Virus record (IMG/VR): IMGVR_UViG_3300025291_000005 | Span: 1 to 43,033 of that record | Source of the DNA: a virus | DNA: 43,033 nucleotides | Strand: one strand, 5' to 3' | Shown here: positions 1-43,033 of the stretch, piece after piece | Layout: every line of letters starts with the position of its first letter | Position numbering within the stretch: the stretch's first letter is position 1 | Notes under the pieces: generated by a model | What the model was told of the DNA's origin: nothing | Databases searched by the model: none | Seen by the model: only the letters and a program-made list of their open reading frames with translations | Position numbers and translations under genes: made by a program

Positions 1-127
1 AATGGATGATAAGGGGTGAGGGGAATGTGGGGTCCAGTAACTGGAAGAGACGTACTAGAGTTCTTTTGTGAGTATAAGTGGTATGTACTGAAGATTTCAT
101 GTATTCCCTTCTTAATCGGATTAGGAA
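1..127. repeat. Terminal direct repeat; nt 1-127 equal nt 42907-43033 (contig wrap-around overlap)
   Basis: Both ends read aatggatgataaggggtgagggg...cttaatcggattaggaa with no mismatch seen by eye. Confidence 0.9.
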
Positions 128-150
128 CAGGGTGGATTATATGGGGATGA
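25..150 (+). CDS. Small hydrophobic peptide (41 aa, MWGPVTGRDVLEFFCEYKWYVLKISCIPFLIGLGTGWIIWG)
   Basis: Not in the ORF track (under 60 aa). An aagggg SD-like run lies upstream of the ATG. The C-terminus is hydrophobic. The stop overlaps the next ATG as ATGA (147-150). Confidence 0.35.
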   Translation: MWGPVTGRDVLEFFCEYKWYVLKISCIPFLIGLGTGWIIWG

Positions 151-290
151 CTAGAGAAGAAATGATTCGATTCGTCATTGAAGGCGGAAAAGAGTTTGGC
201 GAAGATTACAGTCTTAAAGGATTAGAGAAGATGTCTGATGGGGAATTGAAGAAACAAGTTGAATGGGTGGATTATCTGTTGGGTAAGTAA
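147..290 (+). CDS. Hypothetical protein (47 aa from ATG 147; the track gives a GTG start at 78)
   Basis: The track ORF is 78-290. GTG 78 has no SD. ATG 147 follows gggtgga and overlaps the upstream stop (ATGA coupling). Confidence 0.5.
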   Translation: MTREEMIRFVIEGGKEFGEDYSLKGLEKMSDGELKKQVEWVDYLLGK

Positions 291-340
291 TCCTAACAAA
301 ACAAACAACACAACGAACGAAAATAGAGGAGGGGAAAGAG

Positions 341-952
341 ATGGGAGAAAATAAAACAGGATTTCACGATTTATCAAATTATACAACTGAGTATGTTAAG
401 AAAGAAGATTATTTGAAGGTTGTGGAGGAAAATGAGAGGTTAAAAATAAATTCAAATGATTTATTTAAACTAACTAAATTTATTTCAGAAGAAAGAGCTT
501 GTTATGGTAGAGCTGGTGAACTTTCTGTTGATATTGCTATTGATGTGATTAAAACACTTGAAAAAGAGAAGTCGGAATTAAAAGAAGAATTAGAAACTCA
601 AATAAACAATAGGGACTGGGAAGAAAATAAAGCTAATAAACTTGAAAAAGTGAATAAATCACTTCAATACCAAGTCAATCACCATTTAAAATTTAAAAAT
701 GATTATTATGAAAAGTGGCAAAGTGTCGAAAAAGAGAACGAAAGACTACAATCACAATGGGAATTAAATTCACATAAAAACACTGAATTAATTAAAAAGA
801 ATAAGGAATTAGAAAAACAAGCCGAATCACTAAGGATGCCAACTAAGTACTTTTATACTACTTATAGTTCATTTGTAGATGCTGGTTTTAGTGAAGAGCA
901 ATCTTTTGAGTTAGTGAAAGAAACGTTTATTACTGGATTGATGAATAATTAG
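341..952 (+). CDS. Coiled-coil hypothetical protein (203 aa)
   Basis: Strong RBS gaggagggg sits before the ATG. The sequence is rich in E, K, L and N heptad-like stretches. Confidence 0.7.
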   Translation: MGENKTGFHDLSNYTTEYVKKEDYLKVVEENERLKINSNDLFKLTKFISEERACYGRAGELSVDIAIDVIKTLEKEKSELKEELETQINNRDWEENKANKLEKVNKSLQYQVNHHLKFKNDYYEKWQSVEKENERLQSQWELNSHKNTELIKKNKELEKQAESLRMPTKYFYTTYSSFVDAGFSEEQSFELVKETFITGLMNN

Positions 953-2074
953 AGGAGGAAGATAAATGTGAAAAATACGGAGAATTGAACCAGAATTGTA
1001 CGGAAACTGTGTGAAATTTAAATGGGTGAAATACTTGGTATTTTCTTGTATAATAATTATGAAGGTAGATGTATCAAGGGATTGAGTGAGATTAATGTGA
1101 AATGTTTAAAATGGTGATTGGCTAGATTGGACTACCAGAACACGAACCATACATCGTACATGCGTAGAGAATATTCGTCTAGTTAGGAAATATATTGTGG
1201 AAATAAATTGGTCAGTGCATAAAACAATACAATCCTATGCATTAATTTAGCCTCAAACCGCATCATTTCTACCATAAACTAGGAGAAAATGGTGCAATGT
1301 ATAAGAATAGCTGATTTTATGCATTCAATAAACACCATAATAACCCACCGAAACCTCAAGGTATGACTCATAAACCCCGTAAAATCAACACAAGGAACCA
1401 AATGACTTCCGGTAACATGTATTATGTAACTTGAATGTGCAATACATCACATACTTAAGAATAAAGTACTGGTAATATTTCTAGATTAAACAGGTGTATT
1501 TTTCTAAAGACTAAACACACCTAGATTTTGCTGGGAAGATTAGCAGAGTATAAACCCTAGCTTAAATACCTACATCGGATAGCTACTCAGATACTTCAAC
1601 TATCCTTTCTCGTCATCCTCACTTTGAATGATGATTCATAAAGTGTTAGACATATCACTCAGTACTGATTGCCACATACAACAGTTACCACCTGCCATCA
1701 CACTACTGTGTGTCATCGCTCGTCAGCTACTACCTACCACCACACAGCATCACACCATAGTGCCATACTACTGATAGTGTGTGTCCTCTCTATCTCTTAC
1801 TATGATGCTACTATGTCTTATCTTTGTTTTATTCCTCGATAACAAAAGAAAATATTATTTGTTATTTACTTTATTTATTCCTTTGCCATTTATCTTTTTT
1901 ATTTTTTTGTTTTTAAAAAAATAAATTTTAGTAGGTGGGGGTACCTTCAAAAAAATTTTTTGGGCTGGATGTAGTCACAATATATAAAATTTCATTTGCA
2001 CACGTCAGCCGGTCTTCCCAAATTTTTTCCCCAAAACATCGCCCTCGATTTTAAACCAGAAAGGAGAGTTCAAT
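953..2074. other. 1.1-kb ORF-free tract upstream of terS; candidate packaging-recognition or late-leader region
   Basis: No ORF of 60 aa or more apart from one spurious antisense ORF. It has a sigma-A-like promoter (gtgaaa-17-tataat near 1024-1052), a G-depleted CTACT/CACAC-rich block (1560-1800) and A/T-tract palindromes (1905-1962). Confidence 0.4.
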
Positions 2075-2581
2075 ATGACTAAAAAAGTAGACCACACAGA
2101 GAAATTCCCCTCTGATCCTCCCGAATGGAATGGTGTAGACCTACGAAAACTTAAAGAGAGACATCGTTCTATCCTTCGTGAACTTGTAGCCTCTGAATTC
2201 AATTACGAAGAAGTAGCTAATAAGTTTGAATTCCACGTTGGTTCAATCTATCGAATTGCTTCATACGAAAAGTCTCGTGCTTACCTTAGTTGGCTTGCGA
2301 AAGGTGATAGGGACGGACAAATTGCTTCTGCTCAAGAAGTCCTCGAACGTTTAACTTCTATTGCTCGTGAAGATACTTACGATGTCCATATTACCCCTAA
2401 AGGTCAAAAAGTAGTGAAGAAAGTAGACAATAGAGACAGTTTGAAAGCATTAGAACTGCTAGGTAAGTCTCATGCGTTATTCGTTGATAAAATCCAACAA
2501 TCTCAAGAAACAACGATTGTGGTTGATATTGATATGTCAGATGATACAGATTTTGACCAAGATCAAGAAACAGAAGAATAA
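2075..2581 (+). CDS. terS: Terminase small subunit (P27/Terminase_4-like)
   Basis: 168 aa, directly upstream of terL. It has the motif NRDSLKALELLGKSHALF, an acidic C-tail and the RBS aaaggagag. Confidence 0.7.
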   Translation: MTKKVDHTEKFPSDPPEWNGVDLRKLKERHRSILRELVASEFNYEEVANKFEFHVGSIYRIASYEKSRAYLSWLAKGDRDGQIASAQEVLERLTSIAREDTYDVHITPKGQKVVKKVDNRDSLKALELLGKSHALFVDKIQQSQETTIVVDIDMSDDTDFDQDQETEE

Positions 2582-2734
2582 TCACTTATGAGGGTGCTAG
2601 ATAGCTAGTATCCTCAAATCCTCTTTTCTGAGTAAAGCTCAGGAGTTCCCCGATTTCTCTCCTCAATTGAATATCGTGATCATGGAATCCCTCCTAACTT
2701 TACTCCTGGGCCTTACTGAGGAAGGAGGACTTCA

Positions 2735-3985
2735 ATGAAAGAACAACCTCAAATTAACATTACAATTAAGAAGCGATTCTTCAATGAATGTTACCTACCT
2801 TATCTCAATATTAAAGAACGATTATTAGTTCTTTATGGCGGAGCTGGTTCTGGAAAGTCTGTATTTGGAGTGCAACGCTCTGTAATTAAGCTTTTGAAGA
2901 ACAAACGGAAGATGCTAGTTGTTCGTAAAGTCACAAATACAATACGTGAATCTATCTTCGCTGAGTTCAAGAAGGCTTTATCTACATTCGGTATCTTAGA
3001 ACACTGCAAGATATCAGAATCAAACTTCAGTATCAAACTTCCAAACGGCTCTGAAATCATATTCAAAGGGATGGATGATCCAGAGAAGATTAAATCTATC
3101 CAAGGTCTGGATGACATTCTAATTGAAGAAGCCACAGAATTAACCCTCGATGACTATTCGCAGTTAAATCTCCGACTTCGTTCGAAGAAGAAAAACAATC
3201 AGATAGTCCTCATGTATAACCCGACATCCAAAGCAAATTGGGTTTATAAAATGTTCCACGAAACAAAACCACCGAAGAGCTGTAAAGTTGTCCACACCAC
3301 ATATAAGGACAATAAGTTCTTACCTCAAACGTATATTGATTCACTCCATGATCTTATGAGAACAAATAACGCCTACTATAAGATTTATGCACTGGGTGAG
3401 TTCGCAACATTGAGTAAAACAATATACGAAAACTGGGAAGTATCTGACTTTAATGTTATGGATTTATTTAAATCGGGATTGAAGTCATATCACGGCATGG
3501 ACTTTGGTTACAGTCAGGATCCTACCACTTTAGTTTGTGCAATTCCTGATATTAAGAATAAGATTCTTTATATTTACGATGAACACTACGAAAAAGCTAT
3601 GACGAACAGAGACATTTACAACATGTTATCTTACAAGCAATATACAAAACAAAGAATCATAGCTGATTCATCAGAACCTAAGTCGATTGAAGAACTCAAA
3701 AGACTAGGTATCTATCGTGTAAAGCCCGCACGCAAGGGTAAAGATTCCATCAATCATGGAATTCAATTTATCAAGCAATTCAAGATTATTGTTCATCCTA
3801 AATGTGAGAAGACAAAACTTGAGCTTGAGAACTATGTATACAAAAAAGATAAGTCAACAAATGAGTATACAAATGAACCAATAGACAATTTTAACCACAT
3901 TTTAGATGCTTTACGGTATGCACTTGAAGAAGTAATGCCTCGTAACCGAGCTAGAAGTATGAGTAAAGCTCTTCTAGGATTATAG
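2735..3985 (+). CDS. terL: Terminase large subunit (PBSX/phage_term_2-like)
   Basis: 416 aa with Walker A GGAGSGKS, a DDILIEEA Walker B-like motif and a C-terminal nuclease-type region. Confidence 0.9.
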   Translation: MKEQPQINITIKKRFFNECYLPYLNIKERLLVLYGGAGSGKSVFGVQRSVIKLLKNKRKMLVVRKVTNTIRESIFAEFKKALSTFGILEHCKISESNFSIKLPNGSEIIFKGMDDPEKIKSIQGLDDILIEEATELTLDDYSQLNLRLRSKKKNNQIVLMYNPTSKANWVYKMFHETKPPKSCKVVHTTYKDNKFLPQTYIDSLHDLMRTNNAYYKIYALGEFATLSKTIYENWEVSDFNVMDLFKSGLKSYHGMDFGYSQDPTTLVCAIPDIKNKILYIYDEHYEKAMTNRDIYNMLSYKQYTKQRIIADSSEPKSIEELKRLGIYRVKPARKGKDSINHGIQFIKQFKIIVHPKCEKTKLELENYVYKKDKSTNEYTNEPIDNFNHILDALRYALEEVMPRNRARSMSKALLGL

Positions 3986-4003
3986 AAGAAAGGAGACGAG
4001 TAT

Positions 4004-5461
4004 TTGAGCACTGAAGCTATTTATAACCATATAGTAATGCCTACGTTACACCCTCGAAAGAAACAATACCTCAAAAGCGTAACGGACATCCCAAAGATTA
4101 TCGAAGTTGTCTGCTCACAGTCAATCCTTAAAGGTGACTACGCCTTTTTACGCCGTTACTATGAAGGAATCCACGATATAAATATCAGAGGATTCGAAGA
4201 CCCTTACAAGCCAAACAATAGAGTGGCCCACAACTTCCCAAAGATCATCGTAGATACTGCTTCAAGCTACTTCACAGGTAAACCTGCAACGATACAATGC
4301 AGTAACCCCAAAGCAGAAAAAGAACTTCTCAAAATAAACCGTTACAATCAAGTAGACGATGTGAATTATGAACTGGACAAGCTGTCTAATATGTTTGGTC
4401 ATGCTTACGAGATTCACTGGGTGGATAAACATAAAGACAAGACAGTCCATCGCTTCAAGTATGTATCTCCAGAGAATGCTGTCATGTTCTTCTCTCCAGA
4501 TATGCACGAGGAGCCTATAGCCTTTGTGATATGGAAAGAAGTTGAAGATAGTGTCACAAAGCTTAAACACTTCGACATTCAACTCTACGATGATACCAAC
4601 GTTACTGAGATTCGAGTGGATCGTAATACAAATGAATTCACTATAGGGAAATCCGACCCTCACAAGATGCCTTCCCTCCCTGCTATCGAGTTTCTAAACA
4701 ATGAAGAAAGAAAATCCTCCTTCGAGACAGTCATCCCCTTAATAGATGCCTACAACAAAGTCGTATCCGATACAGTGAACGATGTAGAATACTGGGCAGA
4801 CAGTTACCTTCTATTGAGAGATATGGCAGGTACAGACTCAGAAGATGTTGCTGCGATGAAGAAACAAAGAGTCATGCTTGTAGAAGGCTCAGGAGATGCT
4901 TCTTTCCTTACAAAGCAAACGAACGATAGACATCTAGAGAACATCAAAGATAGATTGACTCAAGATATCCATAAGTTTTCGCAGGTGCCTAACTTACATG
5001 ATGAACAATTTGCATCCAACTTATCAGGGGTGGCTATCAAGTGGAAGATGAAAGACCTCGAAGACAAGACAGCCCAAAAGGAACGGAAGTTCACTAAGTC
5101 TATGGAAAAGAGACATGAACTTATATTAGGTACAGTCAAGTTTCTATCTGTGTCTGAAGAGTTATTCACTGAAGACGACATCATAGATATTACTTTCATC
5201 AGAAATATACCAGCAAACATTATCGAGCTTGCTGAGTTAGCTGCAAAGATACCTCCGAATTTATTCTCCAATGAAACACTTCGAGCTCAGTTCCCTATCA
5301 AGTACAACGAAGAGCAAGAAAAGAAACGTATTGAAGAGGAACAGAAAAGCAAAGTCAATGCTGAGATGGGGAGTAACCCTTTCCTTTCGAAAGAAGGGAC
5401 ACCTCCTCAGAATGCCGACCCTAAAGCATCTCCTCCAAGCGAACCTCCTAAGGAGGAATAA
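4004..5461 (+). CDS. Portal protein (SPP1 gp6-like)
   Basis: 485 aa with a TTG start after aaaggagacg. It lies between terL and the MuF-like gene. Confidence 0.8.
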   Translation: MSTEAIYNHIVMPTLHPRKKQYLKSVTDIPKIIEVVCSQSILKGDYAFLRRYYEGIHDINIRGFEDPYKPNNRVAHNFPKIIVDTASSYFTGKPATIQCSNPKAEKELLKINRYNQVDDVNYELDKLSNMFGHAYEIHWVDKHKDKTVHRFKYVSPENAVMFFSPDMHEEPIAFVIWKEVEDSVTKLKHFDIQLYDDTNVTEIRVDRNTNEFTIGKSDPHKMPSLPAIEFLNNEERKSSFETVIPLIDAYNKVVSDTVNDVEYWADSYLLLRDMAGTDSEDVAAMKKQRVMLVEGSGDASFLTKQTNDRHLENIKDRLTQDIHKFSQVPNLHDEQFASNLSGVAIKWKMKDLEDKTAQKERKFTKSMEKRHELILGTVKFLSVSEELFTEDDIIDITFIRNIPANIIELAELAAKIPPNLFSNETLRAQFPIKYNEEQEKKRIEEEQKSKVNAEMGSNPFLSKEGTPPQNADPKASPPSEPPKEE

Positions 5462-5463
5462 CC

Positions 5464-6249
5464 ATGGTAACTAAGAAACAACAATGGCTTATAGATGAAA
5501 CTGAGAGGGTAGCTCGAGAATTACATGACAATATCGAAGACTATCTCCACATTTTAGATAAACGATATCAAGATATTCTCGGGAGTCTCCTTGCAGACTT
5601 ATCTAGGGTACTTAATAGGTCTGACCCTGATGCATTCAAACAAGCTAGACTTCAAGAGTTGATATATCAGACTCAAGCGAGGATCACATCACTAGGTGGT
5701 GAAGTAGCTGATGAGTTGAAAGACAAACTTCAAAAAATATCCTCAGAGTCTAAACTTGCTCATGATGCAATCATGGAAAAGATAGCCCCAAAGGATTTAA
5801 AAACCTTTGTAGGTCTCCCAGTGGGAGCTATAGACATTGCTACAATGTTTGCTTACAAGGATTATGCTTTCGAGACTTCAATCAACAAAGCAATCCTTAA
5901 AACGGGAGAGAAGCTGAACGATATCATCGTTGAAGGCATTTCCAAAGGGTGGGGAATCACTCAATATACTAAAGAGATTCAGGAAGCAATGGACTCCCAA
6001 GCTTACTACGCTAAACGAATAGCTCGTACAGAAACCTCACGAGTCTACAATGAAGCTGCAAGCCAATCTTATAGGGACTATGGTGTCACTAAAGTAGAGT
6101 GGTTAGCAACTTTAGAGAAGAGAACTTGTGCAAGATGTGCGGCTCTTCACGGTAAGAAATTCAATATGAATGACGTTCCACCTATTCCGTTACACCCTCA
6201 TTGCAGATGTACGACGGTACCTGTAGAGATTAACGGAGTAAAACTTTAA
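5464..6249 (+). CDS. Head morphogenesis protein (Phage_Mu_F / SPP1 gp7 family)
   Basis: Carries YAKRIARTETSRVYNEA and a C-terminal Cys cluster (CARCAALHG...HPHCRC). Confidence 0.8.
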   Translation: MVTKKQQWLIDETERVARELHDNIEDYLHILDKRYQDILGSLLADLSRVLNRSDPDAFKQARLQELIYQTQARITSLGGEVADELKDKLQKISSESKLAHDAIMEKIAPKDLKTFVGLPVGAIDIATMFAYKDYAFETSINKAILKTGEKLNDIIVEGISKGWGITQYTKEIQEAMDSQAYYAKRIARTETSRVYNEAASQSYRDYGVTKVEWLATLEKRTCARCAALHGKKFNMNDVPPIPLHPHCRCTTVPVEINGVKL

Positions 6250-6310
6250 GTAGCACAACCTAAAAAAATCAACTTATGAGGGCTACGGCACTCGAAAGGG
6301 GAAAACGGAA

Positions 6311-6946
6311 ATGACAAACGAAATCACTATTGAGCAAGTACAAGAGTTTTTAGGAAGTAATCCAGAAGCAGCAAACGCAGTGGCGCCTTCACTGTTTACT
6401 GCAGAACGTTTGGAATCTCATTTAGAAACTGATGAAGGTAAGAAGTTTTTACAACCTAAATTAGACTCATTCTTTAGTAAGAGCTTAGGTGTTTGGAAGC
6501 AAAACCATTTACAGAAATTAATGGATGATGCTGTACTTGCAGCAAACCCTGCTGAAACGCCTGAACAGAAACGCATTAAAGAGTTAGAACTCAAATGGCA
6601 GCAATCTGAGAAGCAAGCTGTCCGAGCACAGCAACGATCTACTGCGTTATCTCTAGCAACTGAGAAGAAATTACCTACTGGACTAGTAGACTATTTTGTT
6701 CGTGACTCTGAGTCAGAAACTCGAGAAGCAATCAATACTTACGAGATGGAATGGAAGTCAGCCATTCAGACATATGCAGAGAACTACTTAGGAAGTAATA
6801 CTCCAAAGCCTCAGAACCCTGAAGCAGGCGGACAAGCTACACCTACAGGTAAGAGTTTTACAGAAATGTCTTACTCAGAGCGAAACGCTTTATACATGAG
6901 CAACCCTAAAGAGTTTCAACGTCAAGCATCCCTAGCAGGTATGTAA
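6311..6946 (+). CDS. Scaffolding protein
   Basis: 211 aa, helical and charged, immediately upstream of the capsid gene. Confidence 0.65.
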   Translation: MTNEITIEQVQEFLGSNPEAANAVAPSLFTAERLESHLETDEGKKFLQPKLDSFFSKSLGVWKQNHLQKLMDDAVLAANPAETPEQKRIKELELKWQQSEKQAVRAQQRSTALSLATEKKLPTGLVDYFVRDSESETREAINTYEMEWKSAIQTYAENYLGSNTPKPQNPEAGGQATPTGKSFTEMSYSERNALYMSNPKEFQRQASLAGM

Positions 6947-7012
6947 AGGCACTTGCCCTTAGTGAGACTCTATGGGCAAGATTAAACTAAATCGAAAAGA
7001 GGAATTTACATT

Positions 7013-7855
7013 ATGACAGTAGTTAACGACGTATCAAAAAGTATTAACACTGATGTTATTGCCGTAGGTATCCAATCAAAATTAGGTAAGTTAATCAAGT
7101 TTGCACCCCTTGCGGATATTGATTACACGTTAGTTTCTAATCCTGGTACAACAGTAGTATTCCCTACTTGGTCTTACATCGGAGATGCAGTAGTGGTAGC
7201 GGAAGGTGGAACGGTTAGTCGTGATGACATCAAGGCAACTTCTAAATCCTTCCCTGTATTGAAAGCTGTAAAAGATATCGTTATGACTGACGAGTCTATC
7301 TTAGCAACAAACGCTGCTGTAGTAGGTGAGGCTGAGAGTCAACTTGGAGTATCTATTTCTAACAAGGTGGACGTAGATTTACTAGGTGCCCTTAAAGCTG
7401 CTAAAACTAATGTAGACCCTAATAAGCCTTCCATTGCAACTCAAGCTGCCGAGATTTCCCAAAAAGGATTAGCACTATTACGTGTAGCTTTCGGTGAGGA
7501 TATTGAAGATGCTGTACTATTAGTATCTCCGGCAGACTATGGTGAAATCTTATCAATGAAGGAATTCGTAGCGGTTCAACAAGGTGCTCCTTTCATGGCA
7601 GGTACAGTAGGTCATGTAATGGGATTAAACATTGTAGTAACTGGACGTCTTACAAAAGGTGAAGCTTTCCTAGTTAAAGCTGGGGCTTTAGGGCTTTCGC
7701 TTAAGCGTCAAGTATTCGTGCAGACTGAGAACTTAATGGAAAAACGCTCTCAAGTAGTTGGCGCAGATATCCATTATGTGGCTTACGTGAAGAATGCTGA
7801 GAAAGCTCGTGCAGTTACTTTAACAGTCCCTGCTCCTCCTCCAACGGGAAACTAA
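7013..7855 (+). CDS. Major capsid protein
   Basis: 280 aa at the position after the scaffold gene. The composition is Ala/Val/Gly-rich and structural, and the RBS is aaaagagga. Confidence 0.8.
   Translation: MTVVNDVSKSINTDVIAVGIQSKLGKLIKFAPLADIDYTLVSNPGTTVVFPTWSYIGDAVVVAEGGTVSRDDIKATSKSFPVLKAVKDIVMTDESILATNAAVVGEAESQLGVSISNKVDVDLLGALKAAKTNVDPNKPSIATQAAEISQKGLALLRVAFGEDIEDAVLLVSPADYGEILSMKEFVAVQQGAPFMAGTVGHVMGLNIVVTGRLTKGEAFLVKAGALGLSLKRQVFVQTENLMEKRSQVVGADIHYVAYVKNAEKARAVTLTVPAPPPTGN
7846..7852 (+). promoter_or_regulatory. Candidate -1 ribosomal slippery heptamer G_GGA_AAC at the capsid stop codon
   Basis: The zero-frame codons are acg gga aac taa. The -1 frame is open from 7801 to 8013. 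Confidence 0.4.
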
Positions 7856-7881
7856 CGACGCCTGACGAGCCTGTCGCGAAG

Positions 7882-8013
7882 ATGTCAATGATGATGTCCT
7901 CGCCAGTCTCATCGGAGGCTGAGGCTACCGATGGCGAATTAACCTACGAGGATATGACTCCGTCACAAAAAAGAGCATACACAATAGCAAAAAAGAAAGC
8001 TGAAGGGACTTAA
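7882..8013 (+). CDS. 43-aa ORF in the -1 frame of the capsid gene; possibly a frameshift extension rather than an independent gene
   Basis: No SD lies upstream of ATG 7882. The frame is continuous with the slippery site at 7846-7852. Confidence 0.3.
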   Translation: MSMMMSSPVSSEAEATDGELTYEDMTPSQKRAYTIAKKKAEGT

Positions 8014-8048
8014 GTTCCCTTGAGCTTTTCTTAAAAGGAAGTGAATGT

Positions 8049-8459
8049 ATGAAAGGTTACATCACAGAAGAAGATGTTGATAAAGAATATTTGAATGCTC
8101 TCATCGAAGAATTGCTTCCTATTGTTAAACAGATAGGTAAACAGACAGACGAAAATAATGATCTTATCAAATATGCGCTCAAGTCAACAATCTATAAAGT
8201 TTTAATCTATATAAATCGTGTGGATCTTCCCGAACCTTTAAAAGATACTGTCATAGAAATGGTTTGCCGCCAAATGATTGAGTACTTAGAAGGATTAGAA
8301 ACATCTAAACCTCAAGATGTTGTTAAGAAAATTCAACGTGGTGGATTCGTCCAAGAGTTTGAAACGAAAGGGACATCTGCCAATGTGCCGCGTGGAACAC
8401 TCTTCATGAGTGATTATGTTAAGTATCTCAACAAATTTAGGCGGGTGAGGTTCGTATGA
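8049..8459 (+). CDS. Head-tail connector (gp6-like DNA packaging/connector protein)
   Basis: 136 aa and the first gene after the capsid. It overlaps the next gene (ATGA at 8456). Confidence 0.55.
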   Translation: MKGYITEEDVDKEYLNALIEELLPIVKQIGKQTDENNDLIKYALKSTIYKVLIYINRVDLPEPLKDTVIEMVCRQMIEYLEGLETSKPQDVVKKIQRGGFVQEFETKGTSANVPRGTLFMSDYVKYLNKFRRVRFV

Positions 8460-8815
8460 AGAATTATATTGTTGCAACATTTGATTCTAAGTGCAGTGTG
8501 ACTAGAAAGGTACAAGTAACAAAGTCAAATGGATCAAAAGTATTTGAAGACAAAGAAATTTACACGAACATTCAGTGTGGATTGTACGTATTTCGTTCGG
8601 AAGAATACGATCAAAGGAGAACAATTCAACCTATTACAGGTGACTTTCAAGTGTATCTTGAACAACATATCGATATCAAAGCCGGTGATCGTTTTACATT
8701 TAACTACTATGGTAGAAGCTTAAAAGGTGTGTGTGGTTCTCCAATGGTATACGAAACCCATCAGGAAGTTATTTGTCGTCATGAAGATTACGCTAAAGAG
8801 AGTGGTACAGCATGA
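8456..8815 (+). CDS. Head closure / head-tail adaptor protein
   Basis: 119 aa. It is translationally coupled to both neighbours in a conserved order. Confidence 0.5.
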   Translation: MKNYIVATFDSKCSVTRKVQVTKSNGSKVFEDKEIYTNIQCGLYVFRSEEYDQRRTIQPITGDFQVYLEQHIDIKAGDRFTFNYYGRSLKGVCGSPMVYETHQEVICRHEDYAKESGTA

Positions 8816-9189
8816 TAGAAATTACTGTACGAACTGAAGGGGTCACAAACCTTTTGAGAAACATCGAAAGAAAAATAGACTCCGAAGGCAAAAATCTTGT
8901 ACAGCGTCTCTCAGCTACAGGGGTTGCTGAAGCTAAAAGAAGAGTTCCGGTTGATACATCATTATTAAGAAACTCACTTCAGCTCAAAGCTATTCAAGTT
9001 ACTGGTGGGCGCATATCAGGTGGAATTTACTCCAATGTTTTCTATGCTCCTTATGTTGAGTATGGTCATACTATCTACGGAAAAGGATACAAACCTGGAG
9101 CCTACTACATGCATGCGGCTTATGAACTTATGCTGTCCAAGAAGGATGCAGAAGTACAGCACTTCCTAAAAGAGGTGATTAAACGTTGA
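8812..9189 (+). CDS. HK97 gp10-family tail component
   Basis: Carries the motif RRVPVDTSLLRNSL typical of the HK97 gp10 family. Confidence 0.65.
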   Translation: MIEITVRTEGVTNLLRNIERKIDSEGKNLVQRLSATGVAEAKRRVPVDTSLLRNSLQLKAIQVTGGRISGGIYSNVFYAPYVEYGHTIYGKGYKPGAYYMHAAYELMLSKKDAEVQHFLKEVIKR

Positions 9190-9560
9190 ACACAAACTAT
9201 GAAACTGAGAATGTGATGCAAACTTATGAGGATGCCTTAGTGGCTAAACTTCTAGAGATATTTCCTACATACGACATTTTCACAGCAGTGTCGGGACAGC
9301 AGCTTACAGATAACTGCCTAGTAGTTGACATTCGGTTATCCAACCTTCAAAGGGAATCTGAAAGTGTTCAGCGTAGAACCATCATGACAGACATTGGAGT
9401 GATGTCCACTGAAGGAGAATATGCCGTGGAAAATAAGCTCATGAGTATTACGCATCTCTCGTTCGGAAACATCACTAAAGTTATCAAGTCAGCTAGATTC
9501 AATAAAGTGGACGGGCTATATCATCTTACCTTCTCAATCTACTTGACTGAAATTCTATAA
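9186..9560 (+). CDS. Tail completion / tail terminator-like protein
   Basis: 124 aa with a TTG start overlapping the upstream stop. It lies just before the major tail gene. Confidence 0.45.
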   Translation: MNTNYETENVMQTYEDALVAKLLEIFPTYDIFTAVSGQQLTDNCLVVDIRLSNLQRESESVQRRTIMTDIGVMSTEGEYAVENKLMSITHLSFGNITKVIKSARFNKVDGLYHLTFSIYLTEIL

Positions 9561-9576
9561 GAAAAGAGGAAACTGA

Positions 9577-10230
9577 ATGACAACATCAATTATCGGTATC
9601 GATAAATTGTATTTTGCTCCAATGCAAGATGAACAAAAAGAAACATATTACAAACCTGTCCAAATCGGATACGTTAAAGAGTTATCAGTTGAGCCAGAAG
9701 TCGAGTCAGTGTCAGACTACGGAGATAATCGAGCGATCGAATCAGCTTCTGCGATGGGTTCTATTCCTGCAAAACTAGTACTTACAGGTATTCAACCAGA
9801 TCGTGAAGCATTAGTTTTAGGACATAAGTACTCTAAAACGAACAAGACTTTAATCAAGTCTGCCGAAGATGTTGCCCCACAAGGAGCATTACTTTATCGC
9901 AGAATGAAAGCAGATGGATCATACCGATATAAAGTTCTTTACAAAGGACGATTTTCTTTGGGTAAAGAGGAAACAAAAACGAAAGAGGATAAAGTTGAAT
10001 TCCAGTCTCCTGAATATGAAATTTCCTTTATGCCTCGTCTAAAGGATTCTGTTTACGAGTTTCAGATTGATGCTAACAAAGCAACAACTCAAAATCCGGA
10101 TAACTGGGCGGTTGACTTTTTCAAAGGAGTAGTCGAACCATCTGATACCCCAAAACCTCCAACAACAGAACCTCCATTGCCTCCAGGTATTGAAAGTGCT
10201 GAGTTAGTATCGTCTACACCAACTCCTTAA
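9577..10230 (+). CDS. Major tail protein (phi13-like) with a Pro/Thr-rich C-terminal tail
   Basis: 217 aa, positioned before the chaperone pair and the TMP. Confidence 0.7.
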   Translation: MTTSIIGIDKLYFAPMQDEQKETYYKPVQIGYVKELSVEPEVESVSDYGDNRAIESASAMGSIPAKLVLTGIQPDREALVLGHKYSKTNKTLIKSAEDVAPQGALLYRRMKADGSYRYKVLYKGRFSLGKEETKTKEDKVEFQSPEYEISFMPRLKDSVYEFQIDANKATTQNPDNWAVDFFKGVVEPSDTPKPPTTEPPLPPGIESAELVSSTPTP

Positions 10231-10256
10231 TCATAATAATATCCTTTTTAAAAAAA

Positions 10257-10282
10257 AGAGGGGTTGATATCCCTCTTTTTTA
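10257..10282 (+). terminator. Rho-independent terminator after the major tail gene
   Basis: Stem agagggg/ccctctt with loop ttgatat, followed by tttttt. An upstream A-run makes it bidirectional. Confidence 0.7.
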
Positions 10283-10323
10283 TATGATGTTTAACTATAA
10301 ATTCACAAAGGTGGAAATTAAAT

Positions 10324-10620
10324 ATGGAAATCAAATTATTAATCGATGGCGAAGAAAAGAGTTTTAAACAACCTGCTTTTATGCCAGCTATACGTTTTAA
10401 ACAATCTGTAGGATGGGCTAGTTCTCTAGAGAAGGATTTTTCGATGGAAACTTTAGATGGTGCTGTTAAATTCATTGCTAATGATTTATATAATTGTCAA
10501 TTCACAGAGGAAGAATTCTGGAATGGAGTTGATGCGGGTGATGTTACACAACTTATTATGAACACTATTACCTCACCTGCACGAAGAGCCAAGGAACGCA
10601 TGGAGCAAATAAAAAACTAA
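10324..10620 (+). CDS. Tail assembly chaperone (gpG analogue)
   Basis: 98 aa, lying between the major tail gene and the TMP. Confidence 0.75.
   Translation: MEIKLLIDGEEKSFKQPAFMPAIRFKQSVGWASSLEKDFSMETLDGAVKFIANDLYNCQFTEEEFWNGVDAGDVTQLIMNTITSPARRAKERMEQIKN
10611..10617 (+). promoter_or_regulatory. -1 slippery heptamer A_AAA_AAC (G/GT-type tail chaperone frameshift)
   Basis: The zero-frame codons are aaa aac taa. The -1 frame reads aaa cta atg into ORF 10620-10853. Confidence 0.7.
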
Positions 10621-10853
10621 TGAACGTCAACCGAGAAGAGGCTGAGAAAATTGAATTCGCAGACGCTCTGAAGGTTGACGATTCTCCAGTATACGAATTC
10701 ATCATGGATTTCTACATAGATAGATTGAAAGCTGGATGGGATTTAACAACTATCGACAATACTGACTTCATTCATTGGATCGATATCTCGGTTTATCAAA
10801 CTATCAAAGAATACAGAGCTAGACTTGTAAAACTTGATGACTCGAAGTACTAG
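10620..10853 (+). CDS. Tail assembly chaperone frameshift extension (gpT analogue)
   Basis: 77 aa in the -1 frame relative to 10324-10620 and contiguous with it. Confidence 0.7.
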   Translation: MNVNREEAEKIEFADALKVDDSPVYEFIMDFYIDRLKAGWDLTTIDNTDFIHWIDISVYQTIKEYRARLVKLDDSKY

Positions 10854-10874
10854 CTCTAGAAAGGAGGTAACCAA

Positions 10875-13541
10875 ATGGCTCAAAATGAAACAATTGCTAT
10901 AGACGTCCTCTTGAATGATAGTCGCTTCAAATCTGGAATTCAAAGCATGGTACGAGATTTAACACAAATACGTCGAGAAGCAGGTAATGCAGGGAAATCA
11001 GCTGAGAGTATGGGTTCTATGTTTAAAGGTGCAGCTACTCAACTTGCAGCTATCGGAGCGGCGGTTGGTGGCATTGCACTTGTAAAAAAGGGCTTAGAAA
11101 GTGCTGTAAGTGCCGGTATGTCATATACTAAGCAGATGTCGACTGTTGAAGCTATCTCTGATTCCACGTCTCTACAGATGGCGGAGCTTGGTGCTAATGC
11201 TCGAGAGCTAGGTGCTTCTACTGTATGGAGCGCTACCAACGTAGCCGAAGCTTATGAGTATATGGCTACAGCAGGGTGGACAGCTAACGATATGATTGCT
11301 GGATCGAAACCCTTACTAAATTTAGCCACTGCAGGGAACTTAGACCTTGCTAGGGCGGCTGATATTGTTACTGATACTATGACACCTTTTGGAATGAAAG
11401 CTGACGAAGCAGGAAGAGCGGCTGATGTGTTTGCTAAAGGGTCGGCGGCGGCTAACTTAAACGTTGAACAACTAGGGGAGACTATGAAATACGCAGCCCC
11501 TATCGCAGACACCTTCGGTATGAATATCGAGGAGACTACAGTATTAGCAATGGAGTTTGCTAACGGTGGTATTAAAGCATCTATGGCAGGTACTGCACTT
11601 CGTGCAGGTTTATCTCGACTAGCTAAACCTCCGAAGGCGGCGGCGAATGCTTTAGCGGACTTAGGTCAAGAGACAACCAACGCAGACGGGTCTATGAAGA
11701 ATATCCGTACTATCATCGATGAACTATCTCCTAAGTTTAATGCACTATCGAACTCACAACAGATAGCGGCGGCAAAGGCAATTTTTGGCGAGGAAGCTTA
11801 CGCGGGATGGATAATGGTTTTGAAAAACGGTGTAGGTGAATTTGATAAATTCAAAGGGATGCTAGATAACTCCTCTGGCTCTGCGGAAACAATGGCGAAA
11901 GTAATGTCTAACAACCTATCAGGCGCTGTTGCCAATACGCAATCAGCTCTCGAGAATTTAGGACTTATTGGTTTCTCGAAATTAGAATTTATGCTTACGA
12001 GTTCCACTAATGGGTTTGGTGCTTGGATAACCAAGATGTCGGAATCTCTTGATCCATTGGGTAATGTAGTTGAAGCTACAAAGCTATTGCAAACGGAGCA
12101 ACAAAAGTTTGCTCAACAAGAAGCATTATTACTTCAACAGAAACAACAAGGCAAGATTACAGAAGATGAGTATCGTGCAGGACTAGAAGCAGCTAAGAAT
12201 CAACTCACAGCAAATACTACAGAGACAGGAATCCTTGAACAGAAAATGAAAGCCTTGGACGCTGAATTTGCTAAAGGTGGAATGACTCAAGAGCAATACA
12301 AGATTAAACAACAAGAAGCGGCTAAAGAAGCGGCACTACTTGGTCAGACACTTGTCAAAGTAGGGGAAGATCAAAAAGCCGCAAATACATCATTTGAGAA
12401 TTTCCAATATGCCCTCTCTAAAGTCAAAGATTTTATGGCTGAAATGTGGAACATCATCAAGCCCATTTGGGAAACAAACTTAGCCTGGTTCAATGAGCAG
12501 ATGAAAACTATCAAGACATTTATCGATGAGAATGGTAAGGAAATAGAAGCCGTTTGGAATGTCTTATGGACAGCTATAAAGTTTATAGTGATTCCGATTT
12601 GGGAAGGTATTAAGCTTATGATTGAAGGGGCTATGAAGGTCATCATGGGTGTAATCCAAGTGGTCGGAGGTATCATCGAAGGTGACTGGGGTAAAGTATG
12701 GGAAGGGGTAAAAAATATCTTTGAAGGTATCTGGAAAGCTATTATCGGCTTTATAGATGCTACTGTAGGTAAGGGTCTTATTGGAGGACTTAAAAAGATA
12801 ATCACCAAAATCTCAGAAGGTTTCCTTGCATGGGCTAAATCTCAAATAAAGGATGTCGGAAAGTGGGCAGATGATGTTGTCTCATTTGCTACTAACAATA
12901 TTAAAGGTCTCCCGGGTGCTATATGGGATGCTGTAAAGTCAGTACCTGATAAGATTAAAGATGCATTCAATGCGGCTGTCAAGTGGTTAAAAGACCTTGA
13001 TTGGTTTGACATCGGGACAGGTCTTATCAAGTCACTCATCAGAGGCATCACTGCAATGTCATCCTCTCTCTGGGGTACCATGTCAGAGATAGGATCTAAA
13101 CTGAATCCAATGAATTGGTTCGGTAGTGGAAGCGGACGATATATGATTGACCCTGAAAACAATTCTATCGGGGAAACAATGCCGAGATCACCTTTCGGGT
13201 TTGATATCTTAGACGAATCACGCGGAAAGTTTAATAGATTACCTTTACAGTTCTTCGCAGGAAGTTTGCAAGAGGCAATCTCTGGAACGATAGGAGCTGT
13301 CAACGGAGGATTAGCTTCAGCAGTCGGAGCTTCACGGGCTATCAATGGTCAACTATCCGCAAGTAGATCAGCAGGAAGAATGGTAGGTTCTGCTATGACA
13401 GGGCAGCAGGAATCTGTAATGGTCACTGTGGATGTTCCGCTTTACGTGGATGGAAACGCAATAGCTCGAGCAACTGATAAGTATACACAACCAAGAAATG
13501 CACAATACGATAGACGTAACAGGACTCCTTTCAGGGTGTAA
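10875..13541 (+). CDS. Tail tape measure protein (TP901-type core)
   Basis: 888 aa, Ala/Gly-rich and helical, with a Trp/Gly-rich membrane-like repeat region in the middle. RBS aaggaggt. Confidence 0.9.
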   Translation: MAQNETIAIDVLLNDSRFKSGIQSMVRDLTQIRREAGNAGKSAESMGSMFKGAATQLAAIGAAVGGIALVKKGLESAVSAGMSYTKQMSTVEAISDSTSLQMAELGANARELGASTVWSATNVAEAYEYMATAGWTANDMIAGSKPLLNLATAGNLDLARAADIVTDTMTPFGMKADEAGRAADVFAKGSAAANLNVEQLGETMKYAAPIADTFGMNIEETTVLAMEFANGGIKASMAGTALRAGLSRLAKPPKAAANALADLGQETTNADGSMKNIRTIIDELSPKFNALSNSQQIAAAKAIFGEEAYAGWIMVLKNGVGEFDKFKGMLDNSSGSAETMAKVMSNNLSGAVANTQSALENLGLIGFSKLEFMLTSSTNGFGAWITKMSESLDPLGNVVEATKLLQTEQQKFAQQEALLLQQKQQGKITEDEYRAGLEAAKNQLTANTTETGILEQKMKALDAEFAKGGMTQEQYKIKQQEAAKEAALLGQTLVKVGEDQKAANTSFENFQYALSKVKDFMAEMWNIIKPIWETNLAWFNEQMKTIKTFIDENGKEIEAVWNVLWTAIKFIVIPIWEGIKLMIEGAMKVIMGVIQVVGGIIEGDWGKVWEGVKNIFEGIWKAIIGFIDATVGKGLIGGLKKIITKISEGFLAWAKSQIKDVGKWADDVVSFATNNIKGLPGAIWDAVKSVPDKIKDAFNAAVKWLKDLDWFDIGTGLIKSLIRGITAMSSSLWGTMSEIGSKLNPMNWFGSGSGRYMIDPENNSIGETMPRSPFGFDILDESRGKFNRLPLQFFAGSLQEAISGTIGAVNGGLASAVGASRAINGQLSASRSAGRMVGSAMTGQQESVMVTVDVPLYVDGNAIARATDKYTQPRNAQYDRRNRTPFRV

Positions 13542-13574
13542 TCACTGAGGGAGTCCAAGAAAGGGGAACTCTCA

Positions 13575-15701
13575 TTGATATACACACATGATGACGCAAT
13601 AAATGACGGCAAGCAAACTGCCCAACCTAACTTTGAGTACATGACGAAAAACTCGCTGCTCGACTATGAAGTTTACATGATGGGAAAACCAAAGATTACG
13701 ACGGCGCAACTTAGATTTGACCAGGTTTACATTAGAGGAAGGCATAGTACGCTGACGCACACTGATGGCACATATGACGACATTACAATAGAGTTCGGAA
13801 TACGGTTCCGCTCTAGAGGAATGACTCCAGATGTTCAGAAGAAACGTGATATTATCAAGTGGCTTAGGTACGGGTATGGTTACTCAATGACTAATGTTGA
13901 TATTCCTAACACTGTAGTATCTCTACCTATCTATCAGCCTGAAGGACACTTAAAGTTTCACCATATGCCTAATACAACTTTCAAAGTTAAAACTATTGCG
14001 CCCTTCTCTTGGGAGTGGCATCCTCAGACTCAGCAATGGTTTACCAAATTAAGTTTCTTGTGTGACCCCTTCGGGTATGGAGACCTTAAGACAGTAAGCA
14101 TCGGAACAAGCAATGCAACTTATACGTACTCCAAGACCGTTAAACCTTCAGAGTCTTATTGTCCCTCTATAGGTGTCTTAGGATATAATCCGGGGAGTGT
14201 AGGAAATCAGACTAGTACTGTCGGATATGAGTCTGCACAGTTTAGTGACAGTGCTACCTCTCAAGAGTACAGCGTACTATCAAGTACAAGTACCACTTCA
14301 TATGTAAGTATTGGAACTGTTAAGGAGGCAGATATTACCTCTAATGATCGTAACCTTATTCGATCCTGTTGGACTAACCCGGTATCTTCAGGAGCTTGGG
14401 GAGGTTACCTTGGATGGGGAGAATACTACAACGGGGAATCTTCTTGGCGGAACCTTGTAACCTATGACACAGGAGGACGTCCAAAATATACTCGAAGAAC
14501 TCAAAACAGATTCACGATGTATAATGACCATGATACAGAAGATTATTTACTTTACTATAAACTTTGGGCGCCTGTAGACGCCACTATTGTAAACGAAGAT
14601 TCCACTTATCCAAATACTGATTTGCGAGGAAAACCACTTTATTGTAATTTCACTTTAGAGGGTGGAAGCGCACAAGTATCTGTGAGGTATCGCAAAGCAG
14701 GTACTACAACTATGGTGTCTCTTGGGTGGAAAACCGTTTCTCATCAAGTCAATATCCCAGCTGATGCTGAAGCAGTTGAGTTGTGTATCAAAGTCCCTCC
14801 TAAATCTTCCTCACGAATCAGGGAATTGGGCTTATTCAGAAACGCAAAACCTTCACAGCACTCTATAAACGTATCTACTATTGCAGTATACGAGACTGCT
14901 TGGGATATCTTTGCAATAGCTCAATCCATCGATCCTAATATCTTTAAAGGGTTAACTACTGACCAACAAAAAAAAGATAAGCTTTCCTCTAGAAACTTAA
15001 GGGTAGAACTTACATACAATTTAGGGTTCTGGAGTCAGGAAGTTGATAAGACTGCCTCGTTTAACTCTATTCGTATAGGCACTCGTCAGTTTGATCATCG
15101 TTCGAACTATGATAAGCATCTAAGTTTATCCGAAACGGGAAATATTGATAATTATTTCAGAAAGGTCAGCTCTTTCAATTATGTGGTCCCTACTCCGGTT
15201 ACCTATATAAGAGCTGATGCAGAAGGAGCTTCTAACAGATCCGGTCAGTTAATCAATGTTGTTATTATGGATAGTGTTTCTAAGAATGCAGCATGGCTAC
15301 AGCCGAGTTATACGCATTGTAAAGTCACACTAGATGTCCCAAATACTTCTAACTCCGTATCGTTTAGAGATATCGATGAAAACGCTCCTGTGTTTCCGAC
15401 AATATTACTCGACGTAGACCAAACAGCTACTAAGATTCAAGTAGATACAACCTACAAAAACGGTGTTTATTCAACTTTCTGGGTTGATCTTCAAGTTGCA
15501 GGGGCTTTAAATAAGGTTCTTATAGATACTGAAACAATGATAGTAAAAGCTACCGATAACGCAAACCCTAATCAATGGGTATTCTACAATGGATATACTC
15601 AGGGAGGTTTCCCTTATATTTCTTCTGATTGGACTTATTACAATTTTAAAGGAATCAAAGGAGCTACATTCTACTATAGAAACAAGTTTCTAGTTTCCTA
15701 G
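13575..15701 (+). CDS. Distal tail protein (Dit), enlarged form with extra central domains
   Basis: 708 aa with a TTG start after gaaagggga, directly after the TMP. The N-terminus looks like a siphovirus tail-family region. Confidence 0.6.
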   Translation: MIYTHDDAINDGKQTAQPNFEYMTKNSLLDYEVYMMGKPKITTAQLRFDQVYIRGRHSTLTHTDGTYDDITIEFGIRFRSRGMTPDVQKKRDIIKWLRYGYGYSMTNVDIPNTVVSLPIYQPEGHLKFHHMPNTTFKVKTIAPFSWEWHPQTQQWFTKLSFLCDPFGYGDLKTVSIGTSNATYTYSKTVKPSESYCPSIGVLGYNPGSVGNQTSTVGYESAQFSDSATSQEYSVLSSTSTTSYVSIGTVKEADITSNDRNLIRSCWTNPVSSGAWGGYLGWGEYYNGESSWRNLVTYDTGGRPKYTRRTQNRFTMYNDHDTEDYLLYYKLWAPVDATIVNEDSTYPNTDLRGKPLYCNFTLEGGSAQVSVRYRKAGTTTMVSLGWKTVSHQVNIPADAEAVELCIKVPPKSSSRIRELGLFRNAKPSQHSINVSTIAVYETAWDIFAIAQSIDPNIFKGLTTDQQKKDKLSSRNLRVELTYNLGFWSQEVDKTASFNSIRIGTRQFDHRSNYDKHLSLSETGNIDNYFRKVSSFNYVVPTPVTYIRADAEGASNRSGQLINVVIMDSVSKNAAWLQPSYTHCKVTLDVPNTSNSVSFRDIDENAPVFPTILLDVDQTATKIQVDTTYKNGVYSTFWVDLQVAGALNKVLIDTETMIVKATDNANPNQWVFYNGYTQGGFPYISSDWTYYNFKGIKGATFYYRNKFLVS

Positions 15702-15713
15702 AAAGGATTGAAC

Positions 15714-17090
15714 ATGGCAGAATTACAACCCCCTCAAATGAAACTCCCTCAAGTATTCCCTCGAGTGCTTGGGGAATCCCCTCGAAATTCAGATTATGTT
15801 TATCTTACAGGTGGTGCTATAGACTGGGAGAAGACCTACATTAATTGGTCTAACTGGAACGGTTACGCTATCCTTAGATTTGCTACAAAATGCGAAATAA
15901 CTCACGAGCTTAACGGAGCTTATGAGTGTTATGTGGAAGTACCTTTAGACCATCCTTTCATCAGAGAGGTCAAAGTAGGGAGGGTTCTAGCTATTCAGAC
16001 GATTCCTGGGCTTGTAAATGACAATGACCTTTTTAGAATATATAAAATAGAATATGACGATTCCGAAATGATGAGGATATACACACAACATATAAGCTAC
16101 GACCTAAACGGAGTGATAGCCCCTAACATGGGTACACAATTCTTCACAGCATCAGAAATGCTTTATTGGTTACAGAAGGGGACATCATTTCCTTTAGGGT
16201 ATAACCCTCCTTTCATTCTTCGTATTAACGATAGTTTAAACATTAAGAAAGGTGCAGTCTGGGGAAACAATGCAACCTTTATGGATCAACTATTGGGAGA
16301 TAAAGGATTGCTTGAACAAGTAGGGGGAGAGCTTGAGAGGGTTCGTAATAGGGTGTTTATTTATCCTCAAGGAACTATCGGGGGATACAGTGGAGTTAAT
16401 AAAGAGGATGAATTACCTTTTAAGATAAATCAAAACGTTAGAAACTTCCATTACTCCATAGACAACTCTAAAGCTGTGACGCATATCATGCCTTACGTAA
16501 TATACAACTGGGATCCGCCGCAATCAGATACCACAAGAAGTTCAGGCTCTAAAGAGGTCTATGTCAACTTAAGACATGCCACAGACGGGAGACCTAGCCA
16601 TGAAGCAATCCCTTCGGAGAGTGTAAATATTGTAAGTGGTCTCGCTCAAGATTTCCCTTACGTTCGAACTGTACCTGTTGACTTTTCAGACATGCTATCT
16701 AAGGATGACTATGATGCGGCTAAAAGTGTAAACAGTATAGATACTGTGAGATATTTAATTGCTCAAGCATTGCTATCCCGTGTCAATCAGATTAAGGGGA
16801 CTTTACAGTATCAAATGGCCTACAATCCTGAAATATCTTTTGAGGTTGATGTTATGGACATTCAAGATACTCCTGAGTTCATTGAAGCTTTTCGTGATGT
16901 AAAAGACTTTATGCGGATCAGACTAGGGAGACGCTTTAATGTCTACTTTCCTCATACCTACCCAATATCATCTCAGAAAATGCGCATTACTAAGACAGTG
17001 TACAACGCATTATCTCAAGAGTTTCTAAAATTCGAAGCTAAGACAACATTCGTTAACGGGATTATACTTCCTAAAAAGTTTTATGGTTAA
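15714..17090 (+). CDS. Tail-associated (Tal-like / prophage tail endopeptidase-like) protein
   Basis: 458 aa from ATG 15714 (the track gives TTG 15708). It lies after Dit. Confidence 0.5.
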   Translation: MAELQPPQMKLPQVFPRVLGESPRNSDYVYLTGGAIDWEKTYINWSNWNGYAILRFATKCEITHELNGAYECYVEVPLDHPFIREVKVGRVLAIQTIPGLVNDNDLFRIYKIEYDDSEMMRIYTQHISYDLNGVIAPNMGTQFFTASEMLYWLQKGTSFPLGYNPPFILRINDSLNIKKGAVWGNNATFMDQLLGDKGLLEQVGGELERVRNRVFIYPQGTIGGYSGVNKEDELPFKINQNVRNFHYSIDNSKAVTHIMPYVIYNWDPPQSDTTRSSGSKEVYVNLRHATDGRPSHEAIPSESVNIVSGLAQDFPYVRTVPVDFSDMLSKDDYDAAKSVNSIDTVRYLIAQALLSRVNQIKGTLQYQMAYNPEISFEVDVMDIQDTPEFIEAFRDVKDFMRIRLGRRFNVYFPHTYPISSQKMRITKTVYNALSQEFLKFEAKTTFVNGIILPKKFYG

Positions 17091-17150
17091 TAAGATATTT
17101 AAGGAGGTGAGACAGACTAGTTTTGCCAAAATACAGATAGGAGTGATTAA

Positions 17151-17594
17151 ATGCCAGACGAAGTTAATGTAACAGATGAAGATCTAAAGTTAGCGCTGTC
17201 AAATAAATCTGTAGAATTATTTGCTATGACAACAAAAGTTAATGACATGCAAAAGTATGTAGATGACGCTAGGAAGAAGAGTGAAGATGACAACGTACGG
17301 ATTGCTGAGTTGAGTGAAAAAGTAAGGGAAAATGAGTCACTGAGGGCAGAAAACATTAACTTACAGAATTCCTATAAAGATGCTAACTTTAAAATAACAC
17401 AATTAGAGACTTCAATAGCTTCTACCAAGAAAGAACGTGATCGCTATGTAACTAAATACTATGAAGCTAGCGATGAAATAGATATCTTAAAACTTCGAAT
17501 AGGTGATCTTGAAAGGAAGCTTAGAGATAACGGGATTGACCCTGGTACCAGTTCAACAGGAGGCGGATGGACGACACCACCAGGAGAATTATAA
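17151..17594 (+). CDS. Coiled-coil protein with a Gly/Pro/Thr C-terminus (tail-tip accessory?)
   Basis: 147 aa with a heptad-rich sequence. It is the last gene before the lysis cassette. Confidence 0.5.
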   Translation: MPDEVNVTDEDLKLALSNKSVELFAMTTKVNDMQKYVDDARKKSEDDNVRIAELSEKVRENESLRAENINLQNSYKDANFKITQLETSIASTKKERDRYVTKYYEASDEIDILKLRIGDLERKLRDNGIDPGTSSTGGGWTTPPGEL

Positions 17595-17659
17595 AAATAG
17601 CAATTAAAAAAACAGAGCAGCTATCGCTGGTCTTTTTTATTTTAAAAGGAGATGAACGA

Positions 17660-17941
17660 ATGACAATTGAAATTGGGGTTCTCGTTGCAATACTATCCCT
17701 AGCTATCAGTTATTTTGCGTACTCGCTTAACAAAACAAAATCAATCAAGTCAGATGGCCAGCAAAGTGCAGAAGTAAAAGCAGAGTTAGGATATATTCGC
17801 AAAGGAGTGGATGACATTCGAATTGATTTAAAAGCGAATGAAAAACAAATGATCGCACTTGGTGAGCGAGTCGCACGAGTAGAAGAGAGTTCTAAACAAG
17901 CACATAAGAGACTCGACAATTTAGAAAAGGAGACAAATTAA
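17660..17941 (+). CDS. Membrane-anchored coiled-coil protein of the lysis cassette (XhlA-like?)
   Basis: 93 aa from ATG 17660 after aaaggaga; the track start at 17567 is an unsupported extension. It has an N-terminal TM segment followed by a coiled coil. Confidence 0.5.
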   Translation: MTIEIGVLVAILSLAISYFAYSLNKTKSIKSDGQQSAEVKAELGYIRKGVDDIRIDLKANEKQMIALGERVARVEESSKQAHKRLDNLEKETN

Positions 17942-17943
17942 AA

Positions 17944-18147
17944 ATGAATAAAGAAAATATCAAAAAACGTTTGCGTAACTGGAAAACATGGGTTGCGCTT
18001 TTTTCATGCTTTGGATTGGTATTATCAGCATTTGGAGTCACTGGATTCGAAGGTAATTTAGAAAAAGTACAACAAGCAATTTATATGTTTGGTATTGCAT
18101 TAGGAGTTTGGTCAGATCATGAAGATGGAAAAGGAGATGTTGAATAA
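17944..18147 (+). CDS. Holin (two TM segments)
   Basis: 67 aa with a NWKTWVALFSCFGLVL TM segment, a second TM segment and a charged C-tail. It lies upstream of the endolysin. Confidence 0.65.
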   Translation: MNKENIKKRLRNWKTWVALFSCFGLVLSAFGVTGFEGNLEKVQQAIYMFGIALGVWSDHEDGKGDVE

Positions 18148-18641
18148 TGGCTACAAATTATAACGAGGTAAAACAAGAGGTAATCAAAGAGATGGAACAA
18201 CGCTATGGCTTAATCCCGGGATTCTTCAGCGAGGACAAGGCAGCGGGCGCTATCTTCTTAAATAAAGGTAATTATGGAAGTAGTATTTGGATGGATGGTG
18301 AAGGGCTTTTTTATGAGGACGATGTACCTTGGGAAGACTTGACTATCAGTAACGCAGTGCAAGACGGAGATACACCTGTAAAGCTTCGACGACATGGTAA
18401 CTGGGTGCATATTTCGGGAGCTGTTCGATCAGTTAAGGCTCAGCAAGTGCTCGCTCAAATTACTCCTGACATTGCTCCCCATCAAGATTCCTACTTTGCG
18501 GCAAATGCTTTCCTTTCCTCAAATGTCAATCTCCCAGTAGCTGCTACGGTGTTAGTAACTAAAGAGGGTAAGCTCTCCATGTATCTCCCTGAAGCAACTA
18601 CTCACTATGTAGCATTTTCGTTATCATATCCAATTAAATAA
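18147..18641 (+). CDS. Hypothetical protein between the holin and the endolysin
   Basis: 164 aa. The start overlaps the holin stop (TAATG). Confidence 0.6.
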   Translation: MATNYNEVKQEVIKEMEQRYGLIPGFFSEDKAAGAIFLNKGNYGSSIWMDGEGLFYEDDVPWEDLTISNAVQDGDTPVKLRRHGNWVHISGAVRSVKAQQVLAQITPDIAPHQDSYFAANAFLSSNVNLPVAATVLVTKEGKLSMYLPEATTHYVAFSLSYPIK

Positions 18642-18656
18642 AAAAAGGTTTATTAC

Positions 18657-18686
18657 GAGCATTGTCATGAGACAGTGCTCTTTTTA
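18657..18686 (+). terminator. Rho-independent terminator
   Basis: Stem gagcattgtc/gacagtgctc (one G-U pair) with loop atga, followed by ttttt. Confidence 0.7.
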
Positions 18687-18712
18687 ATAAAATTAAAAGG
18701 AGATGTTGAGTA

Positions 18713-19546
18713 ATGGGACACATTGTAGATATTTCAAAATGGAATGGTGATATCAATTGGGCAGTAGCAGCACCACAATTAGATTTAGCTATTTGTCGAG
18801 TTCAATATGGATCAAACAAAGTAGATGAGTGGTATAAGCGATATGTAGCTAAATTAGAGGAGTATGGTATTCCGCATGCTGCTTATGCTTATGGATGCTA
18901 TATTTCCGTTAACGATGCAATTAAAGAAGCTGATGATTTCATGGCTCGTACAAGCCAGAACGCTAAGTTTCTTGTATTAGATGTAGAAGATGATACATTA
19001 CAATCCTGTGGAGCTAATAACCTCGCAACGGCATCTCAAGCTTTCATTGATCGTTGTAAATCAAAAGGTTGGAAAGTTGGCTTATATCTAAGTCATCATA
19101 TGTACGAAAATTATGGTTTAAGTGGATTGAACGCTGATTTTCTATGGATTCCACGATATGGTGGTAATAAACCTAAATATGCGTGTGATATTTGGCAGTA
19201 TACCGAAACTGGTCATGTTCCTGGAATCGGTAAATGCGATTTGAATTATCTGGTTGGTAACAAAGATCTTAATTGGTTTATTGGATACCCCGTTCAAGAA
19301 GTACAAGCTCAAGAAGAAGCATATCGTGTTCACATTGGGGATTTCGACTCTTTACAATGGGCAGCTGATGTAGAAGCAAAAGTGAGAGAACTATTCCCAA
19401 ACTATGGTGTGTGGGAAGTTTGTTTGGAAGGTTCTGCACATCGAATTACTATTGGCGATTTCAACTCAAAAGAATGGGCAGATGAAGTGCTTTCTAAGTT
19501 GAAAGAGACGTTTCCTAACTACGGTGTATGGATTCAAAAACTATAG
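18713..19546 (+). CDS. Endolysin: GH25 muramidase plus C-terminal SPOR-like cell-wall binding domain
   Basis: The N-terminus HIVDISKWNGDINW is GH25-like. The C-terminus has two ~37-aa repeats (YRVHIGDFDSLQWAADVEAKVRELFPNYGVW and HRITIGDFNSKEWADEVLSKLKETFPNYGVW). Confidence 0.85.
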   Translation: MGHIVDISKWNGDINWAVAAPQLDLAICRVQYGSNKVDEWYKRYVAKLEEYGIPHAAYAYGCYISVNDAIKEADDFMARTSQNAKFLVLDVEDDTLQSCGANNLATASQAFIDRCKSKGWKVGLYLSHHMYENYGLSGLNADFLWIPRYGGNKPKYACDIWQYTETGHVPGIGKCDLNYLVGNKDLNWFIGYPVQEVQAQEEAYRVHIGDFDSLQWAADVEAKVRELFPNYGVWEVCLEGSAHRITIGDFNSKEWADEVLSKLKETFPNYGVWIQKL

Positions 19547-19550
19547 CAAA

Positions 19551-19585
19551 GAGCCGGCTCCTTCATGGAGTCGGCTCTTTTTTTA
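19551..19585. terminator. Bidirectional terminator between the convergent lysis and accessory modules
   Basis: Stem gagccggctcc/ggagtcggctc followed by ttttttt. Confidence 0.75.
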
Positions 19586-19586
19586 T

Positions 19587-19829
19587 TTACATCCAAAAAT
19601 CATCATAATAGACATCTTTATTTGTTAATTTCTTCAATGCTTTAATAATCTTTTGTGCATTTTTCATAGTTGGTGAAAATTTATCTCCTTGGCATACACG
19701 ACTGATCGTAGACTTGCTAACTCCACTTCTTTCTGCTAATTCTTGTTGAGTAATTTTGTTTTTCTCCAGAAAATTGGAGAGCTTTGACTTTCTCCCTTTA
19801 CCAGAAATAAGCCATCTCATCTTAATCAC
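19587..19829 (-). CDS. Small XRE-type HTH DNA-binding protein
   Basis: Carries ITQQELAERSGVSKSTISRV, an HTH motif. Confidence 0.7.
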   Translation of the reverse strand: MIKMRWLISGKGRKSKLSNFLEKNKITQQELAERSGVSKSTISRVCQGDKFSPTMKNAQKIIKALKKLTNKDVYYDDFWM

Positions 19830-19907
19830 TCCTGTTTTTAAGTTCTTAGTACAAGAGTGGTCAAAGATTTCATTTTTTAAACATCCCGAAAATAGGAATT
19901 CTAAACA

Positions 19908-20438
19908 TCATGAAAATCTTCTTTTCAATAAGGACAGCTTTTTTCCCGGTTCTTCGGCATAGAACTTCATATAGTCACACATCAAAATATTAATCAATTT
20001 ATCTGCTGTGTATCCATGTCTGGGGAATAAGTTAGCCATATCAGAGAAAAACACTTCAATCCTGCGCAAAGTCTTTCTATCAATCTTTACTGTTATTGTT
20101 CCGTATCGCTCATCATCTTCATTAGATTCTAATTCATGTTCTGTATAGTGTTTCTTACTTTCTAGAATCTGAAATAGCTGTTCCATACTATTCTTAGATC
20201 GTATATGCTCAAGAAAATCTTCTACAAGTATTTCAGCAAGATCACTAGCATCACATTCACAATTTTCTTCTTCCATATCCTCAATGATAATACTCATACG
20301 GAAAAGATAGATTTTTAACATCTTAACTTCAAACTTATATTTCTCTTTTAAACTCCATTCAATTTTTGCCTTCTCCCACCAGTTTTTAACGCTCATAAGT
20401 TGAATTTCTTTAGTCATGATGTCGTACTTGCTATACAT
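19908..20438 (-). CDS. Acidic hypothetical protein (176 aa)
   Basis: Track ORF lying 10 nt downstream of the RHH gene in the same operon. Confidence 0.55.
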   Translation of the reverse strand: MYSKYDIMTKEIQLMSVKNWWEKAKIEWSLKEKYKFEVKMLKIYLFRMSIIIEDMEEENCECDASDLAEILVEDFLEHIRSKNSMEQLFQILESKKHYTEHELESNEDDERYGTITVKIDRKTLRRIEVFFSDMANLFPRHGYTADKLINILMCDYMKFYAEEPGKKLSLLKRRFS

Positions 20439-20448
20439 ATATCACACC

Positions 20449-20829
20449 TCACATTGTTTTTAATGCAAAGCAAAGAATACGTGTTGCTGCTGCTCTTTGT
20501 GAAACTCCCCATTCAATCGCTAATTGGACAAGCTTAGAATGTGTTTCCTGCTCCAATTTCGCATGAATGTACTTTTTAGTGTCTTTATATTCGTATGCAT
20601 GTATTTCGCTTATATAATCGATTCTGAGGTGTTCTGTGATTAATTTAGACATGTATTGTGTAGTTGTAATTCCTTGTTGGAAGGCTGATGTTCTTATTAA
20701 TTGTCTTTGTATTTCGTTTACGGGGATTTTTACATCTTTTTTCTTATCAGAACGAATTTTACGAGGTTGTAAGTTTGTTATAGTAGTAGATTTTCTAGAA
20801 GGTTCGAACATAGGGTTAACATTTGTCAT
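20449..20829 (-). CDS. Tandem ribbon-helix-helix-like protein (126 aa)
   Basis: Two RHH-like units: VKIPVNEIQRQLIRTSAFQQGITTTQYMSKLI and IHAKLEQETHSKLVQLAIEWGVSQRAAATRIL. Confidence 0.5.
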   Translation of the reverse strand: MTNVNPMFEPSRKSTTITNLQPRKIRSDKKKDVKIPVNEIQRQLIRTSAFQQGITTTQYMSKLITEHLRIDYISEIHAYEYKDTKKYIHAKLEQETHSKLVQLAIEWGVSQRAAATRILCFALKTM

Positions 20830-20959
20830 GATGCTCCCCTCTTTCGAAAATTCACCTCCTCCCTCTCTTTTATCTCAGGGACACTTTTCCATAATTCCGT
20901 TATTCCACGAAAAAGCGATGAGAGAGAGGGAAAGGTAAATGTTTTTTCTAGATATTTTT

Positions 20960-21229
20960 TTAGTAACCGCCGTCTTTTGGGAAACTAGGTCTTTTCTTTT
21001 TAGGGACTTCTTGTTTGATTGGTGATTCTTTCATAACAATAGGCTCCTCTGTTATATTCGGCATATGAATACCAGCACTACCACCATTACTCGCAATATA
21101 ATAACGTATTGCATGTCGTACAGTTTCTGACTTTCTACTTCTTGGAATCTTTTTTAACCACTCATGAATATCTTTATCCAGCTGATCGTCATAACTTAGC
21201 TGATAAATTTTATTCGCCATCTTCTTCAC
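20960..21229 (-). CDS. ParR-like RHH centromere-binding adaptor
   Basis: 89 aa overlapping the 3' end of the ParM-like gene by 20 nt. It has an RSRKSETVRHAIRYYI RHH-like segment. Confidence 0.55.
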   Translation of the reverse strand: MKKMANKIYQLSYDDQLDKDIHEWLKKIPRSRKSETVRHAIRYYIASNGGSAGIHMPNITEEPIVMKESPIKQEVPKKKRPSFPKDGGY

Positions 21230-22220
21230 TCACTTTAAACATTCCATATTTGAAAAATCCTTCTGCGTTTGCTTGTTGTGGTTTCTCTGCTACCTTCACA
21301 CCACCAACTAAATCTTCAATAGCGCTTGCAAATAATTCTGCTCCGCCACCAGTAATGATAATTTCATCGAAACGGTCAAACGTTTTCCATGCGTTTTTAA
21401 TACCTTGTTTAATCTTTTCAGATACTTGGAATACAGCTTTCGGTTTAATTTCTTCAAAATCAATAATGTGACGTTCTGAAAGTTTATATTGCCCTGATTC
21501 AAAGAATGGTTCAACGTGGTAGTATTCCACTTTTGCATTAGAATTTTGAGAGTTGATGTAATCTGCTATTTCTTGATAAACATCTTTCATTCCAGCTTCA
21601 ACTGATTTAAACTCATTTTCACGACGTAGCCCAGTGATCGAGTCTAAATCTGTTGTTCCTGTTCCGATGTCAATTACTCCTACACGAATATCTTCGTAAC
21701 GCTCATCAGCTACAAATCCATCTGTATCTAAGTATTGGCCCATTACAGTTCCGATTGGTTGAGGTAAAATGATAACTTCCTCTACATTAACCTTTACTGT
21801 TTTCCCATCAACTTTTACTGTATGTAATCCCTCAAATACTGCTTTTAAATCATTTGCTGCTTCTGTTCCGATTTCATTACTAGGTACGCCTGTGATTACA
21901 ATTACTTCATCTGTCGGTTGTACTTTGCTTTTAAGAGCAAGATCAGCAAGAGCGATGCTTGTTAATACTTTGTATAAAGGTTCTTTGTATCTGTTTTGGA
22001 ATCCATAAGTTGCAAATACATCTTTTACTTTTGTGATGTCTTTCCCCCAAACATATTCGATACCTTCAATTTCATAAGTCTTTAATTTCGTCTTTTTACC
22101 TGTAATTGATTCTCCTACATCCTTTTTAAAAGCCACTAATGAAGGTAATACTCCAGATGCAACTTCACTTCTACCTTTAATGTTTCCGTTACCGTGGTCA
22201 ATTACTAATACTTTTTTCAT
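21210..22220 (-). CDS. parM: Actin-like plasmid segregation ATPase (ParM/StbA/Alp family)
   Basis: 336 aa from MKKVLVIDHGNGNIKG (phosphate 1). It also has DIGTGTTD (phosphate 2) and IIITGGGAELF (adenosine motif). The track start at 22286 is an unsupported extension. Confidence 0.85.
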   Translation of the reverse strand: MKKVLVIDHGNGNIKGRSEVASGVLPSLVAFKKDVGESITGKKTKLKTYEIEGIEYVWGKDITKVKDVFATYGFQNRYKEPLYKVLTSIALADLALKSKVQPTDEVIVITGVPSNEIGTEAANDLKAVFEGLHTVKVDGKTVKVNVEEVIILPQPIGTVMGQYLDTDGFVADERYEDIRVGVIDIGTGTTDLDSITGLRRENEFKSVEAGMKDVYQEIADYINSQNSNAKVEYYHVEPFFESGQYKLSERHIIDFEEIKPKAVFQVSEKIKQGIKNAWKTFDRFDEIIITGGGAELFASAIEDLVGGVKVAEKPQQANAEGFFKYGMFKVSEEDGE

Positions 22221-22274
22221 CAAATACACAACCTTTCTAGATTCATTGTATAAAACTTTATTATTTATAAATTG

Positions 22275-22302
22275 ATTATACAACAAGCGAACTGTTTTTC
22301 AA
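22275..22302 (-). promoter_or_regulatory. Sigma-A-type promoter for the parM operon (TTGAAA-16-TATAAT)
   Basis: The minus strand reads ttgaaaaacagttcgcttgttgtataat, about 50 nt upstream of the parM ATG. Confidence 0.55.
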
Positions 22303-22546
22303 TTAAAATATTAAAACTCTACACAATCATACTATTAAACTCTAGTTATTTTTATTCCTGATAATTTCACGAATCCATTTTCTTCGCAAAGGCTTCGCTA
22401 AATCAGTAATAATGCATATAGTGAGGCAGGGACGACGTAGGCTTGTCCTCCCTAAGATTCGTTAAAAATCCCTATAAACCGAAAAACATCTTTTTCACAA
22501 CAGATATGGTATGTGAAATTTCAATGTGGTTATCTTTCTAAATCGG

Positions 22547-23449
22547 TCATGATGCCAACCAATCATAGAAAGGTACTTTGCCTGTATATTTGTGTTCGGA
22601 TAAAGATTGTGCTATTAAACTACGATCAATTTTGTCTTCATGTAATTGCTTTTTCGCATTTTCTTTTATTCTACGAAGTTCCAAGTCTTCAATCTTATTC
22701 GCTAAAGCCGAAATTAAGTAATCCCTAAAGTTAGTAACCTTACCTTGGTTGTATTTATCCATTACTTTTCGTAAAACAGATTTAAAGCTTCGATCTGTTA
22801 ATTCATCTTTTGTAGCTTCACGAAGAGAGTTGATTATTAAATTTAATTCTTCCTCTGGTAGGGAAGGTGAAGAGAAGCTTCGCTTATCATCATCAATTTT
22901 CGCTATATCATTTATATATATATTGGTATTTTCTTTCTTGGTATTTTTTCTTTGGTTATTTATAATGTACTGACTTTCCGGATTCGGGATTTCCACATTC
23001 GGATTTTCAGTAAATGGTTTTTCGGAGCTCTCCGAACTTTCGGAAACCGTATCCTGGATTTCAGGAAGTGGTTCTCCGAACTCCACACGAAGTTGATATC
23101 CAAGTGAATATTGCTCTTGAATCGTTTCTTCTAATATTTCAGCCACATCTTCCTTTACTTGTCCGTAAATATAGATTTGTTCTTTATGCTTGCCCTTGTC
23201 CAAAACTTTCACACGAGCAACGTATCTATTATGTATTAACTCTGTAAGTGCATTGTAGTGTGCGTCACGTCCGTTTTTAGAACGGTTGATGATGTCAGGC
23301 ATAGTAATCTTCCAAGAACCTTCTCGGTGTGAACAGAATTGAATTAAAAGGTATTTCGCCATTCCTGTCAGTTTGCAATCGTCAAGTAAAGCGTTCTCTA
23401 CTACACTGTGTCCTCGTTTCCGAGCATGTTTGAAAATATCATTAGTCAT
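22547..23449 (-). CDS. Plasmid-type replication initiator (RepA_N-like winged-helix N-terminus)
   Basis: 300 aa. The N-terminus VVENALLDDCKLTGMAKYLLIQFCSH...NALTELIHNRYVARVKV follows the RepA_N pattern. The centre is low-complexity. Confidence 0.5.
   Translation of the reverse strand: MTNDIFKHARKRGHSVVENALLDDCKLTGMAKYLLIQFCSHREGSWKITMPDIINRSKNGRDAHYNALTELIHNRYVARVKVLDKGKHKEQIYIYGQVKEDVAEILEETIQEQYSLGYQLRVEFGEPLPEIQDTVSESSESSEKPFTENPNVEIPNPESQYIINNQRKNTKKENTNIYINDIAKIDDDKRSFSSPSLPEEELNLIINSLREATKDELTDRSFKSVLRKVMDKYNQGKVTNFRDYLISALANKIEDLELRRIKENAKKQLHEDKIDRSLIAQSLSEHKYTGKVPFYDWLAS
22976..23080. repeat. Cluster of TTCGGA/TCCGAA/TCCGGA hexamers inside the rep gene (iteron-like)
   Basis: At least 7 copies lie within 105 bp, including the near-palindrome ttcggagctctccgaactttcggaa. 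Confidence 0.4.
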
Positions 23450-23450
23450 A

Positions 23451-23509
23451 ACAAAAAATCCTCCATTTTCCTCCCCGGCTTAAAATTGGGTATAGGAAAG
23501 TAGAGGATT
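23451..23509 (-). terminator. Attenuator hairpin in the rep leader that also sequesters the rep RBS
   Basis: Minus-strand RNA has arms aauccucuacuuucc and ggaaaauggaggauu (15 bp, one mismatch and one wobble), then uuuugu and AUG. The GGAGGA RBS lies in the 3' arm. Confidence 0.5.
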
Positions 23510-23548
23510 TGTATTTACGTTTTTTTGAAGTTATGATACTATCAATAT

Positions 23549-23602
23549 AGATAGCAACAACTTAATAACGTAACTTACAAAACCTCTGCTTTCGGAGTTT
23601 TT
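23549..23602 (+). ncRNA. Predicted ~50-nt countertranscript antisense to the rep leader
   Basis: Plus-strand tttacg-17-tactat with an extended TG (23514-23542). The hairpin ctctg/cuuu/cggag is followed by uuuuu (23584-23602). Confidence 0.35.
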
Positions 23603-23746
23603 AGAATGGTGTCTTGGCGACCAACCTATCGACCATCTAAAAACTGAGCCGGGGGTTTTTTAATTTTATATAAAAGTAGTTGTTTAAAAATCTATGTATC
23701 TACCCTCAATCATAGCAGAAGATTGACGAAAAAAGAAGACAAAAAG

Positions 23747-23771
23747 AGAAGACACTCGAAATGAGTGTCTT
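23747..23771 (-). terminator. Terminator of the membrane-protein gene
   Basis: Perfect stem aagacactc/gagtgtctt overlapping the stop codon. The sequence downstream on the minus strand is T-rich. Confidence 0.65.
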
Positions 23772-24858
23772 ATTTTAATCCAAATTGCGCCTTATTTGTA
23801 AGCTTCCCACCTTGGAACATAAAGTTAGCATTTGCTCCTGATGTGCCTTGACCTTTCCACATATACATGACTGTGTAAAACTCTGTTCCTTTATCTCCAC
23901 TTTCAGATAAAACTTCCCCATCGCTACCAATGATTTCTTTTACTTGATCATATGTCATACCGTTTTCAATTCTGTCAAACTCATCTTTAGATATTGTTGG
24001 TTTCCCAGCGCTAGATCGTTTTTTGTTTTCTTCATCAGCTTTTTGTTTTTCTTCTTGAGCTTTTTTAACATTCGCAGCAACAATTTCATGTTCCTTTTCT
24101 ATGTAGTCAGGAACAGACATATTGTACTTCTGAGCCATTTTTTCAAAATGTTCCAATACATCCTTATCCTTTGAATCTTTAAGGTCAGTTGGTTCATAAG
24201 ACTGATATTTCACATTGTATTTGTTGTAAATCTCCATGTTTACATTACGACCATCATCCATTTTTAAAGCTGTTTCCTTTGGCTTTTCTTCTTTCTTAGG
24301 AGCTTTTTCAACTGATTTATTATCGTTTTGAGAAGTTTTTACATTAGTAGAAGCGGCTTTCTCTTCTTTCTTATCAAAAATCGCGCTAATTGTAGCAACA
24401 GCGATAAATAAATACACAGCGATTGCTACAACCATTTTCCATTTAGTATTAGATCGGAACCCAAGTATTTTATTGCGGAACTTTCTTTGAATTAGGTGTG
24501 TTTCAAGATTTGTGTTGTTTTTAATAAAACTCTCAATCTTTTTGCCGTCTTCTTTTGCTGTAAGTTCAAATGTTTTATTTATACCTTTGAATCTGAATAT
24601 AGATTTTATAGCAAAGTGATCAATTGTCACATTGTCATAGTCTGAAATTTGATGTGTAACTAAGCTAACAACATCATCAATACTTTTATCATAATCAAAA
24701 AGTTGAATGTGGTCTTTTGTGATAGTAGCATATCCTGATTTACTCTCTTCAAATCCAGCTCTGATGATGATAGGTGTATAATTTTGATATCTTCTAGCTA
24801 TCGCTTGTTTAGCAAGTTTATCATCACTAGGCTTTTTCTCGTTTTTATCTTCTGCCAT
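23770..24858 (-). CDS. Single-pass membrane protein: cytoplasmic PH-like domain, Lys/Glu-rich linker and extracellular DUF3862/BLIP-like domain
   Basis: 362 aa from MAEDKNEK after the RBS ggaggga. The TM segment is WKMVVAIAVYLFIAVATISAIF. The C-terminus is GMTYDQVKEIIGSDGEVLSESG...ANFMFQGGKLTNKAQFGL. Confidence 0.7.
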   Translation of the reverse strand: MAEDKNEKKPSDDKLAKQAIARRYQNYTPIIIRAGFEESKSGYATITKDHIQLFDYDKSIDDVVSLVTHQISDYDNVTIDHFAIKSIFRFKGINKTFELTAKEDGKKIESFIKNNTNLETHLIQRKFRNKILGFRSNTKWKMVVAIAVYLFIAVATISAIFDKKEEKAASTNVKTSQNDNKSVEKAPKKEEKPKETALKMDDGRNVNMEIYNKYNVKYQSYEPTDLKDSKDKDVLEHFEKMAQKYNMSVPDYIEKEHEIVAANVKKAQEEKQKADEENKKRSSAGKPTISKDEFDRIENGMTYDQVKEIIGSDGEVLSESGDKGTEFYTVMYMWKGQGTSGANANFMFQGGKLTNKAQFGLK

Positions 24859-25046
24859 TTTTAATTGTTCCCTCCAAAATGTAAGATTCTTAAACAAGCA
24901 TAACAAATTTAGTTACAACTATTTTGTCATATTGTGTCGAATAAATTAAAAAAAGAGAGCCTAAGCTCTCACTGTCAAATTTGGTAATATTATGTAAAAT
25001 TTTACCACTGGATATTGGAAAAGATTTCTTCTAAAATGAAATCAAA

Positions 25047-25391
25047 TCACAACAGATCATCGCATTCACTCAAAAATCTCACGTAATGATCGAGTTGTTT
25101 GCAAAAATTCTTTCTTTGGCTTTCAGATAACGCCGCATACGTTTTTTGAACACCGAAGATAGTATTATGTAGCATTTCATCATCAACAGCGTCATTTCGT
25201 CCAGTAAGCACGTCTAATGATACGCTGAAATATGAGGAGAGGCGAAATAAAGTTGCAAGGTCAGGTTCAGAAAAACCATTTTCATAATTGTTAATCTGGC
25301 TTCTGCTGAGATTTAGATCATGAGCTAAATCCGCTTGTCTTAATGAACGACTTTTTCTGAGTTTTTTTAAAGTTTCACCTAAAGTTTTCAT
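25047..25391 (-). CDS. XRE-family HTH regulator (114 aa)
   Basis: Starts MKTLGETLKKLRKSRSLRQADLAHDLNLSRSQINNYENG. The track start at 25448 is an unsupported extension. Confidence 0.75.
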   Translation of the reverse strand: MKTLGETLKKLRKSRSLRQADLAHDLNLSRSQINNYENGFSEPDLATLFRLSSYFSVSLDVLTGRNDAVDDEMLHNTIFGVQKTYAALSESQRKNFCKQLDHYVRFLSECDDLL

Positions 25392-25419
25392 ACTATTAGT
25401 ATAGTTATAGGGATATCGA

Positions 25420-25458
25420 TATACTATAAATGATAGATTTATTGTCATTTATAGTATA
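25420..25458. promoter_or_regulatory. Perfect 14-bp inverted repeat (tatactataaatga N11 tcatttatagtata); candidate operator
   Basis: Lies 29-67 nt upstream of the XRE gene start. A related TAGTATAG half-site occurs at 25397-25404. Confidence 0.5.
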
Positions 25459-25898
25459 GTGATTGATTATTAACCCTGATGAAAATAAAAATAAGAACTT
25501 ATGTTCTCTTTTTATCGAATTGGTGGTAAAATATTCATGTGAGGTCTTTCAATACGAAAATGCATGATTGCATATTTTAATCCGTGAAACATGAGAAACG
25601 TTGATATATATCGTTTCTCAAACTTTCTCAATATTTATCTGATAACTCTATGACCGAATATTGGGAAATTTGTGTTATTATGAAAGTAACTAAAAAACGG
25701 ACGCAAAGAAAAAGACCCACGGTGTAAGTAGTGTTGGTCGCACTCTTACACTGCCCCCTAATCAGCCTAGGGAACATTGTCGCGGATCTTGTACATACAT
25801 ATTATAACACAACTCAGAGTGAGAGTGACACGTTTTCCTTTATATGTAAAATTTTGGGGTGACGTGTCTTTTTTTGTCCAACAAGGAGGACAAATGTT

Positions 25899-27029
25899 GT
25901 GCAAAAATTATTGAACAGTCTCAAAGGGGATTTATGTTTAGCAGGAATCACGAATAGTAAGTTAGCGTTATCTTGGGGAATATCTCCAAGCGGTGTATCT
26001 GATGTATTCAAAGGTAAAAGACAAATGCGGTTTTCGTATCTTTCTACATCATTAGCTTTGTTGAAAAAAGGGATTAAAACAGAAAGCGAATTCATTTCGA
26101 AATACGCTGAAGTTGCAAAACCTAAAAACAGAAGAGAAATTATGGAATATCTATCTTTACGTGGAGATTTTAACTCACTGAAGAAGATTGTAGAACAAGA
26201 AAAAGAATCAAAAACAGGTACAAATAAAGAATGGGCTAATGTCTATGATCTGATTTACAAAAGATATACTCAGAAAGTGGAGCTTCTTGAGTTCTATAAC
26301 TTGATGCGAGAGAAAAATAAGAAGACAAACACTTTAGAAATGAAAGTCTTGATTGATTTATTATTATGTCAACTCTTATATCAGACTGGAAATCATGAAT
26401 TAATATCAAACAAAATGGATGAAATCCAGTCAAATATTAAACTTATATCTAATAAATTTATCGAAAAAACATTTGATTTACGTTTAAAAGAAGCTGAAGC
26501 TGTTCTTCACTTAAGAAGAGGTAACATAGAAGAAGCTCGTAACAAATGCAATGAGATGCTAAGTGCATGTCAACTTAATCCTTACTATTTGTTACCTCAA
26601 GCGATTGCTTATTTTAAATTAGGTGAGTCTTATATATTTGAAGACTACGAGAAGTCTAAGAAGTATTTGCTCAAAGCTTATGAATCATTAGATGGTTTGG
26701 ATTTTGTAGGTATTAAAGAAAAAAGAGAAATGTACCAATACACTCTTTCTTTTTTGAAAATATATCACGCAAAAGAAATGGATACTTTGACAGAAATTCA
26801 TAAAGCTGAGTTAGCATTTTTAAAAATTAGACAAGGGTTTAAAAAAGAAGCTAAAAAACTATTAATGGAATTAAAAGACGAAAACGGGAAGTTGAGCGCT
26901 ATACAAACAGTATATTTAGCAATGGCATGTGATAGTGAATCTTTAATGAAAGAAGCTCTTGAAAGCCTATTGCAAAAAGGTGACATATTTTACTCTCAAT
27001 TGGCTAAAAGATACTTGGGCTATTCTTGA
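25899..27029 (+). CDS. aimR: AimR-like arbitrium receptor (RRNPP family, HTH plus TPR-like body)
   Basis: 376 aa with a GTG start 8 nt after aaggagga. It has an N-terminal HTH-like segment and an all-helical body. Its size and segment order recall phi3T/SPbeta AimR. A signal-peptide ORF follows. Confidence 0.7.
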   Translation: MQKLLNSLKGDLCLAGITNSKLALSWGISPSGVSDVFKGKRQMRFSYLSTSLALLKKGIKTESEFISKYAEVAKPKNRREIMEYLSLRGDFNSLKKIVEQEKESKTGTNKEWANVYDLIYKRYTQKVELLEFYNLMREKNKKTNTLEMKVLIDLLLCQLLYQTGNHELISNKMDEIQSNIKLISNKFIEKTFDLRLKEAEAVLHLRRGNIEEARNKCNEMLSACQLNPYYLLPQAIAYFKLGESYIFEDYEKSKKYLLKAYESLDGLDFVGIKEKREMYQYTLSFLKIYHAKEMDTLTEIHKAELAFLKIRQGFKKEAKKLLMELKDENGKLSAIQTVYLAMACDSESLMKEALESLLQKGDIFYSQLAKRYLGYS

Positions 27030-27034
27030 AAAAA

Positions 27035-27043
27035 TGGTATAAT
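27035..27043 (+). promoter_or_regulatory. Extended -10 promoter element TGGTATAAT upstream of the peptide gene
   Basis: Perfect TGnTATAAT, 6 nt after the aimR stop. Confidence 0.45.
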
Positions 27044-27068
27044 TATCTTTAGAGAAGAGGTGAAATGA

Positions 27069-27209
27069 TTGAAGAAATTTTTAGCACTTTTACCTATTTT
27101 GTTAATGGCAGGAATGTTCACGTTCACCGCTGATAATCAAGAAGAATCTAATCAAGATGCACCAAAACCAGTAGTTCAACGAATGATGGTTGATCCAGGC
27201 GGCTGGTAA
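27069..27209 (+). CDS. aimP: AimP-like secreted pro-peptide (46 aa: MKKFLALLPILLMAGMFTFTADNQEESNQDAPKPVVQRMMVDPGGW)
   Basis: Not in the ORF track. It has a TTG start after the RBS agaggtga, an N-terminal signal peptide and a polar pro-region. It lies immediately downstream of the receptor gene. Confidence 0.65.
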   Translation: MKKFLALLPILLMAGMFTFTADNQEESNQDAPKPVVQRMMVDPGGW

Positions 27210-27216
27210 GATTTAA

Positions 27217-27225
27217 TGATATAAT
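27217..27225 (+). promoter_or_regulatory. Extended -10 element TGATATAAT downstream of aimP (a second TATAAT lies at 27232-27237)
   Basis: Perfect TGnTATAAT, 8 nt after the aimP stop. Confidence 0.4.
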
Positions 27226-27244
27226 AAAATATATAATAGATTTG

Positions 27245-27274
27245 AATGCGATCATCCTTACGGGTGGTCGCATT
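27245..27274 (+). other. 13-bp RNA hairpin (aatgcgatcatcc/gggtggtcgcatt) that pairs fully only on the + strand
   Basis: Two positions are G-U pairs on the + strand and would be A-C mismatches on the - strand. Confidence 0.5.
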
Positions 27275-27290
27275 CGTAGTTTCTGGGGAT

Positions 27291-27324
27291 ATTCTGTTTT
27301 TTTGAGAATCTTTAAAAACAGAAT
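27291..27324. promoter_or_regulatory. Perfect 11-bp inverted repeat attctgttttt N12 aaaaacagaat; candidate AimR operator or leader hairpin
   Basis: Lies between aimP and the AimX-position ORF. A third AGAAT half-site occurs at 27305-27309. Confidence 0.4.
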
Positions 27325-27363
27325 TTATGGTAATAAATTACAATATTTCTGGAGGGGTTTGGG

Positions 27364-27501
27364 ATGACTAAAGAGCAATTAGAAAAAGAATTAATAGAAA
27401 TTGAAAACAACTTACAAGGAATCTTTAATACAGCACATAACGGCAATGCAGAATCATATGAGATGTTATTAAAAATAAAAGAGGCGATCGGTAGCATTTA
27501 A
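27364..27501 (+). CDS. Small ORF at the AimX position (45 aa: MTKEQLEKELIEIENNLQGIFNTAHNGNAESYEMLLKIKEAIGSI)
   Basis: Not in the ORF track. It has the strong RBS ggagggg and is convergent with the CI-like gene. Confidence 0.45.
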   Translation: MTKEQLEKELIEIENNLQGIFNTAHNGNAESYEMLLKIKEAIGSI

Positions 27502-27516
27502 CGCTATCAATCGCCT
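27482..27516. terminator. Hairpin shared by the convergent AimX-position ORF and the CI-like gene
   Basis: Arms aggcgatcggtagc and gctatcaatcgcct (14 bp, one mismatch and one wobble). A T-run follows only in the minus direction. Confidence 0.5.
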
Positions 27517-27857
27517 GATATTTTTACTAGTCTTTTTATCATCTCGATAAGTTCTTTTTGTTTTTCTGGATTCTTAGATCGTATATCCTTCATCACTTGT
27601 TCCAAGTCGTCCTTAGCTGTTATATCAGGATTCCTTTCATCAGATTCACCTAAAATATAAGCTACAGACACATTGGCCAATTTAGCAATTTCCAAAGTTA
27701 GTCTTTTAGAAGGGCATTTTTCACTTTCTTCATTTTCCCACATTGAAACGGCTGATCTACTTTGCATTCCTAACGCTTCAGCAAATTCCCTTTGACTCAT
27801 TTTTAATATATCTGTCCTTATTTCTTTTACTCGTCTACTAATTAGTTTGTAATCCAT
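27507..27857 (-). CDS. CI-like XRE-family repressor (116 aa)
   Basis: Starts MDYKLISRRVKEIRTDILKMSQREFAEALGMQSRSAVSMWENE and is divergent from the cro-like gene. The track start at 27998 is an unsupported extension. Confidence 0.8.
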   Translation of the reverse strand: MDYKLISRRVKEIRTDILKMSQREFAEALGMQSRSAVSMWENEESEKCPSKRLTLEIAKLANVSVAYILGESDERNPDITAKDDLEQVMKDIRSKNPEKQKELIEMIKRLVKISGD

Positions 27858-27943
27858 TTTTTTAATCCCCTTATTAGTTATTAGTAATCCTAAGCTTACT
27901 AATGATATAAAAACTTCTCTTATAATTAAATTTAACAAAAATG

Positions 27944-28033
27944 TTCTCAAAATGACAACACTTTTTCTTAAAATGACAGCACTTATAAAATTTTTCATAT
28001 TTTTTAAATTTAGGGGTTCTCAAAATGAGACCT
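27944..28033. promoter_or_regulatory. Three related operator repeats in the CI/Cro intergenic region, plus a rightward promoter
   Basis: The repeats are ttctcaaaatgacaaca (27944), ttcttaaaatgacagca (27965) and ttctcaaaatgagacct (28017). The third overlaps the -35 of ttctca-18-tatact (28041-28046). Confidence 0.55.
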
Positions 28034-28079
28034 CTTATGTTATACTCAAAACAACGAAACAAACAAAGGGTGAAACCAA

Positions 28080-28277
28080 ATGAAATTGAACACTGACAAG
28101 ATAAAAAACCTGAGGTATTCAAAAGGATTTACTCAATCCGAAGTAGCTCAGGCGTTAGGTTATACAAATAGAAATTCTTATTCGCAAGTCGAAACAGGGA
28201 AGCGCGAACCTAACTTACATAGAATATCCCTGTTAGCAAATTTATATGATGTGAAGATCGATGAATTGATTAATTAA
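28080..28277 (+). CDS. Cro-like XRE HTH protein
   Basis: 65 aa carrying FTQSEVAQALGYTNRNSYSQVETGKREP. Confidence 0.8.
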   Translation: MKLNTDKIKNLRYSKGFTQSEVAQALGYTNRNSYSQVETGKREPNLHRISLLANLYDVKIDELIN

Positions 28278-28297
28278 ATTATTTTTTTGGTCAAAGA

Positions 28298-28312
28298 GTC
28301 TCAAAAAGAGAC
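28298..28312. promoter_or_regulatory. Fourth operator-like palindrome gtctcaaaaagagac
   Basis: It has the same TCTCAAAA-GAGA core as 28019-28031 and lies between cro and the antirepressor gene. Confidence 0.4.
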
Positions 28313-28346
28313 GTCTTAAAAAGTGAACTATTAAGGAGGAAAGAAA

Positions 28347-29126
28347 ATGAATCAATTACAAAAATTCTCACACAACATGTTCGGCAACTTAGAAATTCTT
28401 ATTAAAGAGGGGAAGGAATACTTCCCGGCAACAGATGTTGCAAAGTCGCTTGGGTATTCAGATCCACGTAAAGCAGTTAAGCAACATACGAAAGAAGACG
28501 GGTGGGTGATTTGCCCAGTGGTCCTTGAAGGGAAAAATCAAACGGTTGATAAGAAATTCATCAACGAACCCAATCTATACCGCTTAATCGTTAAATCAAA
28601 ACTTCCACAAGCAGAACAATTTGAAAAATGGGTGTTTGAAGAAGTACTTCCTTCTATTAGAAAACACGGAGCATACATGACAGATCAAGCTCTCGAACAA
28701 GCGGTAACTAACCCAGACTTCATGATTGGACTTCTTACCAACTTAAAAGAAGAACAAGCAAAACGCCTTGAAGCTGAACGCAAAATCTTACAGCAACAAC
28801 CTTTAGTAACATTCGCTGAAGCAGTTAAGGTATCAGTAAACACAATCTTAGTAAAAGACCTAGCAACATTATTAAAACAAAAAGGAATTGATACAGGTCA
28901 AAATAGATTGTTCGAATGGTTAAGAGAAAACGGGTACCTATGCAGTAAAGAAGGAAACATGTACAATACGCCAACTCAACGATCAATGAATATGGGTTTA
29001 TTTGAAAAACAACCTTATGTAAGAACAAACAGTAATGGTGAATTCGAAACGAAGTTCACAACAAAAGTTACGGGTAAAGGTCAGCTTTACTTCATTAACA
29101 AGTTTCTTGGAAAGGAAGCGATTTAA
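28347..29126 (+). CDS. Antirepressor (Bro-N plus KilA-C/ANT domains)
   Basis: 259 aa. The N-terminus FGNLEILIKEGKEYFPATDVAKSLGYSDPRKAV is Bro-N-like. The C-terminal TFAEAVKVSVNTILVKDLATLLKQKGIDTGQNRLFEWLR is KilA-C-like. Confidence 0.85.
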   Translation: MNQLQKFSHNMFGNLEILIKEGKEYFPATDVAKSLGYSDPRKAVKQHTKEDGWVICPVVLEGKNQTVDKKFINEPNLYRLIVKSKLPQAEQFEKWVFEEVLPSIRKHGAYMTDQALEQAVTNPDFMIGLLTNLKEEQAKRLEAERKILQQQPLVTFAEAVKVSVNTILVKDLATLLKQKGIDTGQNRLFEWLRENGYLCSKEGNMYNTPTQRSMNMGLFEKQPYVRTNSNGEFETKFTTKVTGKGQLYFINKFLGKEAI

Positions 29127-29246
29127 ATGATGGAAAACCCACTATCACTAGTAATCTTAGGATCTGTAATTTCAATTGGAAGTTACTTGATTTATAGGAT
29201 AGATGTTTGGGCAACTAAGTCGGGTTTAAAGGAGGTAAGCAAATGA
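29127..29246 (+). CDS. Small membrane peptide (39 aa)
   Basis: Not in the ORF track. The ATG abuts the antirepressor stop. The hydrophobic core is LSLVILGSVISIGSYLIY. Confidence 0.4.
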   Translation: MMENPLSLVILGSVISIGSYLIYRIDVWATKSGLKEVSK

Positions 29247-29413
29247 CACCTCAAGAGAAAGAAGCTTACATAGAACGACGTAAAGAGTGCATGGCGCACT
29301 GTTCATTTAAAGAGTTAATTGCTGATCTGAGAGGGCAGAAAGAACTGGTAATCAAATGGGATATGGAACATAAACGATGCGGTAAAGAAGTATTAGAGGT
29401 TTTGCTGAAATAG
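29243..29413 (+). CDS. Hypothetical protein (56 aa)
   Basis: Not in the ORF track. It has the RBS aaggaggt and an ATGA overlap with the upstream ORF. Confidence 0.45.
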   Translation: MTPQEKEAYIERRKECMAHCSFKELIADLRGQKELVIKWDMEHKRCGKEVLEVLLK

Positions 29414-29430
29414 GACAAGCGTTGTGCTTG

Positions 29431-29487
29431 TCATCATGATCGGGAGCGGACACCTTTCCCCCTCCACCTCGTTTCTGGTCATGATGA
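29431..29487 (+). other. Hairpin with a 9-bp stem (tcatcatga/tcatgatga) and a 39-nt C-rich loop
   Basis: The loop contains cacctttccccctccacctc, with CCUCC-type anti-SD-like motifs. Confidence 0.45.
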
Positions 29488-29509
29488 TGCGTACAGCATC
29501 AAAACAAAA

Positions 29510-29563
29510 TAAAAAACCGCCCTACCCCTAGGACGGTTTGGAGAAAACAAATGTAAATTCACT
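29510..29563 (-). ncRNA. Predicted ~55-nt minus-strand sRNA
   Basis: The minus strand has ttgttt-18-TGGTATAAT (29570-29599), then the stem aaaccgtcct/agggcggttt followed by ttttttatttt (29501-29539). Confidence 0.45.
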
Positions 29564-29613
29564 ACTTACATTATACCAAATGTCTTCTCCTAAAAACAAG
29601 GAGGAAGTTAAAT

Positions 29614-29793
29614 ATGAAAGATGGCGTAATTCTGATGTATTGCAAAGATGGTGTGTTATATCCAGTGGCATTAACGAATGAACAAAATGAAATGCTTCAA
29701 TTCACATCACGATTATTCTCACCATTAAAAGTTGTTTTTGATAAACCGCAAGGACAAGCTATCAACTTAATGGAGGGACGTAAAAATGATTGA
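29614..29793 (+). CDS. Hypothetical protein (59 aa)
   Basis: Not in the ORF track. It has the RBS aaggagga. Confidence 0.5.
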   Translation: MKDGVILMYCKDGVLYPVALTNEQNEMLQFTSRLFSPLKVVFDKPQGQAINLMEGRKND

Positions 29794-29986
29794 AAATCCA
29801 ATTACTTACGGAAATCATCACGATTCATCAGCAAGAGACTTCATCGAATATTGTTGCGGTTGTGAAGGTGAGATCTATTACGGTGAAAGTTGTTTAGATT
29901 TCGATGGTGATTACTTACACACAGAAACAGAGTGCATCAAACAATATGTAGAGTCTCGTTCTACAGAGAAAGTGGCAGGTGAATAA
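29786..29986 (+). CDS. Cys-rich hypothetical protein (possible zinc ribbon)
   Basis: Track ORF with CCGCEGEIYYGESC ... TEC. Confidence 0.55.
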   Translation: MIENPITYGNHHDSSARDFIEYCCGCEGEIYYGESCLDFDGDYLHTETECIKQYVESRSTEKVAGE

Positions 29987-30164
29987 GATGGGCCTACAAA
30001 ACAAAATCGAAATGGAAATTCAAATTCTTATGAGTTTAATAGAACGCTATAAGCAAAGTAATGAGCCAGGAGCTTTATCAATGGTTGTTGCTTATGAATA
30101 CGGATTACAGGCGCTTATGGGAGTGTATGAAGCAAGTCAGCAAGAAGAGGTGATTCTGTTTTGA
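29979..30164 (+). CDS. Hypothetical protein
   Basis: Track ORF with a GTG start; an alternative ATG lies at 29988. Confidence 0.5.
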   Translation: MNKMGLQNKIEMEIQILMSLIERYKQSNEPGALSMVVAYEYGLQALMGVYEASQQEEVILF

Positions 30165-30361
30165 AACGAGCGATAAAGGAATTACAAAAATCACTTGGAG
30201 TCGAGAAAAGAAAATTAAGTGATTACGAGTTTAAGTTAAAAAACCTAAAGGAACATGAAATTTCACTTCGTGAAGGCATAGCGGATGTGAAATTGACAAT
30301 CGTAGATATAGAGGAAACACTTTCAACTTTAGAAATCATGACAGAAGGAGCTGAAGCATAG
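30161..30361 (+). CDS. Hypothetical coiled-coil protein
   Basis: Track ORF overlapping both neighbours. Confidence 0.55.
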   Translation: MKRAIKELQKSLGVEKRKLSDYEFKLKNLKEHEISLREGIADVKLTIVDIEETLSTLEIMTEGAEA

Positions 30362-31044
30362 TGAATAGAAGCGAATCGATTGTTGAACTGGCAAAAGCAT
30401 TAGTGAAGTTCAATTCAGAGGTTAACAAGATTGCTAAGGATGCGGATAATCCTTTCTTTAAAAACAATTATGCAACATTAGACACGATTATAGATGAAAT
30501 TAGACCAATCCTTTCTAAAAACGGATTAAGCATTATGCAAATACCAAGCGGAGACGGACAGAACGTCACTTTAAAAACACTATTAATACATGAGAGTGGT
30601 GAATGGTTAGAAAGTGATGAGCTAACAATGAAGCCGGTAAAAAACGATCCGCAAGCAGTAGGGAGTTGTATCACATATGCTCGTCGATATTCATTAGCAG
30701 CATTTCTTAGCTTGAACACAGGTGAAGATGATGATGGTAACAGCGCTACTTACGGAAAAGGTAACAAGCCTAATCAGAAGAGTAATAGTGGACAAGCTCC
30801 AAATAAACCACAAGGAAACAGTGGCGGTGGCGGCAATGGTAAAGCATCAGAGAAACAAATGAAGATGATAAACGCAAAAATAGCACATGTAGCGGTCATT
30901 TCTAAAGCAGAGAAACAAACAATCGAGGATACATTAAAAAGCAAAATTGGAGTGACAAACTTAACAGAAATAAGCCCACAGATTGCCTCTAAAGCAATAG
31001 AGATACTAATCGGTTGGGAAGATCAGTACAAAAAAGCTAACTAA
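30361..31044 (+). CDS. erf: ERF-family single-strand annealing recombinase
   Basis: Carries NPFFKNNYATLDTIIDEIRPILSKNGLSIMQ ... HESGEW ... GSCITYARRYSLAAFLSLNTGEDDDG. Confidence 0.85.
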   Translation: MNRSESIVELAKALVKFNSEVNKIAKDADNPFFKNNYATLDTIIDEIRPILSKNGLSIMQIPSGDGQNVTLKTLLIHESGEWLESDELTMKPVKNDPQAVGSCITYARRYSLAAFLSLNTGEDDDGNSATYGKGNKPNQKSNSGQAPNKPQGNSGGGGNGKASEKQMKMINAKIAHVAVISKAEKQTIEDTLKSKIGVTNLTEISPQIASKAIEILIGWEDQYKKAN

Positions 31045-31058
31045 GGAGATGAAAACCC

Positions 31059-31244
31059 ATGCTGAACCATCAAATCACATCAAATGTCGTCCTCCCAGCA
31101 TGGGTTTATGAGGATGCAAAAACAGAACAAGAGATTAAGAGGAACGCTTGCAGGTATATCAATCGCATACCAAAGCGTTATCCCGGATATAGGGTTTTAG
31201 AAGTAAATGACGGTATAGCAAAATGCGAAAGGTGTGAAGATTGA
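31059..31244 (+). CDS. Hypothetical protein
   Basis: Track ORF in the early operon. Confidence 0.5.
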   Translation: MLNHQITSNVVLPAWVYEDAKTEQEIKRNACRYINRIPKRYPGYRVLEVNDGIAKCERCED

Positions 31245-31465
31245 TGTTCCGAGTTCCAGTAAGACGAGGTTCAATGACAGAAATATTAAAAGCAGTTCGT
31301 GATTTAGAAAAACGAGGTTATGACTATATAACTCCCATTAAGAAAGTGTACAGAGCGGAAAAAACTTTCTATAACGATGGGAAATTTAAAGGGAAAGACA
31401 AGATTAGGTTTACAGGCATGGATGATCATGTCAGTTACGAATGTTGGATGAAGAAGGTGAACTGA
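31241..31465 (+). CDS. Hypothetical protein
   Basis: Track ORF overlapping the upstream stop. Confidence 0.5.
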   Translation: MMFRVPVRRGSMTEILKAVRDLEKRGYDYITPIKKVYRAEKTFYNDGKFKGKDKIRFTGMDDHVSYECWMKKVN

Positions 31466-32224
31466 TTGAGCAATTTATTAATACATGAACCACCATTGAT
31501 GGTTTTGCCTTCTTTAGCGAAGGAAATTGGGTTAAATGAAGCAATAGTGTTGCAACAGATACATTATTGGCAACAAATGTCTCGTCACTTTCATGATGGG
31601 AAACGTTGGATCTACAATAGCTTTCCTAAATGGAACGAGCAATTCCCGTTCTGGAGCGAACGTACATTAAAACGGATATTTAAAAGCCTTGAAGATAGAA
31701 AGTTATTGTTTGTGGGTAATTATAACAAGTTAGCAATAGACCGGACCAAGTGGTATTCCATAAATTATGAAGTATTGAATGGCATTGGTGGACAAAATGG
31801 CACGACCATAGTGTCAAATTGGCACGATGAGAATGCCAACATGACCCGACCATTACCAGAGATTACTACAGAGAATAACAACAATAATATATATGCTGCT
31901 AAAGCAGACACGAAAAAGAAGTCTACAAAGCGTTCTTATAGTGATGATTTTGAAGAGATATGGAGTATCTATCCCAAGAAAAGAAACAAGCCTAAAGCGT
32001 ATCAACGCTATAAAGAATCTTTAGATAAAAATCACAGTCATGATGTTATTAAATACGGAATTACATGTTACGCAAAAGATTGTGAGAAACAAAATACAGA
32101 ATTACAGTACATCAAGATGCTAGAAGGCTTCCTAAATGACGAAAGGTATCTTGAGTACAAAAAAGTAGATTCAAAGCAAAAACCAAAACAAACAGCTATT
32201 TCTATTGATAATTTACTTGATTGA
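31466..32224 (+). CDS. Replisome organizer / DnaD-like replication protein
   Basis: 252 aa with a winged-helix-like N-terminus. It lies directly upstream of the DnaB-type helicase. Confidence 0.65.
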   Translation: MSNLLIHEPPLMVLPSLAKEIGLNEAIVLQQIHYWQQMSRHFHDGKRWIYNSFPKWNEQFPFWSERTLKRIFKSLEDRKLLFVGNYNKLAIDRTKWYSINYEVLNGIGGQNGTTIVSNWHDENANMTRPLPEITTENNNNNIYAAKADTKKKSTKRSYSDDFEEIWSIYPKKRNKPKAYQRYKESLDKNHSHDVIKYGITCYAKDCEKQNTELQYIKMLEGFLNDERYLEYKKVDSKQKPKQTAISIDNLLD

Positions 32225-32234
32225 GGTGTAACGG

Positions 32235-33542
32235 ATGGATAAGTACCAGGTTCATTACGAAAACGAATGCTACAGTCTTGGCATGATGATGCGAGATAAC
32301 AGTTTAATAGATGAAACGAGATTAAAACCGAAACATTACATTAATCTTCATAACAGAAACTTATTTAAAGTGATGAAGGAATTACGTAATGAGGACAAGC
32401 CGGCAGATATGAACTCACTTGCACAAGTGGGAGAAAACAGAATGGCAACGTTTGGCGGTGTAAATACATTAAGTAACGTGTACGGATTAGGAGTGCTTAG
32501 TCATAACTTTAAATTCACACAAGATAAGATGATTGAATTTGTGGCGATTGAGGAAGCATTGAACGAGGTTGAAAACTTCAAAGAGAAATCGAAGTTCGTT
32601 CACAACTCTAAACAACTGAATGAGCTGATTTCCAAGATTAATAATGTACAAGTTGCCACTATAAAGCCTCAGCCGTCTTTTAGGGAGAAGTTACAAATGA
32701 GGGTGAAACAACATAGCGAAATGCCGGAACAAGGCTTGAGTGGAACGCCAACAGGGTTTACGAGTCTTAACAAAGCATTGGACGGATGGCAGCCTTCAGA
32801 CTTAATTATTGTTGCAGCACGTCCGAGTGTCGGAAAGACAGCTTTCGTACTAGAAACAATGCGACGTGGTGCAAAAGCGAGTCCAGATTATATGGGAACA
32901 TTCTTCTCTTGTGAAATGGATGAAGACAAGATTATTGATAGATGGATTGCAACAGAAGGAAAGATTCCGGTTGCTACGATGAATAATCCAAATAAATTCT
33001 TTGCTGGAAGACAGGAGTATTGGGAGAAGTACCACAAGGCATGTGGAGAATTAACAGAACTTCCTATAGATGTTCGTTCTGAAAAAGATATTAACGAGAT
33101 CCGTGCAGTGATTCGCAAGATTGTAAAAGAGAACCCAGGAAAGAAACACCTCTTTGCAATCGATCACTTAGGACATGTGAATATCGATGAGTCATTTGAT
33201 AGTAACCATCTCAAGTTTACATACATCATGAAACAACTGAAAGATATGCAGAAGGAATTTAAGGTACCTATTATCCTCATAGCGCAGCTTAATCGTGGGG
33301 TAGAGGGTAAGCAAGATAAAGCGCCAACAATGTCCGACATTAGGGAATCAGGGAGTATAGAAGAGATTGCAGACGTGATTATCTTCCCACACCGTCCAGC
33401 TTACTTTGACAGAGAACAAAGGGAAGTGCAAGACATTCACGATGTGGAGCTAATCATTGCAAAGAACCGTAACGGGTTCGTCGGAACATTGCCGTTCCAG
33501 TTCGTTAAGAAAACGAATTTATTTATCGATAAAGGAGTGTGA
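32235..33542 (+). CDS. Replicative DNA helicase (DnaB family)
   Basis: 435 aa with Walker A ARPSVGKTAF, the AIDHLG and IILIAQLNRGVE motifs and a DIRESGSIEEIAD motif. Confidence 0.9.
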   Translation: MDKYQVHYENECYSLGMMMRDNSLIDETRLKPKHYINLHNRNLFKVMKELRNEDKPADMNSLAQVGENRMATFGGVNTLSNVYGLGVLSHNFKFTQDKMIEFVAIEEALNEVENFKEKSKFVHNSKQLNELISKINNVQVATIKPQPSFREKLQMRVKQHSEMPEQGLSGTPTGFTSLNKALDGWQPSDLIIVAARPSVGKTAFVLETMRRGAKASPDYMGTFFSCEMDEDKIIDRWIATEGKIPVATMNNPNKFFAGRQEYWEKYHKACGELTELPIDVRSEKDINEIRAVIRKIVKENPGKKHLFAIDHLGHVNIDESFDSNHLKFTYIMKQLKDMQKEFKVPIILIAQLNRGVEGKQDKAPTMSDIRESGSIEEIADVIIFPHRPAYFDREQREVQDIHDVELIIAKNRNGFVGTLPFQFVKKTNLFIDKGV

Positions 33543-33546
33543 TCTA

Positions 33547-33759
33547 ATGACAATTCTAGACATCTATACAGAAGCGAAGAAGGATGGAATCGTAAGTGTT
33601 TGGCTACTTATTGAATACCTTGTATTCGAACGAAAAGCAGTCACATTCGCTGATGAAGTGGACAAGCTAGATCGCTTCTTCGAAGACAGATTCCGAAACA
33701 AAATGAATGAGTATTTAGTAGATTACATGAAACAGCGTGGCATTAGCGCGGCAGCATAA
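33547..33759 (+). CDS. Hypothetical protein (70 aa)
   Basis: Start at ATG 33547 (MTILDIY); the track start at 33457 lies inside the helicase gene. Confidence 0.5.
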   Translation: MTILDIYTEAKKDGIVSVWLLIEYLVFERKAVTFADEVDKLDRFFEDRFRNKMNEYLVDYMKQRGISAAA

Positions 33760-33773
33760 AGGAGTGGCTAGAG

Positions 33774-34043
33774 ATGGCAAGTCAATTATCAATTGAAGAT
33801 ATATTAGGAGCTTCTGATTACTCGGCAAAGAGCACGGCAGAGCAATTCCTCGCAAACGAACCAGTTATACCAACGTATGCAGTTGAGTTCTATGACAAAG
33901 ATGAAAAGCAAAAATTACGTTGGTTTGAAGCGGAGACAGAGGGCGAAGCCAAGGGAATGGCTAGGGATAAATACGGCAGGATACAGATTATTAAGAGCTA
34001 TGTTTCGGATAGGTCACTTAAAGAAATTATGGAGTTGGATTAA
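33774..34043 (+). CDS. Hypothetical protein
   Basis: Track ORF with the RBS aaaggagtgg. Confidence 0.55.
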   Translation: MASQLSIEDILGASDYSAKSTAEQFLANEPVIPTYAVEFYDKDEKQKLRWFEAETEGEAKGMARDKYGRIQIIKSYVSDRSLKEIMELD

Positions 34044-34048
34044 GGGGG

Positions 34049-34516
34049 ATGGCTATGAAATACAAACTGGTTGCAACTTGGGAAGATTATGAAATTGCCG
34101 AGAAGAATGGCATTAGCAGACATAATGTAGATCAAAGGTTAGCTATGGGTTGGGACCTAACAAAAGCGACGACTGAACCTATTGCAAACTCATTTAAGAG
34201 AAAACATAAAAAGTATGTTGATTTAGCAGAGAAAAACGGTATCAAATACCCTACATTTTATAATCGTGTGAACGTGTATAAGTGGAGCTTACAGGAAGCA
34301 GCTACTACTCCTATTATGACAAGAGAAGACGCATGGGAAAAATCAAGAAGATTAAGATCAAAGATTCCAGATGAAATATATGTATTAGCTGAAAAGAATG
34401 GCATTGCTAAAAACACATTACAGTCAAGAGTTTTAGTTCTGAAATGGGACATGAAAACGGCAGCGACATTAAAAACAAGTAAGGGTAATAGAACGAAGAA
34501 AGGGGAATCGGTATGA
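34049..34516 (+). CDS. Protein with three ~35-aa HTH-like repeats
   Basis: The repeats are AEKNGISRHNVDQRLAMGWDLTKATTEPI, AEKNGIKYPTFYNRVNVYKWSLQEAATTPI and AEKNGIAKNTLQSRVLVLKWDMKTAATL. The start may be ATG 34055. Confidence 0.6.
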   Translation: MAMKYKLVATWEDYEIAEKNGISRHNVDQRLAMGWDLTKATTEPIANSFKRKHKKYVDLAEKNGIKYPTFYNRVNVYKWSLQEAATTPIMTREDAWEKSRRLRSKIPDEIYVLAEKNGIAKNTLQSRVLVLKWDMKTAATLKTSKGNRTKKGESV

Positions 34517-34908
34517 AATACAATACGGTAATTACTTTCGAAGATTATGAGAAAGCAGCTAAAAATGGTATTAGCAAGGCGAATGTATATCAGCGAGTGA
34601 ATGGGTATGGTTGGAGTGTTGATCGAGCAATAACAGAACCTGTAAAACATTGCAAAGGAAGTCAAGAAGGCATGGTAGTAATTGCTGAGTGCAATGGAAT
34701 TAGTAGACCCACTTATTTTAGAAGAATTTCGAGAGGGATGCCACCTCATGAAGCAGCAACGAAACCAAAAGGGTATACTGCATTCCTGGAGATAGCTGCA
34801 GAACATGGAATTAAAAGTGTCACATTTTATCAAAGAGTCGCAAGAGGGATGTCCCCTTATGAAGCAGCAACAAAACCATTGCGAAAACGAAAGAAACAAA
34901 TCAGCTAG
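34513..34908 (+). CDS. Paralogous protein with three HTH-like repeats
   Basis: The repeats are AAKNGISKANVYQRVNGYGWSVDRAITEPV, AECNGISRPTYFRRISRGMPPHEAATKP and AAEHGIKSVTFYQRVARGMSPYEAATKP. Confidence 0.6.
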   Translation: MKYNTVITFEDYEKAAKNGISKANVYQRVNGYGWSVDRAITEPVKHCKGSQEGMVVIAECNGISRPTYFRRISRGMPPHEAATKPKGYTAFLEIAAEHGIKSVTFYQRVARGMSPYEAATKPLRKRKKQIS

Positions 34909-34919
34909 GAGGACAAGTC

Positions 34920-35120
34920 ATGACAACCAAGGAGAGCGCTAGATTAAGAGGTTTCTGGACGCATAAACAAACAGGTGAATACATTGTAGTCAATCGAGTG
35001 ACGATGCAAGGTGAGGCATATGCGCGGCATGTTGGTGAGGACACGAAGACGGTTAATAAGCTAAGGGTGAAAATGCAGACAGATAAGCTAAAGGAAGAAT
35101 ATGTGAAAGGCATGATATAG
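34920..35120 (+). CDS. Hypothetical protein
   Basis: Track ORF with the RBS aggagga. Confidence 0.55.
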   Translation: MTTKESARLRGFWTHKQTGEYIVVNRVTMQGEAYARHVGEDTKTVNKLRVKMQTDKLKEEYVKGMI

Positions 35121-35124
35121 GTAA

Positions 35125-35262
35125 ATGGACAGGAAACAAATTTACATCGACGTTCTACTACATAAAGGGATTTATAAGGAAGAAGATACAGGACGTCAGC
35201 TTTATGAAATGAGTGAACAGGAGTTATTCGAATTAATAAAAGGAGATGGGGAGAATGAATAA
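35125..35262 (+). CDS. Hypothetical protein (45 aa)
   Basis: Not in the ORF track. It fills the gap between two neighbouring genes. Confidence 0.35.
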   Translation: MDRKQIYIDVLLHKGIYKEEDTGRQLYEMSEQELFELIKGDGENE

Positions 35263-35548
35263 AACAACGGTAATAGTAAGTACATGTGATGCAGCAAATC
35301 CATTCATCTATGAAGTACATGGATATATGACACAAAACGTTATGGAAGAAATAGAAAACGACTTATTAGAGCAATTAGAGTTCGATATTATTGACGGTTG
35401 CAATTTGAATTACGATTTAAAAGTAGAAGCGTCTTATATACCAAGTGAAACACAATACGGTAGTGGGGAAGGCGATATATATAGATTGCCATCTTACTGG
35501 AGTTTGAAAGTTATAGAGAAAATCCCACAAAAAGGAGATGAAGAATAA
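35246..35548 (+). CDS. Hypothetical protein (the start may be ATG 35255)
   Basis: Track ORF. Confidence 0.55.
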   Translation: MGRMNKTTVIVSTCDAANPFIYEVHGYMTQNVMEEIENDLLEQLEFDIIDGCNLNYDLKVEASYIPSETQYGSGEGDIYRLPSYWSLKVIEKIPQKGDEE

Positions 35549-35617
35549 TGAGACCGATCGAAAATGGAACTTTTGAAGTAACTCAACTACTAGCAGAAGC
35601 AAAAGGAGCGAAAGAGA

Positions 35618-35854
35618 ATGGCAACTAAGATCATTGTTTATACGAAGAACGCATGCCCGAATTGCATGCATGTGAAATTTGGATTAGAGGCAGCAGGAGT
35701 GGAATATGAAGCTAGAAACATAGAAGAAAAAGAAGAATACAGAAAAGAATTTGATACTTATGGATATAGCGCGGCACCTGTGACGGTATTCCCTAACGGA
35801 AGGGTACTTGCGGGATTTGAGAGGAAAGAATTTGAGGATGAATTAGGATTTTAG
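35618..35854 (+). CDS. nrdH: NrdH/glutaredoxin-like redoxin
   Basis: 78 aa. It has IIVYTKNACPNCMHVK with a CxxC motif and a thioredoxin-fold length. Confidence 0.75.
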   Translation: MATKIIVYTKNACPNCMHVKFGLEAAGVEYEARNIEEKEEYRKEFDTYGYSAAPVTVFPNGRVLAGFERKEFEDELGF

Positions 35855-35864
35855 GAGGAATTTC

Positions 35865-36032
35865 GTGAAGAAAATAACAGAAATCCAATTAAAAAGTGAA
35901 CTGAAAACGATAGATAGCGAGATCAGCAAATTAGAATATCATCTGGTGGGATTAAAAACTGAAAAAGAGAAAACGATTCAATGGTTAGAAGAGTTGAATA
36001 ATCGTAAACGTAGATTAAGAAGTTATCTATAA
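35865..36032 (+). CDS. Hypothetical coiled-coil protein (55 aa)
   Basis: Not in the ORF track. It has a GTG start after aggagga. Confidence 0.4.
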   Translation: MKKITEIQLKSELKTIDSEISKLEYHLVGLKTEKEKTIQWLEELNNRKRRLRSYL

Positions 36033-36044
36033 GGAGCGGACAAA

Positions 36045-36530
36045 ATGAATTTACGAGTGAAAATTAAGCGGTTAAATGAATCGGTGGAATTACCACGGTA
36101 CGCAAAACCTGGAGATGCTGGTTTTGATCTTGTAGCAGCAGAGGATGTAACTATTGAACCAGGAGAAACAAAGGTTATACCTACAGGACTTGCTTTCGAA
36201 ATTCCACCAGGATATGAGCTTCAAGTGAGACCCCGGAGCGGAATTTCACGAAAAACGTTTTTAAGAGTGGTTCTTGGTACGGTGGATAGTGGTTTTAGGG
36301 GCGAGGTAGGAGTTATAGTCAGCAATACATCTTATCTAGGAAACTCAATTACGCTAGGCATCAATGATGACCATGGAATATGTGCAAGTGTTAACTATGG
36401 AATAAAAAAAGGTGACAGGATTGCACAAGGCGTTATAGCGCCAGTGGAAACAGCTCATTTTGTTGAAGTGGACGAGTTGTCGGATAGCGAAAGAGGAACT
36501 GGCGGGTTTGGATCTACAGGGACGAAGTAA
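36045..36530 (+). CDS. dut: dUTP diphosphatase (trimeric dUTPase)
   Basis: Carries the motifs GDAGFDL, PRSGISRK, GTVDSGFRGEVG, RIAQ and RGTGGFGSTG. Confidence 0.9.
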   Translation: MNLRVKIKRLNESVELPRYAKPGDAGFDLVAAEDVTIEPGETKVIPTGLAFEIPPGYELQVRPRSGISRKTFLRVVLGTVDSGFRGEVGVIVSNTSYLGNSITLGINDDHGICASVNYGIKKGDRIAQGVIAPVETAHFVEVDELSDSERGTGGFGSTGTK

Positions 36531-36548
36531 TACAAAAGGAGCAACAAT

Positions 36549-36743
36549 ATGAAATGGTTATTTTATGTATACATTCTTCAAATGTGTTTAGTGCCAACAT
36601 TAACGTATCAAATCATTATGAATTTGGTTTTAAAAAACGAAGTGAATCTTTTATCGATATTCGCTTTAATTCTATTAATTTGGGCGATTCCTAGATTCAA
36701 TCCTATATGGCACGAATTAATAGAAAAATGGAAGAAGAAATAA
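36549..36743 (+). CDS. Small membrane protein
   Basis: Track ORF with two hydrophobic segments. Confidence 0.5.
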   Translation: MKWLFYVYILQMCLVPTLTYQIIMNLVLKNEVNLLSIFALILLIWAIPRFNPIWHELIEKWKKK

Positions 36744-36781
36744 TATTAAATTTGAATTTTGTTAAAAAGGAGCTGTGAAAT

Positions 36782-36943
36782 ATGAAAGATGTGAAAATCG
36801 AATACATCGAAAATAAAGCCAGAATTACTGTAGATGGTAAGGAAATTGCATTTGCTACTAATACGATCACAAAGAAAGTAGCAGAGAGTTTATTAATAAA
36901 TTTAGATCAAGCTGGAGCTATTAATCTAATCATTGAAAACTAA
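36782..36943 (+). CDS. Hypothetical protein (53 aa)
   Basis: Not in the ORF track. It has the RBS aaaggag. Confidence 0.4.
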   Translation: MKDVKIEYIENKARITVDGKEIAFATNTITKKVAESLLINLDQAGAINLIIEN

Positions 36944-36980
36944 ACAAAGACGCTATTTTATTAGAAAGTGAGGTGGTGAT

Positions 36981-38219
36981 ATGAGTCTTACCTTTATAGA
37001 CTTATTCGCTGGTGTGGGTGGTTTTAGATTGGGCATGGAACAGGCAGGTCATAAATGCCTGGGATATGTTGAAATAGACAAGTTTGCAAGAAAGTCATAC
37101 GAAGCAATTCATAATACAGAAGGAGAGTGGACAGCACATGACATTACAACTGTCACAAACGACGATTTACGATTACTTAGAGGAACCATCGATGTTATCT
37201 GTGGTGGATTCCCATGCCAAGCATTTAGCATTGCTGGAAAACGATTGGGTTTCGCAGAAACTAGAGGAACTTTGTTCTTTGAAATTGCTAGATTCGCCAA
37301 AGAAATCCAACCACAATATTTATTCCTTGAGAACGTCAAAGGCCTTCTTAATCATGAAGGAGGAAATACCTTTAGAACAATCCTCTCCACGCTTGATGAA
37401 TTGGGGTATGATGCAGAATGGCAAGTACTTAACAGTAAAGATTTCGGAGTCCCACAAAACCGTGAGAGGGTGTTCATTGTCGGACATTCTCGAAGACACA
37501 GTAGACGAGAAGTATTTCCTGTCAGAAGAAGTTGCGAAACGCCTAGTATTGAAATAATCGGGACGGTAGCACCGGAAACAGCTAAAGGAACAAATTCAAG
37601 ACAGTGGGTTCATAGTGTAGATGGAATTGTAGGAGCTTTGGGAGCTGGTGATTATAAACAGCCGAAACAAGTATTAGTAAAAGGAATGCTAGATATTAAA
37701 GGTAAAGACCAAATTAGAAGAGTTTATGGAACAGAAGGAATTTCGCCTTGTTTAACTACAATGCAAGGTGGAGGGAAAGAACCAAAAATTCTTGATGACC
37801 AAGGAAGAAGGAATAAAGAGCATAAATTGCATTCCATTTGTCCAACATTACGAGCGCAAACACATGGTAATGAACCGAAAGTTGTTTATGTAAAAGAAGC
37901 GACGAAACGAGGTTATACTGAAGCGCAAATTGGTGACAGTATTAACTTTTCCGTTCCAAATAGCAAGACAAGAAGAGGTCGTGTAGGAAAAGGAATTGCT
38001 CAAACATTAGATACAGCATGTAATCAAGCGACAATTGAAAATAAACCACCTTATCGTATTCGAAAATTAACACCAAGAGAATGTTGGAGATTGCAAGGAT
38101 TTCCGGATTGGGCGTTTGATAAAGCAAGGGAAGTAAACTCAGACTCTCAGCTTTATAAACAAGCAGGAAACTCAGTGACTGTACCAGTCATATATGAAAT
38201 AGCAAAGAGATTAGTATAA
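36981..38219 (+). CDS. dcm: DNA (cytosine-5)-methyltransferase, with no restriction partner in the window
   Basis: Carries FIDLFAGVGGF (motif I), GGFPCQAFS (IV), FLENVKGL (VI), VPQNRERVF (VIII) and GNSVTVPV (X). Confidence 0.9.
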   Translation: MSLTFIDLFAGVGGFRLGMEQAGHKCLGYVEIDKFARKSYEAIHNTEGEWTAHDITTVTNDDLRLLRGTIDVICGGFPCQAFSIAGKRLGFAETRGTLFFEIARFAKEIQPQYLFLENVKGLLNHEGGNTFRTILSTLDELGYDAEWQVLNSKDFGVPQNRERVFIVGHSRRHSRREVFPVRRSCETPSIEIIGTVAPETAKGTNSRQWVHSVDGIVGALGAGDYKQPKQVLVKGMLDIKGKDQIRRVYGTEGISPCLTTMQGGGKEPKILDDQGRRNKEHKLHSICPTLRAQTHGNEPKVVYVKEATKRGYTEAQIGDSINFSVPNSKTRRGRVGKGIAQTLDTACNQATIENKPPYRIRKLTPRECWRLQGFPDWAFDKAREVNSDSQLYKQAGNSVTVPVIYEIAKRLV

Positions 38220-38250
38220 AAATTTCATTTTGTAGAAAAGGGGAATGGAT

Positions 38251-38556
38251 ATGAAATACTTTGAGTTTGATAAACATGAATACTACGCATTAATCGCAGT
38301 CGATGAAAAAGAAGAGCAAGATCCATTAGAAAAGGCATATGAGCTTTACTTCGAAATAGTTGGTTATGACAGTGCTGAAGAAGTGAAAGAAGCGGGAGAA
38401 TCAAAAGAATTGGCGTTTGCTCATGCATGGTTTAGATGGAAAAATGTGATGAGAAAAGCAGCGGGGAAAAGACTTTGCCCTCCAACAGATAAATGGATGA
38501 AAGAATTTCAGAGTCACAAAGATACAGTTGTTCTTCTTGATGTGGCGTTAGCATAA
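38251..38556 (+). CDS. Hypothetical protein
   Basis: The track ORF starts at 38245. ATG 38251 has better spacing from aaagggg. Confidence 0.55.
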   Translation: MKYFEFDKHEYYALIAVDEKEEQDPLEKAYELYFEIVGYDSAEEVKEAGESKELAFAHAWFRWKNVMRKAAGKRLCPPTDKWMKEFQSHKDTVVLLDVALA

Positions 38557-38664
38557 AAAAGAGCAGCTAGCAAAAGCTAACTGCTCAGCTCCAATTGGGG
38601 GTTGGAGAAATATCATGTTGTCTACAGTATTGACAAAAGATTGAGTTTTATTCAAGGGGGAAGA
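38555..38664. repeat. Intergenic cassette copy A (hairpin, second hairpin, then an RBS block)
   Basis: Nt 38587-38664 are identical to 39526-39603. The 26-nt hairpin 38561-38586 is the exact reverse complement of 39500-39525. Confidence 0.85.
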
Positions 38665-38669
38665 GGGAA

Positions 38670-38822
38670 ATGAAATTAAATAAAAACGAGTTACTTCAAA
38701 TATACGAATGGTTTTACTACATCAGGTCTACTAATTTCGCTCATTTAAGCGATGAAGATAGAAAGCTAGCTACAAAGATTAGAAAAGAAGCAATGAAGCA
38801 GTGTGGGTTAAAGGATAAGTAA
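38670..38822 (+). CDS. Hypothetical protein (50 aa)
   Basis: Not in the ORF track. The RBS is supplied by the repeat cassette. Confidence 0.4.
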   Translation: MKLNKNELLQIYEWFYYIRSTNFAHLSDEDRKLATKIRKEAMKQCGLKDK

Positions 38823-38864
38823 GAACTCAATAAAAATTTCATTTTGTAGAAAAGGGGGATCTAA

Positions 38865-39086
38865 TTGAGGTTTTATAAAGATGATTTGGTAATGGTTATT
38901 CACCCTGATTATCCAGAACTTCAGGGATTAGCGAAAGTAACAAAGGCATCTAATGAAATAGCATTGGTTTGGGTTTACCTATATGTAGATAATAGCGATT
39001 GGTTTGTTCATATTGAATTTTTAAGACACGCTACAGATGAAGAAATAAGAGCAGCTAGCAAAAGAAAGGGGAATGGATATGAGTGA
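38865..39086 (+). CDS. Hypothetical protein
   Basis: Track ORF with a TTG start. Confidence 0.5.
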   Translation: MRFYKDDLVMVIHPDYPELQGLAKVTKASNEIALVWVYLYVDNSDWFVHIEFLRHATDEEIRAASKRKGNGYE

Positions 39087-39234
39087 TAAGGATAAGTTGA
39101 TTAAAGATTTTAACCACCTAAATAAAAATCTAAAGGAAGCAATTGAAGAAGGTTTTTATTATTCTGCTAGTGACTATATCAAAAGAATAATAGTGATAAA
39201 AAAAGAGTTGGAGGAACAAGGGGTATTCTTGTAG
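39079..39234 (+). CDS. Hypothetical protein (51 aa)
   Basis: Not in the ORF track. It is preceded by the recurrent aaaggggaatggatatga start cassette. Confidence 0.4.
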   Translation: MSDKDKLIKDFNHLNKNLKEAIEEGFYYSASDYIKRIIVIKKELEEQGVFL

Positions 39235-39263
39235 GGAACTCATAACGAAATGGAGTGTATAAA

Positions 39264-39497
39264 ATGGGAGAATTTCTGAGTTTTGATGAATTATTTACAA
39301 AGATTACTCAAGTACAAGGTGATCAAGAATTAACATGTAGCTGCACTGAGTGTTACTGGAATATGTATTTTCCTAATCGTTCTAATTCGAAGGAATGCGT
39401 ATCAGAAAGCTTAGCAGACTTTAAGATGACACCTAATTCAACTGAGTGTAAAGGATATTGGGATTATACAGAAGCGTGTGGCCATCCAAAACGATAA
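39264..39497 (+). CDS. Cys-rich hypothetical protein
   Basis: The track ORF starts at GTG 39255. ATG 39264 lies 8 nt after ggag. Confidence 0.55.
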   Translation: MGEFLSFDELFTKITQVQGDQELTCSCTECYWNMYFPNRSNSKECVSESLADFKMTPNSTECKGYWDYTEACGHPKR

Positions 39498-39603
39498 AAG
39501 AGCAGTTAGCTTTTGCTAGCTGCTCAGCTCCAATTGGGGGTTGGAGAAATATCATGTTGTCTACAGTATTGACAAAAGATTGAGTTTTATTCAAGGGGGA
39601 AGA
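39496..39603. repeat. Intergenic cassette copy B
   Basis: See copy A. The 78-nt direct identity plus the flipped 26-nt hairpin were checked by eye. Confidence 0.85.
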
Positions 39604-39606
39604 TGA

Positions 39607-39765
39607 ATGAAATGGATAGATATTTTAATACAACCACATAAAGATAAAATAGAAATTTTAAATGAAGAAATAAAAGAATGTAAAGATGATAGCGTGAAGA
39701 AGTTCTTAATCGCATTGAAAAGAAAAAGTGAATTTGAAATAGATAATTATAACAGTTGGAGGTAG
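39607..39765 (+). CDS. Hypothetical protein (52 aa)
   Basis: Not in the ORF track. The RBS is supplied by the repeat cassette. Confidence 0.4.
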   Translation: MKWIDILIQPHKDKIEILNEEIKECKDDSVKKFLIALKRKSEFEIDNYNSWR

Positions 39766-39771
39766 AGGGAA

Positions 39772-40098
39772 ATGATTAATGAACTGAAAGTAGGAAATGT
39801 ATTCTCATTTTGGGTGCCAGTTAACTTAGGGTTTGCACAATCTATACAAAGAGTCGAAGGTGAGTATTTAGGGAAACACGATGGAATACATTTAATGACT
39901 CATTTCGATGAAGATTTGTGTATGCATGTTGTATCTGAATTAACTACTGGTTATGGTATAACGAATTCTTTTAAACGATGGTTTGCAATAGAAAAAGCAA
40001 AAAGAAGAATTGATAAAAATAAAGATCGTGTTGATTTATGGATTAAAACGGCTAATGCAAAACATGGAGCATTGAATGAAGTGATTTCAACAAAATAA
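39772..40098 (+). CDS. Hypothetical protein
   Basis: Track ORF with the RBS ggaggtagaggg. Confidence 0.6.
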   Translation: MINELKVGNVFSFWVPVNLGFAQSIQRVEGEYLGKHDGIHLMTHFDEDLCMHVVSELTTGYGITNSFKRWFAIEKAKRRIDKNKDRVDLWIKTANAKHGALNEVISTK

Positions 40099-40127
40099 TC
40101 CTTTTAATAGAAATTGAGGTTAGGAAA

Positions 40128-40385
40128 ATGAGCGAATACAATACAAATGAAACAGTAACCATGTCATTAGAAAGATATCAAGGATTAATGGATCAGATAG
40201 AGTTTTTAGAAAACAAATCAGTCGATAATTTCACAACTTATGATAATTCACGAGGGAAAGTAAAGATAACTGTAGATACAACAGAATTAGAAAGTTACTT
40301 CAAACAGAGATATCAATACCTTCCTTTATGTATTACAAAGTATGAAGTTGAAGTGGAATATAAAGGAGATAAAAATAATGGGTAA
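40128..40385 (+). CDS. Hypothetical protein
   Basis: Track ORF with the RBS gaggttagg. Confidence 0.6.
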   Translation: MSEYNTNETVTMSLERYQGLMDQIEFLENKSVDNFTTYDNSRGKVKITVDTTELESYFKQRYQYLPLCITKYEVEVEYKGDKNNG

Positions 40386-40680
40386 AAGTCAACGAGATAA
40401 AGGAGCAAGAAGAGAAAGAGAGTTCGCTAAGTTAATAGGAGGTTCCCGTGTACCGCTTTCCGGAGCGATGGACGGGTACTCCAATGATGTGAAGGGATTA
40501 GGTCTTGAATGGGAAGTAAAAGCGCGGAAAAGTGGGTTTAAAACACTGTATGACTGGATAGAAGATAAACGTGAAAATCCAGATGCGGTTGCTTTAAAGG
40601 TTGATAACAAACCTTGGTTAGTTTGCATGACGTTGGACAAGTTCTTGGAGGTTGTAAATCAAGATAAGGGAGTTGAATAG
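40378..40680 (+). CDS. PD-(D/E)XK-type Holliday junction resolvase-like nuclease
   Basis: 100 aa from ATG 40378. It carries GARREREFAKLIGGSRVPLSGAMDGYSNDV...LEWEVKARK, a D...E-x-K pattern. Confidence 0.5.
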   Translation: MGKSQRDKGARREREFAKLIGGSRVPLSGAMDGYSNDVKGLGLEWEVKARKSGFKTLYDWIEDKRENPDAVALKVDNKPWLVCMTLDKFLEVVNQDKGVE

Positions 40681-40788
40681 ATGGAAAAGACGAAAATTTA
40701 TGTTTGGGACCGCATTGAGGGTAACGACAGAGTTATAGATATCTATTTTTCTAGACCGGAGAAATTTAGTTACATCGATTGGATTTAA
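40681..40788 (+). CDS. Hypothetical peptide (35 aa)
   Basis: Not in the ORF track. The ATG abuts the upstream stop. Confidence 0.3.
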   Translation: MEKTKIYVWDRIEGNDRVIDIYFSRPEKFSYIDWI

Positions 40789-40926
40789 TGGATAGCGGAA
40801 CAATGACTAACAGTGTGGTGGGGGGCTGTATTGTAGTTATCGTTCCCTTATTCAGAAGATAGAGAGTAAAATTTCACATACCTAACAGGAAGTAAAAATA
40901 ACAAAATTGCAATAGGGGGATTCTAG

Positions 40927-41295
40927 GTGGAACAATTATCTTTATTACCAGAAATTGATGATAAAAAGGTGCAAAAAGAGGTCGTGAGTATCTTGAAGGA
41001 ATATAGAGCGTTGAAGATGAGATTTAATAACGAAGTAGAACAAGAAGGGATCAGCTTGTTTCCGGAGTTACGTAATTCCAAAACAACCAACAAGATGAAA
41101 GTACAGCAAGTTGAAAAGGCATTAAACAATATTCTTGATGATGATGAAAGAAACATTATTACTATGAAGTTCTTAACGAATAAACCAGTGAAAGATGCAT
41201 TCGTGCAAAATGAATTGATGATGAAGAACTCATACTTTTACGAGAAGAAGAAGAGTGCTATTAAATTGATTGCTACTACATTAGGAATCATTTGA
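40927..41295 (+). CDS. ArpU-family late transcription regulator (sigma region-4-like)
   Basis: 122 aa with a GTG start. Its profile fits ArpU (LKEYRALKMR...ERNIITMKFL...SAIKLIATTLG). It is the last regulator before the packaging region. Confidence 0.65.
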   Translation: MEQLSLLPEIDDKKVQKEVVSILKEYRALKMRFNNEVEQEGISLFPELRNSKTTNKMKVQQVEKALNNILDDDERNIITMKFLTNKPVKDAFVQNELMMKNSYFYEKKKSAIKLIATTLGII

Positions 41296-41773
41296 AAATA
41301 ACAGAGAAAAAGCAGAGAAATAGCATATTTTTTGGGGAGTTTTTGAAAATGAAATTAACGGTATTCTATAGGTACAAGCTCTTTGACAACCGCATATTGA
41401 AGAGGATTAGTACACCTATAGTGAAACGTTCTTCGCGAGAATGTCACGGTAACGTATACCGCATCAAAAAAGGGGCGGGCTAGGCGGTAAGAATCCGCAA
41501 TGAGACGAAAAGACCAATTAATGATGACATATTCCAGTGTGGCGGGTGTGAGATAACTCGCATTCGTCATACTGTTTCTATTGTATTTATCATTCAACTC
41601 AAGAGTCGTCGCTTGGGTTGATAATAAATATAATACTAGATGCCGTGTCTATGATTTCTACATTTGAAAATGGAATGGGTGATGGTTCATATGATTGAAT
41701 GAATCGCACATTTCAAAACAAGTAATATGTAATAAGAACAATAATGCATCGTTATTTGAGCACATTACACTTT

Positions 41774-42122
41774 CTAGTGATTACTGCGAATCTTCACTAG
41801 GCAGAGAGCTTCCGCTCTTTGTTTGAGCAAACATGAGGCAGTTCCCCCTCTGTCACCTCCACATGTTTGTTCACGCAAGAAGCGGAAACTTCTTGATACA
41901 AATCATTTTCATGGGTTGAAAATGATGTCTACGGACATAAAACGAGGAGAGCTTTCGCTCTTTTCTCGGTCACTGACACAAAGCGTGTAGCTTATATGAT
42001 GATTGCGGTGATCGAGAAAAGAATGAGAGTAATCTTGTTCTTGAAGAGATACTTTTTGCCATTTGTTATCTCTCTTCCATCCCCTCTAGAGCTGTCACCT
42101 TTCGGTGATGGCTTTTTGTTTT
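41774..42122 (+). ncRNA. Candidate structured RNA: about 350 nt of back-to-back hairpins ending in a strong terminator
   Basis: At least 9 helices. Several contain G-U pairs that work only on the + strand. One hairpin has a C(UACG)G tetraloop. No ORF has an RBS. Confidence 0.4.
42091..42122 (+). terminator. Rho-independent terminator
   Basis: 9-bp stem gctgtcacc/ggtgatggc with loop tttc, followed by tttttgtttt. Confidence 0.75.
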
Positions 42123-42144
42123 GGTTAACGAAGGAGGAGATAAT

Positions 42145-42330
42145 ATGCATAAAAAGGATATAAGGCTATCGAGAAGATACTTAGCGAATCCATATAAAAA
42201 ACAATCGTTTTTAGAACGACTTAAAATAAAAAATTCAATTGATCTTAGAAACAATAAGGTTATTACTGATTTAGGAAATGGGTATTCGGAGATTGCACCT
42301 ATAGATAGTAATAAACGATTTACTAATTAA
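42145..42330 (+). CDS. Basic hypothetical protein (61 aa)
   Basis: ATG 42145 follows aaggaggag; the track start at 42121 is upstream of the RBS. Confidence 0.55.
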   Translation: MHKKDIRLSRRYLANPYKKQSFLERLKIKNSIDLRNNKVITDLGNGYSEIAPIDSNKRFTN

Positions 42331-42354
42331 GCATCCATAACGGGTGCTTTTTTC
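42330..42354 (+). terminator. Rho-independent terminator
   Basis: Stem agcatcc/gggtgct followed by tttttt. Confidence 0.7.
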
Positions 42355-42420
42355 TTTGTTATATAGAAATTACACATTAATGAACAAAAATAGAAACATA
42401 AAAAGAAAGGATGATTTATA

Positions 42421-42768
42421 TTGCCTAAGTATAAAAAGAAACCAGTTGTTGTTGAAGCGTTTCATTTAACAGAGTTTGAGTTATCTACTTTATATAGAGA
42501 TAACGAGGAGTTATGCCAAATCCAAGGAGAAGAAGAAAAAGGAACTTTTGCGAGTTATTCATTTGAATACGAAACAGCAAATGGGACTGTTGAAGCGGAA
42601 GTACGTTATTACAATGGAACTGAACCAGATAAAGCTTTTGCTGAAGTAGAAACAGCCGAAGGAACTATGAGAGCTAATATTGGTGATTACATCATTACTG
42701 GTGTTAATGGCGAGAAATACCCATGTAAAGCAGAGATATTTGAAAAGACATATGAGTTAGTCAAATAG
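42421..42768 (+). CDS. Hypothetical protein with a PGDYG-like C-terminal motif
   Basis: 115 aa with a TTG start. It carries [28 protein letters not shown]. Confidence 0.55.
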
Positions 42769-42779
42769 GAAGTGATGGG

Positions 42780-42878
42780 ATGTTTTGGTTAGGAGGACTT
42801 ACAGGATATCTTGTAGGTACACTTGTTACTTTATTGGTGATCTACTTTGGATATCGGATTGGTGAGATGAGTCAGTGA
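42780..42878 (+). CDS. Small membrane peptide (32 aa)
   Basis: Not in the ORF track. The sequence is MFWLGGLTGYLVGTLVTLLVIYFGYRIGEMSQ and follows aggaagtga. Confidence 0.35.
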   Translation: MFWLGGLTGYLVGTLVTLLVIYFGYRIGEMSQ

Positions 42879-42906
42879 AGAAGGAAATGGAGCAGCTGAA
42901 AGCGAT

Positions 42907-43033
42907 AATGGATGATAAGGGGTGAGGGGAATGTGGGGTCCAGTAACTGGAAGAGACGTACTAGAGTTCTTTTGTGAGTATAAGTGGTATGTACTGAAGA
43001 TTTCATGTATTCCCTTCTTAATCGGATTAGGAA
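42907..43033. repeat. Second copy of the terminal repeat (equals nt 1-127)
   Basis: Direct comparison by eye. Confidence 0.9.

Follow-up and report, generated by a model that had tools for sequence, protein, structure and literature searches.

A Bacillus cereus-group siphovirus genome with ParM-type partition genes, a plasmid-type initiator and no recognizable integrase is a probable phage-plasmid

Introduction

Phage IEBH (Cecivirus) is an experimentally proven plasmid prophage, according to the account of Smeesters 2011 given in PMC8026635. Both IEBH and vB_BtS_B83 are plasmid prophages with a ParM ATPase and a ribbon-helix-helix (RHH) adaptor, and IEBH lacks a recombinase (PMC8026635, PMC6669507, PMC11526630). 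The IEBH phage-plasmid community delineated by Pfeifer et al. 2021 comprises 83 elements (PMC7969092). B83 and the phiS58/Waukesha92 group are arbitrium-controlled siphoviruses (PMC6669507, PMC8026635) in which the strand opposite the lytic genes encodes a RepA-like initiator together with ParM and an RHH adaptor, and iterons precede parM. One or two tyrosine recombinases of the Xer family, thought to resolve dimers, are also encoded by these phages. The staphylococcal plasmid pSK41 carries a type II (ParMRC) system with centromere repeats upstream of parM, and its initiator combines a winged-helix N-domain with a DnaD-like C-domain. In RepA_N replicons of the pSK41/pAD1 type, the origin, made of initiator-binding repeats, lies inside the rep coding sequence.

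Here we analyse IMGVR_UViG_3300025291_000005 over its full 43,033 nt (hereafter the window), which very probably represents a temperate, non-integrating phage-plasmid of the IEBH/Waukesha92 type that persists in lysogeny as a circular, probably low-copy plasmid.

Results

Genome and maintenance block

The window is a complete virus record and a circular assembly, with direct terminal repeats according to IMG/VR, ends identical over 127 bp and a CheckV completeness of 100%; such a circular assembly is also expected from a circularly permuted, headful-packaged virion genome. The genome derives from a metagenome, apparently of rhizosphere origin. It is a complete 43-kb B. cereus-group siphovirus with terminase, SPP1-type portal, capsid, tape measure and endolysin genes, together with AimR, a CI-like repressor and Ant; the lysogeny switch is complete (arbitrium, CI/Cro and Ant). 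A separate lytic replication set, reported by the first-pass annotation, is indeed present at 30361-33542. No tRNA genes were found in the window. Two large proteins (13575-15701 and 341-952), located in the tail module and beside the packaging genes, have no family assignment.

Plasmid replication and partition genes lie on the same replicon, in a minus-strand block at 19587-25391 whose ORFs are all present at the coordinates first proposed (Table 1). The genes for ParM, the ParR-like protein and the initiator run counter to the lytic genes, in the direction of the CI-like repressor gene.

Table 1 Features of the maintenance block and the lytic replication set
Feature	Coordinates	Strand	Evidence or description
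Bidirectional terminator	19548-19580		Common to the 80-aa HTH gene and the endolysin gene
Cro/C1-type HTH regulator, 80 aa	19587..19829	-	Pfam HTH_3, 3e-13
Conserved 176-aa protein, function unassigned	19908..20438	-	phrog_5875, PHROG 6e-107
CopG/RHH-like DNA-binding protein, 126 aa	20449..20829	-	phrog_5779, PHROG 2e-74
ParR-like candidate centromere-binding adaptor, 86 aa	20960..21220	-	phrog_38823
ParM actin-like segregation ATPase, 336 aa	21210..22220	-	phrog_691 partition protein, 2e-73
parM promoter and candidate parC centromere	22275..22344	-	TTGAAA-16-TATAAT, promoter scan 11/12
Conserved ~100-nt non-coding element	22375..22480	-	11-6-11 inverted repeat
Probable replication initiator (Rep), 300 aa	22547..23449	-	HTH_36-type winged-helix N-domain, disordered linker, RepA/DnaD-like C-domain
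Candidate internal origin	22900..23115		TCCGAA/TTCGGA hexamers as overlapping palindromes, then AT-rich tract
Membrane-anchored protein, C-terminal DUF3862/BLIP-like domain	23770..24858	-	Pfam DUF3862, 7e-7
HTH_3 regulator divergent from aimR	25047..25391	-	Pfam HTH_3, 6e-15
ERF	30361-31044		Lytic replication set
DnaD-like loader	31466-32224		Lytic replication set
DnaB	32235-33542		Lytic replication set

The 80-aa HTH gene is the last gene of a conserved backbone and shows ~84-88% nucleotide identity in relatives. The 176-aa protein gave no match in Pfam or NCBIfam, and a protein-atlas search returned only unnamed Bacillota clusters. For the 126-aa protein, weak NikA-like, RepB-RCR_reg and RepA-regulator matches were obtained, and its atlas cluster is named CopG family regulator. 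At the other end of the block, the membrane-anchored protein, with a transmembrane segment visible in the translation and a phrog_37750 match starting at residue 17, is an accessory gene rather than a maintenance gene. The HTH_3 regulator is 114 aa long if it starts at 25391, as in relatives, whose homologues measure 345 nt.

ParM, its putative adaptor and a candidate centromere

The parM ORF extends to a TTG at 22286, and the family matches start at the ATG at 22220, the start chosen in the first-pass annotation. ParM matches ALP_N (1e-22), MreB-like_C (2e-13) and ParM_N (1e-6), all above the Pfam cut-offs. The NCBIfam ParM model PRK13917 matches with an E-value of 3e-102 and 342 bits, below its 417-bit equivalog cut-off, and the protein is thus a member of the ParM family rather than that exact equivalog. 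Its nearest solved structure is pSK41 ParM (PDB 3JS6, E 1e-28), and the phosphate-1, phosphate-2 and adenosine motifs are all visible in the alignment to 3JS6. The ALP_N and PRK13917 matches and this alignment confirm the original reading of a ParM-family ATPase with all three nucleotide motifs. An actin-fold ATPase with ALP/ParM domains and nucleotide-binding motifs is expected of type II (ParMRC) systems.

Directly downstream of parM lies a small gene first described as an overlapping RHH protein at 20960-21229. The ORF does reach a GTG at 21229. Since all 18 homologues (18/18) are 83-88 aa long, the ATG at 21220 is the likely start, from which the gene still overlaps the parM stop by 11 nt. 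This position, the size and the overlap fit a type II adaptor. The NCBIfam ParR model PRK13916 matches with an E-value of 2e-6, at a score well below its cut-off, and the best match of the family profile in the PDB is the RHH domain of pSK41 ParR (2Q2K), a weak match at E 0.077. None of the 18 members of the family has a Pfam match. In the AlphaFold model (mean pLDDT 59), two helices come after an extended N-terminus, and within the family an N-terminal strand-helix-helix region is conserved and the C-terminal tail is basic. The ORF and the overlap stand as first described, and the RHH fold is plausible on these weak similarities. The homologues occur almost exclusively on replicon-sized contigs of 36-54 kb.

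Upstream of parM, two ~22-bp direct repeats in tandem (22300-22344) abut the near-consensus parM promoter, and just two copies are clear. This region differs between the two ParMR types found in relatives, whereas the neighbouring non-coding element does not. We consider these repeats a candidate parC, to which the ParR-like protein may bind.

A putative initiator with an HTH_36-type N-domain

The 300-aa Rep protein gave no significant match in Pfam, NCBIfam or PDB sequence searches. It had been called RepA_N-like, and this name holds for one part of the protein and not for the other. Over residues 167-298, Rep shares 56% identity (E 2e-41) with the C-domain of P0076, in which residues 15-88 are a RepA_N domain (3e-20). 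Rep thus shows, in its C-domain, the host-specific C-domain common within a host group that characterizes the RepA_N family. The N-domain does not belong to RepA_N: PF06970 matched neither the Rep protein nor, at E<=10, any of the six frames, and a comparison of profiles against RepA_N N-domains gave a probability of 2%. In a sample of relatives from its family of more than 28,000 representative proteins, HTH_36 was found in 66 of 138 and RepA_N in none; in the HTH_36-scoring relatives, this domain is joined to a DnaB_2, Bac_RepA_C or DnaA_N replication domain.

The Rep family profile also matches the C-terminal tail of DnaD (E 0.003). Fold matches are weak (Z 5.6-7.9), and all of them are initiation proteins, namely primosomal DnaB, the DnaD N-domain, pSK41-type RepA (PDB 4PTA) and a DnaD domain. 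Foldseek with the full model returned weak winged-helix matches alone, including the DnaD N-domain at E 0.18, and the linker has a pLDDT below 50. Domain sharing and position suggest that Rep is a replication initiator, in agreement with the function first proposed.

A candidate origin sits in the centre of rep, where the disordered linker is encoded. Five of the 21 TCCGAA/TTCGGA hexamers of the genome fall within 120 nt at 22996-23115 (~0.06 expected), and the layout of hexamers and AT-rich tract is kept in a rep homologue of 61% identity, in which protein-coding and DNA constraints are not separable. No DnaA-box cluster was found near rep or parM.

A conserved non-coding element upstream of parM

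Between the candidate parC and rep lies an element found in 27 plasmid and 14 phage records, with 74-85% identity across all 41. It is unannotated in 40 of them, and the vB_BcM_CUBc25 record annotates the site as a 29-aa hypothetical ORF. The element lies ~150 bp upstream of parM in the 15 relatives retrieved, regardless of the type or orientation of Rep or the type of ParM. Its inverted repeat contains a Shine-Dalgarno-like GGGAGGA, and most copies carry a strong ribosome-binding site followed by ATG. A small ORF was considered and rejected: the start here is ACG, and a 1-nt deletion in copies of the Waukesha92 type shifts the frame while the nucleotides stay conserved, so that the element is not coding.

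The hairpin is invariant, with a covariation term of -0.1 and one weak compensatory pair outside the main stem, and RNA and DNA roles are therefore indistinguishable. Folded as a single sequence, the element scored z -1.1 in the sense of parM and z -3.2 in antisense. Against Rfam, the whole window gave no match at gathering thresholds, and the matches in 22200-23800 were at chance level. Tentatively, and with considerable doubt, we suggest that all B. cereus-group phage-plasmids share this element as a maintenance site acting in cis, or as a small RNA, of a kind not described before. It might be a replication start or primosome site that depends on a host factor, serve to resolve dimers, or encode an RNA that controls copy number.

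Comparison with plasmid prophages

The block is syntenic with those of phages IEBH and Waukesha92 and of 27 closed Bacillus plasmids of 41-77 kb. For its backbone genes and likewise for the non-coding element, identity to the counterparts in IEBH, 250, Waukesha92, phiS58, TP21T, BMBtp3 and the 27 plasmids is 80-88%. The gene order recurs in closed circular plasmids of 41-54 kb and on a 41.5-kb contig from a B. thuringiensis isolate whose Rep is 95% identical. Given this synteny and the proven plasmid prophage of IEBH, the genome belongs to the IEBH community. At the nucleotide level, the structural module hardly resembles known phage-plasmids, and this membership thus rests on the maintenance and early regions.

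IEBH and the window share the order lysin, HTH, 176-aa protein, RHH, ParR-like protein, ParM, non-coding element, Rep, accessory gene and HTH, with ~84% nucleotide identity in the backbone genes and no recombinase in either genome. The two ParM proteins, however, are only 25% identical and hence represent different actin-like subfamilies. The IEBH replication protein has 464 aa, an annotation unrelated to Rep and the opposite strand; IEBH carries a transposase within the block, unlike this genome, and the structural modules are unrelated at the nucleotide level. With B83 and the phiS58/Waukesha92 group, the genome shares arbitrium control, the siphovirus type, the ParM, putative RHH adaptor and RepA-like initiator opposite the lytic genes, and candidate iterons upstream of parM, whereas it encodes no Xer-family recombinase and its Rep belongs to a different family. 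It resembles pSK41 in its ParM and ParR-like proteins, in the candidate centromere repeats upstream of parM, and in an initiator with winged-helix N-domain, DnaD-like C-domain and candidate binding sites within the gene. It differs from pSK41 in the N-domain, which has no RepA_N match, in having only two clear candidate centromere repeats, and in being embedded in a phage. From one relative to another, Rep genes and ParMR types are exchanged in the manner of cassettes.

Discussion

The lack of an integrase, the actin-like partition system and the plasmid-type initiator together argue for persistence as a plasmid. The combination of a full phage gene set with plasmid replication and partition genes on a single replicon is the mark of a phage-plasmid, and the IEBH gene order lends further support to this reading, which had been proposed from the gene content at the outset. 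For this metagenome-derived element, homology suggests the plasmid state and a low copy number.

The partition genes and the initiator could instead serve the lytic cycle or a carrier state, for example by positioning replicating phage DNA in the way of phage cytoskeletal proteins, with no stable plasmid prophage. Pfeifer et al. caution that homologues of partition genes are also present in phages reported as virulent, such as the SPO1-like Bacillus phages of the BigBertha community (PMC7969092), and the plasmid state here is read from relatives. However, these genes are oriented opposite all lytic genes and share the strand of the CI-like repressor, an arrangement used for B83 as an argument for lysogenic expression (PMC6669507). 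Together with the separate lytic replication set and the full lysogeny switch, this makes such a role without a stable plasmid prophage very improbable.

An integrative temperate phage would be expected to encode a tyrosine or serine integrase. Six-frame HMM searches at E<=10, in which positive controls worked, gave no match to Phage_integrase (PF00589), Resolvase (PF00239), Recombinase (PF07508), protelomerases (PF16684, ResT/TelK) or the rve transposase, and a Pfam scan of the remaining ORFs found no recombinase, protelomerase or rve family either; the absence of all these enzymes noted in the first-pass annotation thus holds. Integration might still proceed through host recombinases of the Xer type, as in CTX-phi-like elements, or through an unrecognised recombinase, with ParM and Rep serving a transient episomal phase. 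The B. subtilis dif sequence matches at 21 of 28 positions at 1405-1432, within a 1.1-kb non-coding tract. This match barely beats shuffled controls (7 mismatches, compared with 8-10 across ten shuffled versions), the region has no counterpart in any related plasmid, and we judge it a chance similarity. The two large unassigned proteins leave room for an unrecognised enzyme, but they lie in the tail module and beside the packaging genes, and the records of relatives that carry this module are of free circular plasmids. We regard integration as very improbable.

A linear prophage plasmid, N15-like or with protein-capped ends, is extremely improbable: the related B. mycoides plasmid p52 is flagged linear in PLSDB, but the remaining plasmid records retrieved from relatives are circular, the assembly closes into a circle, the protelomerase expected of an N15-like element is missing from all six frames, and the replication genes are DnaB, the DnaD-like loader and ERF rather than a protein-primed polymerase.

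In the favoured circular phage-plasmid, the initiator would bind repeated sites, most likely within its own gene, through its winged-helix N-domain, and its DnaD/RepA-like C-domain would recruit the host replication machinery for theta replication. ParR would bind the repeats at the parM promoter (parC), and ParM filaments would then drive sister copies apart, as they do in pSK41 and R1. Once the arbitrium and CI/Cro/Ant switch has led to induction, the ERF, DnaD-like loader and DnaB set would replicate the DNA for headful packaging.

Current understanding is unchanged by this genome: plasmid prophages of this group that carry ParM and an RHH adaptor have been on record since 2011. It adds one environmental, structurally divergent member to the phage-plasmids of the B. 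cereus group, which includes food-poisoning and biopesticide strains. The candidate origin within rep and the unannotated non-coding element upstream of parM are possible new details. The "hypothetical protein" family of 300 aa on Bacillus plasmids and phages can be annotated as a probable replication initiator that joins an N-domain of HTH_36 type to a C-domain of RepA type. The maintenance block is plainly modular, in that a conserved backbone of the HTH gene, two small DNA-binding-like proteins and the non-coding element accepts interchangeable Rep and ParMR cassettes. If the element has such a maintenance role, this role would be independent of the initiator cassette present.

A complete phage genome without a recombinase

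The IMG/VR record gives the 43,033-bp window an estimated completeness of 100% with "direct terminal repeats", and a 127-bp sequence shared without mismatch by its two ends lets the assembly close into a circle. Only one run, a rhizosphere metagenome, contains all sampled words of the window, and its nucleotide matches are solely phages and plasmids of the Bacillus cereus group. The plus strand carries siphovirus head and packaging genes (small and large terminase, SPP1-type portal, MuF-like protein, scaffold and capsid) and tail genes (tape measure and tail proteins). The ORFs named in the first-pass annotation are all present on the minus strand, and the separate lytic replication set it claimed (ERF, a DnaD-like helicase loader and DnaB) was found outside the maintenance block, together with an Ant-type antirepressor, a dUTPase and a C5 methylase. 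Further on, both ORFs of an adjacent, overlapping pair match phrog_1065 as well as an HNH-endonuclease PHROG; the pair could reflect a tandem duplication or a gene that has been split.

Coordinates of the features discussed

Feature	Position	Strand	Remark
ORF	341-952		no confident Pfam family
ORF-poor tract	960-2074		1.1 kb, upstream of the small terminase gene
dif-like site	1405-1432		in the ORF-poor tract
C/A-rich stretch	~1620-1800		odd composition, in the ORF-poor tract
ORF	9577-10230		no confident Pfam family; weak tail-tube match
ORF	13575-15701		no confident Pfam family; tail module
Endolysin	18713-19546	plus
Maintenance block	19587-25391	minus
ORF	19908-20438		no confident Pfam family
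Inverted repeat	20860-20931		15 nt, 87% complementary
ParR-like gene	20960-21220	minus	probable start ATG 21220
parM	21210-22220	minus	start ATG 22220
parM promoter	22302-22275		TTGAAA-16-TATAAT, near-consensus
Direct repeats	22300-22344		two, ~22 bp each
Non-coding element	22375-22480		~100 nt
rep	22547-23449	minus
Inverted repeat	23449-23517		24 nt, imperfect
Accessory slot	23770-24906		between rep and the HTH regulator
AimR	25899-27029		beyond the block
CI-like repressor	27507-27998	minus
Overlapping ORF pair	34049-34516, 34513-34908

Six-frame searches for Phage_integrase, Resolvase, Recombinase, ResT/TelK and rve gave no match in the window at E ≤ 10, while all of these searches were positive on control genomes; the proposed lack of a recombinase, protelomerase or rve transposase is confirmed. 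Just four ORFs of at least ~170 aa have no confident Pfam family. Integration through the host Xer recombinases seems unlikely: the sole dif-like site (21/28) is no better than chance and not conserved, and a search of PLSDB plasmids gave no DNA similar to 1340-1480. Maintenance as a linear plasmid is also unlikely since the window has no protelomerase. Among the related plasmid records fetched, only that of B. mycoides p52 (NZ_CP036134.1) bears a linear flag in PLSDB, which may be a deposition artefact.

Rep combines an HTH_36-type domain with a RepA-type C-domain

Neither Pfam and NCBIfam nor PDB sequences gave a match for the 300-aa initiator Rep (P0001), and homology search identifies its full-length relatives as "hypothetical proteins" of Bacillaceae. 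Residues 167-298 share 56% identity (E = 2e-41) with the C-terminal domain of "replication initiator protein A" proteins, whose N-termini are true RepA_N domains (3e-20), and with the Rep family profile the tail at the C-terminus of B. subtilis DnaD is matched as well (E = 0.003). AlphaFold confidently models the N-domain (residues 1-125) as a winged helix; a disordered linker at residues 129-194 leads from it to a helical C-domain. The N-domain profile finds >28,000 representative proteins; among 138 sampled, HTH_36 scored in 66 and RepA_N in none, and the fused domains (DnaB_2, Bac_RepA_C, Phg_2220_C, DnaA_N) are mostly replication-initiation domains. Profile-profile comparison of the N-domain with RepA_N N-domains gave a probability of 2%. 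Fold matches are middling (Z = 5.6-7.9) and uniformly initiation proteins, namely primosomal DnaB, the DnaD N-domain, the pSK41-type RepA "MDR initiator" 4PTA, a DnaD domain and RctB domain 1. Judged by these matches, Rep is a plasmid/phage-type initiator that pairs DNA binding by an HTH_36-type domain with a RepA-type C-domain suited to the host machinery of Bacillaceae. The previous label "RepA_N-like" was right in spirit, since the C-domain is shared, but not as family membership, since a six-frame search found RepA_N absent from the window and the N-domain is of the HTH_36 type.

Rep homologues of 61-74% identity occur without ParM on three contigs, L005 and L006 (10001-10849) and L008 (10001-10900). 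L005 and L006 (680-717 kb) carry cry-toxin genes, which adjoin the homologue in L006; on L008, a 213-kb phage-like contig, the homologue immediately precedes a gene resembling RTP (replication terminator protein). These contexts are replicon-like.

RepA_N replicons have origins internal to the rep gene. Five of the 21 genome-wide TCCGAA/TTCGGA hexamers fall in a 120-nt span inside rep (~0.06 expected), in DNA coding for the disordered linker, where they form overlapping palindromes followed by an AT-rich tract. This arrangement also occurs in a Rep homologue of just 61% protein identity, a conservation in which DNA constraint is not separable from protein constraint. By analogy with the RepA_N replicons, the hexamer cluster is the most likely candidate for the origin. 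The inverted repeat that touches the rep start codon from upstream spans the GGAGGA ribosome-binding site and might act in copy control, either translationally or in antisense.

The accessory slot encodes a membrane-anchored protein of 362-378 aa with a C-terminal DUF3862/BLIP-like domain; relatives carry other small accessory genes there (DUF4352, peptidylprolyl isomerase).

ParM, its adaptor and a candidate centromere

ParM scores above the Pfam cut-offs for ALP_N (1e-22), MreB-like_C and ParM_N, and matches a PHROG partition protein (2e-73) and NCBIfam ParM (3e-102, below the cut-off of that equivalog). Every alignment begins at the proposed start codon. The closest solved structure is pSK41 ParM (3JS6, E = 1e-28), with which the three nucleotide motifs, phosphate-1 (DxGxGxxK-like), phosphate-2 (DIGTGTTD) and adenosine (TGGGA), were aligned as annotated. 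ParM is unlikely to act only in the lytic cycle: the strand orientation of the maintenance genes speaks against it, as do the presence of distinct replication genes for lytic growth and a complete lysogeny switch.

The ParR-like gene belongs to a family of 18 clusters, restricted to the B. cereus group. Because all members are 83-88 aa long, ATG 21220 is probably its start, from which the gene overlaps the parM stop by 11 nt. Its product matches NCBIfam ParR (E = 2e-6), the top PDB match of the family profile is pSK41 ParR (2Q2K, E = 0.077), and in the AlphaFold model (mean pLDDT 59) an extended N-terminus precedes two helices, after which the tail is disordered. The basic C-terminal tail is conserved in the family; tails of this kind contact ParM in known systems. 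The annotated overlap of the small gene with parM is present, and these matches, though weak, are consistent with an RHH ParR.

Two direct repeats abut the parM promoter. In an alignment of 16 related loci, the stretch at 22275-22344 has two versions, tracking the two ParM/ParR types (336-aa and 343-aa ParM) as would be expected of a ParR-specific centromere, and the repeats are a candidate parC. Another inverted repeat lies within the 130 nt that part parR from the gene of the 126-aa RHH-like protein; it might divide two transcription units, as a terminator or as an operator.

A conserved non-coding element upstream of parM

The non-coding stretch between rep and parC is better conserved than the flanking genes. 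It is conserved in all 41 related records found (27 plasmids and 14 phages), and annotated in just one. The element lies ~150 bp upstream of parM in 15/15 relatives fetched, whichever Rep and ParMR types they carry and however rep is oriented. Its core is an invariant 11-6-11 inverted repeat containing GGGAGGA; covariation in the element is essentially lacking, Rfam gives no match, and no reading frame is conserved. Since one relative carries it without the 126-aa, 176-aa and HTH genes, it is unlikely to be the binding site of their products. It is a candidate replication start or primosome site, resolution site or RNA.

Relation to known phage-plasmids

The block matches those of phages IEBH and Waukesha92 gene for gene, in the order lysin, HTH, 176-aa protein, 126-aa RHH-like protein, ParR, ParM, non-coding element, Rep, accessory gene, HTH and aimR. 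Closed circular 41-54 kb plasmids of B. cereus, B. mycoides, B. paranthracis and B. tropicus also match it, and most ParR homologues are on contigs of 36-54 kb. A 95%-identical Rep was found in a B. thuringiensis isolate, on a contig of 41.5 kb. This contig shares the block layout and carries the other ParMR type; its lytic replication module differs, and the genes at its ends are those of a phage rather than of a host.

The co-occurrence of a partition system and a plasmid-type initiator with no recombinase is confirmed. With the Rep label corrected, the interpretation as an episomal prophage is supported by homology; the main caveat is that the circular assembly also fits a permuted virion genome. 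In relatives, at least five different replication proteins occupy the Rep slot, in either orientation. The plasmid genes are thus cassettes that vary while the backbone is conserved, a pattern described for phage-plasmids in general (PMC7969092). IEBH is reported without a recombinase (PMC8026635 Table 1; PMC11526630), and its community comprises 83 phage-plasmids according to Pfeifer et al. (PMC7969092). The B83 paper argues likewise: there ParM, a RepA-like initiator and an RHH adaptor are encoded on the strand opposite the lytic genes, and iterons precede parM (PMC6669507). The probable phage-plasmid lifestyle of the window is thus of a kind already documented.

Follow-up and report, generated by a model that had tools for sequence, protein, structure and literature searches.

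A rep leader that resembles an antisense-RNA-controlled attenuator in Bacillus cereus group phages and plasmids

In plasmid pT181, the untranslated leader of repC carries an internal promoter for the countertranscripts RNAI and RNAII, and a terminator-like stem-loop that contains the RBS lies immediately 5' of the start codon. A pre-emptor pairs with the 5' arm of this stem-loop unless a countertranscript occupies the pre-emptor (Novick et al. 1989, as summarised in PMC5703833). The Inc18 plasmids pIP501 and pAMbeta1 have a repR leader of ~320 nt with an antisense promoter midway, RNAIII, CopR, convergent promoters, and inverted repeats plus poly-T just 5' of rep, and are controlled by antisense-induced attenuation (PMC5703833, PMC4981023). 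In the staphylococcal RepA_N plasmids pSK41 and pSK1, the complementary target of RNAI lies in the leader ~100 nt before the translation start; once RNAI has bound, a stem-loop forms and sequesters the RBS (Kwong et al. 2004, 2006, 2008; PMC5703833). The initiators that follow this control region may differ in their N-terminal domains, as pPR9 shows (PMC5703833). The 48-nt antisense RNAII of pMV158 consists of a single-stranded 5' tail and one terminator hairpin (PMC4485353, PMC5703833).

Here we examine the leader of a rep gene in viral DNA of 43,033 nucleotides (IMG/VR record IMGVR_UViG_3300025291_000005; "the window" denotes this whole analysed stretch). An earlier note, made from the sequence alone, had likened the leader to the attenuation logic of pT181, pIP501 and pSK41, and the core of that reading appears to hold as a likeness of mechanism, without Rfam match or homology. 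The leader has the look of a conserved terminator/antiterminator switch that responds to a small antisense RNA, and would represent an undescribed family of B. cereus group phages and plasmids. The mechanism itself is already known as textbook plasmid copy-number control, and the surprise for a specialist is moderate; the literature searched held no report of antisense-RNA attenuation of rep in a tailed phage.

Judged by its sequence features, the locus would fall in the mechanistic class of pT181, pIP501 and pAMbeta1: a long leader, a hairpin with a U-run, a mutually exclusive pre-emptor and an antisense promoter are all recognizable. It shares with pT181 the layout of leader, internal antisense promoter, RBS stem-loop and pre-emptor, but no sequence or Rfam similarity. 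The initiator of pT181, a small rolling-circle plasmid, is of the Rep_trans type; the window is a tailed phage-plasmid of 43 kb whose Rep is of winged-helix type. The leader of the window has a second clamp, A:A', into the terminator loop, and its predicted antisense RNA consists of a tail and a single long hairpin, the base of which is built from the complements of both clamps. It lies outside the pT181 family proper, with no Rfam ctRNA match and with related Reps that are RepA_N, HTH_36 or DnaD-like. The long leader, mid-leader antisense promoter, hairpin with U-run 5' of rep and convergent promoters recall pIP501, but the Rep family differs, sequence similarity is absent, and no Cop repressor gene is conserved; the upstream gene in the window encodes a DUF3862 lipoprotein, and an adjacent HTH gene occurs only in some relatives (L005-L007). 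The Inc18 combination of an upstream XRE-HTH Cop gene and a RepR-type initiator was not found in the window. Like pSK41, the locus has a predicted antisense RNA directed at the leader ~100 nt from the start codon and a stem-loop predicted to sequester the RBS when induced, and some family members precede RepA_N genes, but here a U-run follows the hairpin and the window Rep has no RepA_N match. The predicted antisense RNA has the tail and single hairpin of pMV158 RNAII, which differs in acting directly at the repB translation initiation region without a distant pre-emptor/terminator switch.

Alternative folds of the rep leader

The regulated gene, its leader and the elements that bound them are:

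22547-23449, minus strand: rep gene, 300 aa, the regulated gene (ORF; position equal to that of annotated replication proteins in related records)
23450-23702, minus strand: untranslated rep leader, ~250 nt (MFE and conservation)
23709-23717, minus strand: predicted rep promoter of extended -10 type, TGCTATGAT (invariant alignment columns)
23749-23771, both strands: bidirectional intrinsic terminator (9-10 bp stem in the terminator scan)

The entire leader (minus strand, 23700-23440) folds with an MFE of -69.8 kcal/mol (z = -5.95 against shuffles) and holds three interacting minus-strand elements: a terminator-like hairpin, an antiterminator pairing and a long-range A:A' clamp. In the rep promoter, columns G1, T3, A4, A7 and T8 of alignment A1 are invariant, giving (T)GnTAnnAT, and the variants among other leaders are all compatible with TAnnAT; the transcript is predicted to start near 23702-23700. 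From this box (23717-23709) to the AUG at 23449 there are ~250 nt with no conserved ORF, and a search of the leader for a conserved leader peptide found none. An 11-codon ORF within stem-loop I was discarded; it is specific to the window, has no SD and is not conserved. Upstream, the DUF3862 lipoprotein gene (ORF 23770-24906) ends at the bidirectional terminator, which would close that gene and shield the rep promoter from upstream transcription. Rfam gave no match at the gathering threshold in the whole window, and at E <= 10 on 23400-23800 only miRNA/snoRNA matches at chance level.

The elements within the leader are:

23456-23510, minus strand: terminator and RBS-sequestering hairpin, the "off" fold (fold, pairing conservation, fold switch)
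23453-23458, minus strand: U6 tract, the would-be terminator tail and SD-AUG spacer (conserved U-run)
23567-23593, minus strand: segment B, GAAAGCAGAGGUUUUGUAAGUUACGUU, the pre-emptor or antiterminator 5' strand (MFE, covariation)
23496-23521, minus strand: segment B', the antiterminator 3' strand (MFE, conservation, pairing)
23646-23661, minus strand: segment A, AAAAAACCCCCGGCU (MFE, pairing, partner-swap test)
23596-23645, minus strand: stem-loop I, a long hairpin with a large apical loop (RNAalifold)
23531-23560, minus strand: stem-loop II (fold, conservation)

The earlier note had proposed that terminator and antiterminator helices in this leader exclude one another, and the proposal withstood comparison with 70-odd related sequences. 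In the terminator, AAUCCUCUACUUUCC (23509-23495) and GGAAAAUGGAGGAUU (23471-23457) pair at 14 of 15 positions, with 13 Watson-Crick pairs, one G.U and one C.A mismatch. The stem leads, as had been described, into U6 (23458-23453), GUU and the AUG at 23449, and its 3' arm contains the SD GGAGGA (23464-23459). Folded alone, 23513-23447 reaches -22.5 kcal/mol (z = -4.2; none of 200 shuffles equalled it). An apical helix of CCC (23490-88) with GGG (23476-74) reduces the loop, in which A' (23480-23473) falls, to 11 nt.

The terminator hairpin was found in 28/28 sequences, is 88% paired, and has six pairs with compensatory change, which exceeds shuffled and slid controls. In 73 of 74 leaders the stem is followed by 5-7 U, with four invariant U columns, and 0-5 nt separate this run from the ATG; the stretch 5' of the stem is A-rich, as is usual in intrinsic terminators. 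Covariation appears to support the terminator only moderately, because its core is invariant and is thus beyond the reach of this test; its variable distal part alone was not significant on partner swapping (816/5000). One invariant U.G pair (16 of 17 distinct rows) marks the structure as strand-specific, since the opposite strand would have a C.A mismatch there. The generic terminator scan did not list this rep-proximal hairpin, because of its 11-nt loop and two imperfections. The hairpin probably terminates transcription in addition to blocking translation.

The antiterminator pairing suggested earlier, 23593-23583 with 23506-23496, forms at 10 of 11 positions and is the outer end of a longer MFE helix, 23593-23567 with 23521-23496. 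B' overlaps the 5' arm of the terminator, and the core common to both, AUCCUCUA, is almost invariant. The B:B' helix occurs in 28/28 sequences, is 92.5% paired with five compensatory pairs, and has a covariation score of 0.387 vs 0.112 in shuffles. Its inner part was significant in the partner-swap test (5/5000); the outer extension GAAAG:CUUUC, the part named in the earlier note, was not (1166/5000). The nested long-range helix was also present in the MFE as proposed, with CCCCGGCU (23654-23647, within segment A) and A', AGCCGGGG (23480-23473), forming eight perfect pairs around the antiterminator in the "on" fold. In this A:A' clamp 82% of cells are paired, five pairs show compensatory change, and neither 500 shuffles nor 5000 partner swaps reached the score. 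On the plus strand, the complement of segment A would provide both the U-run of the antisense terminator and the 3' half of its stem.

Of the 11 pairs that RNAalifold gives for stem-loop I, 8 show compensatory changes (2-13 sequences); this stem-loop carries at its apex the conserved motif GGUUGGUCGCC and variants of it. It is likely to be the first contact for the mirror hairpin of the antisense RNA, in a kissing role. The 3' arm of stem-loop II is the complement of the antisense -10 box. Covariation in stem-loop I, the A:A' clamp and the antiterminator exceeds that in shuffled and slid controls, and the compensatory changes argue strongly for the clamp, stem-loop I and the inner antiterminator. 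On the sense alignment, RNAalifold proposed a pairing of AAAAA.CC.C with the SD/U-run in place of A:A'. This pairing was set aside because all its columns are invariant, whereas A:A' shows compensatory changes. The AAAAA.CC.C pairing is present in the MFE of one relative (L021) and could be a minor alternative fold.

The free leader is predicted to take the antiterminator form in 10 of 12 representatives, the MFE differing in the other 2, and with the antisense target blocked the predicted fold is the terminator in 12/12. This fold switch, like the promoter motifs and the helices with their conservation and covariation, is shown in silico. These results support the attenuation reading of the earlier note, with helices kept partly by compensatory change, a conserved antisense promoter and a predicted fold that flips.

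Antisense promoter and predicted countertranscript

The plus-strand elements of the leader region are:

23514-23542, plus strand: predicted antisense promoter, with -35 TTTACG, TG and -10 TACTAT (conservation)
23549-23668, plus strand: predicted countertranscript, ~113-120 nt (fold and conserved architecture)
23584-23602, plus strand: compact terminator of the earlier note, 5-bp stem and TTTTT, probably non-functional (terminator scan)

The promoter motif is as the earlier note had given it: TTTACG (23514-19), a 17-nt spacer, TG (23534-35) and TACTAT (23537-42). It scores 8/12 in the generic promoter scan, no better than chance on a single sequence; the threshold of that scan is 9/12, and both the rep and the antisense promoter fall below it, so neither was called. 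TGnTAnnAT is present at the correct distance in 74/74 distinct leaders, and the invariant A1 columns are T23534, G23535, T23537, A23538, A23541 and T23542 together with T, A and C of the -35 element. In two leaders with a 6-nt deletion (L015 and L019), a new TTGTTA stands at 17-nt spacing as a candidate -35 element. This comparative evidence makes the motif a convincing candidate promoter.

The RNA made from it had been put at ~50 nt, ending at the compact terminator, which is the weak part of the earlier proposal. The 5-bp stem (23584-23597) and the TTTTT after it do exist, but the fold is at chance level (z = +0.54), is missing from the MFE of the longer RNA, is disrupted in L001 and L004, both close relatives, and is absent in distant members. 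It was rejected as the antisense terminator because it folds no better than shuffles and is not conserved. The countertranscript more likely runs from 23549 to ~23661-23668, or ~113-120 nt, and this predicted RNA would still be complementary to the antiterminator segment, as first claimed. It has a single-stranded 5' tail of ~30 nt, one long hairpin, in which a base helix (23579-23588 with 23650-23659) encloses the mirror of stem-loop I, and U6 followed by AAUUUU; the predicted fold has -29.7 kcal/mol (z = -2.8). Tail, single hairpin and U-run recur in 17/17 representatives, with lengths of 101-136 nt in per-sequence folds. Pairing in the base helix is higher on the plus strand (86%) than on the opposite strand (73.6%), and one invariant U.G in it reads C.A in the sense RNA. 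The helix shows almost no covariation, 94/500 shuffles reaching its score. Just before the C-run lies an invariant stretch of A6, which encodes the antisense U-run and serves no evident purpose in the sense RNA. RNAalifold on the MAFFT alignment of the plus-strand region gave no structure, the alignment being misregistered across indels, and plus-strand structure was judged instead from per-sequence folds and anchored gapless alignments.

Proposed regulation and alternative explanations

From these features, the leader is probably a cassette that controls the copy number of the prophage plasmid state through countertranscript-driven attenuation. Transcription of rep would begin at the extended -10 promoter (23717-23709) and yield a leader of ~250 nt. 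In an unbound nascent leader, B (23593-23567) would take B' (23521-23496) and A (23654-23647) would take A' (23480-23473); with the 5' arm and loop of the terminator occupied, transcription would read through and the SD would be free. A constitutive antisense RNA of ~115 nt from 23514-23542, complementary to A, stem-loop I and B, would bind the nascent leader and release B' and A'. B' would then pair with 23472-23456 and, with the CCC:GGG helix added, form a 19-bp hairpin followed by U6, which would stop transcription 3-8 nt before the AUG and hide the SD in any read-through RNA. The concentration of the antisense RNA would track gene dosage, so that Rep synthesis would drop as copy number rises. 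We infer the existence of both RNAs, their ends, and a first loop-loop contact between stem-loop I and its mirror.

The same antisense RNA and switch could act on translation only, the hairpin doing no more than hide the RBS and the U-run serving as an AT-rich spacer without termination. We regard this as unlikely, although the SD lies within the 3' arm, the loop is long for an intrinsic terminator, the generic scan missed the hairpin, and some family members have RepA_N Reps as does pSK41, whose induced stem-loop sequesters the RBS without transcription attenuation (PMC5703833). The invariant U columns directly after the stem, the A-rich stretch before it and the stability of the hairpin speak for termination instead, and the equivalent hairpin of pT181 also holds the RBS yet acts mainly by termination (PMC5703833).

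Less likely still is a cis-acting switch set at stem-loop I by Rep, another protein or a small ligand, with the plus-strand promoter silent or otherwise used. Such a switch would give a role to the apical motif of stem-loop I, which has none assigned, and the single-sequence promoter score is low. Against this, invariance falls exactly on TG, TA and AT and on T, A and C of the -35 element with 17-nt spacing in all 74 leaders, leaders whose spacing was changed by a deletion have a substitute -35 element, the invariant A6 run fits an antisense U-run, the Reps are too diverse for one common RNA-binding specificity, and no Rfam riboswitch matches. It is highly improbable that the conservation reflects a DNA-level element, be it an origin, a single-strand initiation site or a protein-binding array, instead of RNA structure. 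The region does adjoin rep, and 27 of 77 related loci have two perfect DnaA boxes immediately upstream, but the window has no DnaA box, and neither the rep gene nor the rep-parM spacer contains convincing iterons or direct repeats beyond one 2-copy family. Moreover, compensatory changes keep the pairing, the terminator U.G is strand-specific, and the leader lies between a promoter and the SD/AUG and sequesters that very SD.

Rep genes and distribution of the leader

The window Rep is 74-94% identical to the Reps of L002, L009, L014 and L016, and its N-terminus is 32-35% identical to the HTH_36/DnaD_N Reps of L017 and L020; it has no Pfam or NCBIfam match. The RepA_N comparison of the earlier note thus does not extend to the window's own Rep, which does not match PF06970; RepA_N Reps occur in the relatives L008 and L021, in a Rep cluster that also takes in L011 and L027. 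The Reps behind the leader form at least 4 sequence clusters, including RepA_N and HTH_36/DnaD_N types, and the leader is 68-94% identical upstream of unrelated rep genes. In L001 it is 91% identical to that of the window, and the Rep has no detectable similarity. With RepA_N in the L008/L021 cluster and not in the window Rep, the leader cassette is not tied to one Rep family.

A leader of ~330 bp recurs in 73 plasmid records directly 5' of rep start codons, and all records found with it in the plasmid collection are from Bacillus. It lies directly 5' of rep in ~11 of 44 matching phage records, and is present in 52 of 64 pattern-matching IMG/VR viral contigs and in 7 Bacillus species genomes (pattern scan of a genome collection, checked by nhmmer). 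The nhmmer check removed 69 genome-scan matches in unrelated taxa, where ~66 were expected by chance. Across the family the leader always abuts the rep start codon. The element is not phage-specific and is common to ordinary plasmids.

Phage-plasmids need a stable low copy number during lysogeny. To our knowledge, the published genome descriptions of phiS58, BMBtp3, B83, TP21-T and others name a "replication initiator" and ParM only, and do not mention replication control; an antisense-RNA attenuator would fill this missing control element for B. cereus-group phage-plasmids. Such an attenuator would also explain (in)compatibility among the several related elements of 40-55 kb that often occur in one strain, and would contradict the published impression that RNA-mediated control of rep is absent from non-staphylococcal RepA_N replicons. 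RNA databases would gain a defined family of ~270 nt for plasmid and phage annotation in the group to which B. anthracis, B. cereus and B. thuringiensis belong.

More tentatively, the leader and antisense gene could be a self-contained control and incompatibility cassette, independent of the initiator, that is swapped between B. cereus-group tailed phage-plasmids and plasmids by precise splicing at the start codon to unrelated initiators, its trans-acting RNA excluding incoming relatives with the assistance, in some lineages, of a phage-encoded Hfq adjacent to the cassette. Since the antisense RNA would act in trans, a resident prophage-plasmid would silence rep of an incoming relative with a cognate leader, which would amount to an RNA-based layer of exclusion or incompatibility between phages and plasmids. 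Eight loci have an Hfq gene next to the leader.

Predicted competing folds of the rep leader

The untranslated leader of rep had been read in the earlier note as a terminator/antiterminator switch governed by a plus-strand countertranscript. Judged from sequence comparison and fold modeling, the finding is real and the interpretation essentially right, with the length of the antisense RNA corrected. The elements of the leader, all on the minus strand, are as follows.

23661-23646, minus: segment A, pairing with A' (23480-23473) to form the clamp
23645-23596, minus: stem-loop I
23593-23567, minus: segment B, pairing with B' (23521-23496) to form the antiterminator
23560-23531, minus: stem-loop II
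23510-23456, minus: terminator hairpin, full extent when folded alone

The three helices that the note had described were all recovered. The terminator hairpin pairs 23509-23495 with 23471-23457 at 14 of 15 positions, carries the SD motif GGAGGA (23464-23459) within its 3' arm, and runs into U6 (23458-23453), GUU and the AUG. Folded alone it reaches -22.5 kcal/mol (z = -4.2), and an apical CCC:GGG helix cuts its loop to 11 nt. The antiterminator first noticed, 23593-23583 with 23506-23496 (10 of 11 positions paired), is the outer end of an interrupted 27-nt helix, 23593-23567 with 23521-23496. Nested around it is the long-range helix of eight perfect pairs, 23654-23647 with 23480-23473. Folding 23700-23440 to minimum energy (-69.8 kcal/mol, z = -5.95) yields both of these helices, and none of 200 shuffles folds as well.

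RNAalifold, applied to an alignment of 28 leaders, recovered stem-loop I, with compensatory changes in 8 of its 11 pairs, and the inner antiterminator. Near the other helices the MAFFT alignment had its indels in the wrong places, and so we turned to gapless alignments with invariant cores as anchors, counting pairs on structures that we had named.

Pairing and covariation of the leader helices (share of cells paired; number of pairs showing compensatory change; covariation score, with the mean of shuffles in parentheses)
A:A' clamp: 82%; 5; 0.199 (0.113)
Antiterminator: 92.5%; 5; 0.387 (0.112)
Terminator: 88%; 6; 0.179 (0.098)

For each helix the observed score was reached by 0 of 500 shuffles, and all slid controls were clearly worse. 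For a stricter partner-swap test, leaders were clustered at 90% identity, and each of the 14 clusters contributed one representative. Permutations as good as the observed pairing numbered 0 of 5000 for the variable part of A:A' and 5 of 5000 for the inner antiterminator; the outer antiterminator extension GAAAG:CUUUC (1166 of 5000) and the distal part of the terminator (816 of 5000) were not significant, both being generic U-rich or A-rich stretches. The segment that both competing helices use, AUCCUCUA, hardly varies, as expected of a sequence that must pair with two partners, but is beyond covariation testing. These comparisons argue strongly for the "on" fold, made of antiterminator and clamp, and moderately for the terminator.

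Twelve representative leaders were also folded with ViennaRNA, either free or with the antisense-complementary stretch barred from pairing. Ten of the 12 free leaders had the antiterminator form as their minimum-energy fold. With the stretch blocked, the terminator hairpin appeared in all 12, usually with the CCC:GGG apical extension. The leaders of loci L017 and L021 were the exceptions to the free antiterminator fold, and therefore kinetic, co-transcriptional folding would matter.

The predicted antisense RNA and its promoter

The plus-strand promoter proposed in the note, TTTACG-17-TACTAT with an extended TG, is present, yet it scores only 8 of 12 and falls under the threshold of a generic scan. 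The invariant sense columns in the 3' arm of stem-loop II correspond to plus-strand T23534, G23535, T23537, A23538, A23541 and T23542. These are exactly the specified bases of the extended -10 box TGnTAnnAT, whose "n" positions vary, a pattern that points to selection for a promoter and not for RNA pairing. In all 74 distinct leaders TGnTAnnAT (as TGATACTAT, TGCTATCAT, TGATAATAT or TGCTACTAT) is kept and properly spaced from the G-run/U-run downstream. The -35 element (TTTACG, TTCACA or TAGACG) lies 17 nt upstream of the -10 box; loci L015 and L019 have a 6-nt spacer deletion that places another hexamer, TTGTTA, at 17 nt. The rep promoter bears the same TGnTAnnAT signature at 23717-23709.

An RNA of about 50 nt, ending at a compact plus-strand terminator, had been predicted. 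The hairpin (23584-23597) and its TTTTT exist, but the fold is no better than shuffles (z = +0.54), and it is disrupted in L001 and L004, both closely related, while distant members lack it. Since a long-hairpin and U-tract architecture is kept while this small terminator is not, we place the 3' end of the antisense RNA near 23661-23668. The predicted base helix joins the complement of B (AAAACCUCUG, 23579-23588) to the complement of A (CGGGGGUUUU, 23650-23659), with the mirror of stem-loop I enclosed between them; more U's and AAUUUU come next in the RNA. The 120-nt RNA of the window (23549-23668) folds as a tail plus long hairpin with that helix (-29.7 kcal/mol, z = -2.8), and 17 of 17 representatives fold alike. 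The predicted lengths for these representatives are 101-136 nt; over all 74 leaders the mode is about 109-113 nt. Pairing within the base helix is 86% on the plus strand versus 73.6% on the sense strand, where its invariant U.G is C.A. As it shows little covariation, conservation and this strand asymmetry are what argue for it. An invariant A6 run before the C-run encodes the antisense U-tract and has no evident role in the sense RNA. Complementarity to the antiterminator segment holds for B, as had been claimed, but is not confined to it; the predicted RNA also covers stem-loop I and A.

Proposed control and its relation to known systems

In the mechanism that we propose, the rep transcript carries a leader of about 250 nt, in which B would emerge some 50-70 nt ahead of B' and, unhindered, capture it, while A would capture A' inside the terminator loop. 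This "on" fold would permit read-through and leave the SD free. The antisense RNA, made convergently and constitutively, would pair with the nascent leader, probably starting between the large apical loop of stem-loop I and that of its mirror, or else from the 5' tail of the antisense RNA. Such pairing would release B' and A', so that the hairpin plus U6 would form 3 nt before the AUG. The hairpin might instead act on translation only, by occluding the SD, as a review describes for pSK41 (PMC5703833). We regard this as less likely, because 5-7 U directly follow the terminator stem in 73 of 74 leaders and the equivalent RBS-containing hairpin of pT181 acts mainly by termination (PMC5703833); termination combined with SD occlusion appears the more likely mode.

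The likeness to pT181, pIP501 and pSK41 drawn in the note is borne out for the logic, which is attenuation as in pT181 and pIP501/pAMbeta1 and resembles pSK41. The leader nevertheless belongs to none of those families: it has no Rfam match, the Rep families of its loci differ from theirs, and no conserved Cop repressor accompanies it. Its own features are a second clamp reaching into the terminator loop, a predicted antisense terminator stem assembled from sequences complementary to both clamps, and its occurrence ahead of several unrelated initiators, in phages and plasmids alike. Genome papers on related phage-plasmids mention no antisense RNA, and full-text literature searches found no description of such control in B. 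cereus-group plasmids or plasmid prophages. We consider the leader a new family, unrelated in sequence, within a familiar type of control; it is widespread within a single bacterial group and stands out mainly for its tailed phage-plasmid setting and its modularity. According to the same review, pSK41-like RNA control is apparently lacking in RepA_N plasmids of other genera (PMC5703833); members of the present family with RepA_N initiators would contradict this.

Genomic setting, distribution and neighboring genes

The window spans 43 kb. Genes for a terminase large subunit, portal, major head protein, tape measure, endolysin, DnaB-like helicase and DNA methyltransferase lie on its plus strand, and a plasmid-maintenance block of ParM and rep on its minus strand. 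From this combination the window is read as a tailed phage with the capacity for plasmid life. Its DNA-level likeness to known Bacillus cereus-group records is limited to the maintenance module.

21210-22286, minus: actin-like ParM (ALP_N, E = 1e-22)
22547-23449, minus: rep, 300 aa
23749-23771: bidirectional terminator at the end of the DUF3862 lipoprotein gene
23770-24906, minus: DUF3862/BLIP-like lipoprotein gene, upstream of rep

Over its C-terminal part, the lipoprotein gene is about 71% identical in nucleotides to Paenibacillus larvae phage lipoprotein genes and about 67% identical to large Bacillus phages such as Tsamsa and Izhevsk. A 376-aa regulator (25899-27029, plus) matches phrog_1728 over its full length (E = 3e-127), at the place where L008, L024 and L027 annotate an AimR arbitrium receptor.

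With the rep region as blastn query against phage and plasmid records, a stretch of roughly 330 bp, bounded by the upstream terminator and the start codon of rep, was 68-94% identical in many B. cereus-group phages, including vB_BtS_BMBtp3, phiS58, Waukesha92, TP21-T, BMBtp14, B83 and CUBc25. The leader occurs in 73 plasmid records, 60 of which cover at least 80% of it, and its hosts include phage-plasmids of 40-55 kb, plasmids of 60-115 kb without phage genes and the 7.8-kb plasmid pMC8. The terminator pattern matched 64 IMG/VR viral contigs, 52 of them carrying the leader by nhmmer (50 over full length). In a one-genome-per-species collection it was found in 7 genomes only, all Bacillus; the other 69 pattern matches there were chance matches.

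Among 27 related records, every downstream gene that was annotated or readable was of replication type, and the leader ran up to its start codon. The downstream Reps form at least four sequence clusters; some carry RepA_N (PF06970), some HTH_36/DnaD_N or DnaB_2, and several have no Pfam match. The leader of L001 is 91% identical to that of the window, and its Rep has no detectable similarity to the window's Rep. The flanks of the rep ORF (22407-22550 and 23443-23775), that is, about 140 bp downstream toward parM and the leader upstream, are 84-91% identical in L001, L003 and L004 despite an unrelated ORF. Since similarity stops at the ATG and resumes past the rep stop codon (query positions 8 to ~150 of the blastn alignment), rep ORFs appear to have been swapped as cassettes between conserved, fixed flanks.

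In L010 (1845-2942; pBMB165/prophage BMBtp3) the rep that follows the leader seems to be disrupted: compared with the phiS58 homolog (L011) it has an early in-frame stop, which leaves two short ORFs in the annotation. A published proposal has BMBtp3 depending on the pXO2-like replicon of pBMB165 (PMC3847046), and the apparent break is consistent with it. Records of Pectobacterium phage PcaP2EGY (OR599646.1) and an Aeromonas sp. plasmid (NZ_KP738729.1), odd host labels for Bacillus-like DNA, are 68-73% identical to the Bacillus-type rep coding region.

An Hfq-family gene adjoins the leader in 8 of about 78 loci (L020, 1186-1446, minus, 86 aa; L022; L023; L030, 506-754; L040; L041; L051; L058), divergently in the three annotated plasmid loci L020, L022 and L023. 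The eight loci come from two or more leader lineages, with the leader cluster of the window itself among them (L030). The window has no Hfq gene; where present, it may serve as a dedicated RNA chaperone for antisense control. In 27 of 77 loci (L008, L010, L013, L015, L017, L019, L025 and 20 more), perfect DnaA boxes (TGTGGATAA and/or TTATCCACA) lie just before the leader-preceding terminator, at a distance of about 60-120 nt from the leader on its upstream side; in 22 of the 27 they form an inverted pair. None occurs anywhere in the window. Two elements with related leaders share a strain in three cases: L004 and L006 (B. mycoides BPN401 pl50 and pl41), L007 and L022 (B. thuringiensis QZL38 p.6 and p.3), and L017 and the B83-like plasmid CP020004 (strain L-7601). 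Most differences between co-resident leaders fall in segment A and toward the apex of stem-loop I; these two parts may be the specificity (incompatibility) determinants.

Follow-up and report, generated by a model that had tools for sequence, protein, structure and literature searches.

Does this locus encode a peptide communication system of the arbitrium type, and if so, how far does it depart from the systems already described? The window, meaning the whole stretch of DNA that was analysed (43,033 nucleotides, IMG/VR record IMGVR_UViG_3300025291_000005), had been described in an initial annotation as carrying an arbitrium cassette on an apparently episomal phage, and every test that we ran backed this proposal. 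The locus is very probably a complete extended arbitrium module, in which aimR, aimP and aimX are accompanied by a convergent aimC and a divergent aimL, on a phage-plasmid of Bacillus pseudomycoides (Table 1). The full five-gene set was kept in 10 of the 13 loci compared. The present analysis establishes the gene identities, the protein families, the receptor fold, the synteny, the conservation of the candidate operators and the modular co-inheritance of the genes.

Table 1. Coordinates of the features discussed in the text, numbered from the first letter of the window.
Feature	Position	Strand	Remarks
Terminal repeat	1-127 = 42907-43033	.	exact, 127 nt
Plasmid partition module	20960-22286	-	ParM 21210-22286; ParR-like 20960-21229
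XRE-type HTH regulator	25047-25391	-	114 aa counted from M20; divergent, upstream of aimR; HTH_3 E=5.7e-15
LexA (Cheo) box and extended -10	25495-25533	+	box GAACTTATGTTC at 25495-25506; TGgTAAAAT at 25524-25532; faces aimR
Conserved structured leader	25709-25875	+	P2 25720-25753; P3 25756-25772
aimR, arbitrium peptide receptor	25899-27029	+	376 aa, GTG start; N-terminal HTH and TPR-like helical domain
aimP, predicted secreted pro-peptide	27069-27209	+	46 aa, TTG start; unannotated in source record
Codons of predicted mature signal peptide MMVDPGGW	27183-27206	+	by alignment with Waukesha92 AimP
GC-rich hairpin (aimP terminator region)	27243-27276	+	15-bp stem, weak U-tail
Candidate AimR operator ATTCTG-N22-CAGAAT	27291-27324	.	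perfect inverted repeat, 11-nt arms
aimX, predicted AimC antirepressor	27364-27501	+	45 aa, ATG start; GGAGG 8 nt 5' of start
aimC, single-HTH phage repressor	27507-27857	-	116 aa; convergent with aimX, 5-nt gap
Three dyad operators, TCTCA-N3-TGAGA type	27945-27957, 27966-27978, 28018-28030	.	repeat family and pattern search
aimL, Cro-like HTH, first gene of early lytic operon	28080-28277	+	65 aa; HTH_3 E=2.7e-13
Fourth operator-like dyad TCTCAAAAAGAGA	28299-28311	.	aimL-ant interval; one mismatch to the dyad
Bro-N/KilAC (Ant-type) antirepressor gene	28347-29126	+	3' of aimL

The element that carries the locus is a circular 42.9-kb siphovirus-type phage-plasmid of B. pseudomycoides, a member of the B. 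cereus group. The exact 127-nt repeat at the two ends indicates that the contig closes into a circle of 42,906 bp, and a second IMG/VR contig of 42,905 bp, which has an identical leader element, probably represents the same phage. The virion module is complete, with genes for TerS/TerL, portal, MuF, scaffold, capsid, tape-measure protein and endolysin. Among the ORFs of at least 180 aa, there was no match to the Pfam families Phage_integrase or Resolvase, in agreement with the initial annotation, which had reported no integrase and an apparently episomal phage. The element thus has what defines a phage-plasmid: virion and partition genes on a circular replicon, with no integrase. The annotation had also named a ParM/Rep plasmid module, and this claim held in part. 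ParM is recognized by NCBIfam with E=2.7e-102 and 342.5 bits, under the curated cutoff of 417, and by the Pfam families ALP_N and ParM, and the ParR-like protein is weakly supported (NCBIfam E=1.9e-6). The Rep label given to the ORF at 22547-23449 could not be confirmed, and the ORF was left unassigned: it has no Pfam or NCBIfam match, matches PHROG 'DNA binding' families only weakly, and is dissimilar to the 'replication protein' encoded at the same position in p.BC006.2. No dedicated Rep protein was identified on the element.

The first gene of the module, aimR, is preceded by a GGAGG ribosome-binding site (RBS) 9 nt 5' of its GTG start. Its product matches the NCBIfam AimR equivalog NF038310 over residues 8-373 with 389.5 bits (cutoff 70) and Pfam PF22871 with E=1.2e-43, a domain that is present in all 55 of its database homologues. 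The AF2 model has a pLDDT of 93.1 and is all-helical, residues 19-26 and 30-37 forming the HTH helices, which bears out the earlier description of a 376-aa helical ORF with an N-terminal HTH; the coordinates given for aimR, aimP and aimX were also confirmed. The exact protein exists in RefSeq as WP_098841597.1, from B. pseudomycoides, where it is named AimR. The resemblance to phi3T AimR named in the initial annotation exists, although it is a distant one: phmmer aligned residues 61-325 with E=1.2e-8, and the structural alignment gave about 20-22% identity. The closest relatives, 81-88% identical, are encoded on B. cereus-group plasmids and in a B. cytotoxicus prophage. In PLSDB, the closest AimR (81% identity) comes with a pro-peptide whose body differs, and the peptide specificity is therefore uncertain.

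The aimP ORF starts 39 nt past the aimR stop codon, with GAGGTG 6 nt 5' of the TTG codon. Both the start position and the RBS are kept in nine related loci, in which the start codon is TTG or ATG. The translation begins with MKK, followed by a hydrophobic core (mean Kyte-Doolittle value 2.1 for residues 4-20) and a polar tail (mean -1.3), and belongs to phrog_2682 (E=1.4e-17), so that the signal-peptide-like ORF with a polar pro-region seen in the initial annotation was recovered as such. Homologous ORFs at the aimP position were found in every related locus, all with a (D/E)PG(2-4)W end, and AimP has the conserved (D/E)PG(n)W ending in 10 loci. The mature signal is predicted to be the octapeptide MMVDPGGW, with a processing site placed by alignment with MMSEPGGGGW, the C-terminus of Waukesha92 AimP, which, as cited in PMC11945551, was tested by Stokar-Avihail 2019. 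The same octapeptide is encoded by a B. cytotoxicus prophage. AimP ends in DPGGW rather than in a hexapeptide of the xxxRGA type, as in SPbeta-like clade 2. Peptides of the B. cereus group are not covered in the Cell 2026 paper on cross-talk. A collection of 15 billion proteins does not contain the exact 46-aa AimP, which indicates that it has never been called as a gene; annotation still misses these pro-peptides. Several RefSeq records call such pro-peptides 'complement C1q protein'.

Downstream of aimP, a hairpin lies within a minimum free energy (MFE) fold with z=-4.8 and occurs at the same place in every locus compared, where its arms have changed yet remain complementary. Given the poor U-tail of this hairpin, AimR may act either by activation or by read-through. 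Next comes the palindrome that we propose, from its sequence and position, as the candidate AimR operator; its arm has no other exact copy in the window. The ATTCTG boxes and their 22-bp spacing are constant in all six compared loci with an AimR at least 81% identical, whatever the type of AimX and AimC, and loci of other AimR clades have a different sequence in this place. The SPbeta operator, ATCACT-N25-AGTGAT, has a similar geometry (PMC6458997).

The 45-aa AimX, whose strong RBS had already been pointed out, lies 3' of aimP on the same strand and falls within the 29-80 aa expected of such an ORF. It belongs to phrog_7267, a 45-aa profile (E=4.6e-17) that also includes Waukesha92 AimX, to which it is related with BLASTP E=8e-8 and about 25-39% identity. 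In the locus comparison, AimX was inherited together with AimC and not with AimR. Its predicted function as an antirepressor is taken from homologues studied in a preprint (10.1101/2025.11.23.689978). The true start of aimC is M48 of a 163-aa ORF, and RefSeq contains an annotated protein identical to the 116-aa product. It has the properties looked for in an aimC product, namely a single HTH, 80-140 aa, encoded on the opposite strand, and no autocleavage domain; Pfam detected HTH_3 only. The earlier label of a classical CI/Cro switch is thus inaccurate as regards this small protein, which has no S24 autocleavage domain. The dyad operators overlap promoter-like sites at 27958-27929 (minus strand) and 28017-28046 (plus strand), which would be the divergent aimC and aimL promoters. 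The dyad motif also occurs in Waukesha92 and in one further locus (L012), whose AimC is related, and the TCTCAAAAAGAGA dyad is identical to the aimL-proximal site of Waukesha92. As expected for aimL, this second small HTH gene diverges from aimC and is followed by early and replication genes, encoding Ant (Pfam ANT E=3e-30, Bro-N E=2e-22; phrog_130 E=7e-90), ERF, a DnaD-like protein and DnaB.

Alternative explanations were weighed for the receptor and for the state of the cassette as a whole. The TPR-like helical fold is common to the RRNPP superfamily, and weak, sub-threshold TPR matches were obtained with Pfam, as would be the case if the receptor were a quorum regulator of host type from this superfamily (Rap, NprR or PlcR) carried as cargo and unrelated to the choice between lysis and lysogeny. 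In a Foldseek search of the PDB with the model, however, the top 16 matches were all AimR structures (TM 0.57-0.79, E from 4e-8 to 1e-10), and PlcR, Rap, NprR and ComR reached a TM of at most 0.48 with E of at least 1e-3. AimR chains were also the only matches in a PDB sequence search, no Rap, NprR or PlcR family match was obtained against a full-length AimR equivalog match, and the gene sits between phage repressor genes in conserved synteny. The structural comparison with AimR, Rap, NprR and PlcR suggested in the initial annotation therefore singles out the solved AimR structures, and the clustering with host regulators that would have spoken against it did not appear in NF038310, PF22871 or Foldseek; the NF038310 and Foldseek results effectively refute the cargo reading, to which we assign a negligible probability. 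It is also very improbable that the cassette is decaying or silent, for example, through a mismatch of AimR and AimP after recombination, with the switch running on AimC/AimL and the SOS response alone. Such a state would fit the mosaic composition of the module (AimR nearest to pBC07-2-type loci, the AimP body to Athena, and AimX/AimC/AimL to Waukesha92) and the broken aimR of some relatives, such as pBCA2. Against it stand five intact ORFs with good RBSs, a perfect candidate operator, and the recurrence in other species of MMVDPGGW or a near-identical peptide together with AimR proteins 84-88% identical, which argues for a cognate pair maintained by selection.

Two other alternatives concern the interval from aimP to aimC. 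The palindrome at 27291-27324 forms a stem in the MFE structure, as would be expected if it were an RNA hairpin acting as a second terminator or processing site, and its spacer matches the AimC operator motif at 12 of 14 positions on the minus strand, as it might if AimC or some other factor bound there. We consider this unlikely. In the six loci with an AimR at least 81% identical, the loop varies between invariant arms and no compensatory changes occur, as expected of a site bound by protein and not of an RNA stem. As a fourth AimC operator the palindrome was rejected: the spacer that contains the match is not conserved, the match is missing from pBC07-2 (whose AimC is different), Waukesha92 has a related AimC yet a different palindrome, and it is the AimR clade, not the AimC type, that the palindrome follows. 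Its 6-bp boxes, separated by a 22-bp AT-rich spacer and located 3' of aimP, have the geometry of solved AimR operators. Less probable still is that aimX acts mainly as RNA, by read-through into the convergent aimC and silencing of the repressor through antisense transcription or pairing, with the 45-aa ORF being incidental. Loci of this kind were originally explained in this way, and the explanation would agree with the convergent arrangement in which the aimX stop (27501) and the aimC stop (27507) have no terminator-like site between them, so that some antisense contribution is possible. The ORF nevertheless encodes a conserved protein family, its RBS is strong and well spaced, and comparison with the pBCA2 homologue (35 of 45 residues identical) revealed 14 synonymous against 10 nonsynonymous codon changes. 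Furthermore, Waukesha92 AimX supplied in trans relieved AimC repression and raised the phage titre 100-fold (10.1101/2025.11.23.689978). The alleles assayed for antirepression in phi106 included a recoded aimX, and changing the start codon into a stop abolished the response to the signal and to MMC.

By analogy with these characterized systems, we infer the processing of the peptide, DNA binding, the contact between AimX and AimC, and the phenotype as follows. Upon infection, AimR and the AimP pro-peptide would be made, and AimP would be secreted, cut to its short C-terminal peptide (predicted MMVDPGGW) and re-imported. Peptide-free AimR would bind the palindrome just past the aimP hairpin and switch aimX on, and AimX would then bind AimC and keep it off the dyad operators between aimC and aimL, so that the early operon (aimL, Ant, ERF, DnaD-like, DnaB and others) fires and lytic growth ensues. 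As the peptide accumulates, AimR would release its site, aimX would fall silent and AimC would repress the aimL promoter, leaving the genome to persist as a plasmid prophage partitioned by ParM/ParR.

The nearest described relative is the Waukesha92-like phage-plasmid, likewise a plasmid prophage with ParM, in which the same five genes occur in the same order and orientation. Shared features include the short AimC of 116 aa without autocleavage, an AimX of 45 aa in the same PHROG family, the dyad motif, and Ant and replication genes 3' of aimL; AimC is 76% and AimL 80% identical. In contrast, AimR is only 33% identical and falls in another subclade, the sequence of the AimR palindrome differs, and the signal is of the MMVDPGGW type instead of MMSEPGGGGW. 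The systems of SPbeta and phi3T (Erez et al. 2017; 5zvw, 6hp3, 6jg8 and others) share the receptor fold, with a TM of up to 0.79, and the arrangement of aimP directly 3' of the receptor gene, followed by an inverted repeat (here the candidate operator) whose arms flank a long AT-rich stretch, and then aimX. They differ in that receptor identity is about 20%, the xxxRGA hexapeptide is missing here, the spacer of the candidate operator is 22 bp instead of 25 bp, the aimX product resembles neither the MazE-like AimX of phi3T nor the SPbeta RNA, and the downstream partner is AimC/AimL instead of sroA-F and the host MazEF.

Arbitrium genes on plasmid prophages of the B. cereus group have been reported for vB_BtS_B83/BMBtp14 (PMC6669507), RBClin15 (PMC11526630) and IEBH, and a 'Waukesha92-like phage-plasmid' with arbitrium has also been published. 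B83, RBClin15 and IEBH resemble the present element in being circular extrachromosomal siphovirus prophages with partition genes, in which AimR/AimP are flanked by XRE-type repressor genes. Most of the related loci contain a gene similar to the divergent XRE-type regulator at 25047-25391 of the present element, whose product also scored as RstR-like with 61.6 bits, under the cutoff. The RBClin15 pro-peptide ends in QRMMVDPGGGGW, nearly the same tail with four glycines where there are two here, and the RBClin15 paper (PMC11526630) places this tail in clade 9 of Stokar-Avihail. B83 AimR is 24% identical, and B83 has Xer recombinases that are missing here. As in lambda CI/Cro, a divergent pair of a repressor and a Cro-like gene is controlled by multiple operators overlapping both promoters, and as with SinR/SinI, an analogy drawn in the preprint itself (10.1101/2025.11.23.689978), a small helical antirepressor is predicted to block oligomerisation of the repressor. 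Unlike those switches, the repressor has no RecA-cleavable domain and induction would proceed via a peptide-controlled antirepressor.

The context of the cassette had been called unusual on two counts, neither of which holds. Adjacency to a CI/Cro-like pair defines the extended arbitrium architecture (aimR-aimP-aimX / aimC / aimL), which accounts for about 75% of 9300 systems (Kabel, Eldar and colleagues, 2025 preprint, 10.1101/2025.11.23.689978), and plasmid prophages with arbitrium have been in print since 2019 (PMC6669507, PMC11526630), with PGAP annotating AimR on hundreds of Bacillus plasmids. Nor is the cassette tied to a plasmid-form prophage, as had been supposed: an integrase-bearing chromosomal prophage of B. 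cytotoxicus encodes an 84%-identical AimR and the same predicted mature peptide, which implies that nothing in the cassette is specific to plasmid-form lysogeny. This shared peptide makes the two elements candidates for signal sharing across elements and species. The locus is a genuine but ordinary arbitrium system, one more allele of a described architecture and mechanism. Its composition illustrates module shuffling, with a receptor/signal/operator unit and an AimX/AimC/AimL unit that have different closest relatives and meet between the candidate operator and aimX.

The sole possibly new element of the locus is the LexA-box promoter with its folded RNA leader, found 5' of aimR in more than 100 phage contigs. 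Of 132 leader matches in the loci analysed, which are mostly IMG/VR contigs, 121 precede an AimR ORF, 7 reach the end of their locus and 4 have no AimR after them; three pattern hits were discarded as chance matches. Rfam yielded no credible family, either for the whole window at the gathering threshold or for 25380-25920 at E up to 10, and no account of the promoter or the leader turned up in the papers searched. Of 99 distinct related upstream regions, 63 have a perfect LexA box at this position, compared with 0.1% in shuffles; the box suggests that aimR-aimP expression may be SOS-gated, which, if true, would alter the timing assumed in the standard model. In a bolder reading, somewhat less likely than not, the whole unit would be an undescribed cis-regulatory RNA or an SOS-induced small RNA, made up of a LexA box overlapping an extended -10 promoter and a leader of about 340 nt, of which the final 170 nt would fold into covarying hairpins and an intrinsic terminator adjoining the aimR RBS. 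Receptor and signal genes of extended arbitrium systems in the B. cereus group would then respond to DNA damage, to attenuation or to both, and this would provide the SOS input that, according to Kabel et al., has yet to be identified for the many extended systems without a LexA site 5' of aimX. If confirmed, this promoter and leader would carry more weight than the arbitrium locus itself. A 25-aa ORF within the leader (25650-25727) was considered as a leader peptide, but its frame is broken by a 4-nt indel among homologues, and it is not claimed as coding. The leader ends in a terminator-like hairpin at 25827-25868 followed by U7 at 25869-25875, and its structure is indicated by covariation in P2, G-U-compatible changes in P4 and the MFE fold (alignments A2-A5).

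The 376-aa protein encoded by the first ORF of the cassette is AimR by all tests. The ORF list and the sequence bear out the three-ORF arrangement proposed in the initial annotation, and the coordinates of its components and of the surrounding elements are collected in the table.

Coordinates of the arbitrium locus and its flanking elements in the window
Feature	Position	Strand	Description
LexA/Cheo box	25495-25506		perfect, GAACTTATGTTC; start of the XRE-aimR gap
Extended -10	25524-25532		TGgTAAAAT; adjoins the LexA box, directed at aimR
Structured leader	25709-25875	+	last 170 nt before aimR
Small leader hairpin	25756-25772		
aimR	25899-27029	+	376 aa; GTG start, GGAGG 9 nt upstream
aimP	27069-27209	+	46 aa; TTG start 39 nt past the aimR stop, GAGGTG 6 nt upstream
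Second inverted repeat	27291-27324		ATTCTGTTTTT-N12-AAAAACAGAAT, readable as ATTCTG-N22-CAGAAT
aimX	27364-27501	+	45 aa; ATG start, GGAGG 8 nt upstream
aimC	27507-27857	-	HTH gene convergent with aimX; annotated protein of 116 aa = M48 start of the mechanical ORF; HTH_3
TCTCA-N3-TGAGA-type dyads	starts 27945, 27966, 28018		three, between aimC and aimL
aimL	28080-28277	+	divergent HTH gene; 65 aa
Fourth AimC-type dyad	28299-28311		TCTCAAAAAGAGA; between aimL and ant
ant	28347-29126	+	Bro-N/KilAC antirepressor

The Pfam family PF22871 (AimR) matched the protein with E=1.2e-43 (149.9 bits, the cutoff being 26.7), and the NCBIfam equivalog NF038310, 'AimR family lysis-lysogeny pheromone receptor', matched it end to end (389.5 bits; cutoff 70). 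When PDB sequences were searched with phmmer, the hits were AimR chains only, from phi3T (5zvw/5zvv, E about 1e-8) and phage ATCC13952. The AlphaFold2 model, built with 36 homologues (mean pLDDT 93.1), is all-helical with an HTH at the N-terminus, and its top 16 Foldseek matches in the PDB were AimR structures of SPbeta, phi3T, Katmira33, and ATCC13952 (TM 0.57-0.79, E 4e-8 to 1e-10); PlcR, Rap, NprR, and ComR ranked lower, with E of at least 1e-3 and TM of at most 0.48. Family profiles and structural comparison thus favor AimR over Rap, NprR, and PlcR, with which the receptor does not cluster, and its reading as a host RRNPP regulator is not favored.

PF22871 was found in 55/55 database homologues of the window AimR, whose named sources are all Bacillus, nearly all of the B. 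cereus group. The exact protein is present in RefSeq, encoded on a contig of 43,047 nt and named 'AimR family lysis-lysogeny pheromone receptor [Bacillus pseudomycoides]' (WP_098841597.1), and its nearest relatives (81-88% identical) are encoded by B. cereus-group plasmids and by a chromosomal B. cytotoxicus prophage that carries an integrase. A tblastn search detected a homologue on 409 PLSDB plasmids, almost all from Bacillus. In contrast, the AimR of Waukesha92, the closest experimentally studied extended arbitrium system, is just 33% identical. While the receptor is thus already correctly named in RefSeq, aimP alone is unannotated.

The AimP sequence, MKKFLALLPILLMAGMFTFTADNQEESNQDAPKPVVQRMMVDPGGW, begins with a basic N-terminus, which gives way to a hydrophobic core (residues 4-20, mean Kyte-Doolittle 2.1) and finally to a polar tail. 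This ORF had been described as absent from the ORF track, which agrees with our finding no exact copy of the 46-aa sequence in a collection of 15 billion proteins; it has therefore not been called by any pipeline. Its translation is supported by the conservation of the start position and the RBS, the start codon being TTG or ATG in five loci each. Throughout this part of the family, all AimP homologues terminate in (D/E)PG(2-4)W: ..QRMMVDPGGW in the window, ..PKMMVDPGGW in the B. cytotoxicus prophage, ..QRMNVDPGGW in BfR-BA-01380, ..QRMMTDPGGGW in Athena, ..QHMMVDPGGGW in PHBA67-J, ..VLYSEDPGGW in pBC07-2, and ..VAMMSEPGGGGW in Waukesha92. The RBClin15 pro-peptide, which has been put in clade 9, ends in ..QRMMVDPGGGGW (PMC11526630), and according to a review that cites Stokar-Avihail et al. 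2019, the synthetic peptide with activity at 1 µM was MMSEPGGGGW, a decapeptide of the Waukesha92-like group (PMC11945551). By alignment, the mature signal of the window is predicted to be MMVDPGGW (codons 27183-27206).

Several AimP pro-peptides are named 'complement C1q protein' by RefSeq/PGAP and some depositors, namely those in NZ_CP033790.1, NZ_CP036024.1, and NZ_CP119631.1 (5880-6038 of the related locus L135) and Athena gp6 (3996-4163 of L007), a product name that seems to be spurious.

The arrangement seen in the window has been described by the Eldar and Marina groups in a 2025 preprint (10.1101/2025.11.23.689978). Among about 9300 AimR loci, 99% had an adjacent aimP, essentially all had an ORF of 29-80 aa (aimX) after aimP, and about 80% carried downstream, in the opposite direction, the short single-HTH gene aimC (80-140 aa, without an autocleavage domain); the divergent small HTH gene aimL was present in 94% of the loci with aimC. 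AimX was shown there to be a small antirepressor: bound to AimC, it keeps the repressor from oligomerising and from binding its operators, and the aimL early operon is thereby released. [quoted passage not shown] AimC and AimL of the window are 76% and 80% identical, respectively, to those of Waukesha92. The full extended gene order is kept in 10 of the 13 relatives retrieved, those listed for gene order being pBC07-2, pBwiPL1-2, pBc53, HD-771 p03, Athena, Waukesha92, PHBA67-J, IEBH, pBCA2, p.BC006.2, and the B. cytotoxicus chromosomal prophage. Exceptions are CP128128.1, in which IS6 elements lie on the flanks and only aimR and aimC are left, and pBCA2, in which aimR is broken into two ORFs.

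Since the extended arrangement is published and kept in relatives, the CI/Cro-like pair, which the initial annotation had regarded as an unusual neighbor, is instead a component of extended arbitrium. Nor is AimC a classical CI: HTH_3 was the sole domain found in the 116-aa protein, which has no S24 peptidase domain and is not of the RecA-cleavable type. The locus is an uncharacterized allele of the described arbitrium system in its usual context, and the best-supported mechanism is the standard extended-arbitrium circuit; a decayed cassette is not favored.

An antisense-only aimX is likewise not favored. The 45-position profile phrog_7267 matched the window ORF with E=4.6e-17 and Waukesha92 AimX (residues 16-60 of an ORF annotated as 60 aa) with E=3.9e-28, and a direct BLASTP comparison of the two gave E=8e-8. 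The AimX of pBCA2 is identical to that of the window at 35/45 positions, with 14 synonymous and 10 nonsynonymous codon changes, and is paired with a 77%-identical AimC, yet with a completely different AimR/AimP. The profile matches, the codon changes, and this pairing argue that aimX is a real protein gene that travels with AimC. As for the palindrome at 27291-27324, it could be read as an RNA element or as an AimR operator. In every locus, a GC-rich hairpin lies directly 3' of aimP (27243-27276 in the window, 15 bp), followed by a second inverted repeat. In six compared loci with AimR at least 81% identical, the ATTCTG boxes and the 22-bp spacing are identical while the spacer sequence varies, and this form is independent of the AimX/AimC type downstream; where AimR is about 60% identical, the palindrome is degenerate and its spacer is 23 bp long, and loci of other AimR clades have unrelated palindromes. 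No further exact copy of the arm occurs elsewhere in the window. The AimR operators of SPbeta (ATCACT-N25-AGTGAT) and phi3T (ATGTTC-N25-GAACAT) both lie downstream of aimP, and AimR binding tolerates spacers of 23-28 bp (PMC6458997). Because the boxes track AimR relatedness, the arm is unique in the window, and the form is that of solved AimR operators, we infer that the palindrome is a candidate AimR operator; the RNA element is not favored.

The dyads between aimC and aimL overlap promoter-like sites pointing both ways, and their motif recurs in Waukesha92 and the related locus L012. The fourth dyad suggests that AimC or AimL exerts separate control over the Bro-N/KilAC antirepressor.

When 25899-28277 was compared with the related loci L001, L007, L008, L011, L012, and L013, AimR and its operator were closest to pBC07-2-type loci and the B. 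cytotoxicus prophage, the AimP body was closest to Athena, and AimX, AimC, AimL, and their operators were closest to Waukesha92. The different nearest relatives of AimR and of AimC/AimL/AimX indicate a mosaic built from two units, receptor/signal and AimX/AimC/AimL. The predicted peptide MMVDPGGW is also encoded by the B. cytotoxicus chromosomal prophage, which would make signal sharing between elements and species possible.

Upstream of aimR lies a divergent XRE-type HTH gene (25047-25391, - strand; RstR-like below cutoff), and most related loci have a similar gene there; it would count as a sixth conserved member, one that the published five-gene 'extended' module does not include.

The gap of about 500 nt between this gene and aimR is conserved block-wise, even where the AimRs are 30-60% identical. 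A perfect GAAC-N4-GTTC box was found 195-216 nt upstream of the leader block, the conserved structured element preceding aimR, in 63 of 99 distinct related upstream regions (0.1% in shuffles), and in the same survey an extended -10 followed within 40 nt of the box in 49 of those regions. Between aimP and aimX, a LexA box occurred in 0/77 loci. The leader element, recognized by a three-block pattern, is present in at least 119 IMG/VR contigs, and 121 of its 132 occurrences in the loci examined are directly followed by an AimR-HMM ORF, the locus end intervening in 7; Rfam contains no family matching it. Its hairpin P2 (25720-25753) has compensatory double changes at five pairs among 42 non-redundant sequences, in which the whole structure is 93.6% paired, compared with at most 60% when partners were slid. 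Pairs with a change on both sides did not exceed shuffles (80/500 reached the value), the sequences being mutually related, and covariation evidence for the leader is moderate. The second stem (25827-25868) looks like an intrinsic terminator, since U7 and then the aimR RBS follow it; the changes within the stem are compatible with G-U pairing, which places it on the + strand. An invariant AAAGAC/GUCUUU pairing could compete with this stem, and a 10/12 promoter match (25825-25852) falls within the hairpin.

Many extended systems lack the LexA site that phi106 has upstream of aimX, and their DNA-damage input is unknown (10.1101/2025.11.23.689978). As the preprint leaves this input unexplained, the LexA box and leader, a unit of which we found no mention in the arbitrium literature searched, are candidates and may be the SOS input of such systems. 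The leader may act as an attenuator of aimR-aimP or may be a small RNA of its own, induced by the SOS response.

A 25-aa ORF (MTEYWEICVIMKVTKKRTQRKRPTV, 25650-25727, + strand) extends into the leader structure on its 5' side. A counterpart of 25 aa exists in IEBH, but a 4-nt indel shifts the frame in other loci; the ORF is probably not coding, a role as leader peptide being less likely.

The first and last 127 nt of the window (1-127 and 42907-43033) form an exact terminal direct repeat, indicating a closed circle of 42,906 bp; a 42,905-bp IMG/VR contig with an identical leader element is probably the same phage. The siphovirus gene set of the window is complete (small and large terminase, SPP1-type portal, MuF, scaffold, capsid, tape measure, and GH25 endolysin), and ERF, a DnaD-like initiator, DnaB, dUTPase, and a Dcm methylase are encoded as well. 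The episomal phage proposed initially is well supported by the circle, the virion set, ParM, and the lack of any integrase/resolvase family match among ORFs of at least 180 aa, the last of which upholds the reported absence of an integrase. Of the proposed ParM/Rep module, ParM is clear, its NCBIfam score of 342.5 bits (E=2.7e-102) falling short of the strict cutoff of 417 set for the model, with a weakly supported ParR-like protein beside it, but the Rep part was not confirmed: the 300-aa ORF (22547-23449, - strand) has no recognizable Rep domain and, although located where related plasmids are annotated with a 'replication protein', has no similarity to that of p.BC006.2. The DnaD-like/DnaB genes (31466-33542) are candidates for plasmid-form replication. 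Arbitrium-bearing phage-plasmids, RBClin15 among them, are already documented (PMC11526630).

The partition genes are separated from the lysogeny module by a 378-aa ORF (23770-24906, - strand) with a transmembrane-like segment, a C-terminal DUF3862/BLIP-like domain, and a match to phrog_37750 (E=1e-185); it is probably a lysogen-expressed moron.
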